NCBI GenBank assembly: GCA_016794365.1
Contig: JAEUKB010000025.1
Coordinates: forward strand, 116,693 to 180,692
Length of the DNA: 64,000 nt
Reading direction: 5' to 3'
Source: Myxococcales bacterium
Lineage (GTDB): Bacteria; Myxococcota_A; Polyangia; Palsa-1104; JAEUJZ01
In this document: piece after piece, positions 1 through 64,000 of the stretch
How positions within the stretch are numbered: position 1 is the first letter of the stretch
How the letters are laid out: each line of letters opens with the position of its first letter
Notes under the pieces: generated by a model
What the model saw: only the letters and a program-made list of their open reading frames with translations
Told to the model about the DNA's origin: nothing
The model's database searches: none
Made by a program: the position numbers and the translations under genes

Positions 1-410
1 CGCGAGACGGTGTGACCAAGCTGGGCGACGGCGAACTGACCGTCCTAGACAACCAGATCAACCAGGGAACGGCGACGCTCCGCTTGAAAGCGGTGTTTGC
101 AAATCCCAAGCGACTGCTGTGGCCCAATCAGTTCGTCAAAGCGCGGCTGCTGCTAAAAACAGAGCCGCGTGCGCTGGTGATTCCTGCGGTGGCGGTGCAG
201 CGCGGTCCGAAAGGAACGTTTGTCTATGTCGTGGCGGAAGATGGTACGGCGGTGACTCGTCCGGTGGAGGTTTCGCTGCTGACCGCTGATCAAGCGGTGC
301 TGGCCAAGGGAGTCTCTGCTGGGGAACAAGTGGTGGTGGAAGGACAGAATCAGCTTCGTCCTGGTGCAAAAGTATCGGCGCGACCGCAAGGAAGTGAGCG
401 CAAGTCATGA
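1..410 (+). CDS. RND efflux membrane-fusion (periplasmic adaptor, HlyD/AcrA/MdtA-like) protein, C-terminal fragment; gene starts upstream of the window
   Basis: ORF 12..410 runs in frame from the window edge. The translation resembles the beta-barrel/membrane-proximal end of adaptor subunits (VIPAVAVQRGPKGTFVYVV...VVEGQNQLRPGAKV). Its stop TGA overlaps the ATG of the downstream RND permease (ATGA coupling at 407-410). Confidence 0.7.
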   Translation, partial: RDGVTKLGDGELTVLDNQINQGTATLRLKAVFANPKRLLWPNQFVKARLLLKTEPRALVIPAVAVQRGPKGTFVYVVAEDGTAVTRPVEVSLLTADQAVLAKGVSAGEQVVVEGQNQLRPGAKVSARPQGSERKS

Positions 411-3400
411 GCATCTCGGAGCCGTTTATTCGTCGTCCGGTTGCGACCACGCTTTTGATGATTGGTGTGCTGCTCGCTGGACTTGCGGGCTATCGAGAGC
501 TGGCGGTGTCAGCGCTACCGCAAGTAGACTATCCCACGATCGTGGTGTCTACCACGCTGCCCGGTGCCAGTGCAGAGACGATGTCTTCGGCGGTGACGAC
601 CCCGCTGGAGCGACAGTTTGGACAGATGCCATCGCTGTCCCAGATGACCTCTGTATCCAGCTTTGCGACATCCCAGATCACGCTACAGTTTCAGCTCGAT
701 CGCAGCATTGATGCAGCGGAACAGGACGTACAAGCCGCGATCAATGCCGCATCCAACTTGCTTCCGCGTACGCTGCCCGCGCCTCCGACCTATAGCAAGA
801 GCAACCCAGCAGACACGCCCATTTTGACGCTGGCGGTACGTGGCGCGCACCTTCCGTTGGCGCAAGTCCATGACTACGCAGACTCGATCTTGGCGCAGAA
901 GATCTCGCAGGTGAGTGGTGTTGGACTGGTTACGTTAAACGGAAGTCAGAAGCCTGCGGTGCGCGTACAAGTCGATCCGGTGACACTTGCCGGAAGTGGT
1001 CTGTCTTTGGAAGATGTGCGATCCACGATCGTCGCTGCCAACGTCAATCAGCCCAAAGGAAACATTGACGGAGTGCGCCAAGACTATGCCCTTTCGACCA
1101 ACGATCAGCTCGATCGTGCAGAGTCCTTTCGTCCCCTTGTGCTGGCCTACAAAAACGGTGCAGTGATTCGCTTGCAAGATGTCGCGCAGGTGGTGGATGG
1201 CGTCGAAAACGTCCAGCTTGCAGGCTGGGCAGATAGCCAGCGCGCGATCATCCTCAACGTGCAGCGTCAGCCCGGAGCGAACGTGATTCAGGTGGCCGAT
1301 CGCGTCAAAGCACTGCTGCCGCAGCTTCGTAGCTCGCTGCCACAAGGGGTGGAAGTATCGATCCTAAGCGATCGAACAGAGACGGTTCGTGCGTCGGTGG
1401 AAGATGTGCAGTTCACACTCCTTTTGACGATCGGACTGGTGGTCGGTGTCATCTATGTATTCCTGCGTGATCTGCGCGCTACGCTGATTCCGGGGGTCGC
1501 GGTTCCGCTGTCTCTCATCGGAACCTTTGGCGTGATGTATCTGCTGGGCTACAGCTTGAACAACCTGTCGCTGATGGCGCTGACGATCTCGACTGGATTT
1601 GTGGTGGATGACGCGATCGTGATGATCGAAAACATTGAGCGCTACATCGAAGCCGGAGAAAAGCCTCTGCAAGCAGCGCTCAAAGGGGCCCAGCAGATTG
1701 GCTTTACGATCATGTCACTTACGGTGTCGCTTATCGCGGTGCTGATTCCGCTTTTGTTTATGACCGGTCTGATTGGTCGTCTGTTTCGTGAGTTTGCAGT
1801 GACGCTGAGCGTTGCGATTGCGGTGTCTGCGATTCTGTCTTTGACGCTGACCGCAACGATGAGCGCCCACATTCTGCGCGCACATCCAGCGCAAAAAATC
1901 GGACAGCCGCTTCATGGGAACTGGCTGAGTCGTCTGTTTGAGCGTGGCTTTTCAGGACTCCTTTCGATCTACGATCGTGGTCTACAGTGGGTGCTTGCTC
2001 ATCAGCTGCTGACACTGCTAGCGACGATTGCTACGGTGGTTCTGACGGTTTATCTGGCGCTGGTGATTCCCAAAGGTTTCTTTCCGCAGCAAGACACCGG
2101 ACTGCTTGTTGGGGTCTCGGAAGCGGCTCCTGATGCATCGTTTCAGCGCCTTGCGGAAGGTCAGCAGCGACTCGTTGATGTCTTGCTGTCCGATCCCGAC
2201 ATCGAGCGCGTCGCGTCCTTTATTGGTGCAGATGGAACCAACCTGACTCCCAACAGTGGACGGATGACGGTGACGCTCAAGCCCAGAGAGCATCGGCACA
2301 GAACCGCAGAACAGATCATCTTGCAGCTGCGTCCGAAGCTGTCAGAAGTCACGGGGGTCTCTCTGTACTTGCAGCCTGTTCAGGACTTGCAGCTCGATAG
2401 TCGCGTCAGTCGCACCCAGTTTCAGTACACGCTAGAGGACTCTGATCTGGATGAGCTGCGCGCGTTTACGCCGAAGATGCTGCACAAGCTGCGAACGCTG
2501 CCAGAGCTTCTGGATGTGGCCAGCGACTATCAGGAAGGCGGACTTCAGCTGGATCTGACGATTGATCGCGACACCGCATCGCGATTGGGAGTCCTTCCGC
2601 AAGCGATTGATGATGTGCTCTACGATGCGTTCGGACAGCGGCAGATCTCGACGATCTTTACGCAGCTGAACCAGTATCGCGTGATCTTGGAGATCAAGCC
2701 GGAGCTAGGAAAAAACGTCGATACGCTGCGCAGCCTGTATGTCCGTTCACAGACTGGTGAAGCGGTTCCGCTTTCGATGCTGGTGACACCGACCGAGCGA
2801 AGTGCTGCGCTGTCTGTCAATCACCAAGGTCAGTTTGCTGCGGCAACGCTGTCGTTTAACACCGCTCCAGGGGTTGCGCTGGGCGACGCTGTGGCTGCGA
2901 TTCGTCGCGCCGAGCAAGAGATCGGAATGCCACAAGGAGTCCATGCTTCCTTTCAAGGTGCCGCGCAGCAGTTTCAGTCCGCGCTAGAGAGTGAGCCGCT
3001 CCTCATCTTGGCTGCGATTGTGACGGTCTACATCGTGCTGGGTGTGCTGTACGAAAGCTACATTCATCCGATCACGATTCTGTCTACGCTACCGTCGGCA
3101 GGAGTCGGTGCGCTGCTGGCGCTGCTGATCTGTAAGATCGACTTTTCGATCATCGCGCTCATCGGAATCATCTTGCTGATTGGCATCGTCAAAAAGAACG
3201 CGATCATGATGATCGACTTTGCGCTGGAGCTAGAGCGCGATCAGGCAATGACCCCGGAGGAATCGATCTACAGAGCGTGTCTGTTGCGCTTCCGTCCGAT
3301 CATGATGACGACGATGGCGGCGCTGCTTGGCGGACTGCCACTTGCGCTGGGAAGTGGTGCTGGATCAGAGCTGCGCAGACCGCTCGGAATTTCGATTGTT

Positions 3401-3559
3401 GGAGGGCTGCTGATCTCGCAGGTGCTGACGTTGTACACCACGCCGGTCATCTATCTGTACATGGGCAAGCTGGCTGCGCTGTTTGGATCGAAGCGACCTT
3501 CGGACTCCGATTCTGATTCCGATTCTGATTCCGATTCCGATGCGGAGGCTGCGACATGA
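407..3559 (+). CDS. RND family multidrug efflux permease (AcrB/MdtB-like), first of two tandem paralogues; C-terminal (SD)7 tail
   Basis: 1050 aa, about 12 TM segments and two large periplasmic loops. Conserved AcrB-family blocks are present (TISTGFVVDDAIVMIENIERY; GIVKKNAIMMIDFALE). The start overlaps the adaptor stop (ATGA) and the stop overlaps the next permease start (ATGA at 3556-3559). The tail SDSDSDSDSDSDSD is encoded by a tandem GAT/TCC repeat at about 3497-3545. Confidence 0.9.
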   Translation: MSISEPFIRRPVATTLLMIGVLLAGLAGYRELAVSALPQVDYPTIVVSTTLPGASAETMSSAVTTPLERQFGQMPSLSQMTSVSSFATSQITLQFQLDRSIDAAEQDVQAAINAASNLLPRTLPAPPTYSKSNPADTPILTLAVRGAHLPLAQVHDYADSILAQKISQVSGVGLVTLNGSQKPAVRVQVDPVTLAGSGLSLEDVRSTIVAANVNQPKGNIDGVRQDYALSTNDQLDRAESFRPLVLAYKNGAVIRLQDVAQVVDGVENVQLAGWADSQRAIILNVQRQPGANVIQVADRVKALLPQLRSSLPQGVEVSILSDRTETVRASVEDVQFTLLLTIGLVVGVIYVFLRDLRATLIPGVAVPLSLIGTFGVMYLLGYSLNNLSLMALTISTGFVVDDAIVMIENIERYIEAGEKPLQAALKGAQQIGFTIMSLTVSLIAVLIPLLFMTGLIGRLFREFAVTLSVAIAVSAILSLTLTATMSAHILRAHPAQKIGQPLHGNWLSRLFERGFSGLLSIYDRGLQWVLAHQLLTLLATIATVVLTVYLALVIPKGFFPQQDTGLLVGVSEAAPDASFQRLAEGQQRLVDVLLSDPDIERVASFIGADGTNLTPNSGRMTVTLKPREHRHRTAEQIILQLRPKLSEVTGVSLYLQPVQDLQLDSRVSRTQFQYTLEDSDLDELRAFTPKMLHKLRTLPELLDVASDYQEGGLQLDLTIDRDTASRLGVLPQAIDDVLYDAFGQRQISTIFTQLNQYRVILEIKPELGKNVDTLRSLYVRSQTGEAVPLSMLVTPTERSAALSVNHQGQFAAATLSFNTAPGVALGDAVAAIRRAEQEIGMPQGVHASFQGAAQQFQSALESEPLLILAAIVTVYIVLGVLYESYIHPITILSTLPSAGVGALLALLICKIDFSIIALIGIILLIGIVKKNAIMMIDFALELERDQAMTPEESIYRACLLRFRPIMMTTMAALLGGLPLALGSGAGSELRRPLGISIVGGLLISQVLTLYTTPVIYLYMGKLAALFGSKRPSDSDSDSDSDSDSDAEAAT

Positions 3560-6500
3560 ACCTGTCTGATCCGTTCATCCGTCGTCCGGTCGCTACATCA
3601 CTGCTCGCCTTTGCGGTGCTGATTGCGGGTGTCTTTGCGTTTACACAGCTTCCGGTGGCCCCCTTGCCGCGCATTGACTTTCCGACGATTCAAGTAAACG
3701 CCAGCCTGCCCGGAGCCAGTCCCGAGACGATGGCATCGGCGGTTGCGGCACCGCTCGAGCGGCGCTTTGGACGCATCTCTGGACTGACAGAGATCACGTC
3801 GGCCAGCTCGCTGGGACAGACCTCGCTGACGCTTCAGTTTGATCTGGATCGCGATGTCGATGCCGCTGCGCGCGATGTGCAAGCCGCGATCAATGCAGCC
3901 GGTGGAGATCTGCCTGCCAACCTGCCCAGTCGTCCGCGCTTTGGCAAAGTGAATCCGTCCGATGCACCGATCCTGATTCTGTCTCTGTCTTCCGATACGC
4001 TGCCGCTTGCGCAGGTGTTTGATGCGGCCAGCAGTGTCTTGGCACAGAAGATCTCGCAGGTGTCAGGAGTCGGCCAAGTCTTCGTCGGTGGAGGCCAGCA
4101 GCCAGCGGTGCGCGTACAAGTCGATCCGGAAGCGCTGGCGGGACTTGGTTTGGGTCTGTCCGATGTTAGGAATGCGCTCGCTTCGGGCTCTGTGAATCAT
4201 CCCAAAGGTGCGCTGTCTGGCGATTCCCAGCTGCGCGTTCTGTCCGCAAATGATCAGCTGCTTGGCGCGCAGAGCTATGGCTCACTGATCCTGAGTCATC
4301 GTGCTGGTTCTGCGGTTCGCGTACAGGATGTCGCGCAGGTTGTCGATGATGTGGAAAACAATCGCAGCGCAGCGTGGTCAAGTGGTCGGCGCTCTGTGCT
4401 GCTGATCATTCGACGTCAACCGGGGGCCAACGTCATCGAGGTGATCGATCGCATCAAGGCGCTGCTGCCAACCCTGACGAAATCGATCTCACCCGCGATT
4501 CACATTGAGACAGCGATCGATCGCAGCCAGACCATTCGCGCATCGGTGGCAGAAGTCGAGCTGACGCTCTTGCTTTCGATGGTGCTGGTGGTGCTGGTGG
4601 TGTTTGTGTTTCTGCGCAGCGCGCGTGCGACTTCGATTCCGAGCGTTGCGGTTCCGCTGTCTGTCGTAGGTACGTTCGGTGTGATGTATCTGTGTGATTA
4701 TTCGCTGAACAACCTGTCGCTGATGGCACTGACGATCTCGACGGGATTTGTGGTCGATGACGCGATTGTGGTGACCGAAAACGTCGCGCGTTATCTGGAG
4801 CTTGGCTGGTCCCCACTTCGCGCTGCCAAGCAAGGAGCCAGACAGATTGGCTTTACGATTGTCTCGATCACGGTGTCTCTGCTCGCGGTGTTTATTCCGA
4901 TTCTGCTGATGCAAGGAATCGTGGGTCGTCTGTTTCGTGAGTTCGCGGTGACGCTGAGCGCTGCCGTCGCGCTGTCCGCTGTGGTTTCGCTGACGCTGAC
5001 ACCGATGATGTGTGCGCGCATCTTGAAAAAGGATTCTGCTCACAGTCAGCCCGGACGCATCGCGCGGATTCTGGAATCTGGCTTTTCAGGACTCCTTCAC
5101 CTCTACGATTTGGGACTGCGCTGGGTGCTGCGTCATCAGGTCTTGATGCTGATGGTCACGCTCGGAACCGTTGCGCTCAGTGTCTGTTTGTTTTTCGTGG
5201 TTCCCAAAGGTCTGTTTCCGCAGCAAGACACCGGACAGCTCATGGGTTTTGCGGAAGCGTCGCAAGACATCTCGTTTCCAGCGATTCGGGATCGACAAGA
5301 AGCGGTCAATCGCGTGGTGATGTCAGATCCCGATGTCGCGCACTCCGTTGCATTTTTGGGGGCTGGACCGGGCGCATCGGTGAACTCCTCGACGATGTTT
5401 ATCGAGCTAAAGCCGCGTCCCGCGCGCAAGGCAAGTGCCGATGAGATCATCGCGCGGCTGCGTCCCAAGCTCGCCAAGATCGAAGGAATGCGACTGTTTT
5501 TGCAAGCGCAGCAGGACGTACGAATTGGTGGTCGCTTCACGCGCACGCAGTATCAGTACACGCTGCAAGATGCGAGCTTGGAAGAGCTAAATACCTGGGC
5601 GCCGCGTGTGCTGGATCGTCTGAAGAAAGCGCCCGAGCTGCGTGATGTCGCAAGTGATCAACAGACCTCTGGACTTCAGCTGGATGTGATCATCGATCGC
5701 GATACCGCTGCGCGCTTGGGAGTCAGTCTGTCCGCCATTGATGATGCGCTCTACGATGCGTTCGGTCAGCGGCAGGTCGCGACGATGTATACGCAGCTTA
5801 ATCAGTATCGCGTGGTGTTGGAAGTTCTTCCGTCGCTACAGACTGGACCGGATGCGCTGTCGCACATCTATGTTCGCTCGGCATTCCCATCTGTAAACAG
5901 CCCAAACAGAGTCTCTGTAAACAGCGCAAACGGAGTCTCTGTAAACAGCGCAAACGGAGTCTCTGCAAACCTGATTCCGCTGTCTGCACTGGCGCGCTTT
6001 CAGCCAAACTTCACGTCGCTGTCGGTCAATCACCAGGGACAGTTTCCTTCCATCACGATCTCGTTTAATACCGCGCCGCAGGTTGCGCTGGGACAGGCTG
6101 TGGATGCAGTGCATCGCATCGAGCGAGAGCTTGGTCTGCCTCCCAGCATTCGCGCTGCGTTTCAGGGGTCCGCACAAGCGTTTGGATCGTCTCTTGCGAA
6201 TGAGCCAGTGCTGATCCTGGCCGCGCTCATCGTGGTCTACATCGTGCTTGGCATGCTGTATGAAAGCTACGTTCACCCGATCACGATTCTGTCTACGCTG
6301 CCGTCGGCAGGAGTCGGTGCCTTGCTCGCGCTGATCCTGTGTCAGACCGAGTTTTCGATCATCGCGCTCATCGGAATCATCTTGCTGATTGGCATCGTCA
6401 AAAAGAACGCGATCATGATGATCGACTTCGCGCTGGAGCTAGAGCGAGACGAAGGTCTGCTTCCGCGCGATTCGATCTACAAAGCGTGTCTGTTGCGCTT

Positions 6501-6732
6501 TCGGCCCATCTTGATGACGACGATGGCGGCGCTGCTTGGGGGACTGCCGCTCGCGCTGGGCAGCGGAGTCGGTTCCGAGCTGCGTCGTCCGCTTGGAATC
6601 ACGATTGTCGGTGGGCTGATCATCTCGCAGCTTCTGACGCTGTTTACGACCCCGGTGGTCTATCTGGCGCTGTCGCGCTTTAGTCACCGTCGGATGTACG
6701 CAGCAGCGAAGCAGTCCGCAGATCGCACCTGA
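3556..6732 (+). CDS. RND family multidrug efflux permease (AcrB/MdtC-like), second tandem paralogue (heteromeric MdtBC-type arrangement)
   Basis: 1058 aa paralogue of the upstream gene with the same conserved blocks (TISTGFVVDDAIVVTENVARY; GIVKKNAIMMIDFALELERDEG). It is translationally coupled to the upstream gene. A 24-bp tandem repeat at about 5890-5970 encodes VNSPNRVSVNSANGVSVNSANGVS. Confidence 0.9.
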   Translation: MNLSDPFIRRPVATSLLAFAVLIAGVFAFTQLPVAPLPRIDFPTIQVNASLPGASPETMASAVAAPLERRFGRISGLTEITSASSLGQTSLTLQFDLDRDVDAAARDVQAAINAAGGDLPANLPSRPRFGKVNPSDAPILILSLSSDTLPLAQVFDAASSVLAQKISQVSGVGQVFVGGGQQPAVRVQVDPEALAGLGLGLSDVRNALASGSVNHPKGALSGDSQLRVLSANDQLLGAQSYGSLILSHRAGSAVRVQDVAQVVDDVENNRSAAWSSGRRSVLLIIRRQPGANVIEVIDRIKALLPTLTKSISPAIHIETAIDRSQTIRASVAEVELTLLLSMVLVVLVVFVFLRSARATSIPSVAVPLSVVGTFGVMYLCDYSLNNLSLMALTISTGFVVDDAIVVTENVARYLELGWSPLRAAKQGARQIGFTIVSITVSLLAVFIPILLMQGIVGRLFREFAVTLSAAVALSAVVSLTLTPMMCARILKKDSAHSQPGRIARILESGFSGLLHLYDLGLRWVLRHQVLMLMVTLGTVALSVCLFFVVPKGLFPQQDTGQLMGFAEASQDISFPAIRDRQEAVNRVVMSDPDVAHSVAFLGAGPGASVNSSTMFIELKPRPARKASADEIIARLRPKLAKIEGMRLFLQAQQDVRIGGRFTRTQYQYTLQDASLEELNTWAPRVLDRLKKAPELRDVASDQQTSGLQLDVIIDRDTAARLGVSLSAIDDALYDAFGQRQVATMYTQLNQYRVVLEVLPSLQTGPDALSHIYVRSAFPSVNSPNRVSVNSANGVSVNSANGVSANLIPLSALARFQPNFTSLSVNHQGQFPSITISFNTAPQVALGQAVDAVHRIERELGLPPSIRAAFQGSAQAFGSSLANEPVLILAALIVVYIVLGMLYESYVHPITILSTLPSAGVGALLALILCQTEFSIIALIGIILLIGIVKKNAIMMIDFALELERDEGLLPRDSIYKACLLRFRPILMTTMAALLGGLPLALGSGVGSELRRPLGITIVGGLIISQLLTLFTTPVVYLALSRFSHRRMYAAAKQSADRT

Positions 6733-6778
6733 AAATGCCTTGACGGTGCGCGCGTCGGACAGTAACGATTCGCGCCAA

Positions 6779-8140
6779 ATGAAGCTTCGGGCGACCCTGC
6801 GCGGCAAGACCTATCAGTTTCGCGACCTCCGCGACGTGATGGCCAAGGCCAACGAAGAAAAATCCGGAGATCGACTGGCTGGCGTTGCGGCCTCGGACAT
6901 GCTGGAGCGCATCGCTGCCAAGCTGGTGCTGTCCGAGATTCCTCTGTCGGCGTTTATCGAGCACCCGGCGGTTCCGTACGATCAAGATGCGGTGACGCGG
7001 CTCATCCTCGACGAGCTGAGCCAGCCGGTCTTTCGCTCGGTGAAGAACTGGACGGTGTCGCAGCTTCGCGAGCATGTCTTGCGAACGGATGTGACCGGGC
7101 CGGATCTGCTGCGGCTGGGACGAGGGCTCACGTCCGAGATGATCGCGGCCTGCGCCAAGCTGATGTCGAACCTGGACCTTTTGGCGGCGGCGCGCAAGAT
7201 TCGCGTCGTCGTGCATGCGAACAACACGCTTGGGCTGGAAGGTCGCGTCGGGGTTCGTCTTCAGCCAAACCATCCGAACGACTCGGTGGAAGGCATTTTG
7301 TCGTCGCTGCGCGATGGTCTTTCATTTGGCTGTGGCGACGCGGTGATCGGCATCAATCCGGTGACGGACAACTGGGAGATCACGCGCAAGATTCTCGATG
7401 CGACGCACGACTTCTTGGAAGAGTGGCAGGTTCCGACGCAAAACTGCTGTCTGGCGCACGTCACAACCCAGATGAAAGCGCTGCAAAACGGGGCCAACTT
7501 GGGCCTGATGTTTCAGTCGCTGTGTGGCACCGAAGCGGGCTGCAAAGCGTTCGGCATCACCATCGACATGCTGCACGAAGCCTGGGACATGACCCAAAAG
7601 CTCGGTACCGCGACGGGACCGAATGTCATGTACTTTGAAACCGGGCAGGGCAGTGCGCTGTCGGCCAACGCGCATCACGGTGTCGATCAGCTCACCTGCG
7701 AGTCGCGCAACTACGGGCTGGCTCGTCACTTTCAGCCGTTTTTGGTAAACACCGTCGTCGGATTCATCGGTCCAGAGTATCTGTTCGACGCGCGTCAGAT
7801 CACGCGAGCGGGGCTTGAAGATCACTTCATGGGCAAGCTGCATGGTCTGCCGATGGGCTGCGATGCCTGTTACACCAACCACGCCGACGTGGATCACAAC
7901 GATCTGGAAAACCTGGAAGTGCTGCTGGCGAGCGCGGGCTGCAACTTCTTTATGGGCCTGCCGATGGGCGACGACGTGATGCTCAACTATCAGAGCACGT
8001 CGTTTCACGACAACGCGACGATGCGCGAAGTGCTCGGATTCCGTCCGGCGCCCGAGTTTGAAGCCTGGATGGAGCGCGTTGGCCTGATGGAAAACGGACG
8101 ACTTACCGCGCGCGCTGGTGATGCCACGCTGCTTACCTAA
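6779..8140 (+). CDS. eutB: ethanolamine ammonia-lyase large (heavy) subunit EutB
   Basis: The translation aligns over its full length with EutB (KLRATLRGKTYQFRDLRDVMAKANEEKSGDRLAGVAA...GVNPVTD...NYGLARHFQPFLVNTVVGFIGPEYL...GCNFFMGLPMGDDVMLNYQSTSFHD). Start chosen at the ATG at 6779, giving 453 aa as in EutB; the ORF track opens at 6740. No eutC-like ORF follows. Confidence 0.88.
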   Translation: MKLRATLRGKTYQFRDLRDVMAKANEEKSGDRLAGVAASDMLERIAAKLVLSEIPLSAFIEHPAVPYDQDAVTRLILDELSQPVFRSVKNWTVSQLREHVLRTDVTGPDLLRLGRGLTSEMIAACAKLMSNLDLLAAARKIRVVVHANNTLGLEGRVGVRLQPNHPNDSVEGILSSLRDGLSFGCGDAVIGINPVTDNWEITRKILDATHDFLEEWQVPTQNCCLAHVTTQMKALQNGANLGLMFQSLCGTEAGCKAFGITIDMLHEAWDMTQKLGTATGPNVMYFETGQGSALSANAHHGVDQLTCESRNYGLARHFQPFLVNTVVGFIGPEYLFDARQITRAGLEDHFMGKLHGLPMGCDACYTNHADVDHNDLENLEVLLASAGCNFFMGLPMGDDVMLNYQSTSFHDNATMREVLGFRPAPEFEAWMERVGLMENGRLTARAGDATLLT

Positions 8141-8153
8141 GGAAGCGACGACG

Positions 8154-9323
8154 ATGCGAAGTGTGATCTCTCAAGTGGGCGTGCTGCTCGGTAGCTTGGT
8201 ATTGCTCGGCTGTCCGCAGTCAGGCGAGATGGGCGAAGCGGGGATGCGCGGCGCTCCCGGTGAAAAGGGCGACAAAGGCGAAAAAGGTGACAAAGGCGAC
8301 AAAGGCGACACGGGAGAGCAAGGATCAGTCGGTCCGATGGGCCCCGTCGGTATGACCGGCGCCAAAGGCGACAAAGGCGACAAGGGCGACACGGGCGCGC
8401 AAGGACCAGCCGGTCCGATGGGCCCAATCGGAATGACGGGAATGACCGGAGCGACGGGCGCAGCAGGAATGACGGGCGCGCAAGGACCAGCCGGAGCCAA
8501 AGGAGACAGAGGCGAAAAGGGTGATCCTGGTCCGCAAGGTCCGACGGGGCCTGCTGGCTCTGGCGCGTATACCGAAGAGCTGGGCGGCTTTGCGGGCTTT
8601 ACCTCGGCAACGTACACCGGCGCGATGAGCGGACGACCGGCGATGCATGCCAAGTGCGAGGCCGAGTTTGCGGGCTCTCACCTGTGTCATGCGGCAGAGT
8701 ACATCCTGTCAAACTCAGCGACGAGCGTTCCGAGTCCAAACGGCGCGTGGATCGATCCCAGCACCAACGTAAGCGGCGGCACGAGCAACTCCGGTGTGGC
8801 GGTGAGCGGTCGCAGCATCTACGGCTATCACTGTGCGACGTGGAGCGACGGAACCTCGGGACGCTACGGAACCTACGTGACCACGCTGGGCACGATCCTC
8901 GAAGACGGAACCTGCAACGTGAGCCGCAGCTTGGCCTGCTGTAACGGTCCGCGCAAGACGCGCTTTGCGGGCTTTACGCCCACCAGCACAACCGGCAGCG
9001 TCGGAGGACGACCTAAGATGCATGCGCTCTGTGCGGCGGCGTTTTCTGGATCGCACCTGTGTCACGCGGCGGAATACATCCGATCCACATCAAGCGTCAC
9101 CGTTCCAAGTCCAAACGGCGCCTGGATCGATCCCAGCACCAACACGAGCGGCGGCACGAGCAACTCTGGCATCCCGGGCAGCGGTCGCAGCATCTACGGC
9201 TATCACTGTGCGACGTGGAGCGACGGAACCTCGGGACGCTACGGAACCTACGTAACCGCGCTTGGCACGATCCTCGAAGACGGAACCTGCAACGTGAGCC
9301 GCGCCGTCGCCTGCTGCTACTAA
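8154..9323 (+). CDS. collagen triple-helix (G-X-Y) repeat lipoprotein with two tandem Cys-containing C-terminal domains
   Basis: Lipoprotein signal MRSVISQVGVLLGSLVLLGC; an RBS-like AAGGAAG lies 8 nt upstream of the ATG at 8154. About 95 residues of uninterrupted GXY triplets follow (GEKGDKGEKGDKGDKGDTGEQG...GPQGPTGPAGSG). Then two roughly 120-aa repeats share conserved Cys (FAGFT..RP.MHA.C.A.F.GSHLCHAAEYI...PSPNGAWIDPSTN.SGGTSNSG...GRSIYGYHCATWSDGTSGRYGTYVT.LGTILEDGTCNVSR..ACC). Confidence 0.8.
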   Translation: MRSVISQVGVLLGSLVLLGCPQSGEMGEAGMRGAPGEKGDKGEKGDKGDKGDTGEQGSVGPMGPVGMTGAKGDKGDKGDTGAQGPAGPMGPIGMTGMTGATGAAGMTGAQGPAGAKGDRGEKGDPGPQGPTGPAGSGAYTEELGGFAGFTSATYTGAMSGRPAMHAKCEAEFAGSHLCHAAEYILSNSATSVPSPNGAWIDPSTNVSGGTSNSGVAVSGRSIYGYHCATWSDGTSGRYGTYVTTLGTILEDGTCNVSRSLACCNGPRKTRFAGFTPTSTTGSVGGRPKMHALCAAAFSGSHLCHAAEYIRSTSSVTVPSPNGAWIDPSTNTSGGTSNSGIPGSGRSIYGYHCATWSDGTSGRYGTYVTALGTILEDGTCNVSRAVACCY

Positions 9324-9447
9324 AAACACCTCACAAAGCCTATTGCGGACCCTGGCTGCTGCATCGTCGGTCCTCACGTACTTTTGCGTACGCTCCGGTC
9401 CTCCTCTTTGCTTCCAGGGTTCCTCAGGACGGTTTTGTGAGGTGTTA

Positions 9448-10461
9448 CTAAAACTGGATGTACAGGTCGGGACGTAGCTTGCGCAGCGCGACGATCTCTT
9501 GGGACTGCTCGGTACAGGGTCCGCTCGGCAGCGTCAGCTTTCGCACGAGCAAGATCTTGAGCGTCGGCCACGTCAGCACCGGGCTGAGATCGCGCACATA
9601 CGAAAAGCCCACATCCAGTCGCCGCAGCGACAGCGCAGACAGCGGCGAGATGTCGGTGATCTCGGTGCCGTACAAGTTCAGCTCTTGCAGGCTGGGCAGG
9701 CGTTCCAGCGTGGTCAGGTTGCGAAGCGGCTGATGCGAAAGCGACAGGATGCGCAGCGAGGGCAGGTTCGGAATCGTGCGCAGAAAGTCATCTTGCTCGG
9801 GCACCGGCGGGTAATGAAGCAGCGTCTTTTGCCGCGCCGACAGATCGAGCTGTTTGAGCTGTGGCAGATCCGGCAGCGAGCCCATGCGCTCAATCGGATT
9901 GCTCGATAGATCGAGCGACAGTAGACCCGGCAGATGTTCCAGCGAAGCGAGATGCTCGTCGCAGACTCTGTTTACGGGCAACTGGAGATCGGTCAGCCGG
10001 ACAAAGTGACGCAGCGGCGACAGATCGCCAATGTGCGCACAGTGCAGCTTCAGGAACTCCAGCCTGGGTGCGATGGGAATCAGCGGGCTGAGATCGCTCG
10101 GCGGGTTCTTTTTGGCAAAAAACGACAGGCTCAGGCTGCCTAGCCCGGCGAGCGAATGGATCGACTTGAGCTCAAACTGCGGCAGCCCACTGTCCTTGAG
10201 CAGCCGAGGAAGCGAGATCCGGTACTTGCGAGCCAGTCGCTTGGCGCGCTCCAGCTCGGCGGGCACACAGGTACACACCATCCGAAACAAATACGCGGGC
10301 AGCAGCGGCGCAGGATCGATCCCTTGCTTGGCACACAGTCGCTTTCCCTGCGCAACCTCGGTCAGATCGTCACTACACAACAGCTCAAGCAGCGCATCCA
10401 CCTGCACGGGCAGCGGAGAGAGCGGGTTCATGTGATCTGTGATGGTAAACCAGCGACGCAT
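9448..10461 (-). CDS. leucine-rich repeat (LRR) protein, probably cytoplasmic (no signal peptide)
   Basis: Repeated L..L..L.L..N.I.dlspL units (LTDLQLPVNRV, LLSLDLSSNPIE, LKQLDLS, LRILSLSHQPLRNLTTLERLPSLQELNLYGTEITDISPLSALSLRRLDV). Convergent with the collagen-like gene. An alternative start exists at the M 10 codons in (10431). Confidence 0.7.
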   Translation of the reverse strand: MRRWFTITDHMNPLSPLPVQVDALLELLCSDDLTEVAQGKRLCAKQGIDPAPLLPAYLFRMVCTCVPAELERAKRLARKYRISLPRLLKDSGLPQFELKSIHSLAGLGSLSLSFFAKKNPPSDLSPLIPIAPRLEFLKLHCAHIGDLSPLRHFVRLTDLQLPVNRVCDEHLASLEHLPGLLSLDLSSNPIERMGSLPDLPQLKQLDLSARQKTLLHYPPVPEQDDFLRTIPNLPSLRILSLSHQPLRNLTTLERLPSLQELNLYGTEITDISPLSALSLRRLDVGFSYVRDLSPVLTWPTLKILLVRKLTLPSGPCTEQSQEIVALRKLRPDLYIQF

Positions 10462-10566
10462 CCGGCTGCTTGGTGAACGCTACGTTCGTCGCAGCGGGCA
10501 GGGTTTTGTAAGTTTTGCCATAATGGGCTGGCGCGATCGAAAGGGTGCGACGCGCGACCGGGGGGA

Positions 10567-11559
10567 ATGAGCAAGCGGCTCCGCTCACTTTTGTTGGAAG
10601 AAGGTGTGGTGTCTGCGCTGCGGATGGCGCAGGCGCTGGATCTACAGTCTCGACGCAGAGGCTGCCTGGACACCTGTCTGCTAGAGCTGCGCGCGATCGA
10701 TGAGCCGTCGCTGCTTCCGTACCTCAGTCGCGCCGCAGAGCTGCCGGTGCTGGCGGACGGACTGCTCGGAACGCAGAGGCCGCTGCCTGAGGTGCTGGCG
10801 CTGTTTCCGCTGACGCTGGCTGCGCGCTTTTCGGCGGTCCCTGCACAGCTTTTAAGCGACGGTGTGCTGCAAGTGCTGGTCACGGTCGATGCCGAGGCAT
10901 CCGAGCTAGAGACGCTGTCGCACATCTTGGCCTATCGCATCGAGCCGTGGGTGGTCTGCGAGTTTCGCCATCACGAAGCGCTGTCGCTGTGCTTCGGTCA
11001 GGCGCTGCCCGCGCGCTTTGCGGAGCTGCTGGTTCAGAGTCAGCGGACTCGGCAGCGACGAGCGGTTCCGGTTCCGCTGTGGAAAGGTCACTTGCCGCGC
11101 TTCGGCAGCCTGGATGCCCCGCGAACGCTGCTGGCCCAGCGCCCGACCGAACCCATCGTGGAACCCGTCGTGGAACCCATCGTGGAACCCATCGTGGAAC
11201 CCATCGTGGAACCCGTTGTGGAACCCGTCGTGGAACCAGTCGTGGAACCCGTCGTGGAACCCGTCGTGGAACCGAGCGTGGAACCGAGCGTGGAACCGAG
11301 CGTGGAACCAGTCGTGGAACCGAGCGTGGAACCGAGCATGGAACCAGTCGTGGAACCGAGCGTGGAACCCGTCGTGGAACCGAGCGTGGAACCGAGCGTG
11401 GGACCGAGCGTGGAACCGGCTGTGCGCGATCCCGAGGTCGTCACGGTCAAAGAGCATCTTCGTCGGCAGTATTACGGTCCGGGTCGCAGCTTGGTGCGCT
11501 GGATCACCGTGAAGAGCTACAGCCACCGTCGGGCCGCTCCCGGCAAAAAGTCGTCCTAG
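10567..11559 (+). CDS. MshEN/T2SSE_N-like (GspE N-terminal, c-di-GMP-binding type) domain protein with about 25 tandem EP(V/I/S)V tetrapeptide repeats
   Basis: The N-terminal 150 aa match the two-lobed T2SSE_N/MshEN pattern (LRSLLLEEGVVSALRMAQALDLQSRRRGCLDTCLLELRAIDEPSLLPYLSRAAELPVL...LAARFSAVPAQLLSDGVLQVLVTVDAEAS). Then comes TEPIVEPVVEPIVEPIVEPIVEPVVEPVV...EPSVEPSVGPSVEPAV, encoded by a 12-bp tandem DNA repeat at about 11150-11415. Confidence 0.6.
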   Translation: MSKRLRSLLLEEGVVSALRMAQALDLQSRRRGCLDTCLLELRAIDEPSLLPYLSRAAELPVLADGLLGTQRPLPEVLALFPLTLAARFSAVPAQLLSDGVLQVLVTVDAEASELETLSHILAYRIEPWVVCEFRHHEALSLCFGQALPARFAELLVQSQRTRQRRAVPVPLWKGHLPRFGSLDAPRTLLAQRPTEPIVEPVVEPIVEPIVEPIVEPVVEPVVEPVVEPVVEPVVEPSVEPSVEPSVEPVVEPSVEPSMEPVVEPSVEPVVEPSVEPSVGPSVEPAVRDPEVVTVKEHLRRQYYGPGRSLVRWITVKSYSHRRAAPGKKSS

Positions 11560-11625
11560 TGATGTGGCGAAGCGCGTCGTGAATCGCTCCCAGCTCGGTT
11601 CAAAAAGCGGCTACGATCAAAAGGC

Positions 11626-12714
11626 TTGGGCGCACGCATCTATTCAGCCAGTCAGGTCTGTCGTGTTCACGTCGAGCTGACGACTCGCTGCAACGCTGCG
11701 TGCCCGATGTGTCCTCGCACCAGAGCGGGCGGAGCGCCGAACCCGAACCTGCCGCTTGTCGAGCTGCGACTTACTGACTTTCAGACCATGTTTCCCCCGG
11801 AACTGCTCGGGCGGCTCAAGCAGTTTCTGTTCTGTGGCAACTACGGCGATGCGCTGACGGCACGCGATACGCTGGCGATCTGTGAATACCTACGCGCGCA
11901 CAATCCGAAGCTGAAGATCAAGCTGGTGACGAACGGATCGGGACGGGACGCGGCGTTTTGGTCGCAGCTTGCGAAGGTGGTGACGACGGTGACGTTTGCC
12001 ATCGACGGGCTCGGTGAGACAAACCAGATCTATCGTCGGCGCACAAGCTGGAAGCGGGTGATGGAATCGGTGCGCGCCTATCTGGCAGCGGGTGGACGGG
12101 CCGAGTGGGACTTTTTGGTGTTCCGTCACAACCAGCATCAAGTCGCCGAGGCAGAAGCGCTCGCGCAGGAGCTGGGCTTTGCCAAGTTCAACGTCAAGCG
12201 CTCGCAGCGGTTTTTGGTCGAAGGTCAGCCCGCCGAGCGCTTTCCGGTGCTGCGGGCACAAGGTGGCATCGAGTACTACCTAGAGCAGCCGACGCTGCCC
12301 GACTATCAAAACAGTGGCTTTGTGAAGCTGTCGAGCCTGCACAAGCGGGGACAGAGCTATTCCGATTATCTGTCCTCGACGCGGATTTCCTGCAAAGCGG
12401 TGCGCGACGAGCAGATCTACGTCAGCGCCACCGGACACGTCTTTCCGTGCTGCTGGCTCGGGCAGATCTACGACTCGTGGCCGTCGCCGATGGCACAAGA
12501 GATTCGTGCGCGCATCGCAGAGCTTGCAGACGGGCTCGACGCGCTGGATCTACGCAGACATCGCTTGTCCGACATCATCGACGGACCGTTTTTCCAAGAG
12601 CTGGTCGTGCGCGGCTGGAACCCGGATGCGCCGCAAGGTCGGCTGTCGGCCTGTGGTCGGATGTGCGGAGAAATCGATACGCACTCGCGTCAGTGGGAAG
12701 CAGGCAGCGTGTGA
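11626..12714 (+). CDS. radical SAM enzyme with C-terminal SPASM-like auxiliary-cluster domain (protein/peptide-modifying type)
   Basis: N-terminal CNAACPMC (C-x3-C-x2-C) cluster; FCGNYGDAL (glycine-rich SAM motif position); KIKLVTNG and AIDG beta-strand motifs. The C-terminal Cys cluster CKAV...GHVFPCCWLGQIY...CGRMCGE resembles the G.V.PC SPASM signature of anSME/AlbA-type maturases. The only in-frame start after the upstream stop is TTG at 11626. Confidence 0.7.
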   Translation: MGARIYSASQVCRVHVELTTRCNAACPMCPRTRAGGAPNPNLPLVELRLTDFQTMFPPELLGRLKQFLFCGNYGDALTARDTLAICEYLRAHNPKLKIKLVTNGSGRDAAFWSQLAKVVTTVTFAIDGLGETNQIYRRRTSWKRVMESVRAYLAAGGRAEWDFLVFRHNQHQVAEAEALAQELGFAKFNVKRSQRFLVEGQPAERFPVLRAQGGIEYYLEQPTLPDYQNSGFVKLSSLHKRGQSYSDYLSSTRISCKAVRDEQIYVSATGHVFPCCWLGQIYDSWPSPMAQEIRARIAELADGLDALDLRRHRLSDIIDGPFFQELVVRGWNPDAPQGRLSACGRMCGEIDTHSRQWEAGSV

Positions 12715-12727
12715 TACGCTCGACGCG

Positions 12728-13294
12728 ATGAGCAGATGGGCTCTCGTTTTTTTGTTCGGGCTTGGCTGTAGCAAAGGCGGTGCGCCGCCGGATGGCATGA
12801 TCGACTTGCGGCAAGCGCCCCCGGATCTGACGTTTGGAGATCTGTACGAAAGCGATGCGCCGATTCCGCCGGATCTGAAGTTCGGGGATCTGATGCCTGC
12901 ACCGGATCTGAAGTTCGGGGATCTGATGCCCACGTCGGACATGACTGTGTCGCGAGACATGGCAGCGCCAGCGGATTTGGCAGCGCCAGCGGATTTGGCC
13001 TATCCAGTCAGTCAGAGCGTCGAGATCTTCGTCGATAACACTTGCAAGATGGATGTCTTGCCGAAGAAGTTCGATGTGCCGCCCGGTAGCTCGCTCAAGC
13101 TGACGTACACAAACCGCAGCCGCGACTACAAAGTGGACATCTGGGCATCGTACGGAGGCGGCTTCACGGATCTGCTACCCGGCGCGTCGTGGGTCGAGCG
13201 CTTCGAGTATTGCCGCTATCCGCGTCCGTACAGTGCCTACTTGGACATCAGCACTTCCTGCACGCGCTATCGTCTGATGGTGAACTGCTTGTAG
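12728..13294 (+). CDS. small lipoprotein with three PDL(K/T)FGDL(M/Y) repeats in its N-terminal tether and a 4-Cys C-terminal domain; candidate substrate/partner of the upstream radical SAM enzyme
   Basis: Starts 13 nt after the radical SAM stop. Lipoprotein signal MSRWALVFLFGLGC. Repeats PPDLTFGDLY / PPDLKFGDLMP / APDLKFGDLMP, then AAPADLAAPADL, then a folded-looking domain with 4 Cys. Confidence 0.65.
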   Translation: MSRWALVFLFGLGCSKGGAPPDGMIDLRQAPPDLTFGDLYESDAPIPPDLKFGDLMPAPDLKFGDLMPTSDMTVSRDMAAPADLAAPADLAYPVSQSVEIFVDNTCKMDVLPKKFDVPPGSSLKLTYTNRSRDYKVDIWASYGGGFTDLLPGASWVERFEYCRYPRPYSAYLDISTSCTRYRLMVNCL

Positions 13295-13517
13295 ACGCTG
13301 GCTCGACGGCGCGTGAGTCGCTTGAGTCGCTGAAGCTTGGACCAAGTGATCGCGGAGCCGCGTGCTCAGCTTGCGCGGACGGAGCGTGGTGTCGTCCTTG
13401 TGAACCGCTCCGCTGATGAAGCGTCTCAGCTTGTCCAAACCACTGGGTTTTTCCGTCGGACCGTGAGCGCTCATCGGTGCCGTGAGATGCGCAGGTGAGT
13501 CCCGGTATAATGAAGGG

Positions 13518-14777
13518 ATGGCAACCTCTGATGAACCCGCGCTACAGACCCTGGCTGCGGCGCTGAGCGACGTTGGACTGATTCGCAAGAACAACGAAGA
13601 TTCCTTTTTGTGCGAGCCAGAGCTGGGCCTGTATGCCGTGGCGGACGGAATGGGCGGACACTCGGGCGGCGAGGTGGCATCCGCAATGGCGATGCAGTCG
13701 CTGCGCAGATCGCTTGCCGCTGTGCCGGATTCGGGCTTTTTGGCTGCACCGACGCTTGCGAACCGTCGGGTGATCTTGGACTTTTTGCGCAAAGCGGTCC
13801 TCGATGCCAACGCTGAAATCTATGCGCGGGGTCAGAGCGATCCGACGCTGCGCGGCATGGGCTGTACGCTCGATGTGGCGCTTGTGCGCGGTCGCAGCCT
13901 GTTTTTGGCCCACGTCGGAGACAGTCGCGTCTATGGACTGCTCGGCGGTACGCTCTATCAGCTCACCGAAGATCACACGTTTGGACAGACGCTTCTTTCC
14001 GGCGGTGCGATGACGTTGGAAGAAGTTCAGCGTCATCCGCAGCGGAACCTACTGATGCGGGCGCTCGGTGTGTATCCGAAGGTCGAGGTAGACACCGCGT
14101 ACCTGGACATTGCGCCGGGGGATGTGTTCTTGCTCTGTTCCGACGGAGTTCACGGGCTGATCGACGCGGAACAGATCACTTCAGCACTGGCCAAGCATGC
14201 GCAGTTTGCGCCGCGGACGCTGATCGATGCTGCGCTCGACGCTGGAGGTCGAGACAATGCCACTGCGGTGGTGCTGCAAGTCGCGTCCTGCTCGGTGTGT
14301 GAGCCGATTCGAGTGGGATCGGAGTCCGTTCGCTCGGTGATGGCGTCTGCCAGCCTGTTTGCGGACTTTAGCTCCGTTGAGCTGCTGCGGATTCAGCGCA
14401 TCGCGATTGGGCGACTGGTCAAGGCCGATGAGGTGGTCTTGCAGCTTGGCCAGCCGCTGATCGAAGTCTATCTGGTCATCGACGGTGCGATGTCTGTCTG
14501 GCGAGACGGAATACAAGTTGGCTGGTTTGGTCCCGGCGATCCGTTTGGCGCGTTCGCGCTGCATCAGAGCGACAGCGACGTGGTGGTCAAAGCCGATGCA
14601 CCGACGCGGCTGCTGGTGTTTCCGCTCGAACCGCTGCTGGAGCTGATCCAGAGCGACACCGCGATGGGCGTGAAGCTGGCACGGAACTCACTCAAGCGAG
14701 TCTGGCAGCGCTTTTTGCAGCTCTCGACGCAGCTGGCCCGCGCGCGCAACCGGACCGACAAGAGCCAGAGCACCTAG
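13518..14777 (+). CDS. PP2C-family Ser/Thr protein phosphatase fused to a C-terminal cyclic-nucleotide-binding (CAP effector) domain
   Basis: PP2C motifs (GLIRKNNEDSF; LYAVADGMGGHSGGEVAS; LCSDGVHGLI; DAGGRDNATAVV). The C-terminal 120 aa resemble a cNMP-binding domain (GQPLIEVYLVIDGAMSV...GPGDPFGAFAL). Start taken at the ATG at 13518 (GAAGGG RBS). Confidence 0.8.
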   Translation: MATSDEPALQTLAAALSDVGLIRKNNEDSFLCEPELGLYAVADGMGGHSGGEVASAMAMQSLRRSLAAVPDSGFLAAPTLANRRVILDFLRKAVLDANAEIYARGQSDPTLRGMGCTLDVALVRGRSLFLAHVGDSRVYGLLGGTLYQLTEDHTFGQTLLSGGAMTLEEVQRHPQRNLLMRALGVYPKVEVDTAYLDIAPGDVFLLCSDGVHGLIDAEQITSALAKHAQFAPRTLIDAALDAGGRDNATAVVLQVASCSVCEPIRVGSESVRSVMASASLFADFSSVELLRIQRIAIGRLVKADEVVLQLGQPLIEVYLVIDGAMSVWRDGIQVGWFGPGDPFGAFALHQSDSDVVVKADAPTRLLVFPLEPLLELIQSDTAMGVKLARNSLKRVWQRFLQLSTQLARARNRTDKSQST

Positions 14778-14838
14778 CGACGCGAGCGTCAGCCGATCAA
14801 GCATCAACCGATCAAAAAACGCGCGTCATCGCGGAAAT

Positions 14839-16230
14839 CTACGCAAGTGTTCCGTCGAAGAACGTCGCGTGAATGGCTTCCAGACCGCGCTGGGCGTCTT
14901 TTTCTTTGACGATGCACGAGATGTTGATCTCGGATGCGCCTTGCGAAATCATTTCGACGCTGATGCCGGTCTGACCGAGTGTGGAAAACAGCTTTCCAGC
15001 GGTGCCGATGCTGTCTTTGATGCCCGATCCGACGACTGCCAAGATGGCGCGCTCGGGAGAGATCATCACTTGGCCCAGCTGCTCTAGGTCGGCGCGGGCT
15101 CTGTCGGCATCGGACTGTTTATCGACGGTACACGAGATGCTGACCTCGCTGGTGGATACCAGATCGACGACGACACCGTGACGCTCTAGCGCACCGAACA
15201 CGCGAGCCAGAAAGCCGTAGGCGTTATACATCCGGTTCGACGTGACGGTGACGACGCAGATGCCGCGCTTGACGGTGACGGCTGTGACGCTGCCGGAGGA
15301 CGCTTGGGGTTCGCTGGTGATGACGGTGCCGCTGCCGTCGGGTCGGAAGGTGTTCTTGATCCGAATCGGAACCTGCGCAGAGACGACGCGCTCCATCGTG
15401 AAGGGATGCAGGACTTCGGAACCGAAGTAGGTCAGCTCTGCCGCTTCCGCCGGAGAGATCTTGGGCAGCACGCGCGCACTTTTGACCTTGCGTGGATCGG
15501 CGGTGAAGATGCCATCGACTTCCTTCCAGACCTGCATTTCTTCGGCGATTCCGTATCCGAGTCCAGCGGCGATCATCGCGGTGGTGAAGTCGGTGTAGCC
15601 GCGTCCGACCGCGTGAAGCAGTCCGCCGGGAACCATGCCAAAAAAGCCCGTCACCACCGGCACTTCGTCGTCCGATGGCTGACACAACGTCGCGATCTGG
15701 GCTTGTAGGCGACGGAAAAACGCGGGATCGACTTCCTTTTCGTGCTCGGGGACAACCTGCGACAGATCGACAAAGCGACTTGGGATCCCGCGATCGCGCA
15801 GCACCGCCGACAGGACAGACGCGCTCAGTCGCTCGCCGAGCGCCATCACCAGATCTTGTGATCGCGGCGACAGCTCACGAATGACGGCAATGGCTTCGAG
15901 AAAGCGCTGAAGCTTTTCGAGCTCTGCTTGGACAAACTGCAAGGTCTGCTGGCGCAGCGATTCGGTTCGGATGGCCTGCTGCACGGCGCGCAGGTGAAGC
16001 TGCTCAACCAAGGACAGCTCGTGGGCAAACGGTGTGCTGCGGCGCGCAGAATCGGCAGCCGAGAGCAGCAAGCTGGTCGTGCCTTCGGCTTTGGTGGTTC
16101 CGCTCATCGCGGATACAACGGCGATCACAGGCCGCGCGCGACGGGTGTTTTCAATGATGGCAGCGACGCTGTGAAGGCGCTCCGCGCTGCCCACGCTGGT
16201 CCCGCCAAACTTCTGAACGATGATGCCCAT
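14839..16230 (-). CDS. lysC: aspartate kinase (aspartokinase) with C-terminal ACT domains
   Basis: N-terminus MGIIVQKFGGTSVGSAERL and amino-acid kinase family motifs; the C-terminal ACT-like repeats (VAVVGSGI...ISVEMISQGASEINISCIV) are typical of aspartokinases. Confidence 0.88.
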   Translation of the reverse strand: MGIIVQKFGGTSVGSAERLHSVAAIIENTRRARPVIAVVSAMSGTTKAEGTTSLLLSAADSARRSTPFAHELSLVEQLHLRAVQQAIRTESLRQQTLQFVQAELEKLQRFLEAIAVIRELSPRSQDLVMALGERLSASVLSAVLRDRGIPSRFVDLSQVVPEHEKEVDPAFFRRLQAQIATLCQPSDDEVPVVTGFFGMVPGGLLHAVGRGYTDFTTAMIAAGLGYGIAEEMQVWKEVDGIFTADPRKVKSARVLPKISPAEAAELTYFGSEVLHPFTMERVVSAQVPIRIKNTFRPDGSGTVITSEPQASSGSVTAVTVKRGICVVTVTSNRMYNAYGFLARVFGALERHGVVVDLVSTSEVSISCTVDKQSDADRARADLEQLGQVMISPERAILAVVGSGIKDSIGTAGKLFSTLGQTGISVEMISQGASEINISCIVKEKDAQRGLEAIHATFFDGTLA

Positions 16231-16242
16231 GCGTCTAGGGGT

Positions 16243-17832
16243 TTAGCTGCTTGGGAGCGCGCGCTTGAGGATTTTTCCGGCGGGGGATAGCGGCATTTCG
16301 TCGAGAAAGCGAATGGCTTTGGGCACTTTGTAGCGAGCGAGCTGTTGCCGAAGGTAGGTGAGCAGCTCGTCTTCGCTGACTTCGGTGCCGGACTTGCGGA
16401 CGACGAACGCACGACCGACCTGGCCCCACTTTTCGTCGGGAATGCCGATGACGGCGCACTGCTTGACGGCGGGATGTTCGTATAACAATCGCTCGATTTC
16501 GACTGGATAGACGTTTTCTCCGCCGGAGATGAACATGTCTTTTTTGCGGTCCACGATGAAGAAGAAGCCGTCTTCGTCGATCTTGGCGATGTCGCCGGTG
16601 TGGAACCAGCCTTGGGCGTCGATGGCTGCGCGGGTGGCTTCGGGATCGTCGAAATATCCCGAGCACATCGCTGGACCTTTGAGCAGCAGCTCGCCCGCCT
16701 GTCCCGTCGGTAGATCGCTTCCTTCGTCATCGACCACGCGCGCGGCAACCAGCGCATTCGGGCGTCCGATCGAGCCCGCTTTGGTGTGCGCAAACTCGGC
16801 GCCCATGCTGAAGCAGCCGGGACCAAACTCGGTCATGCCAAAGCCTTGCTTGAACGGAATGTCGTGGATCTGACGGAACGCGTGGATGAGCGGAACCGGC
16901 AGCGGCGCACCTCCGCTCGTTACAAAGCGCACCGACGCAAACGAGGTCTTGGCCAGGCTGGGCGTATCGAGCAGCATCTGATACTGCGTCGGCACACAGA
17001 AGAACATCGTGACCTGTTCGCGCTCGATGAGCCGCAGCAGCTCGACGGTGTCCCACTTGCGCATGATGATGACTTTGCCGCCAGATAGAAGCAGCGGCAC
17101 GGCATAGACGAGCAGGCCTCCGGTGTGAAACATCGGTGTGTGGACGACGGTGACATCGCCGGGAATCAGCTCGTGAATCATCGTGGTGAGCGCGTTGTGC
17201 GCGACCATCCGATGCGAGATCATTGCAGCCTTGGGCAGTCCGGTGGTGCCGCCGGTTCCGAGCAGACACAGGATGTCTTCTCCGCTCGGGCCTTCGCCTT
17301 GGGCACACAGGGGCGGACCGTCTAGCGGACCTTGGGTGACGACTTCTTCAAACGACAGCGCGTCCGGCGACCCTGTGCGAAGTCCGGTGCGCAGATAGGT
17401 ACACGATGTCGCGTAGTGTGCGCGGAGGTAGGCGGCGTGCTCTTCGTACTCGGGACCGAACACAAACGCGCTCGGGCCGGTCTTTCCGACGACTTCGTGT
17501 AGCTCGACCGGGTGGAGTCGAAAGTTGTACGGCGCAAAGATCGCACCGAGCTTTGCACAGGCGAGCAGCAGATCGATGTACTCGATGCCGTTTTGCGCAA
17601 GCAGTCCGACGCGATCGCCCTTGCCGATGCCGCGCGCAGCCAGAAAGCGGGCCAGGCGACAGGCTCGCTCGTTGAGCGCACGATAATCGAAGCGTCCGGC
17701 TTCCCCGCGCTCGACATCGACCACAGCCGTTTTTGCGCCAAAGTACACCGCAGAGCGGGCCGCGTAATCGACCGTTTGGGCAAAGGCATCACGATACGTG
17801 GTTCCAGCCAGCGCCGGGACAGCGGGGTTCAT
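16243..17832 (-). CDS. AMP-dependent synthetase/ligase (acyl-CoA synthetase family, possibly long-chain fatty acid-CoA ligase)
   Basis: AMP-binding motifs (LLGTGGTTGLPKAAMISH; YGMTEFGPG; GWFHTGDIAKIDEDGFFFIVDRKKDMFISGGENVYP; LPLSPAGKILKR). Separated by 12 bp from aspartate kinase on the same strand. Confidence 0.85.
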   Translation of the reverse strand: MNPAVPALAGTTYRDAFAQTVDYAARSAVYFGAKTAVVDVERGEAGRFDYRALNERACRLARFLAARGIGKGDRVGLLAQNGIEYIDLLLACAKLGAIFAPYNFRLHPVELHEVVGKTGPSAFVFGPEYEEHAAYLRAHYATSCTYLRTGLRTGSPDALSFEEVVTQGPLDGPPLCAQGEGPSGEDILCLLGTGGTTGLPKAAMISHRMVAHNALTTMIHELIPGDVTVVHTPMFHTGGLLVYAVPLLLSGGKVIIMRKWDTVELLRLIEREQVTMFFCVPTQYQMLLDTPSLAKTSFASVRFVTSGGAPLPVPLIHAFRQIHDIPFKQGFGMTEFGPGCFSMGAEFAHTKAGSIGRPNALVAARVVDDEGSDLPTGQAGELLLKGPAMCSGYFDDPEATRAAIDAQGWFHTGDIAKIDEDGFFFIVDRKKDMFISGGENVYPVEIERLLYEHPAVKQCAVIGIPDEKWGQVGRAFVVRKSGTEVSEDELLTYLRQQLARYKVPKAIRFLDEMPLSPAGKILKRALPSS

Positions 17833-18071
17833 CAGCGATTCTCCTTCGGGTGAGTCGTCTTTAGGCTATCAGACCGCAACTGCTCCGAAAACCACCGACT
17901 GTGGAGCGCGTGCGGACGAAACGAACATCAACCGGCGTCCGAAACCAAAGCTGGGCGGCTGCGTTTGTTGGGATGCGGCCACGAGTCGGGAATCTTCGTT
18001 GGCTGACCCGACCAGATCGGCTACGATCGCGACTCCCGCTCTCTGAAAAACGGCAAGGGTAGGAAGGTCTT

Positions 18072-21000
18072 ATGCAGTACTTCCAAGAAGCTCGGCAAAG
18101 GGTTGTGCGACAGGGTCTGTGGCTTTCGCTGTGGGCGCTGTGGCTGCTGACGCTACCTACGGGGCTGTCGGGCTGTGGGCCGAAGCTGCAAGCACAAAGC
18201 TCGGTGGCCAGCGTCGAGGTGGTACGGACGCCGATCGAGCTAGATGGATCGCTTGGACGGCACGCGGTGGTCGGCGAAGAGCGGGCGATGGCGGGCCAGA
18301 AAATCCAAGTCGCCGAGCGCGCGCAGGCGCTGCTTCATCACGATGTCGGTGCGCGGATTCTGATCGACGGTGGCAGCGAAGTCCAAGTGACCGAGCAGGG
18401 TGTGCAGCTTTCAAAAGGTCGGCTGTGGGTGGACGCTCGCAGCGGTGGACGGATCGAGATCACGGTCGCTGATCAGACGCTGCTGTCTCAAGCGGCAGGC
18501 TTTGAAGTGACGAGCACGGCTGGTTCAGCTCGGCTGTCGGTGGTGCGCGGCGAAGTGGCGTATGTGGGAACGGGTCGCGGTGTGGTGCGCGCCGGGGAAC
18601 AGCTGTCGATGGGCGGTGGGGCTCCGAAGCTGGCTCCGGTGGCGCTGTGGGAAGACTGGACGGGCGGGCTGGCGTGGCCGGATCCGCGCGTGCAAGGTGG
18701 AGCGCCAGGGCTCGGGGAAGTCGGTGCGCGCAAGCCGGGCAGCCTGGGGGAAGCGCGCTTTCCGCTGTCGCTGCATCGACTGGAAGTGCGTGTGCGCATC
18801 GAAGACGATCTGGCGATTACCACGGTCGAAGAGACGTTTTTTAACCCGGCGGAATCGACGCTGGAAGGCATCTTCCGGGTGCGGCTGCCCGACGATGCGA
18901 TCTTGTCTCGCTTTGCGATTGATCGGCACGGACGCTACGTCGATGGCTACGTCAAAGAGCGCGAGACGGCGCGCCGTGACTACGAATCGAAGGTGTACGA
19001 AGGCTCGACGCACGATCCGGCGCTGCTCGAGTGGGAAGCGCCCGGTCAGTTCAAGGCGCGGCTGTATCCGCTGCCGCCGGGATCGACGCGCAAGGTCTTG
19101 TATCGGTACAGTCAGTGGCTGCCGTTTTCGGGTCCGGGTCACTCGCTGCGGACGTATCGCTTCCCGATGGGCGCAGCGGCGGGAGCGGGCGCACCGATGA
19201 TCCAAGAGCTGGACATCGAGGTGGACGCCAGTCGGGCCGAGGCGAAGGAAGTGCGCTCGGGTCTGGGATCGGTGCTGTCCGAAGATCGCAAGCGCGTGGT
19301 GATGCAGCGCACCGACTATCAGCCAAGCGCGGATCTGGTGGTCGAGCTGGTCGGGGCTGCGCGTCCAGAGGATGTCGCGCGGGTGTATCGGGTGTCGCAC
19401 GAAGATCCACCGAGGCCGGGTGGACACAGCGGCAAGCCGGAAGATGACTATGTGCTGATTCGGACGCTGCCTGCGCCGGTTCCTTCGTCGAGTGAGCGTG
19501 TCCCGATCGATCTGGCGCTGCTGGTCGATGTGTCGGCAGCCACCGACGCGACACACCTGGCGATGGCCAAGACGCTGGTGGAGTCGGTGCTGCGACGGCT
19601 GGGGCCGGACGATCGGGTGGTGCTGCTCGGGGCGGACTTGGATGCGCACGCGGTGGGGGCCAAAAAGACCGGCAAGCGAGAAGCGGTGGCGGCTCCGACG
19701 TGGCAGACGCTCGGGCCGGAGACAACGAATCAGCTCTTGGAGCAGCTCGGTCGGACAACCACAGGTGGTGCGACGGATCTGGGCAAGACGCTCAGCCAAG
19801 CGGCGGCGATGCTCGATCCGGCGCGGATTTCTGCGGTGCTGTACGTCGGTGACGGCAAGCCGACGGTCGGTGAGCTGTCCTTGCCTGCGCTGCGTGAGCG
19901 ACTGGCGAGCCTGCCGCAGCCGCTGCGTCTGTATGCCGTCGGAATTGGCGATGAAGCAAACCTAGAGCTTCTGTCGGGACTGGCGGCGGTGAGCGCAGGA
20001 CAGGCATTCCGCGTCGGAGATCGCAGCGCAGCGGCAGAGACAGCGCTGCAAGTGGTGACGCATGTCAGTCGTCCGGCGGTCAGCAAGCTGAAGATCGATG
20101 TCGGTAGCTCGCTCGATCGGGTCTACCCTCGTGAGACGGTGGCAGTGCGCGCGGGTGAGCCGCTGTTTGTGCTGGCGCGACTGAAGAAGCGACTGCCGTC
20201 GAAGATCACCGTCGAAGGCGTGCAGCTCGGACAGCCGTTTCATCGCTCGTATCGACTGGAAGGTCACGGCATCGACAACACGTCGGATCTGCGGCTGCGC
20301 TGGTCGCAGGCTCGGCTGCATCAGCTCCTTGAGAGCGGTGCTACCGTCGAAGAAGTGGCAGAGCTGGGCGTTCGTCAGAACCTGATCACGCCGTATACGT
20401 CGTACTACGTGCCGAGCGAGGAAGAGGTGTCGCTGCTGGAGCGTGCGATTCCCGAGGTTCGCGCCGCTGGCTGTAGCAGTCGCTCGCCGATGTCGTTTAG
20501 CAAAAATGAGTCGGCTCCGGCGAGTGCGTCATCGCCCGTGGTGGTGTCGGCAGACAATGCGCCACCCGCGCCGCCGGTCGAAGGCAAGATGGGAAGAGCC
20601 GATCGTCGTCGTGCCAAAGACGACAGCGAAGAAATGAGAGAAGGCGCAGAGTCTCCGAAGCTGGCGCTGGAAGCGGCAAAGCCGACGGCTCCGAGTGCAT
20701 CGGCGGCGGCCATGCCGTCTCGGGACGAAGCGTATGCCGAAGCGCCAGCGCCCGTGGAAGCGCCCGCGAAAAAAGCCAAGCGTGCTCTCGCCAAAGAAAA
20801 AGCGGCGTTTGATGGCGATGATTCTCCGAGTGACTCGGGCGGAAGCGCGTTCGGTCTGGTCGGCGCAGGCAAAGGCGGCGGCGGAACGGGCGAAGGCACG
20901 ATTGGACTTGGCGCGATCGGCACCATCGGTCATGGCTCGGGCCGTGGCTATGGCAGCTACGGTGACAAGACTGTCTCGCCGAAGGGACGACGCAACGTCA

Positions 21001-22745
21001 GCCCGGACGTAGCGCTCGGGGTGGCGGAAGTGCGCGGCTCGCTCGACAAAGAGATCATTCGTCGCATCATCCGTCGCCACATCAACGAGGTGAAGTTTTG
21101 CCAAGAGCGTGAGCTTGTGCGCGGCGCGGCCAGCGTCGGACGGCTGCTCGTGCAGTTTACCATCAGCGTCGATGGCTCGGTGATTGCGAGCATTGTGCAA
21201 AGCTCGACGGTGGGCAATCCGGTGCTAGAGCAGTGCGTCGCGTCGGCAGTTCGTCGCTGGGAATTTCCCAAGCCGCGTGGTGGCGTGGTGGTTGTGACGT
21301 ATCCGTTTACCTTCAGGGGCGACGGCGTGAGCAGCGGCTATCAGGAAGTGGCGATTCCGTCGGTGGAAGTCTCGACGCCGGATGTGACGGTGGTGGTCGG
21401 GATTGTCACGCATCGGCCCAAAGGCTGCTCGGCAGCGTCGATGCAGCCGCTGGATGAGCGACGACAGCTTTGGAAAGAGCGCCTGTCGGGCAGCGTGCGC
21501 AGAGCGATGGAAGTGCTGCAAGACGCTGAGCATGGCTGCGAGGTCCGTCGCTGGTCCGAGCGTCGGGAGCTGCTCAAGCTGATGCTACGCAACGTCGGTG
21601 GCCCGCGCGGCATGGTCGAGCTGTACAAGAACTTGTCCGAGGAGCCCGATGATCAGGAATACCTGCGTCACTCGATCCTTGGAGAAGTGCGCAATCCGCG
21701 TGATCTGCGAGTGGTGTACGACGGGCTGGGTCTGGGCGACGAAGAGCGCGCGCTGCTTTCGCAAGAAGTGGTGGCCAAGGCCAAGTCGCTGCCGGACAAG
21801 CTGGCTCGGCTGACGGATCTGCTGGCGAAGTGGCCCGACGATCTGCGGCTGCGGATCTTGCGAATGGAGACGGAAGAATCGCTCGGTGAAGCGGAAGCGG
21901 CGCGTCGGACCGCAGAAGAGATTCGCATCGATCCGTATGCGGATGCTCAGGCGCGGACGGCGGTTGGTGAGCTGCTCGTGCGGCTCGGGGATGATGTCGG
22001 TGCGCGACGGGCGTTTTCAGAGATCGTCGAGTTTGCGCCGCAAGATCCACTGGCGCGGCGACGGCTGGGCGATCTGTATCGGGCGCACGGGCTGTTCGAT
22101 GAAGCGTACCGTCAGTACGAGACGCTGCTTCAGCTTCAGCCGGGGGACAACTCGGTGCTGATCCTGCTGGCAGCGGCGGCGGCGGGCGCGGGCAAGGTCG
22201 AAGAAGCGCTGGGCCTGGAAAAGCGCGTGGTCGGCGATGCAGAGCCGGGCAGCGAGAGCGGTCTGGCCAAGGTGGCGCTGCTGTGGTCCAGCCTGCGACT
22301 GCTGGAGCTGCGTGATCAGGCGCGGACGCTCAAAGGCAAGGACACGACGGAAGAGCTGGCGCTTTTGAACCTGCGGGCACGACAGAGCGGCATCGAGGGT
22401 CTGTATCGTCCGGTTCGGGTGTTTCTGTCGTGGGCTCATCCGGAAGCGGACCTGGATCTGCGGGTGGCGGCTCCGGGTGAGTCGGCGGGTCCAGCGATGG
22501 ACTTGGCGCCGCAGTTTGGTCTGCTCGGCTGGCACAGCGACAAGGCTGCGTCGTCGCGCGGAGAATACGTGATTGAAGTGCGTCGGCAAGACCGCGCTCG
22601 GGCGATTGGCTACGACGTGGTGTTGGAAGTGGTGGTCGCCGAAGGTCAGAGCGACGAGCGGCTGCTCAGTAGCAAGTTCAGGATGGCGGGCGAGCTGGAC
22701 TCGCGACGCTTCCTGCTTCGAGACGGACGGCTTTTGCCCCAGTAA
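18072..22745 (+). CDS. giant multidomain lipoprotein: FecR-like domain, VIT domain, vWA domain, low-complexity Ala/Pro/Lys region, TonB_C-like domain, C-terminal TPR region
   Basis: 1557 aa. Lipoprotein signal (LTLPTGLSGC). FecR-like block (ILIDGGSEVQV...SKGRLWVDA...AGFEVTS). VIT block (FRVRLPDDAILSRFAIDRHGRYVDGYVKERETARRDYE...ARLYPLPPGSTRKV). vWA block (IDLALLVDVSAATD...VLYVGDGKPTVGE). TonB_C-like block (IIRRIIRRHINEVKFCQERE...GRLLVQFTISVDGSV...AVRRWEFPKP). TPR-like helical repeats at the C-terminus. Confidence 0.75.
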   Translation: MQYFQEARQRVVRQGLWLSLWALWLLTLPTGLSGCGPKLQAQSSVASVEVVRTPIELDGSLGRHAVVGEERAMAGQKIQVAERAQALLHHDVGARILIDGGSEVQVTEQGVQLSKGRLWVDARSGGRIEITVADQTLLSQAAGFEVTSTAGSARLSVVRGEVAYVGTGRGVVRAGEQLSMGGGAPKLAPVALWEDWTGGLAWPDPRVQGGAPGLGEVGARKPGSLGEARFPLSLHRLEVRVRIEDDLAITTVEETFFNPAESTLEGIFRVRLPDDAILSRFAIDRHGRYVDGYVKERETARRDYESKVYEGSTHDPALLEWEAPGQFKARLYPLPPGSTRKVLYRYSQWLPFSGPGHSLRTYRFPMGAAAGAGAPMIQELDIEVDASRAEAKEVRSGLGSVLSEDRKRVVMQRTDYQPSADLVVELVGAARPEDVARVYRVSHEDPPRPGGHSGKPEDDYVLIRTLPAPVPSSSERVPIDLALLVDVSAATDATHLAMAKTLVESVLRRLGPDDRVVLLGADLDAHAVGAKKTGKREAVAAPTWQTLGPETTNQLLEQLGRTTTGGATDLGKTLSQAAAMLDPARISAVLYVGDGKPTVGELSLPALRERLASLPQPLRLYAVGIGDEANLELLSGLAAVSAGQAFRVGDRSAAAETALQVVTHVSRPAVSKLKIDVGSSLDRVYPRETVAVRAGEPLFVLARLKKRLPSKITVEGVQLGQPFHRSYRLEGHGIDNTSDLRLRWSQARLHQLLESGATVEEVAELGVRQNLITPYTSYYVPSEEEVSLLERAIPEVRAAGCSSRSPMSFSKNESAPASASSPVVVSADNAPPAPPVEGKMGRADRRRAKDDSEEMREGAESPKLALEAAKPTAPSASAAAMPSRDEAYAEAPAPVEAPAKKAKRALAKEKAAFDGDDSPSDSGGSAFGLVGAGKGGGGTGEGTIGLGAIGTIGHGSGRGYGSYGDKTVSPKGRRNVSPDVALGVAEVRGSLDKEIIRRIIRRHINEVKFCQERELVRGAASVGRLLVQFTISVDGSVIASIVQSSTVGNPVLEQCVASAVRRWEFPKPRGGVVVVTYPFTFRGDGVSSGYQEVAIPSVEVSTPDVTVVVGIVTHRPKGCSAASMQPLDERRQLWKERLSGSVRRAMEVLQDAEHGCEVRRWSERRELLKLMLRNVGGPRGMVELYKNLSEEPDDQEYLRHSILGEVRNPRDLRVVYDGLGLGDEERALLSQEVVAKAKSLPDKLARLTDLLAKWPDDLRLRILRMETEESLGEAEAARRTAEEIRIDPYADAQARTAVGELLVRLGDDVGARRAFSEIVEFAPQDPLARRRLGDLYRAHGLFDEAYRQYETLLQLQPGDNSVLILLAAAAAGAGKVEEALGLEKRVVGDAEPGSESGLAKVALLWSSLRLLELRDQARTLKGKDTTEELALLNLRARQSGIEGLYRPVRVFLSWAHPEADLDLRVAAPGESAGPAMDLAPQFGLLGWHSDKAASSRGEYVIEVRRQDRARAIGYDVVLEVVVAEGQSDERLLSSKFRMAGELDSRRFLLRDGRLLPQ

Positions 22746-22754
22746 GAGGTCGCC

Positions 22755-25700
22755 ATGAAGAGCGTTGGGCAGTTTCGCAACAAACAAGTCGGCGGCAAAT
22801 ACATCCTTGGCTGGACGCTGTCGGCGTCGCTGTGGATGACGGGCTGTCACAAGCCGCCGTCGCAAGAACCAACGGTTGCTTCGGTGGAAGCCAGCCGCGA
22901 TGGCGCGACGATCACGACGGGCAAGACCCAGCTTCCGATTCAGCGCAGTCAGCGCTTGGTTGCGGGCAGCGTGGTGACGACGCCGCCGGGTGTTCGCTCG
23001 TCGCTGTATCTCGATGCGGGGGCGTGGGTGCTGCTCGATCAGGGCAGCGTGCTCAAGGTGCTCGACAAAGGCATCGAGGTGCAGAGCGGTCGCGCCTGGA
23101 TCGATGCGCGCGTCGGAACCGATGTCCCGGTGATGGCAGCGGGAATTGCTTTGACGGCGCAGCGGGCGGGCCTGGCGGTGACGATGACCGAGGGTGGCGC
23201 CAAGATCTACTGCGCGAGCGGTCAGGTTGGCTGGAAAGGCGCGGGCAAGTCGGGACGGCTGGAGTCCGGCTTGACGCTGCTTGTCTCGGGCGGAGACGCG
23301 AAACAGACGGCGCAGGCGCTGTGGGATGACTTTACGCTGGGACTGGCGGAACCGGGACCGCTGCGGGCGCTGGAACCGGCGGGCGTGGGACAGCTAACGG
23401 CGCGACCTGCGACGGGAGTTGGTACGGCGCGGACGCCGCTGATTGTGCGTGCGCACGACGTGAGCGTGTCGATTGAAGGCGACATGGCGACGACGACGGT
23501 GGAGCAGACGTTCTTTAACCCGCGCTCCGAGTACCTAGAAGGTCTGTACACGGTGCGTCTGCCGGAAGCTGCGATCTTGGAACACTTCGCGGTGGCCGAT
23601 GGGGACGCTGCGCCGCGTCGTGGCTCGGTCCTGCCGATGGATCGTCAGGGCAGCGGCGTGTCGAGCTTTTCCGCGAACCTGGAGTGGGCGGGCTCCGGTC
23701 GCTATCGCGGTCTGATTCGCAACATTGCGCCGGGTAAGGTCAGGAAGGTGGTGCTGCGCTACCGTGAGTGGCTGCCGCACATTCCCTACGCTGACGCCGT
23801 GCGCCGTACCTATGTCTACCCGATGGGACAGAGCGCGCAGATGCAAGCGGGCTCGGTGTCGAACTTGGGAGAGTTTTCGCTGTCGGTGGACGTGGCGCAG
23901 GCGCAGGCAGCGTCGCTTCAGGCCGGGCTCGGTGCGCAGGTCGAAGGCTCGATGGTGACGCTGCGACGCAGTGACTTCAAGCCGACGGCGGACTTTGTGC
24001 TCGATCTGATGGACGGCAAAGAGCGCATCAAAGATCGGCTGGTGGCGTTCCGAGGAGAAGCCGTCGAGGATCAGCGCTATCTGCTGGTGCAGCCGACGCC
24101 AGCGGCGGGTAAGCCAGCCAAGGGTCTTGATGTGGTGCTGCTCGTCGATGTGTCGGCGGGAACGGATGAAGCACGACTGAGCCTGGGCAAGAGCGCGGCG
24201 CAAGCACTGCTCAAGCGACTGACGCCCGAGGATCGGGTCGCGGTGGTGGCGACTTCTCTCGGGGCGGCGACGCTGGGCAGTGAAGCGATGGCCCCGGCGA
24301 CCAAAGAGCGAATCGAGCAGCTCGATGCCCAGCTTGCGAAGCAGACTCCGGGCGGAGCGACGAACCTTCAGCAGGCGTTTCTGCGCGCGGTCGAGCTTCT
24401 GCCGCGTGGGAAAGGCGCGGTGATCTACATTGGCGACGGGCGTCCGACGGTTGGTGCGCTGACCCCGAATGAGCTAAGAGCGCAGCTTCAGCAGCTTGGG
24501 GATCTGCCTCGGTTCTTTGCGGCGGCGGTGGGCAGCGACGCGAATGTGCCGCTGCTGGAGTCGCTGTGTCACTCGGGAACTCGCTCGGGCGTGGTGCGGA
24601 TTGAAGACGCGCCGGATGCGTCGCGGGCGGCGCTGCACCTATTGGAACGGGTGGCGCAGCCGAGCCTTTTGGGCGTCAAGGTAGAGCTGGGCGAAGGCGC
24701 GGATGTGGTCTATCCCGACGAGCCCGTGACGATCGAAAGTGGCGATTCGCTGACGGTGGTGGCCAGGCTGCGCGCCGATCGTCCTCTGCCATCCAAGCTG
24801 GTGCTGCGCGGGCTGCGCGACGGACAGCCGTTTGTCGAGCAGCGCGATCTGACGGTGCGCTCGATCGAAGATGGCGGGGACTTGGCTCGTCGCTGGGCGC
24901 TGTATCGGATGCAAGGTCTGTTGGAGCGTGCGTCGGGCAAAGAAGCGATCTTGGACATCGGCAAGCGCTTTCAGGTGGTGACGCCGTGGACTGCGATCGT
25001 CGTCGCTCCGTCGGGTGGGGAAACGTATCGTCCCTTCGTGGGCGAGCTAGAGGCTGGACAGTTTGTGCCTCCGTCGCTGCGTGGACAGGCTCCACAGGAC
25101 TCGGCGATCGTGCTGGAATCGGGCGTTTCGACGCAGAGCATGCGTCCGGTGAGCATCGGTGAGATGTATGTGCGAGCGCTCAAGTCGCAGAGCAGTGCGG
25201 CGCGGCTGTGTTACGAGCGACGGGCGGCGGGAAATCCGGGCCTGTCGGGTCGCGTCGAGCTGAAGCTGAAGATCGGAATCGATGGGCTGCCCAAGGATGT
25301 CAAGGTCGCGTCTTCGACGCTGCGCAACAAAGAGATCGACGACTGCATCGAGCGCGCGCTGCTGGCGGTGAAGCTGCCGGTGTCTCCCGACGGGAAACCG
25401 CATGATGTGGACTACGCGCTACAGCTCAATCAAAAAGAGCATGACGACGGACCGCAGCGCTGTAGTGCGGCGTCGCGGGCGTATCTGCAAGTGCGCCGAT
25501 CGCTGTGGCGCGAGCGTCTGTCGAGTCATCCCGGCGTCGAGGGTGCGATGACGGTGCTGCGCGAAGCCGAAGCGCGCTGTGAGCTGAAGACCTGGCTGGA
25601 TCGGCGAGCGCTCGTCGATTTGATGCGTGTTCACGTCGGTGGAACCGCGCAGCAGGTCGATCTGTTCCATCGCTTCGACGACAGTGAGTACGCGCAGGAA

Positions 25701-26840
25701 GTTCAGTCGCATCTGCGTCGCGAGATCTTGCGAGCGGTGCGCACGGAAGCGGACATTCGGGCGGCGCAGAGCGGGCTGGCTCTCGACGGTGGAGTCGATG
25801 AAGCGCTGCTGACGCAAGAGCTGAAAAAGACCAAAGGCGTCGCCGAGCAGCTCGCGGTGATTCGTCGCTTTTTGGCGCTGCTACCGGACTCGCTGTCGCT
25901 GAAGCTGAAGCTGCTGGCGCTGCTGGAAGAAGCGAGCGCCGAAAAAGGACTGGCAGCGACGGCCAAGCAAGCGCTGTTTGGGGAAGCGAACCGGCTCATC
26001 GAGTCGCTGCGCGTCGATCCAGGGGCCGATGCTGCGGTTCGTCAGTCCGTCGGTGAGTATCTGATCCGTCGCGGCGAAGGGGCCGAAGGCGCGCGGGCGC
26101 TGTCCGAGATTGTCGAGTTTGCTCCGTTCGATCCGTGGGGACGGCGACGGCTCGGGGATCTGTATCGCGCCCATGGCTTTTTCGACGCTGCGTATCGGGA
26201 ATATCAAGGGCTGAGCTGGCTTTTGCCGCAAGATGACAGCGTGCTGCTTTTGCTGGCGGATGCGGCGGCGGGCGTGGGTCGTACCGACGAAGCGCTGCGA
26301 CTGACCAGTCGGGTGGCGGAAGCGGTGGGCGCGCAGAAGTCGCAGAAAGGGGCTCCGGCGTGGGCGCGCGCGCTGTATGCGGTGCGGTGGGCGCGGCTCT
26401 GCGACGAAGCCCGACGAAAAGGCGATCAGAACCTGCTCGGCCAGCTTGGCGCACGCGGACGTAGCGACGGAATTTCCGGCTACGCAGGCCAGATGCTGGT
26501 GGCGGTGACGTGGTCGCATCCCGACGCGAAGCTTCAGCTCCAGCTGGTTCCACCGGGCAAAGGCAGTGAGCCGCAGCGGGCCAGCATCGCGGGCGGAGAC
26601 GTCGGCATCGAAGCGCAGCGCTACGACAAGGCGCAGTCCGGCGAGTGGCAGCTTCGCGTCATCAAGCCAAGCGTGGCGCTCGGGGCGGGCGAATACAAAG
26701 GCGAGCTGACGGTGCTGCTGTTTGCCGGAACCAAAGAAGAGACGATCCTGCGGCAGCCGATCGCCGTGAGCGCCGGTTTTTCGTCGGTGAAAGAGTTTTC
26801 GCTGCGCGGCAACGTGCTGTCGCCAATTCCCAGCAAGTAG
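22755..26840 (+). CDS. giant multidomain lipoprotein, paralogue of the upstream gene (FecR-like, VIT, vWA, TonB_C-like, TPR)
   Basis: 1361 aa with the same domain order. Lipoprotein signal (LWMTGC). Near-identical blocks shared with the upstream gene (EQTFFNPRSEYLEGLYTVRLPEAAILEHFAV; LVDVSAGTDEARL; EIVEFAPFDPWGRRRLGDLYRAHGFFDAAYREYQGL versus EIVEFAPQDPLARRRLGDLYRAHGLFDEAYRQYETL). Starts 10 bp after the upstream stop. Confidence 0.75.
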   Translation: MKSVGQFRNKQVGGKYILGWTLSASLWMTGCHKPPSQEPTVASVEASRDGATITTGKTQLPIQRSQRLVAGSVVTTPPGVRSSLYLDAGAWVLLDQGSVLKVLDKGIEVQSGRAWIDARVGTDVPVMAAGIALTAQRAGLAVTMTEGGAKIYCASGQVGWKGAGKSGRLESGLTLLVSGGDAKQTAQALWDDFTLGLAEPGPLRALEPAGVGQLTARPATGVGTARTPLIVRAHDVSVSIEGDMATTTVEQTFFNPRSEYLEGLYTVRLPEAAILEHFAVADGDAAPRRGSVLPMDRQGSGVSSFSANLEWAGSGRYRGLIRNIAPGKVRKVVLRYREWLPHIPYADAVRRTYVYPMGQSAQMQAGSVSNLGEFSLSVDVAQAQAASLQAGLGAQVEGSMVTLRRSDFKPTADFVLDLMDGKERIKDRLVAFRGEAVEDQRYLLVQPTPAAGKPAKGLDVVLLVDVSAGTDEARLSLGKSAAQALLKRLTPEDRVAVVATSLGAATLGSEAMAPATKERIEQLDAQLAKQTPGGATNLQQAFLRAVELLPRGKGAVIYIGDGRPTVGALTPNELRAQLQQLGDLPRFFAAAVGSDANVPLLESLCHSGTRSGVVRIEDAPDASRAALHLLERVAQPSLLGVKVELGEGADVVYPDEPVTIESGDSLTVVARLRADRPLPSKLVLRGLRDGQPFVEQRDLTVRSIEDGGDLARRWALYRMQGLLERASGKEAILDIGKRFQVVTPWTAIVVAPSGGETYRPFVGELEAGQFVPPSLRGQAPQDSAIVLESGVSTQSMRPVSIGEMYVRALKSQSSAARLCYERRAAGNPGLSGRVELKLKIGIDGLPKDVKVASSTLRNKEIDDCIERALLAVKLPVSPDGKPHDVDYALQLNQKEHDDGPQRCSAASRAYLQVRRSLWRERLSSHPGVEGAMTVLREAEARCELKTWLDRRALVDLMRVHVGGTAQQVDLFHRFDDSEYAQEVQSHLRREILRAVRTEADIRAAQSGLALDGGVDEALLTQELKKTKGVAEQLAVIRRFLALLPDSLSLKLKLLALLEEASAEKGLAATAKQALFGEANRLIESLRVDPGADAAVRQSVGEYLIRRGEGAEGARALSEIVEFAPFDPWGRRRLGDLYRAHGFFDAAYREYQGLSWLLPQDDSVLLLLADAAAGVGRTDEALRLTSRVAEAVGAQKSQKGAPAWARALYAVRWARLCDEARRKGDQNLLGQLGARGRSDGISGYAGQMLVAVTWSHPDAKLQLQLVPPGKGSEPQRASIAGGDVGIEAQRYDKAQSGEWQLRVIKPSVALGAGEYKGELTVLLFAGTKEETILRQPIAVSAGFSSVKEFSLRGNVLSPIPSK

Positions 26841-26888
26841 CGCGCAGATAGCGCTCGTCTTTTCGGGCGTGTCGCTCGGCGATATTCT

Positions 26889-28352
26889 GTGCGGATGCCA
26901 AACTTCAAAGTCCCGGTCCTTTGTGTGCTGGCCCTCGTCGGCTGCACGAGTGAAGGACTTGATACCCTGGTTCCGCACTTTGATCCGCCCAGCTCGACGA
27001 CGCTTCCGTCGGTTGGGTCGCTGGTGCATGTCATCAACCTGGATGCCGAGCCGACGATTTGCTATTCCACCGACGGAACGAATCCCGAGTGGAACGGTGG
27101 AAGCTGCGCCAAAAAGCTCGATGAGAGCCGCGCGATCGCCGTGCCCGCGTGTGGCTTCAACCTGATCCGCATCGCTTGGCCGACGGGCAGCGACGAAGCA
27201 AACTACAAGGTAGAAAGCGAAGCCTGTCAGTCGAGCTGCGAGCCGGTCGTGCCGTGGCCCAACGGTGAGCTGGCCCAGGCCTACGCACGCTGGACCGACG
27301 AGGTAAAGTGCAAGCTCAACAACTGCCAAAATCCGTCGAGCACCGGCAACTGGTCCACAAGCTGTGACACGGGACAAGTGAGCTGGAACGTCAGCCTCAA
27401 CGGACTGCGCGCGATCAGCACGTTTACCTATGATTCCTGTGCGCACACCGTCACCATCGACGTCAGCGAGGGCGGCAAGCTGGTTCCGCGCAAGTTCACC
27501 TTGATCGTCACCGGCAAGCTGATTCAAGACACGGACTTCGACGGCAGCGGCAACGAAGGCGGCAACGTCACCATCGCGGGCGACTTCACCGGCAAGATCA
27601 ACTCGCGAATTGTCCTCGACAGCAAGCAGCGCAAGGGTGGAACCATCGACGCGGGCTGCTTAAGCGATCCGCTCGACGGCAAGCAGTGTGCGCCGGGCGG
27701 AGCGACGATTGCGTACAACTTCCCCGACTTTGGCTGTCGCGGCGGAATCTGTCCGGTCGCAGCATCGGGAACCTGCAAGCAGCCTGACACGGACAGCGAC
27801 GGTGTGCCCGATGACAAAGACAACTGTCCGATGCTGGCCAATACCGATCAGCTTGATGTCGATCGCGACGGTGTGGGCGACGAGTGTGACAGCGAGCCTG
27901 CGTTCGCGCTCTTGCGCTTCAAGGTGGGAAGTCGCTGTCTGACGCTGGGCACCAAAAAGCAGGTTCATTCGACCAGCACCTGCGAGCCGACGGACCCCAA
28001 GCAGCAGTGGCAGATGTTTCCGTCGGGAAATGCCTATGGATTTCGCAATCTCTCGACGGGAGAGTGTCTGAGCCAGAGCGGTGTGCTGGCGGGACCGTGG
28101 ACGGTGGTGACGGCTCCGTGTGATGGCACCGATAAGCAGCGCTGGAAGCTAGAGACCTATAACCAAGGCGGCACCGACGCGAAATATCCGCTGCGTATGC
28201 ACAACGTCGCCGAAAACTTCTGCATCTACACCGATCTGACCGGGCTGGTGTACGGGACGGCGCTCAACTGCGATCTGGCTGGAACAGAGTCCAATCGCAA
28301 AGTTGGTGTCTACCTGGGCGGAGCGTTTGACAAGGCTCCGTTCGTTCCTTGA
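26889..28352 (+). CDS. secreted lipoprotein with thrombospondin type 3 (Ca-binding) repeats and C-terminal ricin-B/QxW lectin-like domain
   Basis: Signal with Cys (VLALVGC). TSP3 motifs (DTDSDGVPDDKDNCPMLANTDQLDVDRDGVGDECD). C-terminal QxW-type repeats (KQQWQMFP, KQRWKLETY) on a beta-trefoil-like segment. Confidence 0.65.
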   Translation: MRMPNFKVPVLCVLALVGCTSEGLDTLVPHFDPPSSTTLPSVGSLVHVINLDAEPTICYSTDGTNPEWNGGSCAKKLDESRAIAVPACGFNLIRIAWPTGSDEANYKVESEACQSSCEPVVPWPNGELAQAYARWTDEVKCKLNNCQNPSSTGNWSTSCDTGQVSWNVSLNGLRAISTFTYDSCAHTVTIDVSEGGKLVPRKFTLIVTGKLIQDTDFDGSGNEGGNVTIAGDFTGKINSRIVLDSKQRKGGTIDAGCLSDPLDGKQCAPGGATIAYNFPDFGCRGGICPVAASGTCKQPDTDSDGVPDDKDNCPMLANTDQLDVDRDGVGDECDSEPAFALLRFKVGSRCLTLGTKKQVHSTSTCEPTDPKQQWQMFPSGNAYGFRNLSTGECLSQSGVLAGPWTVVTAPCDGTDKQRWKLETYNQGGTDAKYPLRMHNVAENFCIYTDLTGLVYGTALNCDLAGTESNRKVGVYLGGAFDKAPFVP

Positions 28353-28354
28353 TC

Positions 28355-28500
28355 CCCAATAGGAATCGGTTAGGAATCGATTGGGAATCGGTTGGGAATC
28401 GGTTAGGAATCGATTAGGAATCGATTAGGAATCGATTAGGAATCGGTTGGGAATCGGTTGGGAATTGCAAGAGGAATCGGTTAGGAATCGATTCCTCTGA
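28355..28500. repeat. intergenic tandem array of about 13 copies of a 10-bp unit (T/G)(A/G)GGAATCG(A/G)T, ending in a perfect 12-bp palindrome GGAATCGATTCC
   Basis: Direct reading: ataggaatcggttaggaatcgattgggaatcggttgggaatcggttaggaatcgattaggaatcgattaggaatcgattaggaatcggttgggaatcggttgggaattgcaagaggaatcggttaggaatcgattcctc. It lies between two convergent stop codons. Confidence 0.9.
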
Positions 28501-28508
28501 GGAGGACG

Positions 28509-30050
28509 CTACGCTTTGAAGGCGCTGGCGTCGGGCAGTCCGCTTCCGGCCAGATCGACTCCCATGGCGGTGAGGACACCCGAGAAGATGTCCGGCTCAT
28601 TGGGCGTGAGCTTGCCAACCTGCGGAGCGCCCGTGCGCGCATCAAAGCCGTAGGTCAGGGTGGTCAGTGGATCGATGCCGCCCAAGATGGTGTTGCCCTT
28701 GACCATCGGAGACAACAGGACAAAGCCGTTGTTCAGATCATGTCCGCTTCCGAACGTGGTGGCATTGTCGGGACGATTGCGGGTCCGGCCAAAGTCAGTG
28801 GCTACGTAGATCATGGTGCGATCCCATAGGCTCTCTCCCGTCGCTGTATCAAACGGCTCGGACTTGAGCAGCGTGATCAGCTTATCGACGGTTCCCATGA
28901 TCCGGCTCCACATAAACGCCTGGCCACTGCGGTGATCGTTGTGACTAAAGTCAAACGCGAGCGGCGGATTGTAAAGTCCTGCGCCACCGCCGAGCTTGAC
29001 GTTAAAGTCTGGACCGATCGTGATCGCAGAGGACACCCGATATTTGATGAGCAGGAATGCCAGCGCAGCTTGTCCTTGGAACGGATCGTTGAAGAAGTCA
29101 GGCAGGGCCAAGCGAACGCGCGCACCATCGGGAGAAGACGCAAGTCCATACTGAGTCAAGGGAACCTGCGGCGGCATGTCAGGAAGCACGTTCAGCTTGG
29201 TGATCAGATCCTGGGCTTCCAGCGTCGAGCTGGCTGCGCTCTGGGACAGCCAGCGCTGCATCGACACCGCATCGGAAAACGTCTGACCGAAGACAGACTG
29301 CGCGTGTAGCTCCTCTCGGGCTTTGCGAGCGAGGGACACCACGTCTTTGGTGGGGGCTCCTGTGATGCCGCGTGTACCATCCAGACCCAGCGGCCACAGC
29401 GACGGATTGGTCACGGTTTCTGGATACATTGCAGCCGGAAGGGATTCGTCTACACCGCGCTCTGTGTAGCCACCAAAGGCCATGTTGACGTTGGGAATCG
29501 GCATTCCTTGGCCAAACTCCAGCGCGACACATTCCTGAAGCGTGCGTCCTTTCCATGCGTTATTGCCAGTGATCGCACGCTTCTGCGCAATGACGTGGTT
29601 TACCGACGTACCGACCGAGGTCGCAACCAACATGTCATCCGCGTACTTTTTGACAAAGGCGAGCTGATCGGTGTTGACCGGAATCGGAATGCTCCCAATC
29701 TTGGATGAAGAGTGCCGGACTGCGCGAAACGGACTGCCCGCAACGCTCTGGACAGCGGTGTCTGGGAATGCGTTCAGTCGGATCGCGTTGGTCTTGGCTT
29801 CTGACTCCCGAACCGCGAGCATGCTGTCGATGATGCTGGCTCCTCCGGCTGCGGCAATCACCACCAAGAACTTGGGCTTGGTGCTCAGTGGATCGATGCG
29901 CGTGCCGAGCTTTTCGGCAGACTGCGGAGTCTCCAGTGACTGACGACATCCGATCAGGAAAGGAGACAGCGAAGTCGATCCTGCGGCCAAGAGTCCGAGC
30001 GCAGAGAGTGCCTCGCGGCGGGACAGTCTTCCGTTGTTTCGTAGTGACAT
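28509..30050 (-). CDS. DUF1501-family protein with twin-arginine (Tat) signal (sulfatase/phosphatase-like fold family, function unknown)
   Basis: Tat-type signal MSLRNNGRLSRREALSALGLLAAGS; length and sequence character (DFGRTRN..., GSGHD) as in DUF1501 proteins, which pair with DUF1800 proteins. Start taken at the Met preceding the RR motif. Confidence 0.6.
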   Translation of the reverse strand: MSLRNNGRLSRREALSALGLLAAGSTSLSPFLIGCRQSLETPQSAEKLGTRIDPLSTKPKFLVVIAAAGGASIIDSMLAVRESEAKTNAIRLNAFPDTAVQSVAGSPFRAVRHSSSKIGSIPIPVNTDQLAFVKKYADDMLVATSVGTSVNHVIAQKRAITGNNAWKGRTLQECVALEFGQGMPIPNVNMAFGGYTERGVDESLPAAMYPETVTNPSLWPLGLDGTRGITGAPTKDVVSLARKAREELHAQSVFGQTFSDAVSMQRWLSQSAASSTLEAQDLITKLNVLPDMPPQVPLTQYGLASSPDGARVRLALPDFFNDPFQGQAALAFLLIKYRVSSAITIGPDFNVKLGGGAGLYNPPLAFDFSHNDHRSGQAFMWSRIMGTVDKLITLLKSEPFDTATGESLWDRTMIYVATDFGRTRNRPDNATTFGSGHDLNNGFVLLSPMVKGNTILGGIDPLTTLTYGFDARTGAPQVGKLTPNEPDIFSGVLTAMGVDLAGSGLPDASAFKA

Positions 30051-30064
30051 CTGCTCTACTCCCT

Positions 30065-30706
30065 TTAGTAAAAGACCGACTCTGCGGAAGACAGGATTGC
30101 GAAACAGACAGACTGCATCCACGCGCGAGCGGGGGTCGCGTTGCCTGCTCCTTCGATGTCTTTGGCCAGACGAACGTAGCGCTCTAGCTCGTTGCGATAG
30201 GGATTGCGCAGAAACACCCGCTGCGTCATAAGTCCAATCACCCCACGGACTTCTGGACCGTCACTGTTTGCCAGCTTGTTTCCATCGAGCGGAATGCCGC
30301 GAAAGATCACCGCAGCAGATGGATTGTCTAGATCTGTGCTGACCCGCTGCGTACAAGCCGCCCATGCGACGCGCTCGACGACAAGCGGAGTGGTTGTGGC
30401 CGTCACCCCTGGTGTTTCATACAGACCTGCACCGTAAGGATCGACGCCTCCCAGCGCGACGTTATGAACCACAGAAGTACACGGATACATTCCCAGCTCC
30501 AGACAGACAGACTCTGGACGCAGCTCAAGTGCCGTCGCAAAGTCCGTGCTGAGACGCTCTGGACCTTTGAAGCGAAGGTTGCCGCGCGCAGACTTCGCAA
30601 CCGGAGAGGTCGGAAGCTCAAGGACATCGGGATCCGGTGGCGCTTGGGCTGGATCAGTACACGCTACGCACAGCGCAGCACAAAAGAGAAGTTTGTTAAG
30701 GCGCAC
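30065..30706 (-). CDS. small lipoprotein of unknown function, middle gene of the DUF1800-like/DUF1501 operon
   Basis: Signal MRLNKLLFCAALCVAC (lipobox). Overlaps the stop of the upstream gene and the start region of DUF1501. Confidence 0.5.
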   Translation of the reverse strand: MRLNKLLFCAALCVACTDPAQAPPDPDVLELPTSPVAKSARGNLRFKGPERLSTDFATALELRPESVCLELGMYPCTSVVHNVALGGVDPYGAGLYETPGVTATTTPLVVERVAWAACTQRVSTDLDNPSAAVIFRGIPLDGNKLANSDGPEVRGVIGLMTQRVFLRNPYRNELERYVRLAKDIEGAGNATPARAWMQSVCFAILSSAESVFY

Positions 30707-32114
30707 CGTAGGCCTCCGTCTTCACGATGTCATGCAGTAGTTTCTGGACGCGGTACTGATTGGCGGACTTGAAGCGCTGCCAGGTCGCCACAAACTCTGC
30801 GTTTTCTTCTGGCGTTGGCGCGTGTCCAACCAGCAGCTTCCAGTAGTCTTTTGTCGTCGAGATTGCGAACGCATCGCTGTCCGCTGCAACCTGAGCCCAT
30901 TCCCGCAGGTTGTTCACCGGCTTGCCAAAGATCACACCCTTTTCAGGAGTCTGTGCAATGCGCGGCGCTACGTTTGGGAAGAACGTCTCAAGCCGGTTGG
31001 GAATGTACTGGGTTTCATACATCGCCGATGAGATTCCGTTGTAGTTGCGGAACGGATAGGTCAGCGGATCCAGCGTGGCATGACATGCTGCACACTCTTT
31101 GGCAGTGACTCCTTTGGCGTCGTAATCTTGGGGTTCATTTGCGACGCTGTAGAGTCCTTCTTGCTTCGCAATATCAAGCCCCAGATAGGCGCGATACATC
31201 TGCGATGCTGCGTTGCGCGGAATGGCCGTGAACATGATGAAGTCCGTCAGCGACCATGCGGTGGTCATGTTGCCAGCACGATGCGCGAGATCGACTTTTT
31301 GGGAAGCCAGACTGGCTACTTTGCTGTAGCGCGTCGGATTGACATCGCGACGCACAAAGAAGTCAGCAGTGAGGACTTCGCGGGCATCGTGATCATCGGT
31401 CTGCGTATACGAAAACAGGTTGTAGTCATCGTAGTAGTCAGCCAGCGGAACGCCGCCTTTGTCTTCCCCATCCTTGAGCGATCCGACCGGACGAATCTTG
31501 GGATGCGCGACCTTCCAGAGCTGTCCGTTTTTGCCGCGCCAAAACTCTGTCTGTGCGCAGCGATCGATCTCTGTATCGATGAAGGCTCGACGCTCATCAT
31601 CACTCGCTTTGGCCGCAAAGGCAGTGACATCCGCAAAGGAGGGAGAGACTCCGCAGAGGTCGCGCAGCACCTTTTTGTAGGCATGACGAAGATCGTAGCG
31701 GCACACCGCATACTGTGGATTTTCACCACCTTGACAGGCACTACTTCCCGGCTTGCTGCTGGGATCAGAGGGCTGTGTACCGCGCTGAATTTCTTCTAGG
31801 TTGGATGCTCCGTCGCCATCTGCATCTTGGCTTTCGACCGCAGCCAGCGCGCTTGGGAGTGCCGCAGAGAAGTCCGTATCCGATAGGGGGCGCGGCATTC
31901 CGAGCGCCAAGCTCTTTTCCACCATCGCGCCAAAGCTGTTTCGCTGCGGTGGGGCGATGTGGCAGTAGGAACATGAGGGCTGTTTGCCGATACACTCCGG
32001 TGATGTGGGGTATTTTTGACAGAACACTCCGCCTGCGGGCGGCTTGGCTTGCGCTTGTCCGGCCAAGCCCAAGACCGTCCCGAGGAGTGTCCACTGCAAC
32101 GTGTATGTTTTCAC
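30696..32114 (-). CDS. secreted DUF1800-like protein carrying an N-terminal CxxCH cytochrome-c-type heme-binding motif
   Basis: Signal peptide (LLGTVLGLAGQAQA); CSYCH motif at residues about 48-52. About 470 aa, directly upstream of a DUF1501 gene, the usual DUF1800/DUF1501 pairing. Confidence 0.5.
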   Translation of the reverse strand: MKTYTLQWTLLGTVLGLAGQAQAKPPAGGVFCQKYPTSPECIGKQPSCSYCHIAPPQRNSFGAMVEKSLALGMPRPLSDTDFSAALPSALAAVESQDADGDGASNLEEIQRGTQPSDPSSKPGSSACQGGENPQYAVCRYDLRHAYKKVLRDLCGVSPSFADVTAFAAKASDDERRAFIDTEIDRCAQTEFWRGKNGQLWKVAHPKIRPVGSLKDGEDKGGVPLADYYDDYNLFSYTQTDDHDAREVLTADFFVRRDVNPTRYSKVASLASQKVDLAHRAGNMTTAWSLTDFIMFTAIPRNAASQMYRAYLGLDIAKQEGLYSVANEPQDYDAKGVTAKECAACHATLDPLTYPFRNYNGISSAMYETQYIPNRLETFFPNVAPRIAQTPEKGVIFGKPVNNLREWAQVAADSDAFAISTTKDYWKLLVGHAPTPEENAEFVATWQRFKSANQYRVQKLLHDIVKTEAYGAP

Positions 32115-32684
32115 GAACGTACGCCTCCGATTGCGTAGTGGTTGGATCGCAGGTCGCGCGAACGATGTGAGTCCGACGAGTGCTGCGGGATTGCGGATCG
32201 GGGAGCGAGACTCTGCACGGATGTAAAGCGTAGACGAAGTCGCTTCTTCGTTGGTTCCATGCGGATGCGTTCCTTCGGTCTGTCTCTTCGATCAGCACAC
32301 TCCCAAGCGACGCCGTTCAGGTAGACGCTGCGGTCCTTCTGCGCGCGTGTACTGCACTGTGATGAAAGGGTCCGCAAGGCACTGCGGACATCAATGACAG
32401 AAGGGCTGTAGGGATGCCTTTCGCTGGACCAGACTTCCCCGTTTAGGACTCTGTGAGAGGGGAATCCTTTGGCATTTTCTCGACGAAAAAGAGCTTCTCT
32501 GGCTTCAGATCCCGGTGAACCGTAGCCCAGAGGCAGAGTCGCTTTAGGCTTTCACCCGGCGTCGCAGCGTGCGCGCGAAGCCTGCTCAGCAGACAGTCCG
32601 AGCACCGAAAAATCTGCAAGCCACAAAGTCAGCTAGTCGCAGAAGTTGCTTGGAGTTTTTTTGATCGATTGAGAAACTGACATC

Positions 32685-33845
32685 ATGGTGATTTATGGCC
32701 CTTATCCTCCATCGCCCGGTAGGACTCGGTGGCGCGTGCAGGTCTATGATCCGAAGACGCAGCGGAAGCTGTCTGTCACAGCGGAGTCGCAGGAGGCCGC
32801 GCTGGCCCTGCGCGAGCGACTGGAACATGAAGTGAAGCACGCAGCGCCTCTTTTGGTACACGATGCGATCGCGCAGTACCTGGAAGTGAAGCGCTACGAC
32901 ATCCGCTCTATGCAGCAGGTAGAAGATCTTGGACGGAAGCTCCGTCAGCTCTGTCCGAATGTCCCAGTGTCGTCGGTGACTCCGCAGAAAGCAGAGCAGT
33001 ACTACCTGGAAGCAACCCAGCAAAAGGGGAAGTTTGGTTCGCTGCGTCCGGCGACTCATCATGCGCGGCTGCGACTTGCGAAGGCCCTGTGGGCGTGGCT
33101 GATCCGTCGAGATCTGGCCAAGCACAATCCATGGGAGAAGGTCGAGCCGATTGGGAAAGTGAGCAGCGGAAAGCCTCAGCTCGATGAAGCGGATGCGCGC
33201 AAGCTGGATCGATTCCTGTTCACGCAAGCGGAAGCGGGAGATGAGGGTGCGCTGGCACTGCTTGTGGAACTGTATCTGGGACTGCGCTCATCGGAGGTTC
33301 TGTCTTTGACGGTGGGCGCCTGTCAGGGACAGACTGTCTACGTTCACGGAACGAAGACGAAGAACGCGCGACGGAAGCTGGCGCTGTATGGTCCCGTTGC
33401 GGAGCTGCTGGAAAGACACTGTAGGAATCGACCAGAATCCGAGCGCGTATTTGCAGCGAACCTACCCAAGCAGCCGAGCGCAAACTGGGCCTACAAGCGA
33501 CTGAAAAAGATCTGCGGACAGCTTGGGATTCCTTCCATCTGTCCACACAGCTTGCGCGGGCTACATTCTTCGCTGGCACTGGAAGCAGGAGCAACCACGC
33601 ATCATGTCGCGAAAGCGCTGGGACATGCCAGCTTTGGAACGACCGCGCGACACTATGCAAAGCCAGAGTCGATCGAAGTAGGAAGAGCCCATCGGTTCGT
33701 CGCTGCACTGCATGGTGATGCGCAGCCAAGCGTGGAAGCAGAGGACTCCCTTTCCCGTGCGCTGGCAGTGCTTCCCAAAGAGCTGGCGGCGCAGGTGATG
33801 GCGCAGCTCAAGCAGCGGCGTACATGTTCTGGCGAAGGTATGTGA
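32685..33845 (+). CDS. tyrosine site-specific recombinase (phage integrase family)
   Basis: C-terminal catalytic region with R...H-x-x-R...Y arrangement (LRSSEVLSL...; CPHSLRGLHSSLALEAGATTHHVAKALGHASFGTTARHYA). N-terminal SAM-like/core-binding region. Confidence 0.85.
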   Translation: MVIYGPYPPSPGRTRWRVQVYDPKTQRKLSVTAESQEAALALRERLEHEVKHAAPLLVHDAIAQYLEVKRYDIRSMQQVEDLGRKLRQLCPNVPVSSVTPQKAEQYYLEATQQKGKFGSLRPATHHARLRLAKALWAWLIRRDLAKHNPWEKVEPIGKVSSGKPQLDEADARKLDRFLFTQAEAGDEGALALLVELYLGLRSSEVLSLTVGACQGQTVYVHGTKTKNARRKLALYGPVAELLERHCRNRPESERVFAANLPKQPSANWAYKRLKKICGQLGIPSICPHSLRGLHSSLALEAGATTHHVAKALGHASFGTTARHYAKPESIEVGRAHRFVAALHGDAQPSVEAEDSLSRALAVLPKELAAQVMAQLKQRRTCSGEGM

Positions 33846-33947
33846 TTGGAAACGGAGTTGCGCAGGCTCGCATGCAGACTGCGCTTGGCATTCTCCCCGA
33901 CTTCACCCCGGCGATTGTGCGCGCTGCTACGCGACGGACTCCGGAAC

Positions 33948-34552
33948 AGAACAAGATCCCGGTGAACTATTCCCAATCGATGTGCGTGGGACAGAGCCGC
34001 CACAATCTGACACCACAGCCGCATCACGCGCAGTCGATCCAGTGTGTAGACGCGCTTTCCGTTCTGTTCCTGCCACGCTGACGCAATCACCTTCTCTAGC
34101 GACGGTCCGTCCAGGTGTTCCATCGCGATGTAGTACACGCCATCACTGGTGCTGCCGCTGGTGTAGACGGTGGCCAGGTTGCGATGGGACAGTCGTGCGG
34201 CTGCGCGCGCTTCCTGATGGAATCGCTGCACCACCTTGCCGTCATGTGCGAGGTCCGAGCGCAGGATCTTGAGCGCCACCTCGCGATCCATTCCGATCTG
34301 AAGGGCGCGATAGACGGTTCCCATTCCGCCTTCGCCCAGACGCGCAACGATGGCGAAGCTCTCAATCCGACGGCCAATCAGGGGATCGATCTGGGCGTTC
34401 GGTAGCTCGCTCGCATCGATCAGAATCGCTCCGTCGTGCGGACAGAACAGCTCTCCCGCTGTCTGGCTGGGACGCTTGCAGACTGCACAGACGAGAGCCT
34501 GCGGCCCCAGCTGATTCGGAGAGGGACGTGTTTGCAAACGCTTAGCCACCAC
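33948..34552 (-). pseudogene. Ser/Thr protein kinase gene truncated immediately after the catalytic-loop HRDL motif (5-prime part only: N-terminal Zn-ribbon-like region and kinase subdomains I-VIb)
   Basis: Translation LGEGGMGTVYRA...VALKIL...HRNLATVY...YIAMEHLDG...LSHAHRLGIVHRDL, then non-kinase sequence (VLFRSPSRSS...) that runs to the integrase stop. No DFG, APE or downstream subdomains are present. Confidence 0.7.
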
Positions 34553-34609
34553 CCTGCGACATCATATCGCCTAAGGGAAGCGGCATTCAATGTGCCGTAG
34601 TGATGCGTA

Positions 34610-36538
34610 TTAAGCGGGCGGAGGTGGGACAAGCACCGACGGGGCACTTGGAGCTGCCGGAGGAGTTGGAGCCGCCGGAGGAGCCGGAGCTGCCGGAGGA
34701 GTTGGAGCCGCCGGAGGAGCTGGAATCGCCGGAGGAGCCGGAATCGCCGGAGGAACTGGAACCGACGGAGGAGCCGGAACCGACGGAGGAGCCGGAACCG
34801 CCGGAGGAGCCGGAATCGCCGGAGGAGCTGGAACCGCCGGAGGAGCTGGAACCGCCGGAGGAGTCGGAGCTACTGGTGGAGTTGGCGCAGGCTGCTTCGC
34901 CACAGGCGGTGGGGCAACCGGGACGATCGCTGGCTCTTTGACCGTTGGGGCCGTCGATGGAGCCGTCGATGGAGCCGCTGGGGCAGTCGATGGAGCTGCT
35001 GGGGCCGTCGATGGAGCCGCTGGAGCCGTCGATGGAGTCGCTGGGGCCTTGCGAATGACCGTCGGACGAGCCGGTGGAATCAGCTTGAACTCGACGCGAC
35101 GGTTCTGCGCGCGTCCGGCTGCTTGGTTGTTGTCCGCGACGGGCCGCGTCGAGCCATAGCCCACCGATTGCAGTCGGGTCGGGTCGATCCCCTTGGTGAT
35201 GAGGTACGCCTTGACAGCGTCGGCGCGCTGCTGCGACAGCGTCAGGTTGTCGCTTGGATTGCCGACGTTATCGGTGTGTCCTTGGACTTCCAGGCGCACC
35301 GTCGGCACTTCCGCGAGTGCAGCCACCGCCTGATCGAGCACCGCGAACGAGCTGGGCACCAGATCCGCCTTGTTGGGCAGGAACTGAACGCCTTCGATCT
35401 TCTTATCGACAAAGCGTGCCAGGCTCGACGGGACTTCGTCGGGGCAGCCGTCCTGATCTTGGTAGTTGTTGACTGTTTCGGGCTGCTGCGCGCACTTGTC
35501 GAGTCGATCGACGATGCCATCGCCGTCGCTGTCGATATCGGGGCAGCCTTGGTTGATCTGTGGGCCGATTTCCGTCGGACACTTGTCCAAGCGATCGACG
35601 ACGCCATCGCTGTCGGCATCGACATCGGGGCAGCCACCGTTTTCCATCGGGCCAGCTTGCTGCGGACACTTGTCGAGTCGATCGACGATGCTGTCTCCGT
35701 CGCCGTCACGATCGGGGCAGCCGCCATTCTCCGTCGGGCCTTTGTCGCTGGGACAGCGATCTTCTTTGTCGGGCACGCCGTCTTGGTCGATGTCGAGAGG
35801 CTTGGGTGGCTCGGCGGGCTTGTCGCTGCCGTAGCCGAATCGTCCGTAGACGCTGCCGAGGGCTTCGTAGTCGGGCGTGAAGCTGGGCGTCCGAATCTCG
35901 GGAACCAGCACAATGCGTCCGTCGAAGCGCAGGCCGACCCAGCGATTCAGATCGAAGCGCATACCAGCACCGGCGTGGAAGGATGCAAGCACCTCGCTGC
36001 GCAGGGGCAAGCCGGGATCGGGTCGGACGCCGATCGCGCCACCACCGGCGAGGATGAACGGCTGGAAGCGATCATTTCCGCCAAACGGCCAGCGGAACAT
36101 CAGGTGTCCGCGTCCGGTGTAGACGAGAACCTGCGCTGGTTTTTCGGCAAGCTGCGTCGGCATTGCGACGAACTCACCTTCGAGCAGGAAGTGTCGGCTG
36201 AGCCCGTATCCGATGCGCGCACCGAGTGCTGCGCTGTGACGGAGATCGCTGCCCGGTGCGGCGTAGTCGCTGCGACCGATGGCTGCCGTCGAAGAAAAGA
36301 AGTGCGCTCCGACGATGAGCGAGACTTCAAGCGGTCGATCTGCGATGGACACCGGGGCAGCGGGCGCCGCTTGGGCTGCTTTGGCCTCGGTGGACTGTTG
36401 CTCTTCGGCCCTGACCAGGCCTTCAGACGAAGCTCCGAGGAGACAGACTGCCACCGTCGGAACCGCTGCTTGCTTCCACAGCGGAAGCTGCCCGCGTGTC
36501 CGAATCCCAAGTCGTCTTTGCGCCGCACGTCGCTGCAT
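34610..36538 (-). CDS. OmpA-family outer-membrane protein with beta-barrel-like N-terminus, thrombospondin type 3 repeats, OmpA peptidoglycan-binding domain and Pro/Ala-rich C-terminal tail
   Basis: Start at the internal Met (MQRRAAQRRLG...AVCLLGASS signal). TSP3 repeats (DQDGVPDKEDRCP...DRDGDGDSIVDRLDKCP...DVDADSDGVVDRLDKCP...DIDSDGDGIVDRLDKC). OmpA-C motif (LEVQGHTDNVGNPSDNLTLSQQRADAVKAYL...NRRVEFKLI). The tail (PAAPSTA)n / (PAPPAVPAPPAIPAPPA)n is encoded by a tandem repeat at about 34620-34940. Confidence 0.8.
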   Translation of the reverse strand: MQRRAAQRRLGIRTRGQLPLWKQAAVPTVAVCLLGASSEGLVRAEEQQSTEAKAAQAAPAAPVSIADRPLEVSLIVGAHFFSSTAAIGRSDYAAPGSDLRHSAALGARIGYGLSRHFLLEGEFVAMPTQLAEKPAQVLVYTGRGHLMFRWPFGGNDRFQPFILAGGGAIGVRPDPGLPLRSEVLASFHAGAGMRFDLNRWVGLRFDGRIVLVPEIRTPSFTPDYEALGSVYGRFGYGSDKPAEPPKPLDIDQDGVPDKEDRCPSDKGPTENGGCPDRDGDGDSIVDRLDKCPQQAGPMENGGCPDVDADSDGVVDRLDKCPTEIGPQINQGCPDIDSDGDGIVDRLDKCAQQPETVNNYQDQDGCPDEVPSSLARFVDKKIEGVQFLPNKADLVPSSFAVLDQAVAALAEVPTVRLEVQGHTDNVGNPSDNLTLSQQRADAVKAYLITKGIDPTRLQSVGYGSTRPVADNNQAAGRAQNRRVEFKLIPPARPTVIRKAPATPSTAPAAPSTAPAAPSTAPAAPSTAPSTAPTVKEPAIVPVAPPPVAKQPAPTPPVAPTPPAVPAPPAVPAPPAIPAPPAVPAPPSVPAPPSVPVPPAIPAPPAIPAPPAAPTPPAAPAPPAAPTPPAAPSAPSVLVPPPPA

Positions 36539-36708
36539 GTACGTAAACTCCGAACCAGGCCAATGAAAGTGGGCGCATCCTAGCAGCCGTCTAGATGTGT
36601 GTAAACGCGCTCGTGCCGGGGAAATTACGACCAGCGCTTGCGGCTGAACTGGGCGAAATCCGGTGAAAATGGGCCAAATACGGCCAAAGCAGGCGAGCTG
36701 GGCGGGCT

Positions 36709-37569
36709 TTACTTGATCGGGATGGTCAAGCCTAGCTGTAGGCTCATCGGGGCTACGCTGATGGGGAAGCAGACCTCGCCGTCGAGCTTGTCGCAGTCGG
36801 AGCGTCGTGAGAGCACGATCGGCGTGATGATGGCGGCGGCGACTCCGCTGGCACCGACGGCGGCAAGTGTCCACACCCACCAGCGCGAATACCAGCGCTT
36901 TTCGGTCTTGAAGACGGCTTCTTCGCGGCGCTTTTGCTCGGGCTGGATTTCCAAGATAAGGTCGCGGTCGTACTGCTCACCAGCGACGGTCGCGATGCTC
37001 AGCGTCTGTTCAAAGTAGCCGATGCGACGGACGCGGACGACGTGCGGACCGGGACGCAGCTCCAGCTCCAGCGGGGTTTCTCCTCGGAGATCTTCATCGA
37101 CGAAGACTTGGGCACCGGGCACATCCGTCGCGACCTTGAGGATGGCGAGCAGCGGCGTAAGCTCGACTTCGACGGCAACCATTCGCCCTTGGATCGCAGT
37201 GAAGTCTGACGAAAACGTGGAATAGCCACGCCGAGAGAGCACCAGCTTGTGTGGTCCGGGCTCGATCGCGGTGCGCGGCGGTAGCGGAGTGATTCCGATC
37301 AGCTTTCCATCGAGTCGAACCTCTGCTTTGGGTGGCGCACCGAGGAGCGCGAAGGCAGTCTCGTTGGGCTTGGCTTCGGTCGGAATGGGCGCGCTCGATC
37401 GGGTCGCTGGCTGTTCGGCTGCGGGACTGGGCGACGACTCACCGGACTGCGCAAAGGCTGGCCGGACGGGCCAAAGCAGTGACAGCGCACAAGCCGCGAG
37501 GAGTCCAGCGTGGTGTCCAGACCGCCCGCGTGCGATCGTCTGCTCTGTCCGACCTGAGCGAGCGTGCAT
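36709..37569 (-). CDS. PEGA-domain protein with N-terminal signal and C-terminal transmembrane helix
   Basis: Two PEGA-like repeats (VRLDGKLIGITPL...IEPGPHKLVLSRRGYSTF; VFVDEDLRGETPLELELRPGPHVVRVRRIGYFE). C-terminal hydrophobic WWVWTLAAVGASGVAAAIITPIVL. Confidence 0.6.
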   Translation of the reverse strand: MHARSGRTEQTIARGRSGHHAGLLAACALSLLWPVRPAFAQSGESSPSPAAEQPATRSSAPIPTEAKPNETAFALLGAPPKAEVRLDGKLIGITPLPPRTAIEPGPHKLVLSRRGYSTFSSDFTAIQGRMVAVEVELTPLLAILKVATDVPGAQVFVDEDLRGETPLELELRPGPHVVRVRRIGYFEQTLSIATVAGEQYDRDLILEIQPEQKRREEAVFKTEKRWYSRWWVWTLAAVGASGVAAAIITPIVLSRRSDCDKLDGEVCFPISVAPMSLQLGLTIPIK

Positions 37570-37734
37570 TGCCTGTCATTTTGTCACGCGGGAGCGGTGT
37601 CTCACAAGCTGCTTGGTTCGGTGTCCCCACAGCGTGCGGAGATTTCCCAACGATTCCCAAGTCCGTGTCTGCGTGTGTTTCCAAGTGTGTCTGTCTGTGT
37701 TCATCGCTGTGCATTCCGTAGAGCGGTCCCTCGT

Positions 37735-37854
37735 GTGGTCCTTTGTGTGGTCTTTTATGTGGTCCTTTGTGTGGTCCTTTGTGTGGTCTTTTATGTGGTC
37801 CTTTGTGTGGTCCCTTGTGTGGTCCTTTGTGTGGTCCTTTGTGTGGTCCTTTGC
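37735..37854. repeat. 10 tandem copies of a 12-bp unit GTGGTCCTTTGT (variants GTGGTCTTTTAT, GTGGTCCCTTGT) in the divergent intergenic region between the PEGA gene and the type VI secretion cluster
   Basis: Direct reading of 37733-37856. Confidence 0.9.
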
Positions 37855-38020
37855 GTAGATCGATCCCTCGCTTTTGCTGTCTGTGAAGGCAAGTAATCTT
37901 GCGCGCATAGGAGCCGTTTCCCGCTTCCATCCTCTCGAAAAATGGGTCTATAATCCTGGCCGAGGGGATGAACCAGACGTGCTTGCTGTGTGGCTCGGCC
38001 AGGCTCGTGCAACAGACAGA

Positions 38021-38434
38021 ATGCTACGGCTGCTGATCCTTGCATGCTGCCTTAGCATGGGCTGTGCAACGCGTCCGTGGCGGATGCAGATGACGCTAGC
38101 CACCGACGCAAACAACAACTCTCCTGTCTTGATTTCAGTGGTGCTTCCCAAGAGCCAACCGCTGTTCAAGAAGCTGCTGGATTTGACCGCAAAGCAGTGG
38201 TTTACACAGCGTGAACAGCTGCTGCGCGATCATCGTCGCGATCTGGAAGAGACGTACTTCGAGTTCATTCCGGGTCAGCAAGTTCCTGAGATCAATCGCA
38301 AAGTTGCGAGCAGTGTCAGCCAAGGGATTCTGTTTGTGAACTATCAGACGCCCGGCTCGCATCGCTACACCTTCGACGTAAACCAAGTGCTCAAGATCAG
38401 CTTTGCGCAGCAGAGTGTGAACCTGAGCCAGTAA
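38021..38434 (+). CDS. small lipoprotein at the head of the type VI secretion cluster, candidate TssJ
   Basis: Lipoprotein-type signal MLRLLILACCLSMGC from the internal ATG at 38021. About 137 aa, immediately upstream of tssK, the usual tssJ position. No direct sequence recognition of TssJ. Confidence 0.45.
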   Translation: MLRLLILACCLSMGCATRPWRMQMTLATDANNNSPVLISVVLPKSQPLFKKLLDLTAKQWFTQREQLLRDHRRDLEETYFEFIPGQQVPEINRKVASSVSQGILFVNYQTPGSHRYTFDVNQVLKISFAQQSVNLSQ

Positions 38435-38452
38435 TGGGAAGTAGGAATCGGA

Positions 38453-39793
38453 ATGCCGAGCGCGCATGATCTTCCTCCGCAGATTCAATGGCATGAAGGA
38501 ATGCTTCTGGCCCCGCAGCACTTTCAGCAGATGGTGCAGCGAACGGAAAAGCTCCTTCACTACCATGTGAGTCTGGGGCTTCCCTATCAGTTCGGAGTGA
38601 CGCGACTTCGTTATGAATCGACGCAGCTCTTTACCGGAACGCTGCGTGTGACAGAGCTGGAAGCCGTGCTTCCCGATGGCCTGGTGGTGTCCTTCCGAAC
38701 GGGGCCCGCTGCGGAGCTTCAGGTCGATCTGAAATCCCATGCAGAGAGCGCAAAACACGCGCCGATTCCTATCTATCTGGTGGTTCCGATCGAACGGACA
38801 GGGGGCAGCAAAGGCGAAGGAGATCTGGGTCGATTTCTTTCGATTCCCGGCGATGAAGTCGATGACGAGGTAAGCGGTGGTCGTCCGCTGCGGATTCCTC
38901 GTCTAAAACCAAGGCTGCGCTTGATTGCGGGGTCAGAGCCGCCACCGCCGCGCTTTGTGGCGCTTCCGCTGCTGGCCGTGATCTACAAAAACGGTGCGTT
39001 TGTTCCTGCGGACTACATCCCGCCGCTGATTCGGGTGGAAGTAGACTCTGCGCTGGGCGAGCTGTGCGCGCAAGTCAGCAGCCTGATTCGCGCCAAAGCG
39101 ACGTATCTGCTGGAAGTGATTCGATCTCCTGCGATTACGACCAAGCCACAAGCGATCGAAGAAAACCGCAGACTGCTGTCGCAGCTGGTCATGAACTTGC
39201 CTCCCTTTGAGGCACTTTTGGCGACGGGAATCAGCCATCCTTATGCGCTCTATGTTGCGCTGACAGCGGTGGCCGGAAGTGTGGCAGGCGTTGGCAATCA
39301 GCTCATGCCGCCGGTCTTTCCTGCGTACGATCACCTGAACCTTCGGCGATCCTTTGCGGAGGTCATTCAGTTTGTGAATCAGTCTCTCAGCGACGGAATT
39401 TCCGAAGCGTTTACTGCGCTTCCGTTCCGCAATGAAAACAATCTGTTTGCACTTCAGTTTGAGCGTGAGTGGACGCGCCGCACGGTGGTTGTGGGCTTCA
39501 AAGGGGCGCCAGGGGCAACGGATCAGCAGATTACAGAGTGGGTGACGAGCAGTCTGATCGGAACAGCCAGTCGCTTCAAAGTGCTGCGTGAGCGACGAGT
39601 GCTGGGAGCGAGTCGGACCCCCATTGATCGGTTGGAAGGTCTGGTGGCAACGCGCGGAATGCTGCTGTTTCAGCTTCAGATAAACCCAGAGTTTATTGTT
39701 CCAGGCGAGCCGCTTGTGATTGGAAACTCTGTGGAAAAGCCACCGGGAATTCGTCCGGCAGAGGCCTCTCTATATGTCGCAAACAAAGAGTAG
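38453..39793 (+). CDS. tssK: type VI secretion system baseplate subunit TssK
   Basis: N-terminus PPQIQWHEGMLLAPQHFQQ is the conserved TssK start; 446 aa; position between the lipoprotein and tssL. Confidence 0.85.
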   Translation: MPSAHDLPPQIQWHEGMLLAPQHFQQMVQRTEKLLHYHVSLGLPYQFGVTRLRYESTQLFTGTLRVTELEAVLPDGLVVSFRTGPAAELQVDLKSHAESAKHAPIPIYLVVPIERTGGSKGEGDLGRFLSIPGDEVDDEVSGGRPLRIPRLKPRLRLIAGSEPPPPRFVALPLLAVIYKNGAFVPADYIPPLIRVEVDSALGELCAQVSSLIRAKATYLLEVIRSPAITTKPQAIEENRRLLSQLVMNLPPFEALLATGISHPYALYVALTAVAGSVAGVGNQLMPPVFPAYDHLNLRRSFAEVIQFVNQSLSDGISEAFTALPFRNENNLFALQFEREWTRRTVVVGFKGAPGATDQQITEWVTSSLIGTASRFKVLRERRVLGASRTPIDRLEGLVATRGMLLFQLQINPEFIVPGEPLVIGNSVEKPPGIRPAEASLYVANKE

Positions 39794-39864
39794 GAAGGCT
39801 CTGCAAGCTGGCGACTGCGCGAACCTCGGCGCGATCCACATCTTTACAGTGACGAGGGCGCAAG

Positions 39865-40773
39865 ATGGCGAGTGAGTCCTCAGATCAGCTCTTTTTGGTG
39901 GACTATTTCCGCGAGTTCTACGCAGCGGTGCTGCAACACCGCATGCAGATCGAGCGCTCGCAGCTTCCGCCATCCGAAGAGGACAGCATTGAGATTCGCG
40001 AAGCCGATATCTTGGCGGAAGAAAAGATTCCGGGGGCAGAGCAGTCGCAGATCGCACCTGACATTGTGCAAGCACTCCTGATCGAGCTGATGGAATCGCA
40101 GCAGCAAGCGATTCAGCGACGCGGAGATCCGCGCGAACAGAAGCGCTTTCGTGAAATCCAGTACGTCATGTCAGCGATGGCTGATGAAGTCATGCTGAGC
40201 ATTGAGTGGATCGGAAAAGAATACTGGAGCACCCACCTGCTCGAAGAGCGTCTGTTTGGAACGCACGATGCAGGAACGCGCTTTTTTGATCACCTAGACT
40301 CTCTGCTTCAGAACAGAGACGCGACGCGGGCCGATGTGCTAGCGGTGTATCTGCTGGCGGTGTCGCTGGGTTTCCGGGGCAAGCATCGCACCGTGAACAG
40401 CGCCGCGCAGATTGCACACTATCGAAACCAAGCGTACGTCACGCTGTTTCAGCGCAGTCCTGCCCTTCCCGAAAGCTCTCCGCTGTTTCCGCAAGCCTAC
40501 GCACATACGCTGGATGGACAGTCGCCAAGCTGGCTGCCGCAGCTTCGTCCGTGGCTCCTGTCGTTGATCGGTGTCGCGGTGTTCTATCTGTTGGTTGCAC
40601 ATGTGATCTGGGATCGCCGATCGACCTCCGTTGGGAATCGCTTGGAAGAGATTCTTCAGCACAAAGACAGTCCGACATTGAACACACCGAGTAAGTCGGT
40701 CGGCAGCCAAATGGAGCCGAAATCAGAGACTGCAACTGCGACCGCAAGCAGCGCATCTGTAGGAAAGAAATAG
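39865..40773 (+). CDS. tssL: type VI secretion system membrane subunit TssL (DotU family)
   Basis: About 300 aa with a cytoplasmic helical domain and a single C-terminal TM helix (WLLSLIGVAVFYLLVAHVIW); located after tssK. Confidence 0.65.
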   Translation: MASESSDQLFLVDYFREFYAAVLQHRMQIERSQLPPSEEDSIEIREADILAEEKIPGAEQSQIAPDIVQALLIELMESQQQAIQRRGDPREQKRFREIQYVMSAMADEVMLSIEWIGKEYWSTHLLEERLFGTHDAGTRFFDHLDSLLQNRDATRADVLAVYLLAVSLGFRGKHRTVNSAAQIAHYRNQAYVTLFQRSPALPESSPLFPQAYAHTLDGQSPSWLPQLRPWLLSLIGVAVFYLLVAHVIWDRRSTSVGNRLEEILQHKDSPTLNTPSKSVGSQMEPKSETATATASSASVGKK

Positions 40774-40848
40774 GGTTTTTTCGACGATGGTTCGCTGTGT
40801 TGGGAAGTGTTAGAGTGAGTCGTTACAGACGCCTGTCCTAGGGACAGG

Positions 40849-41928
40849 GTGGATGGGGGAACTGTGCCAAACCGCGTGCTCGGCTGGCTGATACTCTGTG
40901 TATCGGTAGTGCTGCTGTGTGCAGCTCCAGCTCTGTGTCAGGAAGAGAGTGCCGCGACCTATGAGGAAGAGGGCGCTCGGCTGTTCCTGAGCAAGAGCTA
41001 TGAGGGAGCGATCAAGCAGTTTACCCAAGCGTATCGGCTGGAGCCGAAGCCTCAGTATCTGTTTAACATCGGTCAGTCCTATCGCAAGCTGGGTCTGGCT
41101 GCGGAAGCAACGGAGTACTATCAGCGCTATCTGCATGATGAACAGAAGGTCGATCCGACCATCTATGCAGATCTGACATCCTACATTGATCAGTACTACG
41201 CATCCCAAGAGCGCGGCGGCAGTCGTCCCAAGGTAAGTGGTGAAGCAGCAGAGCCCGCACCGCTATTGGCAGCAGAGGAAATTGCCGACGCAGAAGAGCT
41301 GATCGCACAGTTTGTTCGGGATCATCGCGCAGGCAATCAAGCGGTCGCCAACGAGATCATGGATCAGCTCAAACAGGTGCTGCTGGTTCGTCGTGATCCG
41401 ATCCTGATGTATCACATTGCGAATGGCTTCGATCAGGTCAAAAAGCGCAAGGACGCGCTGGATTACTATCGTCGCTTTGTCGCAGTAGAGACAGCAGATC
41501 CACGACTTCGCCGTCGAGCATTTGAGCGGATTGCGCTGCTTACGCCTGCTCCTCCTGGTCAAAAATATCTGTGGCCAAGCTTGGCGCTGGCGATTCCAGG
41601 ACTCGCTGGTGTGCTGACCGGAGTCGGTCTTGCGGTTCAGTCTGGTGACAACTTTCAGCAGTTTCTTAGCGAAGCAGATGAACAGAAGAAGCGGGAGCTG
41701 CGCGACAAAGGAGTCGGTCTGTCGATCGGATCGGTGACCTCCTATGCCGTCGGTGGTGCCTTGCTCGCTGGCGCAGGAGCCTTTGCGATTGTGGCACTCA
41801 AAAAGGGAGTCCGTCAAAGCTCGGAAGAGAAGCGGACAGAGCCCACACGCGCACCAAAGAGCACCGTGACCGGATCTCTCTTGCCGCTTCCGGGCGGCTT
41901 GGGTCTGTCAATGGGGGGGAACTTTTAA
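40849..41928 (+). CDS. TPR-repeat membrane protein (non-core gene inserted in the type VI secretion cluster)
   Basis: N-terminal hydrophobic signal/anchor, TPR-like helices (GAIKQFTQAYRLEPKPQYLFNIGQSYRKLGLAAEATEYYQRYL) and two C-terminal TM segments. Confidence 0.55.
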   Translation: MDGGTVPNRVLGWLILCVSVVLLCAAPALCQEESAATYEEEGARLFLSKSYEGAIKQFTQAYRLEPKPQYLFNIGQSYRKLGLAAEATEYYQRYLHDEQKVDPTIYADLTSYIDQYYASQERGGSRPKVSGEAAEPAPLLAAEEIADAEELIAQFVRDHRAGNQAVANEIMDQLKQVLLVRRDPILMYHIANGFDQVKKRKDALDYYRRFVAVETADPRLRRRAFERIALLTPAPPGQKYLWPSLALAIPGLAGVLTGVGLAVQSGDNFQQFLSEADEQKKRELRDKGVGLSIGSVTSYAVGGALLAGAGAFAIVALKKGVRQSSEEKRTEPTRAPKSTVTGSLLPLPGGLGLSMGGNF

Positions 41929-43373
41929 TGCCTAAGACTACGCTTCTTTCTGCCTTGTTCGCGGTGGGATTGCTGGCTGGCTCTGGCTGCACGCTCACCA
42001 TGAATTATCAGCAGTGTACGCAAGACAGTGACTGCACTGCAGCGGATGGAACGCCGGGCTACTGCTCGTCGGATCAGCTCTGTCTGCCGAACACTCCGCT
42101 CGACAATCTGTGTACGATTACGATTCCTGATGCACCGTCTCCCAATGCGGTCCACTTGGGGGCTCTTTTGGATCTGCGTGACAGAAACGGAAGACTCGCA
42201 GAAGCGCATCGCTTGCTCGCGCTGAAGCTCGGGGTCAAGCAGATCAATGAGCTGGTGCAGCTTGATGGATCACGTCCGCTGGCAATCGATGTCTGCAATG
42301 TCGGAACATCGGCGATCGATGCAGACAATGCGACCAAGATCCTGATCGAGCAGCGCAATGTCGTTGCGATCATCGGACCGAACACTGCGTCGGCTGCGAC
42401 CAACATGATCGGTCGGATCAAAGCGGCTGGTGTGCCCACGATTTCGCCCGCGATCATGGACAGCGGAATCGCAGATGCGGCCAGCCAGGGTCTGTTTTAT
42501 CGCTTGGCTCCCGTCGAAAGAGAGCAGGGACTACAGCTTGTCCGCGAGTTGGTGACTCTTTCTGGTGGAAAGAGCACTTCGCAGCTGGGACTTTTGTCTG
42601 TCACCGATTCCTATGGTGAAAACATTCGGCGGAAATTTACGCCAGAGTGGCAGCGGCGCGATCCGAACAACAAGACCGATCGATTCTTTTCGTACAAAGA
42701 CAACGATGCCAACTTGCTCAGTGTCACGACCAAGACGCTGCTGGATGCCAAGCCCAGCTTTGTGGTGCTGATTCCGGGATCAAACAGTCATCAGGTGATT
42801 GGTGGCTTCGCAGATCTTCCGTTTGATCCAAAAAATCCTGGCTCATTCGAGAGTACGACTCAGATTCTGTCCGCTTCAAGTGGCCGTACTGGAGAGCTGA
42901 TCCGTCTGGCGCGTACTGGTGATGACAAGACGAAGAATCATCTGTCGCGCATTACCGGAGTCGCTCCGCTGAGCTTCATTGATAGTCAGGAAGGGGCTGA
43001 CTTTAAGTCGAGCTTTACCGCTACCAATCCGGGTCTGGCGCTGGAAGACGACTTCATGGTGGGCTACACCTACGACGCGCTGTTTGTGCTGGGTGCGGCC
43101 TCTGCCACATTCAAAGGAGCGAGCCGACCGGACCAGATTCTGTCTGTGCTGCGACGGCTCAATGGCAATGCCAACTCTCTGTCTCTGACTCCGCGACTGT
43201 TTAACGAAACGGTTCAGAAGCTGGCGCAGCAGCCGACTGATCCGTTCACTCTGCTCGGTGTTACAGGTGCGATTCGCTTTCAGACGGACGGTGGCCGAGA
43301 TCCGGTCCTGCTGGAGCGCTGGAAGATCGACGTAGCCAGCGGAGTGTATGTGAACACTCCGGCCAACATGTAA
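41928..43373 (+). CDS. periplasmic-binding-protein type I (Leu/Ile/Val-binding/receptor ligand-binding family) lipoprotein (non-core gene in the type VI secretion cluster)
   Basis: Lipoprotein signal (LLAGSGC). PBP1-like blocks (VVAIIGPNTASAATNMIGRIKAAGVPTISPA; FYRLAPVEREQG; KPSFVVLIPGSNS). Its start overlaps the upstream stop. Confidence 0.55.
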   Translation: MPKTTLLSALFAVGLLAGSGCTLTMNYQQCTQDSDCTAADGTPGYCSSDQLCLPNTPLDNLCTITIPDAPSPNAVHLGALLDLRDRNGRLAEAHRLLALKLGVKQINELVQLDGSRPLAIDVCNVGTSAIDADNATKILIEQRNVVAIIGPNTASAATNMIGRIKAAGVPTISPAIMDSGIADAASQGLFYRLAPVEREQGLQLVRELVTLSGGKSTSQLGLLSVTDSYGENIRRKFTPEWQRRDPNNKTDRFFSYKDNDANLLSVTTKTLLDAKPSFVVLIPGSNSHQVIGGFADLPFDPKNPGSFESTTQILSASSGRTGELIRLARTGDDKTKNHLSRITGVAPLSFIDSQEGADFKSSFTATNPGLALEDDFMVGYTYDALFVLGAASATFKGASRPDQILSVLRRLNGNANSLSLTPRLFNETVQKLAQQPTDPFTLLGVTGAIRFQTDGGRDPVLLERWKIDVASGVYVNTPANM

Positions 43374-43397
43374 CGCAGGGCCCATGGGAATCGTGAC

Positions 43398-46300
43398 GTG
43401 CTGATTCGCATTGCCATAGCTGTCTTCATTCTGGCGATCGTTGCCGTCGGAGTCTTTTTTATTTTGCGAACGATTCGCAAAAAGAAAGAGAAGTCGGCGG
43501 CTCCTCCGCCCCCGCCCAAAGATCCACAGAAGGCGCGTCGGATCGCAGAGCTACGTACCAGCTTGAGCGCGCTGGTTGCAGAAGAGCTTAAGCAGCTTGA
43601 TCAGAATGTGGGCGGAGTGGCTGGTCGCTACTCCATGCCCTGGTGTCTGGTCCTAAGTGAAAAGGGTGCGGGACAGAGCACCGTCCTACAGAACACCGGG
43701 CTTCACATTCCGTTCCGTGGCGCCAGCGATCAGCTTGCAGAGTCCGCACACTGTCGCTTCTGGTTTTACGACAAAGGAATCGCAATCGATCTAGGGTCAG
43801 AGATCTGGCAGGAAGAAGAGGTCTTTGTTCACTTCTGTCATCTACTGCGAGCGGCGCGACCGAAGCGTCCGGTGGACTCTGTTCTGGTCTTGGTTGCTGC
43901 TGACAATCTCGTCGGTGATGACAAGCTAACAGAAGAACATCTGAAGGCAAACAGCGAGCTTTTGTATCAGCGACTGCTGCGCTTTCAGCAAGAGATCTCG
44001 CTGCGTCTTCCTACCTACGTGATGATCAGCAAGAGCGATACGATTCCCGGCTTTACAGCGTTCTGTGGGGGTCTGTCGAGTCATCAGCGCGAGCAGCTTG
44101 CGGGCTGGTCGTCTCCTCATCCGCTCAATGTTTCGTATAGCTCTTCGTGGGTCGATCAAGCCTTTGCAGAGCTATACAACACCCAGTGTGGACTTCAGCT
44201 TGATCTGCTAGCCAGCGCGCGGCTATCGGACAAAGAGCAGGATCTCGCATTCCTTCTGCCTCGCAACACCCAAGCGCTGCGCGATCCGATGAAGACGTTT
44301 CTGGATCAGCTCTTCCGGGTCAGCGTCTACAGCGAGTCGAACCTTCTGCGCGGCGTCTATATGTGCGGTGACGCAACGATCGCAAGTGCGATGGTGCAGA
44401 AGTCCGAAAACGCGGAAGGACAGAAGCATCCGGTCTTCATTCACGATCTGTTTGCGAAGAAGCTGTTTCCTGAAAGTGGACTGGCCAAGCCACTGAAGAA
44501 GGGAATGATGAACCAGCAGCGAGCGCTGCGGCTGGTGCGTGTTGCGCTCGGTGCATCGGTGCTGGTGAGCGTGCTGCTCCTGTGGACTGCGTACGCAAAC
44601 CTGAGCCGCGATGTGCGCGCAGTGATGGGATTTTTGGACAAAGTGCCGGTGGGAACCACGCTGTCGGTTGCACAAGACAAAGACCGCTTTGCCCAGCAGA
44701 CCCAAGAGCTTTTGGCGGCGATTGGGAATGTCGCCAACAGTCGTCTGTTTAGCGTACGGCTTCCGTCTTCATGGCTTAGCTCGCTGGATGATGACGTTCA
44801 GGAAGCGATGCGTCGATCGTTTGAGCGCGTGGTGCTGGGCGGACTGCATGAAGGTCTGGCACTGAAAGCCAAGCAAGTGCTGGGGCTGGAAGGGGACTTG
44901 GCTGCACCAGTTCCCAGCGACGAGCCACCGCCCGCTGGAGAGCAAGGATCGGGGCGTCCTGAAGGCGGTACAGAGCGGCTGAATTCCAAGACGGTTCAGA
45001 TTCAGTCGCTTCAGAACATGCCGGAGTATCAAGAGCTTCGCGAGCTGTCGCGCGCCTATCTGGAGTTTGTACAGAACGTCGATACGTACAACCGCTTGGG
45101 GGCCGATCATCACAAGCGCTTTGACACCGTGGTACCGCTGGTGAAGTACGTGTTTGGCGTCGAGCTTCAGCCAGTCTTTCTGCGCAACGCAGAGCTTTAT
45201 CAAGAGGCGCTCGCCAACGCGACCAGTCGTTCCTTTGACATGCGGCTGGTGAATCCGAAAGTGCAAGCGCGCGCGCGGATGATCTGCAAAGCGCTGCATC
45301 GAAGGCTGTTTATCGACAACGCGATCGCGATCGAAACAGAAGAGATCTTGGCACACATAAGTCGTCTCAAAGCAGAGAGCGAAGGTGGTGGTGCAGACCT
45401 TCCAGTCCTGAGCGAGCTGCGTGATGTTCTTCAGCGCTTGGATCGCGATCTCAGCCGTCCAGAGCTTCAGTGGCTGTCCAAGGACTCACTGGATCTGGGG
45501 GATGCGATGAGCGAAGTTCTTTCGTCGCTGCGACACTTTTCCCCGGATGGTCGGATGAGCGATGAGCTGCGTCAGGAATGGCAGCAGTCGCATCAGCAGC
45601 TACGGCGCAGACTGCTGGAAGTTCAGCTTCCTGCGATGGGTGTGATCATCGCGCGCGACAATGAAAAGCATCGCTTGGTGATCACGCAAGGAGTGGTCGA
45701 GCTAAAGGCCAACCTAGAGACATTCCTATCGCTCGCGTTTGTGCAGCAGAACTTGGAAAAGCCGCATGCACAGAACTCGGAAGGTTCCTATCGCGTGGTG
45801 TGGAATGATGATCTGCTGCGTCAGTCCACAGCGTTTGCGGATGCCTACGATGCGTACGTCCGGGATCGCTTGGGACAGATGTATCGTCACATCCGTGAAG
45901 TCGTAAAGAGCACTGCGCTGGAACGACTGGGACAGAACATGCCAGCGCTGGTGGGACAAGCGCGAAGGGAAGAGCGCGTGCTGCGCTTTAGTGGCGATGT
46001 CAACGCGCTGCAAGATGAGCTAAGCAGTGAGGTCGGTGATCTCAAGCGTGTCTCGACGGTGCTACGCCAGATTCTGGAAACATACGATCGCTTGGGACTC
46101 AAGGCTGCGCATGCCGAGCTGTATCAGCAGCTTCAGGAAGACTCACGCGAGATCTTGCGGCGAATCGATCTGTTACCAGAGCGCGAAGAGATGTATCGCG
46201 TGTCGAGCAAGCTGGCGAGCTGGCGCGGAGACAAGCCTCCTGTGCTGGCTGCGTTTGATGTGGAAGATGCAGATGCGCTGTCGCAGTACATCAAGACGCA

Positions 46301-47501
46301 GCGCAATCGAATCAAGGGCTGGGGACGCGACTATGCCAAGGTTCCGGTGTCTCTGCTCGATGGCTTAACCAGCGCACGCAGCGACGATCCTCTGCTGGGC
46401 AAGTGGCGCAACATCGTCAATCAGCTGGAGTACTTTGAGCGCATGACGCCGGGGAACTCCGTGAAGGAAATGGAGTCATTTTTTGACACCACTCTCATCA
46501 CGGTGACACCGGAAAACTGTCTGGACAAGCTGCCGAAACAGACTGGAGACAACACCGACTTTTTCTTGCAAGCCAAAGCGCGGGTGCATGACTCCGTTCG
46601 GAAGCGCTGCTTGGTGTTCGCGGCAGAAAAGATCCTAGAGATGTACGAGCACCTGGCGCGGCGCTTTAACCAAGACCTCGCTGGGAAGTTCCCCTTTACG
46701 CGCAACGCGCAGTCGCTGGACGATCCAGATGCGATTCCGCGCGACATTCGCGGCTTCTTCCAAGAATACGATGAGTTCATTCGTCAGTACGATGCCTACG
46801 TAGGCCGACGTGAGACGATTGGCGGATCGGGGGAAGTGGGTCGCGAGGTGAATAGCTTCCTACAGGCGCTGCGCGAAGTCCGTCCGTTCTTTGCGCCCCT
46901 GCTTGGCGATCGCGGAGATCTGGCGCGCTACAACGTCTCGATCGATTACCGCATCAACAAGAGCAATGAGATAAACGGTCAGCAGATTGCAGAGTGGGGC
47001 TTTGCAACCGGCGATCAGAAGGTCGATGACGGACAGGGGGCTTGGCAGCTTGGGGATCGCGTCCGCTTGTCGATGCGCTGGGCCAAAGATGGTCCGTATG
47101 TTCCGGCTCCTACAGGGCAGCCGCGTGGTGCTTCGGTGGACTCGAACGACACCATCTCGTTTGACTTTGCGGGTATCTGGGGCTTGGTGCGAATCATTCG
47201 CATGTTCCGCGCTTCGCCGATCGATCTGCGCAAGTCGCTCGATCGGCAGCCACATGTCCTGAAGTTCATGGTCGATATCACAGAGCGCAAGCACACGGGG
47301 CGTGTACGGCTTTTGCCGGATTCCTACTACACGAACAAGGGCAACACCCCGAGCGGAGCGGCCAAGATGTCGTTCCTTTACAACAAGGCGGTGGTGTTTG
47401 TGCGTATCGTCATAAATCCACCAGAGAGCAAGGAGCTGCTGGTGATTCCCGCCGACTGGCCGACCTTGGCACCGCTGACACGCGGACGGAATGGACAGTG
47501 A
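43398..47501 (+). CDS. tssM: type VI secretion system membrane subunit TssM (IcmF family)
   Basis: 1367 aa. N-terminal TM helices; degenerate P-loop region (WCLVLSEKGAGQSTVL); large periplasmic C-terminal IcmF-related domain. GTG start. Confidence 0.8.
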   Translation: MLIRIAIAVFILAIVAVGVFFILRTIRKKKEKSAAPPPPPKDPQKARRIAELRTSLSALVAEELKQLDQNVGGVAGRYSMPWCLVLSEKGAGQSTVLQNTGLHIPFRGASDQLAESAHCRFWFYDKGIAIDLGSEIWQEEEVFVHFCHLLRAARPKRPVDSVLVLVAADNLVGDDKLTEEHLKANSELLYQRLLRFQQEISLRLPTYVMISKSDTIPGFTAFCGGLSSHQREQLAGWSSPHPLNVSYSSSWVDQAFAELYNTQCGLQLDLLASARLSDKEQDLAFLLPRNTQALRDPMKTFLDQLFRVSVYSESNLLRGVYMCGDATIASAMVQKSENAEGQKHPVFIHDLFAKKLFPESGLAKPLKKGMMNQQRALRLVRVALGASVLVSVLLLWTAYANLSRDVRAVMGFLDKVPVGTTLSVAQDKDRFAQQTQELLAAIGNVANSRLFSVRLPSSWLSSLDDDVQEAMRRSFERVVLGGLHEGLALKAKQVLGLEGDLAAPVPSDEPPPAGEQGSGRPEGGTERLNSKTVQIQSLQNMPEYQELRELSRAYLEFVQNVDTYNRLGADHHKRFDTVVPLVKYVFGVELQPVFLRNAELYQEALANATSRSFDMRLVNPKVQARARMICKALHRRLFIDNAIAIETEEILAHISRLKAESEGGGADLPVLSELRDVLQRLDRDLSRPELQWLSKDSLDLGDAMSEVLSSLRHFSPDGRMSDELRQEWQQSHQQLRRRLLEVQLPAMGVIIARDNEKHRLVITQGVVELKANLETFLSLAFVQQNLEKPHAQNSEGSYRVVWNDDLLRQSTAFADAYDAYVRDRLGQMYRHIREVVKSTALERLGQNMPALVGQARREERVLRFSGDVNALQDELSSEVGDLKRVSTVLRQILETYDRLGLKAAHAELYQQLQEDSREILRRIDLLPEREEMYRVSSKLASWRGDKPPVLAAFDVEDADALSQYIKTQRNRIKGWGRDYAKVPVSLLDGLTSARSDDPLLGKWRNIVNQLEYFERMTPGNSVKEMESFFDTTLITVTPENCLDKLPKQTGDNTDFFLQAKARVHDSVRKRCLVFAAEKILEMYEHLARRFNQDLAGKFPFTRNAQSLDDPDAIPRDIRGFFQEYDEFIRQYDAYVGRRETIGGSGEVGREVNSFLQALREVRPFFAPLLGDRGDLARYNVSIDYRINKSNEINGQQIAEWGFATGDQKVDDGQGAWQLGDRVRLSMRWAKDGPYVPAPTGQPRGASVDSNDTISFDFAGIWGLVRIIRMFRASPIDLRKSLDRQPHVLKFMVDITERKHTGRVRLLPDSYYTNKGNTPSGAAKMSFLYNKAVVFVRIVINPPESKELLVIPADWPTLAPLTRGRNGQ

Positions 47502-47507
47502 GGAAGC

Positions 47508-48629
47508 GTGATGTCTGAGCTGCCACCAATCGATCTGGAGTCACTGCTACAGCCGATCTCGGAGCGCGAGCCCGCCGGAGAGTGGCTGCGCTATGAAGGC
47601 ACCTACGATGCAATTGCGGAAGCGCGTCGCGAGGAAGATGACTCCCTTCCGCAGGGTGTCTGGCAGATCAAGGTCAAGCGTGCGGATTTTGCGAAGGTTT
47701 CGCAACTTGGCCAAAAAGCCCTGCGTGAGCGGAGCAAAGATCTACAGATTGCAGTGTGGCTGTGTGAGGCATGGTTAAAGCTGCACGGCGTCTCTGGAAT
47801 GACGCTGGGTATCAAGCTGTGTACACAGCTTATGACGCGCTTTTGGGGATCGCTGTATCCGCTGGTGGAAGAAGGGGATTCGTCCTATCGGATGGCTCCT
47901 TTAGAGCTTTTGTCGGGCAAGATCTCTTTGCGGCTTAAAGAGATGTTTCTGACGGAGCCATATGGCGAGCGGCCCGCGTTTACCTGGATCGACTGGGAGC
48001 GTGCGCTGCGCAATGAAAAGACATCAAGCACGGGCGAAGAGATCCTGCCTGCGGTGTTCTTGGCTGCGGCTGCCAACACCAGTGGTCGCTTCTATTCCGC
48101 TCGCTATGCAGAGCTGTCTGCGCTGGATGAAGCCTCGCGCGAACTGGAAGACTTTGTGGTTGCGAAGCTTCCGGATCAACCGGCCATTTTGCGAACGCTT
48201 CGCAACTTGATCCGCGATATCCAGGCTTTGATTGCGCAGTACACACCAGCACCTGCTGTACCAGAGGAACCTTCACAAAGTTCAGATGTTGCGGTGTCCA
48301 GCGACGGTAGTGCAACCCATGATGAGCCTTCGGAGGCTGCAATGCATGGTGACGGATCATCCCCCGGTCGGCCCGCTGCACGGGGCGATGTCCGAGGTGA
48401 AGAAAGCGCAAGTGGCCCGATCCGCAGTCGGGTTCAAGCATATCAACGACTTGTCGAAGCGGCTGAATACCTTCAGCGCACAGAGCCCCACAGTCCAGTT
48501 CCGTACCTTGTGAAACGGGCCGTGGCTTGGGGTAATATGGACCTGATCCAACTTCTCGGTGAACTGGTGGCCGAGGGGGGAGATCGCCAGACGATCTATG
48601 CGCTGCTAGGGGTTAAGGGGCCGCAGTAG
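47508..48629 (+). CDS. tssA: type VI secretion system protein TssA (ImpA N-terminal domain)
   Basis: ImpA_N signature LLQPISEREPAGEWLRYEGTYDAIAEARREEDDSLPQGVWQ; 373 aa. Confidence 0.8.
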   Translation: MMSELPPIDLESLLQPISEREPAGEWLRYEGTYDAIAEARREEDDSLPQGVWQIKVKRADFAKVSQLGQKALRERSKDLQIAVWLCEAWLKLHGVSGMTLGIKLCTQLMTRFWGSLYPLVEEGDSSYRMAPLELLSGKISLRLKEMFLTEPYGERPAFTWIDWERALRNEKTSSTGEEILPAVFLAAAANTSGRFYSARYAELSALDEASRELEDFVVAKLPDQPAILRTLRNLIRDIQALIAQYTPAPAVPEEPSQSSDVAVSSDGSATHDEPSEAAMHGDGSSPGRPAARGDVRGEESASGPIRSRVQAYQRLVEAAEYLQRTEPHSPVPYLVKRAVAWGNMDLIQLLGELVAEGGDRQTIYALLGVKGPQ

Positions 48630-48730
48630 GACAGTAAGAGAAATGGTTCTCATGAGATGCCAAGGATTGGCCCTGGCGTCTGTAGATCAAACCGGGGCCT
48701 GTACGCCCCACTGGCTGAAGTGAGGAAGCG

Positions 48731-49237
48731 ATGTCTGAGAGTACCCAGCACAAGCTCGACCGAGTTAGGCCGCCACGGGTCCAGATCACCTACGATGTGG
48801 AAATCGGTGGCGCCATCCAGATGAAGGAGCTCCCCTTTGTGGTGGGAATCCTTGCTGATCTTGCAGGTCAGCAGGATGCTCTTCCCAAGCTCAAGGAGCG
48901 CAAGTTTGTTCAGATCGATCGGGACAACTTTAACCAGGTGCTCGGCAACATTGCGCCTCGGCTAAAGTACAGCGTTCCCAATCAGATGAAGAAGGACGGA
49001 TCGCCTTTCGGTGTGGATCTGACGTTCCGTCATCTGGATGACTTTCATCCGACTTCGATCGTGAAGAACACCAAGGCTCTGCGCGAGCTGTTGGAGATGC
49101 GCCAGCGCCTGGTGGATCTGCTGACCAAGCTGGATGGAAACGAGGATCTGCAAGGAGAGCTTCAGAAGCTGCTTGCGGACAAAGAGAAGTTTGGTGCTGT
49201 CAAGGCACTGGCCGCCAAGAGCGCGGTGTCGAGCTAA
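48731..49237 (+). CDS. tssB: type VI secretion contractile sheath small subunit TssB (VipA)
   Basis: 168 aa; RVQITYDVEIGGAIQMKELPFVVGILADLAG matches the conserved TssB N-terminal block. Confidence 0.88.
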   Translation: MSESTQHKLDRVRPPRVQITYDVEIGGAIQMKELPFVVGILADLAGQQDALPKLKERKFVQIDRDNFNQVLGNIAPRLKYSVPNQMKKDGSPFGVDLTFRHLDDFHPTSIVKNTKALRELLEMRQRLVDLLTKLDGNEDLQGELQKLLADKEKFGAVKALAAKSAVSS

Positions 49238-49249
49238 GGAGGGGTTGCC

Positions 49250-50716
49250 GTGGCTGAAAACGAGACGACTACCAAGACGAACAACGACATCCTCGACAAC
49301 CTGATTCGCGACGGCAAGATGGCTCGTGATGAGCTTCAGCTTGCGCACTCTCGGACCCTGATTGGCGAGTTTGTGAACCAGGTGGATCCCGCGCAGGTTC
49401 CGCCCGCAGCTGATCTGGCCAAGCTGGTGCTTCAGAAGATCGCGCAGATCGATGAAGTGCTGACGCAGCAGGTCAACGCGATCATGCACGATGAGCGCTT
49501 CCAGAAACTGGAAGGATCGTGGCGCGGTCTGAACTATCTGGTGATGAACACCGAGACTTCCACTTCGCTCAAGCTGCGCGTGATGCACGCGACGAAGAAA
49601 GAGCTACTGAACGATCTGGAAAAGGCTTCGGAATTCGATCAGAGCAATCTGTTCAAAAAGATCTATGAAGAGGAGTTTGGTACGTTCGGCGGCGCTCCCT
49701 ACGGCTGCCTGGTTGGCGACTATGAGTTCGGTCGTCATCCGCAGGACATCTCGCTTCTTTCCAAGATCTCGAACGTGGCTGCGGCTGCGCATGCTCCGTT
49801 CATCAGCGCGGCGAGTCCGAGGCTGTTCGATATGGAAAGCTACACCGAGCTTGGCAACCCGCGTGATCTGTCCAAGCTGTTTGAAAGCTCGGAGCTTATT
49901 ACCTGGCGTTCGTTCCGTGAATCGGAAGACTCGCGCTATGTTGCGCTGACGCTGCCGCGCGTGCTGGGTCGTCTTCCCTACGGAAACAAGACCGTTCCGG
50001 TGGAAGAGTTCCAGTTTGAAGAGGACACGGACGGAAAAGATCACAGCAAGTATCTGTGGAGCAACTCTGCATACGTGCTGGGTCAGCGTGTGACCAATGC
50101 GTTTGCGCTGCACAAGTGGACTGCTGCAATTCGCGGTGTGGAAGGTGGCGGTATTGTGCAGGGACTCCCAGCGCATACCTTCAAGACCGACGAAGGCGAC
50201 ATTGCGCTGAAGTGCCCGACGGAAATCGCCATCACGGATCGCCGTGAAAAGGAGCTGTCGGATCTGGGCTTCGTTGCGCTGTGTCACTGCAAGGACACGG
50301 ACTACGCAGCGTTCTTCGGAGGCCAGACGACCAACAAGCCGAAGACGTACAACACGCCGCAGGCCAATGCCAATGCGTCGCTGTCTTCGCAGCTTCCGTA
50401 CCTGCTCGCATCGTCGCGCTTTGCGCACTATCTGAAGGCGATCATGCGCGACAAGGTTGGTAGCTTCCTTACGCGTGAAAATGTTCAGAACTATCTGAAC
50501 AACTGGATCGCAAACTACATCCTGCTGCGTGATGACGCGGGTCAGGAAACCAAGGCCAAATATCCACTGCGCGAGGCTCGGATCGACGTGTTCGATGTTC
50601 CGGGTAAGCCCGGTGTGTACCGTGCGGTTGCATTCCTAAAGCCGCACTTCCAGCTCAACGAGCTGACCGCTTCGATTCGCTTGGTGGCAGAGCTTCCTCC
50701 GCCTGCCGCTGGTTGA
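49250..50716 (+). CDS. tssC: type VI secretion contractile sheath large subunit TssC (VipB)
   Basis: 488 aa; conserved sheath blocks (GAPYGCLVGDYEFG; LTLPRVLGRLPYG); directly follows tssB. Confidence 0.88.
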   Translation: MAENETTTKTNNDILDNLIRDGKMARDELQLAHSRTLIGEFVNQVDPAQVPPAADLAKLVLQKIAQIDEVLTQQVNAIMHDERFQKLEGSWRGLNYLVMNTETSTSLKLRVMHATKKELLNDLEKASEFDQSNLFKKIYEEEFGTFGGAPYGCLVGDYEFGRHPQDISLLSKISNVAAAAHAPFISAASPRLFDMESYTELGNPRDLSKLFESSELITWRSFRESEDSRYVALTLPRVLGRLPYGNKTVPVEEFQFEEDTDGKDHSKYLWSNSAYVLGQRVTNAFALHKWTAAIRGVEGGGIVQGLPAHTFKTDEGDIALKCPTEIAITDRREKELSDLGFVALCHCKDTDYAAFFGGQTTNKPKTYNTPQANANASLSSQLPYLLASSRFAHYLKAIMRDKVGSFLTRENVQNYLNNWIANYILLRDDAGQETKAKYPLREARIDVFDVPGKPGVYRAVAFLKPHFQLNELTASIRLVAELPPPAAG

Positions 50717-50780
50717 TAACGGGATGCTATGAAAGAGCCTCTCCTTTTCGTGAAGGCAGAGGCCGTAAGGGGAATTCGAG

Positions 50781-51269
50781 ATGCAGAACATTTTCTGGGA
50801 AATTGAAGGAATCAAGGGAGAGTCAACCTCCGATCAGGGCAAGGACATGATCGAGCTGCTTTCCTACAACCACGGTGTTTCGATGCCGCTTACGTCGGGT
50901 CCGTCGAACACCAGCCGTGCTTCGGGCCGCTGTGTTCACCAAGACTTCACCGTGACCAAGCATGCGGACCTTGCTTCGCCCACGCTCAACCTCAAGTGCT
51001 GCGGTGGCGAAGACATCAAGTCGATGAAGGTCCACGTTTGGAAGGCCGACAGCGCAGGCAAGCCGATCGAGTACCTGACCTACACGTTCGATTCCTGCAT
51101 TGTCACCAGCGTCTCTGTTGGCGGCGGTGGCGATCAGCCGGTTGAGACGATCACCTTCAGCTACAAGAAGATCACCTGGGATTACAACCAGCAGCTTCAG
51201 GCTCAGCCGGGTGGCAAGAAGGGCAAGAACTCCTCGAAGTGGTCGCTCGAAGAGAACAAGGGCAGCTAA
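50781..51269 (+). CDS. hcp: type VI secretion tube protein Hcp (TssD)
   Basis: 162 aa; FWEIEGIKGESTSDQGKDMIELLSYNHGVS...FTVTKHADLASPTLNLKCCGGEDIKS is the canonical Hcp pattern. Confidence 0.9.
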   Translation: MQNIFWEIEGIKGESTSDQGKDMIELLSYNHGVSMPLTSGPSNTSRASGRCVHQDFTVTKHADLASPTLNLKCCGGEDIKSMKVHVWKADSAGKPIEYLTYTFDSCIVTSVSVGGGGDQPVETITFSYKKITWDYNQQLQAQPGGKKGKNSSKWSLEENKGS

Positions 51270-51337
51270 GCGCATCGATCGCCGTGATCGGTGTGTGACT
51301 CTGCTTGCTTTGTGAACAGGTAGGAAACGTTCCAACG

Positions 51338-51817
51338 ATGCCGCTTCCGTCCAAACAGCACGTCGCATCGGTACCACTCTTTGAGCGGCTCTCTGATCGA
51401 AATCCAGAGCAGCCGCGTGAGCCGGTACCGCTGCGTACGCTGTCGTTTCCTGATCTGCTTGTGTCCGTTCAGGATGAGATTGCTCGACTCCTCAACACCA
51501 GAACGGGACTGTCTTCTCATGAGCTGCTCGAGCGGGAGCGCTCTGTCATCAATTTTGGGGCCAGCGATTTGCTCTGGGTCAATCCATACGATCCGCAGTC
51601 GATGCGTCACTTGGTCCAGATGCTTACGCAGACTGTCGAAGCATTTGAACCACGGCTTATGCATCCGCGCGTGACGGTCGTTCAGTTCGTGCAAACAGAG
51701 TCTCGGCTCATCCTCAACATCAGTGGAACGCTGATCACGCAGGATCTCAGAGAGCCGGTTTCATTCCGTGTGATGGCCAGTCCTCGTCTGTTGGAGCACA
51801 GAAGCCATGAGCAGTGA
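51338..51817 (+). CDS. tssE: type VI secretion baseplate subunit TssE (gp25/GPW-like)
   Basis: PLFERLSDRNPEQP...VSVQDEIARLLNTR matches the TssE N-terminal block. Start chosen at the ATG at 51338 preceded by AGGTAGGAA; the track ORF opens at 51305. Confidence 0.8.
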   Translation: MPLPSKQHVASVPLFERLSDRNPEQPREPVPLRTLSFPDLLVSVQDEIARLLNTRTGLSSHELLERERSVINFGASDLLWVNPYDPQSMRHLVQMLTQTVEAFEPRLMHPRVTVVQFVQTESRLILNISGTLITQDLREPVSFRVMASPRLLEHRSHEQ

Positions 51818-53615
51818 AGCCAAAGACGAGCTGCTACGTTCCTATCAGCGCGAACTTCAGTATCTGCGCTCGATGGGCGCGGAGTTTGCGCGAAAGTATC
51901 CGAAGATCGCGTCCCGACTTGATCTGTCCGCAGAGGCGTGTGCCGATCCCCACGTTGAGCGACTGATCGAGAGCTTTGCATTTTTAACCGCGCGACTTCA
52001 GCAGCGTCTCGATGCTGACTTTCCGCTGGTTACTACGTCACTGTTGGAATGTCTGTATCCACACCTACTACAGACTGTTCCTTCGATGTCGATTGCGCAC
52101 TTCGATGTCGATCCCGAACAAGGTCTGCCGCTTGGTGGGTTCACTGTTCGCAGAGGCGCGAAGCTGTTTGCGCAGACAGACACTGGCTCTCTGTGTCGAT
52201 TCCGAACCGGAAGTGATCTGACGCTGTGGCCGGTCGAGATCGTCTCTGCTCAGATTGAAGCGACGGATCGATATCCGTATCTGGATGCGTATCCCAAAGG
52301 GATCGCGATGCTGCGGCTCAAGCTGGTCTGTCAGACCGATAGCTTCAGCGAGCTGGATCTGCGATCGCTGCGGCTGTTTGTCAACGCATCCGCAGAAGTG
52401 GCTTCCGCGCTCTACGATCTGCTCACGGCTTCAACGGTTGGCGTTGCGCTGATTCCCGACGGTCGTCCTGAAGTTCAGTATCTGGGTCCGCAAGCGCTTC
52501 GTCCGGTTGGACTGGATGCGGAGGACGCTCTTCTTCCTTCCCCGGACTATGCGCATCCGGCCTATCGACTGCTTCAGGAATACTTTGTCTTTCCGCAGAA
52601 GTTTCTATTCTTCGATGTGGATCTGCCGCGCATTCAGCTCGCGCGCAAGACGGCGGATCTTCTGATCCTGCTGTCAGAGGTTCCGCCGCGATCGGTGTCT
52701 GTAGGAAAGAGCACCTTCCTACTTGGCTGCGCGCCGATCATCAACCTGTTTGCGAAGACCGCAGAGCCGATCCGACTGACGCACAAGCTGCCGGAATATC
52801 AGCTTGTAGCGGACAAGCGCGAAGAAAAGACCTGCGAGATTCACTCGATCGACAGAGTCTCGATGAGCGCGGACCCTGCTTCTAGTCAGCTGATTGCGCC
52901 GTTCTTTTCCTTCAATCACCCAGCGAGCGGAGATCAGCACCAAGCGTTCTATTACGCGCAGCGGAGACCGACCGGACGCGCAGACATGATCGGATGTGAC
53001 ACCTATCTGTCGTTTGTGGATCTGCGCTTTAAGCCGACGCAGCCAGCGACGCAGACGGTGTTCGCGCATACGCTCTGTACCAATCGGGACTTGGCTGCAC
53101 AGATGCCAGCGCGGGCGCGGCTTCAGATGGAAGACTCCGCTCCGGTGAAGTCGGTGATCTGTCTGTCCAAGCCAACAGAGCCGATCACACCACCGCTGGG
53201 AGGCGCTGCGCTGTGGCAGCTTGTCTCTCATTTGTCGCTGAATCACTTGTCGCTGATCGGAGGCAGAGAGAGCCGAGATGCGCTACGGGAGATCCTGCGA
53301 CTGTATCGCATGAGCCCGACCACAGCGACGGAAAATCAGATCTTGGGAATCTACGAGCTGCGCTGTACTCCCAAGACATTGCAAGCAGGAAGAGACGCCT
53401 GGCGCGGCTTTGTACATGGTCAGGAAGTACAGATTGTCTTTGATGAATCGATGTATGTCGGTCAGAGCGCGCTGATGATGTCAGCGGTGCTGAGCCGCTT
53501 CTTCGGTCTGTACACTGCGGTCAACTCATTTACTACGCTGGTGGTTCGTAGCCGTCAGCGACAGGAGGCGTGGAAGAAATGGCCACCACTGGCGGGCTCC
53601 CGCAACCTTCTGTAA
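51807..53615 (+). CDS. tssF: type VI secretion baseplate subunit TssF
   Basis: 602 aa; LLRSYQRELQYLRSMGAEFARKYPKIASRL and ERLIESFAFLTARLQ are TssF-conserved; overlaps tssE and tssG. Confidence 0.85.
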   Translation: MSSEAKDELLRSYQRELQYLRSMGAEFARKYPKIASRLDLSAEACADPHVERLIESFAFLTARLQQRLDADFPLVTTSLLECLYPHLLQTVPSMSIAHFDVDPEQGLPLGGFTVRRGAKLFAQTDTGSLCRFRTGSDLTLWPVEIVSAQIEATDRYPYLDAYPKGIAMLRLKLVCQTDSFSELDLRSLRLFVNASAEVASALYDLLTASTVGVALIPDGRPEVQYLGPQALRPVGLDAEDALLPSPDYAHPAYRLLQEYFVFPQKFLFFDVDLPRIQLARKTADLLILLSEVPPRSVSVGKSTFLLGCAPIINLFAKTAEPIRLTHKLPEYQLVADKREEKTCEIHSIDRVSMSADPASSQLIAPFFSFNHPASGDQHQAFYYAQRRPTGRADMIGCDTYLSFVDLRFKPTQPATQTVFAHTLCTNRDLAAQMPARARLQMEDSAPVKSVICLSKPTEPITPPLGGAALWQLVSHLSLNHLSLIGGRESRDALREILRLYRMSPTTATENQILGIYELRCTPKTLQAGRDAWRGFVHGQEVQIVFDESMYVGQSALMMSAVLSRFFGLYTAVNSFTTLVVRSRQRQEAWKKWPPLAGSRNLL

Positions 53616-54658
53616 TCGATGAGCTGTACAAAGAACCGCAGCGCTTTGGCTTCTATCAGCTTGTACGGCTGTTAGAGATGCTTGCTCCAGATTCCGTTGC
53701 GCTGGGCGAAGGGGGCGAGCCTGCGCTGGAAGCAGTGCGATTCCGTTCGTCCTTTTCGCTCGCATTTCCGCCGAGTGATATCGTTGCCATAGAGCCACCG
53801 AGCGGCGAAGATGGGATTCCTACCGTAACCGTTTCGATGCTGGGACTCGGCGGTGCGCATGGACCTCTTCCACACAACCTGACCGACTGGGTGCTGGAAC
53901 GCAATGCTGCGCGCGACCATGCACTGCGCGACTTTCTGGACATCTTCGATCATCGCTTGGTGTCGCTTTTGTTTCGGGTTCGTCAGCGCTGTAAGCTGGG
54001 AACAGAGTGGACTTCTCCCGAGGAGCATCACTTCGCAGAGTTTCTGTATGCGCTGATGGGAATGCTGACAGAGGGACTGCGAGATCGGCTGAAGGTTCCT
54101 GATCGCGCGCTGCTCCGTTATGCCGGACTGTTGACCAAGCAGCCGCGTGATGCGATGGGTCTGGAGCGAATGCTGACCGATCATTTTGGCGTCAAGGTGA
54201 TCTGTCATCAGCTTCGCGGAATGATGCGTCCGATCGAAGAAGAACAGTGGACCAAGATCGGACTCAGCGGTCAAAACCAGATGCTTGGGAGTCAAGCGCT
54301 GGTCGGAACGATGGTCTGGGATCAACAAGCCGGAATCGAGCTGGAAGTCGGGCCGCTGCCGTGGAATCGCTATCTGGACTTTTTGCCGGGACAGCCCGGA
54401 CTGCAAGCGCTGATTCAGCTTGCGCGGTTTTACATTGGACCAGCGTTTGAGATCTTTGTCGCGCTCCTCATCAAAGCGGAAGAGATTCCGCGTGCGCGGC
54501 TGAGTCAGCCTGTGAAGGACAAGCCACCAGTAGCGGAGCAGCCGATCTTGGGACTGACCTCGTTTCTGTCTTATGGGACGAAGCTACGCGGGACTCCTAG
54601 AGTTGCTCTGGGTGCGGTGGCCCGTTACAGCGATGAACCACTGAGGGCTACGCCGTGA
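53570..54658 (+). CDS. tssG: type VI secretion baseplate subunit TssG
   Basis: 362 aa; N-terminal LYKEPQRFGFYQLVRLLE matches the TssG start block; follows tssF with overlap. Confidence 0.8.
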   Translation: MEEMATTGGLPQPSVIDELYKEPQRFGFYQLVRLLEMLAPDSVALGEGGEPALEAVRFRSSFSLAFPPSDIVAIEPPSGEDGIPTVTVSMLGLGGAHGPLPHNLTDWVLERNAARDHALRDFLDIFDHRLVSLLFRVRQRCKLGTEWTSPEEHHFAEFLYALMGMLTEGLRDRLKVPDRALLRYAGLLTKQPRDAMGLERMLTDHFGVKVICHQLRGMMRPIEEEQWTKIGLSGQNQMLGSQALVGTMVWDQQAGIELEVGPLPWNRYLDFLPGQPGLQALIQLARFYIGPAFEIFVALLIKAEEIPRARLSQPVKDKPPVAEQPILGLTSFLSYGTKLRGTPRVALGAVARYSDEPLRATP

Positions 54659-56688
54659 GCGATCATGATTTTCTAAGTGCATCGACTCCTGCTGCGGATG
54701 CCTTGGTATTGGAGTCGTTTCATGGACAGGAAGAGCTGTCCTTGCCGTTTTTGTATCACCTTCAGTTTCTGTCGAACGATCGCAAGATCGACTTCAAGAA
54801 GCTGATGGGAAAAGCGGTAACGATCACCATCAAGCTTCCCGACAAGTCGAAGCGCCACATCTGCGGCATCGTGTCGCGCTTTACAGAGTCCGGATACGAT
54901 CCCAGACACGCCATCTACATTGCAGAGCTGCGTCCCTGGCTGTGGCTGCTGACGCTGCATGCGGACAATCGAATCTTTCAGAACAAGAGCGTTCCCGAGA
55001 TCATCGAAGAGGTCTTCTCAGATCTGGGCTTTCAAGACTTCAAAAAAAGCCTGAAGGGAACGTACGCCAAGCGCGAGTTCTGCGTGCAGTATCAGGAGTC
55101 GAGCTTCGACTTTGTCTGTCGCTTGATGGAAGACGAAGGAATCTTCTATTACTTCGAGCACAGCGACGGAAAGCACATGATGGTGCTAGCCGATGACAGC
55201 GATGGCTACGCCAAGTGTACGGGCTCTGAAGAAGTGAAAATGGGACTGGATGATCTGCCGAACAGCATCCGTGACTGCTCGTTTGAGGAGTCGATCGTCT
55301 CTACCGGATATGCACTGACAGACTACAACTTCGAGATTCCTTCCACTGATCTGTTTGTCAAGACAGGTGAGAGTTCGGCGCGGCTCGTCTACGATCATCC
55401 GGGCAACTACGCGAAGAAGGACGAAGGTGAGAGGCTCGCCAAGATTCGGATTGAATCGGTTGAGCATGCGCAGAAGGTGCTGCGTGCAAGCGGCAATGCG
55501 CGCGGCTTTACAGCGGGTGGAAAGTTCAAGCTGACCAAGCACGATCGCAGCGATCTCAATCAAGAGTATGTGGTGCGCAGCGTGTCGCATAAGGCAGATC
55601 GCGCGCGCTACGAAAATCAGATCGAAGCACTTCCTGCAACGGTTGTGTTTCGTCCGCTTCGCAAGACCCGCAGGCAGATGGCGCTGGGAAGTCAGGTCGC
55701 GACGGTGGTCGGCAAGTCTGGCGAGGAGATCTGGACCGACAAATACGGTCGCGTCAAAGTCCAGTTTCCGTGGGATCGCAAAGGCAAAAAGGATGAAAAC
55801 AGCTCGTGCTGGATTCGTGTTGCGCAGCACTGGGCGGGGAAGGGCTACGGAACGTTTTTTCTGCCGCGCATCGGTCAGGAAGTGGTGATCACGTTCATCG
55901 ATGGGAATCCCGACAGACCGCTGATCACCGGCGCGGTATATAACGCAGAACAGACGGTTCCGTACGCGCTGCCAGACAACCAGACCAAGAGCACCACCAA
56001 GTCGCGAACCAGCAAAGGTGGCGGTGGATTCAACGAGATCCGCTTGGAAGACAAGAAGGACTCCGAAGAGATCTACGTCCACGCGCAGAAGGACATGAAC
56101 ATTGAAGTCAAACACGATCGAACTGCCAAGATCGAGAATGACTGCAAGACAGAGATCAAAAACGATCGCAGCGCCAAGATCGATAACAACGACAAGACGG
56201 TGGTGAAAAAGAACCGGGAAGTCGAAGTGACCGAAGGCGATGAGCTGCTGCAAGTCAAGAAGGGGAATCGGACGATCTCCGTCGATAAAGGGGACGAAAA
56301 GCACACCGTTAAGGGCAAGCGAACCGTCTCTGTTGAGAAGGATGAAAAGCACAGCAACAAAGCGAAGTTCAGCCACACGGTCGATAAGGACTACATCCTG
56401 ACCATCAAGGGAGACCTGACGATCGAAGTGGATGGTGACATCAAGATCAAGTCGAAGAAGGGCATCAAGGCAGAGGCCTCTGCTGCGGTGGATCTCAAGT
56501 CGGGAGCGGACATGAAGCTCAAGGCGGGAGCCAACATGAAGCAGGAAGCAGCGATGAATCTGGATGTCAAAGCGGGTGTAGGAATGAAGCTCGAAGGCGT
56601 CAACATCGATGTGAAAGCATCGGCGATGGCGAAGCTGGAAGGCGGTGCAATGGCTGCGATCAAGGGTGCGCTACTAAAGCTGAACTAA
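54655..56688 (+). CDS. vgrG: type VI secretion spike protein VgrG (TssI), no C-terminal effector extension
   Basis: 677 aa. N-terminal gp27-like block (LVLESFHGQEELSLPFLYHLQFLS...LMGKAVTITI); gp5-like beta-helix repeats at the C-terminus (KIENDCKTEIKNDRSAKIDNNDKTVVKKNREVEV...); ends right after the beta-helix. Confidence 0.88.
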   Translation: MSDHDFLSASTPAADALVLESFHGQEELSLPFLYHLQFLSNDRKIDFKKLMGKAVTITIKLPDKSKRHICGIVSRFTESGYDPRHAIYIAELRPWLWLLTLHADNRIFQNKSVPEIIEEVFSDLGFQDFKKSLKGTYAKREFCVQYQESSFDFVCRLMEDEGIFYYFEHSDGKHMMVLADDSDGYAKCTGSEEVKMGLDDLPNSIRDCSFEESIVSTGYALTDYNFEIPSTDLFVKTGESSARLVYDHPGNYAKKDEGERLAKIRIESVEHAQKVLRASGNARGFTAGGKFKLTKHDRSDLNQEYVVRSVSHKADRARYENQIEALPATVVFRPLRKTRRQMALGSQVATVVGKSGEEIWTDKYGRVKVQFPWDRKGKKDENSSCWIRVAQHWAGKGYGTFFLPRIGQEVVITFIDGNPDRPLITGAVYNAEQTVPYALPDNQTKSTTKSRTSKGGGGFNEIRLEDKKDSEEIYVHAQKDMNIEVKHDRTAKIENDCKTEIKNDRSAKIDNNDKTVVKKNREVEVTEGDELLQVKKGNRTISVDKGDEKHTVKGKRTVSVEKDEKHSNKAKFSHTVDKDYILTIKGDLTIEVDGDIKIKSKKGIKAEASAAVDLKSGADMKLKAGANMKQEAAMNLDVKAGVGMKLEGVNIDVKASAMAKLEGGAMAAIKGALLKLN

Positions 56689-56689
56689 C

Positions 56690-57925
56690 ATGAGCGAAGA
56701 GTCACAGAATACGAAGGACACAGCGTCCAGTCCGCCGACAGAGTCTCCGCAAGGCGAGCACATCGAACACGATGAGGACGGCAACGTCAGCATGCGTGGA
56801 CCGCTGCGCGATGGAAAAATGGATGGAGAGTTTACGTTCTTCCAAGGCGGAAAGCTGTTTCAGAAGTCGCACTATAGGAACGATCTTCTCGACGGAGAAT
56901 CGGTCGAATATTTTCCAAGTGGGAAGGTCTGTCAGCGGGTCCATTTCAAGGCTGGAAAGATCAGCGGACTGCTGCGACGCTTTGATGAACAAGGTCGTCC
57001 AGAGCTACTGGCTGCGTACGTTCAGGGCGAGCTGCATGGCGACATGGTGACCTATGAAAACGGTCAGATGCAGAGCCAACAGCACTATGTCAAAGGCAAG
57101 AAGCACGGAATCGGAATCATTTATGCTCCCGATGGAACACCGCTTCTGTCGGCGCACTTTCAGAACGACAAGCGACATGGGGAAGCGGTCTACTTTGGTC
57201 CGCATGGTGTGGTGATTCGTCGCGAGCCTTATGTCGAAGGTCTGATTCACGGAACGGTGCAGGATTTTTATCCAGAAGGTGGACTGCGCGAAACCAGTCA
57301 GTATGTTTCGGGCAAGCTACATGGTGAATCGCAGGTGTTTTATCCGAACGGAAAGCTCCAGCGGCGGGCTCGCCATGAGCAGGGAGCGCCGATCGGAACG
57401 CCGGAGCAGTTCGATGAAAAGGGGCGTCTGCTACAGACTCTGCAAGCGCCAGCCAGTCCGTCGGTGGAAGCCCAAGCAGCAGATGCTGCCAAGCAGTCTG
57501 CAATTCGCGGTCTGATGGACGTTGCGCGCAAGAAAGCTGTGGCTGCGGTCGCGCCTGCGGTGACAGGAATTCTGGGTGGTGCAGCGATGCCTGCGGCTCC
57601 TGAAGTGGCGAGCGCAGCAGAGCTTCCGACCGCGCCTGAGCTTCCGAAAGCACCAGAGCTGCCACAGGCACCAGAGGTTCCTGAAGCGAAGCCAGAGCTG
57701 GCTGCGGCAGCAGAGAAGCTGGCAGAAAAAGCGAAGGAACAAGCGGCAGAGAAAGCAGCAGAGAAGGCAGATGCCAAGACGCTGGCTGCCAAGGCTGATG
57801 CATCCGCAGCAAAGACTGCGAAGAAGGCACCACCACCGCCACCACCGCGCAAAGGACTGATTTTAGAGCCTCCGAACATTGGTACATTGCCACGAACAGA
57901 GACTCCGACACCGAGAGGGAAGTGA
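56690..57925 (+). CDS. MORN-variant/YwqK-like repeat protein with Ala/Pro/Lys-rich C-terminal tail, immediately downstream of vgrG
   Basis: Repeated G.L.G....Y..nG units (YFPSGKVCQRVHFKAGKISGLLRRFDEQG; TYENGQMQSQQHYVKGKKHGIGIIYAPDG; FYPEGGLRETSQYVSGKLHGESQVFYPNGKL). Tail (APELP)n ... AEKAAEKA ... PPPPPPR. Confidence 0.6.
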   Translation: MSEESQNTKDTASSPPTESPQGEHIEHDEDGNVSMRGPLRDGKMDGEFTFFQGGKLFQKSHYRNDLLDGESVEYFPSGKVCQRVHFKAGKISGLLRRFDEQGRPELLAAYVQGELHGDMVTYENGQMQSQQHYVKGKKHGIGIIYAPDGTPLLSAHFQNDKRHGEAVYFGPHGVVIRREPYVEGLIHGTVQDFYPEGGLRETSQYVSGKLHGESQVFYPNGKLQRRARHEQGAPIGTPEQFDEKGRLLQTLQAPASPSVEAQAADAAKQSAIRGLMDVARKKAVAAVAPAVTGILGGAAMPAAPEVASAAELPTAPELPKAPELPQAPEVPEAKPELAAAAEKLAEKAKEQAAEKAAEKADAKTLAAKADASAAKTAKKAPPPPPPRKGLILEPPNIGTLPRTETPTPRGK

Positions 57926-58311
57926 TGCCAAACGCAGTATGTATGGGAGCAATGCTCAAGTGTTCGTTTGGGGTGGCTCCGGGAACACTGATGGTGCTTC
58001 CCGCCAACTTGGTGATGTCAAACGGACCGGTGGCCAACATCATGGATCACAAGCCCATGGTGAACGTCATGCCGTTTGGAATGTGTCAGTCGATGGCCAA
58101 TCCGATGGTGGCGGCAGCGACGGCGGCAGCGATGGGAGTCCTGACTCCGATGCCGTGCATTCCCAATACACCTGCGCCGTGGATTGTTGGTGCGCCGACG
58201 GTGCTACTTGGGAATATGCCGATTCTGAACAACTCCGCCAAGCTGATGTGTATGTGGGCCGGAGTGATTGAAATTCTGCCTCCTGGTGTTCCTACAGTGA
58301 TGACTCCTTAA
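57922..58311 (+). CDS. DUF4280 (PAAR-like) domain protein
   Basis: 129 aa, Met/Cys/Gly/Pro-rich with the DUF4280-type pattern (VCMGAMLKCSFG...MVNVMPFGMC...MPCIPN...LMCMWAGVI). Start overlaps the upstream stop. Confidence 0.6.
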   Translation: MMPNAVCMGAMLKCSFGVAPGTLMVLPANLVMSNGPVANIMDHKPMVNVMPFGMCQSMANPMVAAATAAAMGVLTPMPCIPNTPAPWIVGAPTVLLGNMPILNNSAKLMCMWAGVIEILPPGVPTVMTP

Positions 58312-58320
58312 GGAGCGAAG

Positions 58321-59187
58321 ATGGCTACGCGGGTTCGCAAGACAGCAGTAGTAGCACCGGCAGAGTCCGTGCCAGAGACGACGCCTGCTCAGACAACTCG
58401 GCGACGAGCAGCGACCAGTCGAACGGCAACGACTCGACGGACGGCTAGCTCTTCGCGGAGTCAGCGCATTGCGGTGGGAACCGATCCAGCACCGCCCGCT
58501 GCGGAGCCGTCTTCTGAAGCACTGCCTGTAAATGAAGCGGTACCTGTACCTGAAGCAGTCCCTGCGATTGCGACTCCTGTAGAGAGTCCGGTTGCGACTC
58601 CCAATCCGGCAGAGTCCAAGTCACAGCTCGCTGCTGCTACACCTTTTGTTCAAGCAGAGCGAAGCGAGCAGGACTTCACTTCTGTGATGTCGGCGCGTGT
58701 GGACTCGATTCATAAGCTGGTTGCGGAAGGACAAGATCGACTCTCGCAAGAGATCAGTAAGTCGCAGACCCAGACTGTGCGCAACGTCTCTGGACTGGCG
58801 CATGATGTCGATCGGCTGATGACACAGCTACAGGGAATGTCGGCGCGCATCGCACAGACAGAGTCTGTCCTATCGCGGATCGAAGCCACGCTGGTGCCGC
58901 TTTCTCGTGCGATCTCCGCGTCTTTGCTTCCCATTAAGCCGGTTGAAAAGGGAGTCAGTCCAGAGCTTTTGGAAAGTCGATTGGCGACGGCGCTGGCGCC
59001 GATCTTGGCAGAGCTTATCGAGATGCGTGCGCAGCGCTCACGCGATAGCAGTCTGGCGCAGGTTGAGCAGCAGATCCTACTGACGGAACTCAAGAGATTG
59101 CGCAGCGTTGCACTTCCGGCTGCGGAGCGAACGACGGATCCGTTACTCTCTGTAGGAAAGACTTCGCGGCGCGGGTCTGCAAAGTAA
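58321..59187 (+). CDS. hypothetical protein with Ala/Thr/Pro/Arg-rich disordered N-terminus and predicted coiled-coil C-terminal half
   Basis: Compositional reading only; 10 bp after the DUF4280 gene. Confidence 0.45.
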   Translation: MATRVRKTAVVAPAESVPETTPAQTTRRRAATSRTATTRRTASSSRSQRIAVGTDPAPPAAEPSSEALPVNEAVPVPEAVPAIATPVESPVATPNPAESKSQLAAATPFVQAERSEQDFTSVMSARVDSIHKLVAEGQDRLSQEISKSQTQTVRNVSGLAHDVDRLMTQLQGMSARIAQTESVLSRIEATLVPLSRAISASLLPIKPVEKGVSPELLESRLATALAPILAELIEMRAQRSRDSSLAQVEQQILLTELKRLRSVALPAAERTTDPLLSVGKTSRRGSAK

Positions 59188-59273
59188 AGACGGAAGACTG
59201 ACTGGTGTGTGGCGGCGTAGGGGAACAGACATTCGGCTGTGATTCCTAGATTGGCTTAGTTAGGGGGAACTCG

Positions 59274-62200
59274 ATGCGACATTCACTCACTGTGAGGGGT
59301 CTGTGCCTTGCTGTCTGGGCATGCCTCGCGCTCTTGTGGGCATCATGTAGTGTGCCGGATGGGGTGATGCTGTCGATCCGGGCTCCCGAGGGAGTTCGTC
59401 TTCAGAGCTACATCATCAAGATTCAGGATCGCAGCACTCGCAAAGTGGTGTTTCTGTCCGGCATTCAAACGCTGAGTGATAAGCGACTGCTGGCCAGCGA
59501 TCCGATGAAGGTTGCGCTGCCATTTTCCCAGCATGGTCGATTCCTGATCCAAGTCCTGGCTGCCAATGTTCCCAATGTGGAGTCTCTGCCCCAGAAAGGG
59601 AATCCAGAGCCACAGTACTTCTTTGCGCGGATCATCGACATCGCTGCGTATCAGGAAGTCGAAGCCAAGCTGCTTCCGGTTCCATCGGAATATGACGTAG
59701 ATGGAGATCACTTTCCCGACGCTGTGACCTGGGTCGCACAGAACGCGGAAGCCGCAGCGATGTATCAAGATCAACCGGAAGTGCTGGACTGTCTGGATGC
59801 CGATCCTCCACCGGGAGATCTGGAGCCCGTGCGCTTGCGGAGCTTTGACATTCATCCCATTGCCAGTACGTCTTGCAACGTCAAGCTGCGTCCATCCCAT
59901 CCGCCCACCAGCTTGCCGCCGCTTGAGCTGTTTGACGTAACGTGTGCGCAGCAGCCGCGTGCCTGTGAAGACAAAGACGGAGACGGAGATCCCGAAGGAA
60001 GTGACTGCGATGACAATGACAAGAATCGCTTTCACGGAAATCCTCGGCCCCGGAACTGCTGCGAGTGTACCGATATCACGTCTTGCGCAACCAACCACAA
60101 CAAGCGGAAGGACACGACGACGTGTTCTCCCAAGCGCTGTGACACCACGACAGACTTTGACTGCACAGGGCTCAACGTAGACTGCTTCACCGACGAAGAC
60201 TGTGATGGATACTCACCGAACAATCCCGATCCAAAGCTGCGTGACTGCGATGACACGGACTTTCGGGTTCATCCCAATGCGCAGAAGATCTGTGATCCGG
60301 ACGATGGTGTGATCAAAGACTGGGCATGTGATGGTCGTCCGCAAGCAGGCTGTGTTCCCTGCGATCTGGATGGTGATGGATTCCAGCGCGATGATTCGCC
60401 ATCAGGAACAACTTGTCCGACGAAAAATTACAAGATGTCAGGACGCGCTACGGACTGCGATGACAACGATCGCGGCGTATTTCCGGGCTCTGCAACGACT
60501 GTAGGAACAGCGACCAAGTACGGAACGCTGGATGCGACATCCAGAGGATTTAATGTCCTCTCCGCGATGCGCGGACTGTGTCGCAACACAGATCCAAGCG
60601 GAATGCCGCAGAACACGAGCTGTGAGAGCACGGCGCAAGCGCGTAGTGGCTGTCCTACGGCTGCCTGTGATGCGGACGGAGACGGATTCCCAAAGAACGT
60701 CGCAGGCTGCACGGTTGTCGGCAAGCCGTTTGACTGCAATGACAGTGATCCCACTGCGTTTCCGGGCGCTCCGATTGCTTGTGATGGCAAAGATCATGAC
60801 TGCGACAACGTACCGGATGTCTGCTCGTTTGATCGTGACAAGGACGGCTACGATGCAGCCAGTGACTGTGATGATGCCAATGCAGATGTTCATCCGTTTG
60901 CTGCGGAAATGTGCAATGGCAGAGACGATGACTGTGACGGACTTATCGACGAGCTGAACCCGGACTCGCTGGGCGTTCGGATGGTTCAGACCGGGACCGA
61001 TGGATCGAAGAAGATCACATCTTGCGCCGATTCCACAGTCGGACTGTGCGGACAAAAAGATGGCAGCGGATTTTTCAGCGGTCGCTGTGTCTGTACTTCG
61101 ATTGTTCCTACTTCGACCATCGATACCAAAGCGTTTCAGGGGTGTCCTGCACAAGACAACAGTGCGCTCTTCACCGCGCGCTGCTTTGGTGCGAACCAGC
61201 CCAAGCCACAGACCTGCGATGCGCTCAACCCGGTGGATGATGACTGCAACGGATCTCTCGATGATCCAACGGGTAACAACCTGAAGGAAAAGGGTCAGGT
61301 GTGCGGTGTCACAGTCAACGGAACGCGCTGCAAAGCCGGTACGGTGACAGGCTGCGTGCGTACCAAGGACAATCCGTTTTACGCGCTGAGCGTTCCGGGC
61401 TTCCCGCAAAAAGATCGCTACTTGGTCTGTAAGGATCAGACCGATCCAATTGCCGAGCTGTGCAACGGCTTCGACGATGACTGTAGCGGTGCGCTGCCCC
61501 CAGAAGAGAGAGATGCAGACGGCGACAAGTACATGTCGTGCTCGGGCTGCAAAGACACCGACAACCCGTTGGCGTTCAACAGCAACATGCTGTACTGCAA
61601 CGACTGCGATGACACCAAACGGAGTGTCTGGCCTGCGATTCCTCCGCCCAGTATGCAAGCGCGTGATGGCGCACCGGAGCTGTGTGACAGCCTCGATAAC
61701 AAGTGTGTCAGTGGCAACGTCAGCATGACCCCTGGCAACGATGGCTTTGAGCAGTGTGGAAGCGGAGCAGACAGCGGAAAAGGAACGTGTTGTCCGATGC
61801 TACGGATGTGCATTGATCCGCAGACAGACTTCGCACACTGCGGTGGCTGCACGGGCGCTTGTAGCACCAGCACGGCGGATCGCTGCGGCGGTGGACAGTG
61901 TATGTGCAACAACGAAGTGGCGTGCGATCCAGCCAGTCAGACCAAGTCTCTGTGTAAAGCAGGAACTGGCTGCGTGCAGTGTCTGGCCGGAGCAGACTGC
62001 ATTCGTATCCTGGGTGCTGCGACGCAAACTCGTGCATGCAGTCCGACGCAGAATCGCTGCGTAGAGTGTACCGATAACTCGTTCTGTGCAGCATTCCCAG
62101 GTCGTCCTTCCTGCGATACCGGAACCGGCAAGTGCGCGGTCTGTCTGAGCAACGCAGACTGCAAGACCGCAACGAATCCGGGCTGCAAAGTCGATGCAAC

Positions 62201-63203
62201 AGACAGCAGCAAGAACATCTGTGTGGAGTGTACGCAGAACAGTCACTGCACCACACCGGGCAAGACGACGTGCGATACGACGATCAACAAGTGCGTGCCG
62301 TGCTTGATCGGTGCGGACTGCAAGAACATGACGCCTGCGCAGTGCAAGACCAATGCAGACTCGACGCTCAATGTCTGTGTGGAGTGTCTGGCGAACAACG
62401 ACTGCAAGACGCTTACATCACGACCGATCTGTGACACGGCCAAGAACAAGTGCGTACCGTGCCTTGGCGACACAGACTGTCCGATGACGGCTCCCAAGTG
62501 CCTCAAAGATGCGGGCGGAGACAGCTCGAAGAACCTGTGTGTCTCTTGCGTGACCAGTACAGACTGTGCTGCAGTCGCCGGAAAGCCATTCTGTGACTTG
62601 ACCTCGCGTCAGTGCGTCGCTTGCCAAGGAAACCCAGACTGCTCTTCGGTCGCTGGAAAGCCTGCGTGTTACGTAAACGCTGCGGACACGACCAAGAATC
62701 AGTGTGTTCCTTGCGTAGGAACGAGCGATTGTCCGATGGCAACACCGACGTGCAAGACCAACGCGGTAGATCCCAGCAAGAACATGTGTCTGATCTGTCT
62801 GGCGGATGCCAACTGTCCGCTCGCGACGCCCATTTGCTACAAAGATCCGGGCGGAGATGACACCAAGAACTACTGCGTAGCGTGTACAGCGAACGCGCAG
62901 TGCAAAGCACCAACCGCGAAGTGTTACGTCGATGCAGATCCAAAGAAGAACGTCTGCACCGCATGTCTGGTAAACGGTGACTGTAGCGGAACCAACAAGT
63001 TCTGTCAGACGGTTGCTGCCATGCCTGTGAAGAACCTCTGTGTGCCGTGCGCAGCGAATGCAGACTGCAAGACTACAAGCGCTCCCAAGTGCTACATAGA
63101 TGCAGCCGATCCTACCAAGACATCATGTGTGGAGTGCTTGATGAACGCGGACTGTCCAATGGGCAAGCCAACGTGTAACATGACCACGCACGTTTGTATG
63201 TAA
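59274..63203 (+). CDS. giant secreted Cys-rich protein: MopE-like putative metal-binding motifs (DCDD.D....PGA.E.C.G.DDDCDG) followed by about 20 Myxococcus-type cysteine-rich repeats
   Basis: Signal peptide (LCLAVWACLALLWASC). N-terminal half with repeated CDD.D.......CDG..D.DCD modules. The C-terminal half is a tandem array of about 45-aa units (C..C...ADC.......C..D...S.KN.CV.C..N..C). 1309 aa. Confidence 0.75.
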   Translation: MRHSLTVRGLCLAVWACLALLWASCSVPDGVMLSIRAPEGVRLQSYIIKIQDRSTRKVVFLSGIQTLSDKRLLASDPMKVALPFSQHGRFLIQVLAANVPNVESLPQKGNPEPQYFFARIIDIAAYQEVEAKLLPVPSEYDVDGDHFPDAVTWVAQNAEAAAMYQDQPEVLDCLDADPPPGDLEPVRLRSFDIHPIASTSCNVKLRPSHPPTSLPPLELFDVTCAQQPRACEDKDGDGDPEGSDCDDNDKNRFHGNPRPRNCCECTDITSCATNHNKRKDTTTCSPKRCDTTTDFDCTGLNVDCFTDEDCDGYSPNNPDPKLRDCDDTDFRVHPNAQKICDPDDGVIKDWACDGRPQAGCVPCDLDGDGFQRDDSPSGTTCPTKNYKMSGRATDCDDNDRGVFPGSATTVGTATKYGTLDATSRGFNVLSAMRGLCRNTDPSGMPQNTSCESTAQARSGCPTAACDADGDGFPKNVAGCTVVGKPFDCNDSDPTAFPGAPIACDGKDHDCDNVPDVCSFDRDKDGYDAASDCDDANADVHPFAAEMCNGRDDDCDGLIDELNPDSLGVRMVQTGTDGSKKITSCADSTVGLCGQKDGSGFFSGRCVCTSIVPTSTIDTKAFQGCPAQDNSALFTARCFGANQPKPQTCDALNPVDDDCNGSLDDPTGNNLKEKGQVCGVTVNGTRCKAGTVTGCVRTKDNPFYALSVPGFPQKDRYLVCKDQTDPIAELCNGFDDDCSGALPPEERDADGDKYMSCSGCKDTDNPLAFNSNMLYCNDCDDTKRSVWPAIPPPSMQARDGAPELCDSLDNKCVSGNVSMTPGNDGFEQCGSGADSGKGTCCPMLRMCIDPQTDFAHCGGCTGACSTSTADRCGGGQCMCNNEVACDPASQTKSLCKAGTGCVQCLAGADCIRILGAATQTRACSPTQNRCVECTDNSFCAAFPGRPSCDTGTGKCAVCLSNADCKTATNPGCKVDATDSSKNICVECTQNSHCTTPGKTTCDTTINKCVPCLIGADCKNMTPAQCKTNADSTLNVCVECLANNDCKTLTSRPICDTAKNKCVPCLGDTDCPMTAPKCLKDAGGDSSKNLCVSCVTSTDCAAVAGKPFCDLTSRQCVACQGNPDCSSVAGKPACYVNAADTTKNQCVPCVGTSDCPMATPTCKTNAVDPSKNMCLICLADANCPLATPICYKDPGGDDTKNYCVACTANAQCKAPTAKCYVDADPKKNVCTACLVNGDCSGTNKFCQTVAAMPVKNLCVPCAANADCKTTSAPKCYIDAADPTKTSCVECLMNADCPMGKPTCNMTTHVCM

Positions 63204-63222
63204 CGGTCAGGAGAGCCTTGTG

Positions 63223-64000
63223 ATGGACGGACGCAGTGTAGATACCGAAGCGAAGATTGCCGAGCTTCAGGCTCTTCTTCCCGGTAGTGATGCGGCGGCT
63301 CTGTACGAAGCGAGTCGTCGTGGCGCGCTGGCAATCGAGTTTCGTGGTGTCGATGAAGTCTTGGGACTGCTGAAGAATCGATCCTCGCAGCTTGCGCAGC
63401 TGGGTGAGCTGACCCTACAAGCGCTGACACGCGCGGCGGAGCTGGGTCACTTGCAAGCCGGTGTGGATCTGGCCAGTCGTAGCTACTTTTCTCAGCAGAC
63501 AGAGCGTGCCAGCGAAGCGTTCGCACTGGCCGAGCGCGCGACGAGCATTCCGCGTGCGCTGTATCTGCTGGGACTGTTTTACTTTGCGGGCTTTGGCTGC
63601 GAAAAAGATGCAGCAAAAAGTCTTCATTATCATCAGCTCGCGGCGGAAGCTGGAGATGCTGATGCGCTGTTTGAGCTGTATATCTTTCACACCAAAGGTG
63701 TCGCAACCGCTGTTGACAAAGCACTGGCGCTTTCCTTTTGTGAGCGTGCCGCAGAAGCAGGCAGCCATCGTGCGATGGCCAACTTGGGAGGCTTCTACGC
63801 AACCGGCGATGGAGTTGCACAAGACTCCAGCAAGGCTGTGTTTTGGTACGATCGCGCGGTCCAAGCGGGGAGCGGTCGGGCGGCAGCGACACTCGGTCTG
63901 ATGTACGCAATCGGAGACGGAGCGCCACACAGCGATGAGTCCGCGCGACGCTACTTTCGTATTGCAGAGTCTTTGCATTACGACTGGCGCGCGCTGGCCG
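63223..64000 (+). CDS. Sel1-like repeat protein, 3-prime truncated by the window end
   Basis: AGGAGAG RBS before the ATG at 63223. Sel1/TPR-like units (AKSLHYHQLAAEAGDADALFELYIFHTKG; ALSFCERAAEAGSHRAMANLGGFYATGDGV; AVFWYDRAVQAGSGRAAATLGLMYAIGDG). Confidence 0.65.
   Translation, partial: MDGRSVDTEAKIAELQALLPGSDAAALYEASRRGALAIEFRGVDEVLGLLKNRSSQLAQLGELTLQALTRAAELGHLQAGVDLASRSYFSQQTERASEAFALAERATSIPRALYLLGLFYFAGFGCEKDAAKSLHYHQLAAEAGDADALFELYIFHTKGVATAVDKALALSFCERAAEAGSHRAMANLGGFYATGDGVAQDSSKAVFWYDRAVQAGSGRAAATLGLMYAIGDGAPHSDESARRYFRIAESLHYDWRALA

Follow-up and report, generated by a model that had tools for sequence, protein, structure and literature searches.

A Candidate Spike-Loading Operon With a TseF-Like MORN Protein at the End of an H3-Type Type VI Secretion Cluster in Myxococcota

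Introduction

What does a type VI secretion system (T6SS) deliver when its VgrG spike lacks a toxin domain, and what do the genes packed behind that spike contribute? The question is raised by a locus in a metagenome-assembled genome of the Polyangia (Myxococcota), within a 64,000-nucleotide stretch of DNA (hereafter "the window"), where vgrG is followed by genes for a MORN-repeat protein, a DUF4280 PAAR-like protein and a 288-aa protein that we call CC288. A sequence-only reading had proposed these genes as a novel effector, adaptor and immunity set. Our analysis observed homology, domain architecture, conservation of gene order, the pattern of sequence conservation and the absence of a toxin fold. 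With moderate confidence, we favor reading the locus as the spike-loading operon of an H3-type T6SS, with a TseF-like MORN protein as cargo.

Results

The window encodes, on the forward strand at 38453..54658, the T6SS core genes tssK, tssL, a TPR gene, a periplasmic-binding-protein-like gene, tssM, tssA and tssB, continued by tssC, hcp, tssE, tssF and tssG (Pfam matches; BLASTP to relatives); tblastn across the whole window found no clpV. The vgrG, MORN_2, DUF4280 and CC288 genes, all on the forward strand and with confirmed coordinates, form a tight series that closes this complete cluster. Specifically, the MORN gene ATG lies 1 nt past the VgrG stop codon, the MORN stop codon and the DUF4280 ATG overlap by one A (TGATG), and CC288 starts 9 nt past the DUF4280 stop, preceded by AAGGAG, so that the tight coupling described earlier for these genes holds. 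Homologues of all four ORFs occur with identical gene order in >15 independent contigs, which marks them as genuine genes rather than chance ORFs.

The VgrG/TssI spike protein (677 aa; 54655..56688, forward strand; TIGR03361 at 3.7e-186) is 41% identical to Pseudomonas aeruginosa VgrG3 over 679 aa (BLASTP). Its Phage_GPD, Phage_base_V and Gp5_trimer_C domains span residues 25–567 and a weak DUF2345 match reaches residue 654, leaving no space for a C-terminal toxin domain. With no additional domain after the gp5 needle, this is not an evolved (toxin-carrying) VgrG, just as the initial inspection had it. That inspection was also right in seeing no toxin fold in the proteins encoded behind vgrG: no toxin domain or fold was found in VgrG, the MORN protein, DUF4280 or CC288 by Pfam and NCBIfam profiles, nor in the MORN protein and CC288 by AF2 models and Foldseek. 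The T6SS adaptor families DUF4123/Tap, DUF1795/Eag and DUF2169 gave no Pfam match in the MORN protein, DUF4280 or CC288. As no toxic effector was found within the window, the payload of this T6SS may be encoded elsewhere.

The first gene behind vgrG encodes a MORN_2 repeat protein of 411 aa (56690..57925, forward strand; PF07661 at 2.8e-24). Its β-hairpin repeat array (residues 24–241; 56759..57412, forward strand; AF2 pLDDT >90) is modeled as a confident single-layer repeat sheet with no other globular domain, and Foldseek matched the model to MORN1 (6t4d, 6t69) at E 1e-9 and to junctophilin at 1e-6. A post-repeat helix follows (residues 259–291, QAADAAKQSAIRGLMDVARKKAV…; 57464..57562, forward strand; alignment and AF2), of which short homologues from other phyla have a shorter form. 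Beyond it lies a tail found by alignments to be specific to the Myxococcota clade (57563..57922, forward strand), comprising (APELP)n repeats (57632–57685), an Ala/Lys/Glu helix (residues 337–371), a poly-Pro run (57830–57847) and a conserved terminal motif LILEPPNIGTLP (57857–57892) followed by …PRGK, all on the forward strand; these motifs are unique within the window. The long Ala/Pro/Lys tail noted at first sight is thus real (its composition is Ala/Pro/Lys/Glu), and at about 160 aa it is conserved in the clade and retained even in the distant locus L093.

The closest functional reference for this protein is TseF (PA2374), a non-toxic 178-aa protein with three MORN motifs that is released in an H3-T6SS-dependent manner and pulled down with VgrG3, and whose homologues mostly adjoin VgrG (PMC5379069). 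BLASTP aligned the two at E=7e-15 with 27–39% identity, a score to which the repeats contribute, and in a multiple alignment the MORN protein is collinear with 18 homologues including TseF, the post-repeat helix included. Its gene immediately follows vgrG in an H3-type cluster and adjoins the DUF4280 gene, and the protein departs from the small TseF-like size (about 180–250 aa, no extension) by its 411 aa and its tail. Sequence and synteny place it in the TseF family as the representative at this locus; the similarity is modest and partly repeat-driven, and orthology rests mainly on synteny.

YwqK is an immunity family for polymorphic toxins, and the sequence-only reading had raised an immunity role for the MORN protein on that ground. 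The module would then be an effector/immunity cassette, with the MORN protein as immunity and CC288, or an unrecognised fold, as toxin. The MORN_2 family does share its name with Bacillus subtilis YwqK, the CC288 C-terminal domain evolves fast, like many effectors, and no alternative effector is seen in the window. However, a toxin domain occurs in none of the four proteins, and CC288 carries no transmembrane, enzymatic or pore-forming signature. The MORN gene stands before CC288 with the cap gene between them, it occurs in 50 loci without CC288, and the module is invariable among relatives. The name itself is a poor guide, as RefSeq annotates the P. aeruginosa H3 locus as tssH…tssI–"YwqK"–DUF4280 and so labels TseF, a secreted and VgrG-binding homologue, as "YwqK antitoxin." We regard such a cassette as highly improbable, and the immunity role finds neither a cognate toxin nor a variable position. 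Nor does the MORN protein fit the YwqK-type antitoxins: the upstream gene is a toxin-less VgrG, neither the neighbors nor the window hold a toxin domain, and instead of varying among related strains like a cassette, the gene keeps its place in 50 loci from different phyla.

The next gene encodes the DUF4280 PAAR-like spike cap (57925..58311, forward strand; PF14107 at 1.2e-33, 116.3 bits vs. a gathering cut-off of 26.3), which has no extension and is genetically linked to VgrG and the T6SS. DUF4280 proteins are PAAR-like with four essential Cys (PMC5014421), and PA2375, the PAAR-like protein of the H3-T6SS (PMC7376260), is 62% identical to the protein here (E=1e-41, BLASTP). Here the four are Cys13, 54, 78 and 109, and all 81 sequences compared have every one of them. 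The IglG model NF041248 matched at 6.4e-18, which is under that model's cut-off, and no homologous solved structure was found by sequence. The proposal of a 129-aa PAAR-like VgrG cap therefore stands as to the cap, on PF14107 and the four Cys; its length is probably 128 aa, as homologues begin MPNAV and so point to the ATG at 57925 rather than the GTG at 57922 as the true start.

Conservation of gene order places this pair in a wider frame. Among 80 genome loci retrieved through DUF4280, 50, from several phyla, have the order VgrG→MORN→DUF4280 in T6SS clusters, and the 1-nt gap and 1–4-nt overlaps at the junctions recur; linkage to vgrG in other genomes is thus conserved, as the sequence-only reading would have it. 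In Firmicutes, four of four loci with a DUF4280 of the same subfamily also encode a MORN protein within 10 kb; one of them is a verified contractile-injection locus, and T6SS genes are missing from all four. More speculatively, MORN-repeat proteins may be general partners of this ultra-conserved DUF4280 tip, in T6SS as well as in the contractile injection systems of Firmicutes.

Alternatively, the MORN protein could be a chaperone or adaptor, non-secreted or co-secreted, that solubilises the very hydrophobic DUF4280 cap and loads it on VgrG. Chaperoning of this kind would parallel DUF2169 for DUF4150 PAAR-like proteins and Eag/DUF1795 for PAAR effectors. In the 50 loci, vgrG and DUF4280 flank the gene on its two sides, and stop and start codons overlap. 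The cap has 18 Met, a count that takes in the additional residue from the alternative GTG start, and only five charged residues; attempts to purify DUF4280 proteins, PA2375 among them, gave no soluble protein (PMC5014421); and the Firmicutes pairs occur without T6SS genes. Against this, TseF appears in supernatants T6SS-dependently and binds VgrG (PMC5379069), two T6SS clusters (L082 and Caballeronia L088) have VgrG and a 55–60% identical DUF4280 with no MORN gene, and the cap lacks any effector domain for which an adaptor would be needed. We consider a dedicated chaperone doubtful, and keep TseF-like cargo as the preferred reading of the MORN protein.

CC288 (288 aa; 58321..59187, forward strand; ORF and sequence searches) belongs to a small unannotated family, with 33 matches among 5.8 billion proteins, 19 cluster representatives among 1.84 billion and no Pfam, NCBIfam or PHROG family match. 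A hypervariable linker joins its conserved N-terminal peptide to a fast-evolving helical hairpin, so that both the Arg/Thr/Ala-rich N-terminus and the helical C-terminus pointed out earlier are real. The Arg/Ser/Thr-rich peptide (residues 1–52, net charge +9; 58321..58476, forward strand), predicted to be disordered (AF2), is the best conserved region of the family: in distant homologues its identity is 56% vs. 23–24% for the helices, and its almost invariant motif (MATRVRK…TTRRRAxTSRTAxTRRxASSSRxxR) is retained in the remote members P0059–61. The hairpin (helices at residues 108–202 and 214–264; 58642..59112, forward strand) had no structural match, and no relation of CC288 to any secreted protein was detected.

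CC288 is restricted to loci with the tailed MORN protein. The gene behind it in every clade locus encodes a Cys-rich lipoprotein with MopE motifs (here 1309 aa; 59274..63203, forward strand), which is probably linked to the module and, being Sec-exported, is not T6SS cargo. The order DUF4280→CC288→MopE lipoprotein is constant, even at 27% CC288 identity (L091, L093). The synteny of CC288 is confined to one clade, where shared ancestry may explain part of the conservation.

CC288 and the lipoprotein might not belong among T6SS substrates at all, CC288 being instead a cytoplasmic coiled-coil regulator or positioner of the apparatus, or an unrelated syntenic neighbor. Scaffolds are typically long coiled-coils with basic disordered tails, all other H3-type clusters work without CC288, the lipoprotein leaves by Sec, and the synteny is limited to one phylum-level clade. 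However, CC288 follows the cap gene closely behind a strong Shine-Dalgarno sequence, holds its position while its identity drops to 27%, and combines an invariant terminal peptide with a variable body, a pattern typical of delivered proteins. We judge a non-substrate role unlikely; CC288 is probably a co-cargo or secreted adaptor, docked, as we infer, through its N-peptide.

Discussion

Contrary to the earlier suggestion, most of the module is already known: it is homologous to P. aeruginosa vgrG3–tseF–PA2375 and to Paraburkholderia phymatum T6SS-b, both of the H3 type. The description of its genes as outside the T6SS core is formally correct, yet the MORN and DUF4280 genes behave as conserved accessory parts of a T6SS subtype. 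What is new relative to the known trio, by comparison of sequences, is the MORN tail, CC288 and the Cys-rich lipoprotein that follows, all confined to the Myxococcota clade.

In the mechanism that we propose, VgrG would form the trimeric spike and the DUF4280 protein would cap it as a metal-stabilised PAAR-like cone. The MORN repeat sheet would act as a protein- or ligand-binding platform docking on VgrG, and the spike would so carry the protein out on firing, as cargo that is not toxic. VgrG binding and secretion are taken here from the literature on TseF, and capping from that on IglG and PA2375. The functions of the MORN tail and of CC288 are those that we infer throughout: in this lineage, the MORN protein would have gained its conserved tail and CC288 would have been added to the trio as a fourth gene, its Arg-rich N-peptide serving as a docking signal for the spike complex or for the acidic (APELP)n/Glu-rich MORN tail and its fast-evolving helical hairpin as the working end. 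More tentatively, and with clearly less confidence than in the operon itself, we suggest that the N-peptide is a new Myxococcota-specific T6SS loading signal that docks on the spike complex or acidic MORN tail, that the tailed MORN protein is a secreted adaptor and that CC288 is a new cargo class.

In place of the automatic annotation "YwqK antitoxin," which misleads, these data offer an experimentally backed functional context. Rather than being peculiar to Pseudomonas, the TseF/DUF4280 pair belongs to a whole T6SS subtype as a conserved accessory and occurs in Burkholderiales, Gemmatimonadota, Nitrospirota, Chlorobiota and Myxococcota; given this spread, the PQS-dependent role of TseF cannot be ancestral. 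The Myxococcota version, with its additional conserved tail, its surface lipoprotein and a small new protein whose terminal peptide is strongly constrained, is a natural experiment: it could reveal how a spike that lacks a toxin takes on cargo, and what predatory or social myxobacteria deliver through their T6SS.

Comparison With Known Systems

The P. aeruginosa trio VgrG3 (PA2373)–TseF (PA2374)–PA2375 consists of the same three families, with identical vgrG→MORN order, and likewise lies at the end of a tssBC-hcp-tssEFG operon. TseF and the MORN protein here align throughout their repeat region, but TseF is tailless at 178 aa, whereas the protein here, at 411 aa, has more repeats. The PA2375 gene is convergent to tseF, while DUF4280 here is co-directional and overlaps the MORN gene; clpV3 and an M91 peptidase gene precede vgrG3 and are missing here, and the H3 locus has no CC288 or MopE gene. 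PQS, the published TseF ligand, probably has no bearing on the MORN protein here; as it is unexpected in Myxococcota, the extracellular function of TseF is not transferable. The PQS/OMV binding of TseF and its iron uptake through FptA/OprF are chemistry specific to Pseudomonas.

Closer in arrangement is P. phymatum T6SS-b, where vgrG (Bphy_5985), "YwqK" (Bphy_5986) and the PAAR-like gene (Bphy_5987; its DUF4280 is 68% identical) stand in the same co-directional order with overlapping junctions, an order shared by Oxalobacteraceae and Comamonadaceae clusters. Across the Paraburkholderia, Oxalobacteraceae and Comamonadaceae clusters, identity to the locus here is 68–78% for DUF4280 and 63–71% for TssC. 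Unlike here, their MORN proteins are tailless (200–250 aa), and downstream lies a substrate-binding protein, a TssJ-like lipoprotein or a SPOR protein instead of CC288.

For single parts there are further parallels. Francisella IglG–IglF offers one for the proposed cap: a DUF4280 cone with four conserved Cys that caps the spike and connects to a partner protein. However, IglG binds its partner by an N-terminal helical extension that is missing here, so that a partner of this DUF4280 would have to contact either the predicted cone or VgrG. RIX, an Arg-rich N-terminal T6SS delivery domain (PMC10435454), gives a precedent for an Arg-rich delivery segment and resembles the CC288 peptide in position and composition only: both are about 50–55 aa at the extreme N-terminus. 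RIX is followed by a variable C-terminal part and occurs in effectors and secreted adaptors, but only in Vibrionaceae and Moritellaceae, and is predicted to be helical, whereas the CC288 peptide is Ser/Thr-rich and predicted to be disordered. Lastly, in VgrG–DUF2169–DUF4150 (Agrobacterium Tde2 type) the families differ and the PAAR-like protein carries a toxin, unlike here, but the gene logic is the same: spike, small accessory, PAAR-like protein.

A T6SS Cluster With a Four-Gene vgrG Series

Pfam matches and ORFs define a complete T6SS cluster on the + strand of the window, opening with tssK, tssL, a TPR gene and a periplasmic-binding-protein-like gene, and continuing on the same strand with tssM, tssA, tssB, tssC, hcp, tssE, tssF and tssG, in that order. 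The TPR gene and its periplasmic-binding-protein/ANF-receptor-like neighbor (40849-43373, between tssL and tssM) may serve this T6SS in sensing or as an accessory module. No match to ClpV/TssH was returned by tblastn over the whole 64-kb window; tssG adjoins vgrG here and in all Myxococcota-clade relatives, and in Burkholderiales clusters (L014-L064, about 4600-7270) the two genes are about 2.7 kb apart, an interval the size of ClpV. 5' of the cluster, at 18072-26840 and 32685-34552, two giant VIT–VWA proteins of 1557 and 1361 aa are encoded side by side, along with a phage-type integrase and a 299-aa ORF that contains part of a Ser/Thr kinase domain. A search elsewhere in the window for another toxin effector found none.

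The sequence-only reading had suspected an effector/adaptor/immunity set behind vgrG, and the four-gene series on which it rested is real and tightly joined, as ORFs, domain matches and junctions all indicate. VgrG (54655-56688, +, 677 aa; TIGR03361, 3.7e-186) lacks a toxin extension, since gp27/gp5 domains occupy it up to about residue 654. One nucleotide separates its stop from the ATG of a MORN_2 protein (56690-57925, +, 411 aa; PF07661, 2.8e-24), whose own stop overlaps (TGATG) the ATG at 57925, which is probably the start of the PAAR-like DUF4280 gene (+; PF14107, 1.2e-33), given that homologues begin MPNAV. Nine nucleotides beyond the DUF4280 stop, and preceded by AAGGAG, lies CC288 (58321-59187, +), a 288-aa ORF with no family match.

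Conserved Linkage to vgrG

We sampled relatives through contigs encoding CC288 homologues and a metagenome scan. Every sufficiently long contig carried the same block—VgrG, a ~400-aa MORN protein, DUF4280, CC288 and a ~1340-aa Cys-rich lipoprotein with MopE motifs—beyond which synteny was lost. In L093, a locus from a distant clade, identity to the window was 69% for VgrG, 50% for the MORN protein, 77% for DUF4280 and 65% for the MopE-motif lipoprotein, but only 27% for CC288; L091 showed the same block and pattern.

Scanning genomes with an alignment of DUF4280 proteins yielded 80 loci from many phyla (57-97% identity), the ORFs of which were compared with the window proteins by BLASTP. In 50 of the 80, VgrG, a MORN-like protein (200-290 aa) and DUF4280 were adjacent and co-directional inside T6SS clusters, with hosts including Oxalobacteraceae, Comamonadaceae, Gemmatimonadota, Longimicrobiales, Chlorobiota and Nitrospirales. 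Two loci had VgrG–DUF4280 without the MORN gene, and 28 had no adjacent VgrG (6 too short upstream, 5 with some other T6SS gene, 17 without any T6SS gene). Recurrence of these genes next to vgrG in other genomes is thus borne out, by these 50 loci and by all adequate Myxococcota-clade contigs. Judged by gene order, such conserved linkage shows that MORN and DUF4280 are accessory genes with a fixed place in a T6SS subtype, not variable cargo cassettes. The low-complexity tail overwhelmed a word-index search that used the full-length MORN protein, and a domain-only search still missed orthologues, which were recovered via CC288 neighbors and the DUF4280-based genome scan. Four of the contigs (L055, L061, L062, L063) come from MAGs labeled 'uncultured Bifidobacterium sp.' and bear Gram-negative T6SS clusters that are complete and whose TssC shares about 70% identity with that of the window; these bins are probably mislabeled or contaminated.

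The adjacency of the pair would also suit a MORN protein acting as chaperone of a poorly soluble DUF4280 cap. T6SS clusters with a 55-60% identical DUF4280 and no MORN gene exist, however, in Caballeronia zhejiangensis p3 (L088; order tssH–DUF4280–tssI–tagH) and in L082 (DUF4280 directly after VgrG), so this cap does not strictly need a MORN protein; we regard the chaperone role as somewhat unlikely.

The MORN Protein and Its Tail

The AF2 model of the MORN protein is a single-layer MORN sheet of 19 strands (residues 24-241, pLDDT above 90); in structural comparison it came closest to crystal structures of MORN1 (E about 1e-9) and to junctophilins, and neither model nor matches revealed a catalytic or toxin domain. 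Alignment with 18 homologues, including TseF of Pseudomonas aeruginosa, was collinear across the repeats and the short helix after them. Compared with homologues of other phyla, the Myxococcota proteins have one extra N-terminal repeat and a 160-aa tail. In this tail the helix is lengthened (residues 259-291) and accompanied by (APELP)n repeats, a second helix of Ala/Lys/Glu composition (residues 337-371), six or seven consecutive prolines and a terminal motif, [R/K]KG[LM]ILEPPNIG[TS]LP…PRGK. This architecture is kept even in L093. A WH2/actin-type reading of the tail (helix AIRGLMDVARKKAV plus poly-Pro) was rejected as the main reading, because that helix is common to tail-less homologues of other phyla and the LKKV motif is missing.

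The proposal that the MORN protein is YwqK-type immunity does not hold, since no toxin gene precedes it, its presence is fixed and RefSeq applies the 'YwqK antitoxin' label to TseF itself. An effector/immunity pair within the trio, for which that family name speaks, is accordingly very improbable.

CC288 and the MopE-Motif Lipoprotein

CC288 homologues are rare, with only 33 among 5.8 billion proteins and 19 among 1.84 billion cluster representatives searched with a profile, and HMM searches of all retrieved loci placed them in the Myxococcota clade only; in other phyla DUF4280 is followed by a gene for a substrate-binding protein, a TssJ-like lipoprotein or a SPOR protein. AF2 predicts disorder over residues 1-107, followed by helices 108-202 and 214-264 (pLDDT 79-97). 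Fold searches returned nothing but generic coiled-coils, and PHROGs gave no useful match. Matches to alpha-xenorhabdolysin and ZorA (E about 0.01-0.02, far below cut-offs) were dismissed as coiled-coil noise.

The first 52 residues hold 10 Arg, 11 Thr and 6 Ser (net charge +9) and in distant homologues are 56% identical, versus 23-24% for the helices; the Pro/Ala/Val/Glu linker is hypervariable in length and sequence. Even the remote members P0059-61 keep …TRxRK…RRRxxxxRxxxxxRRxAxSSRxLRP. Because this terminal peptide is far more constrained than the attached body, its sequence suggests that it docks on a conserved partner. In position and composition it may be likened, purely as an analogy, to RIX, a published Arg-rich N-terminal T6SS delivery signal (PMC10435454) that occurs only in Vibrionaceae and Moritellaceae.

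Directly after CC288, in every locus of the clade, comes the MopE-motif lipoprotein (59274-63203, +; 1309 aa, Cys-rich, with MopE metal-binding motifs and a weak Myxo_Cys_RPT match), which at 59-86% is more conserved than CC288 and the MORN protein. Its lipobox (LWAS-C in the window, AATS-C in L006) marks it as exported by Sec and not carried by the T6SS. That it always occupies the same place suggests that it works at the cell surface in connection with the T6SS, perhaps as a partner of the system. That CC288, together with this lipoprotein, is no T6SS substrate (i.e., a cytoplasmic scaffold or regulator, or an unrelated syntenic neighbor) would agree with the lipobox and the generic coiled-coil; the constrained N-peptide points the other way, and we consider this reading unlikely.

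A Proposed Model of the Loaded Spike

We favor a spike that would consist of a VgrG trimer and a DUF4280 cap, with the TseF-like MORN sheet, by homology to TseF, binding VgrG and exiting the cell with the spike. The lineage-specific MORN tail and CC288 always co-occur and would constitute an added cargo/adaptor layer.

Comparison With Known Systems

The same DUF4280 subfamily (62-67% identical) occurs outside T6SS in Firmicutes (L047, L058, L072, L079) and Methanoperedens (L066, L069, L029). L047 is a contractile-injection locus with a WHD-AAA ATPase, phage-type sheath and gp19 tube. All four Firmicutes loci encode a 600-670-aa classic-MORN protein within 10 kb of DUF4280 and a HAMP-domain protein nearby, an adenylate/guanylate-cyclase domain being added in L047 and L058; the Methanoperedens loci encode caspase-domain and eCIS_core proteins. 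As MORN and DUF4280 also lie near each other in non-T6SS loci, their pairing may be older than T6SS.

A tblastn search of plasmid records retrieved P. phymatum pBPHY01 and a P. aeruginosa record (L089, NZ_CP137515.1), the latter providing the link to TseF. Its annotation reads tssG – tssH – hypothetical – M91 peptidase – tssI/VgrG – "toxin-antitoxin system YwqK family antitoxin" (178 aa), with a DUF4280 gene that, unlike that of the window, is convergent to the YwqK-labeled gene; this is the H3-T6SS end vgrG3–tseF(PA2374)–PA2375. The 91-kb 'plasmid' carries this chromosomal end and may be a misassembly. By BLASTP, VgrG3 is 41% identical to the window VgrG over 679 aa, PA2375 62% to its DUF4280 (E=1e-41), and TseF matches the MORN protein at E=7e-15. 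According to Lin et al. 2017 (PMC5379069), TseF has 178 aa and three MORN motifs, needs the H3-T6SS for its release, is recovered in pull-downs of VgrG3 and of VgrG1b, attaches to PQS on OMVs and enhances the uptake of iron. RefSeq nonetheless labels it (L089, 9404-9940) 'toxin-antitoxin system YwqK family antitoxin', an automatic name that is misleading for all T6SS-linked MORN_2 proteins. PA2375 is a recognized H3 DUF4280 PAAR-like protein (PMC7376260); four essential cysteines define the family (PMC5014421), and Cys13, 54, 78 and 109 were invariant in our alignment of 81 DUF4280 sequences. P. phymatum T6SS-b has the order vgrG – YwqK antitoxin – PAAR-like – hypothetical (PMC8356804).

The VgrG/MORN/DUF4280 core is thus already known, from H3-T6SS (VgrG3–TseF–PA2375) and T6SS-b, and within it only TseF has been studied functionally. 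New here are the conservation of the MORN/DUF4280 pair across phyla, a MORN protein variant with a tail and the CC288 family with its invariant N-peptide.
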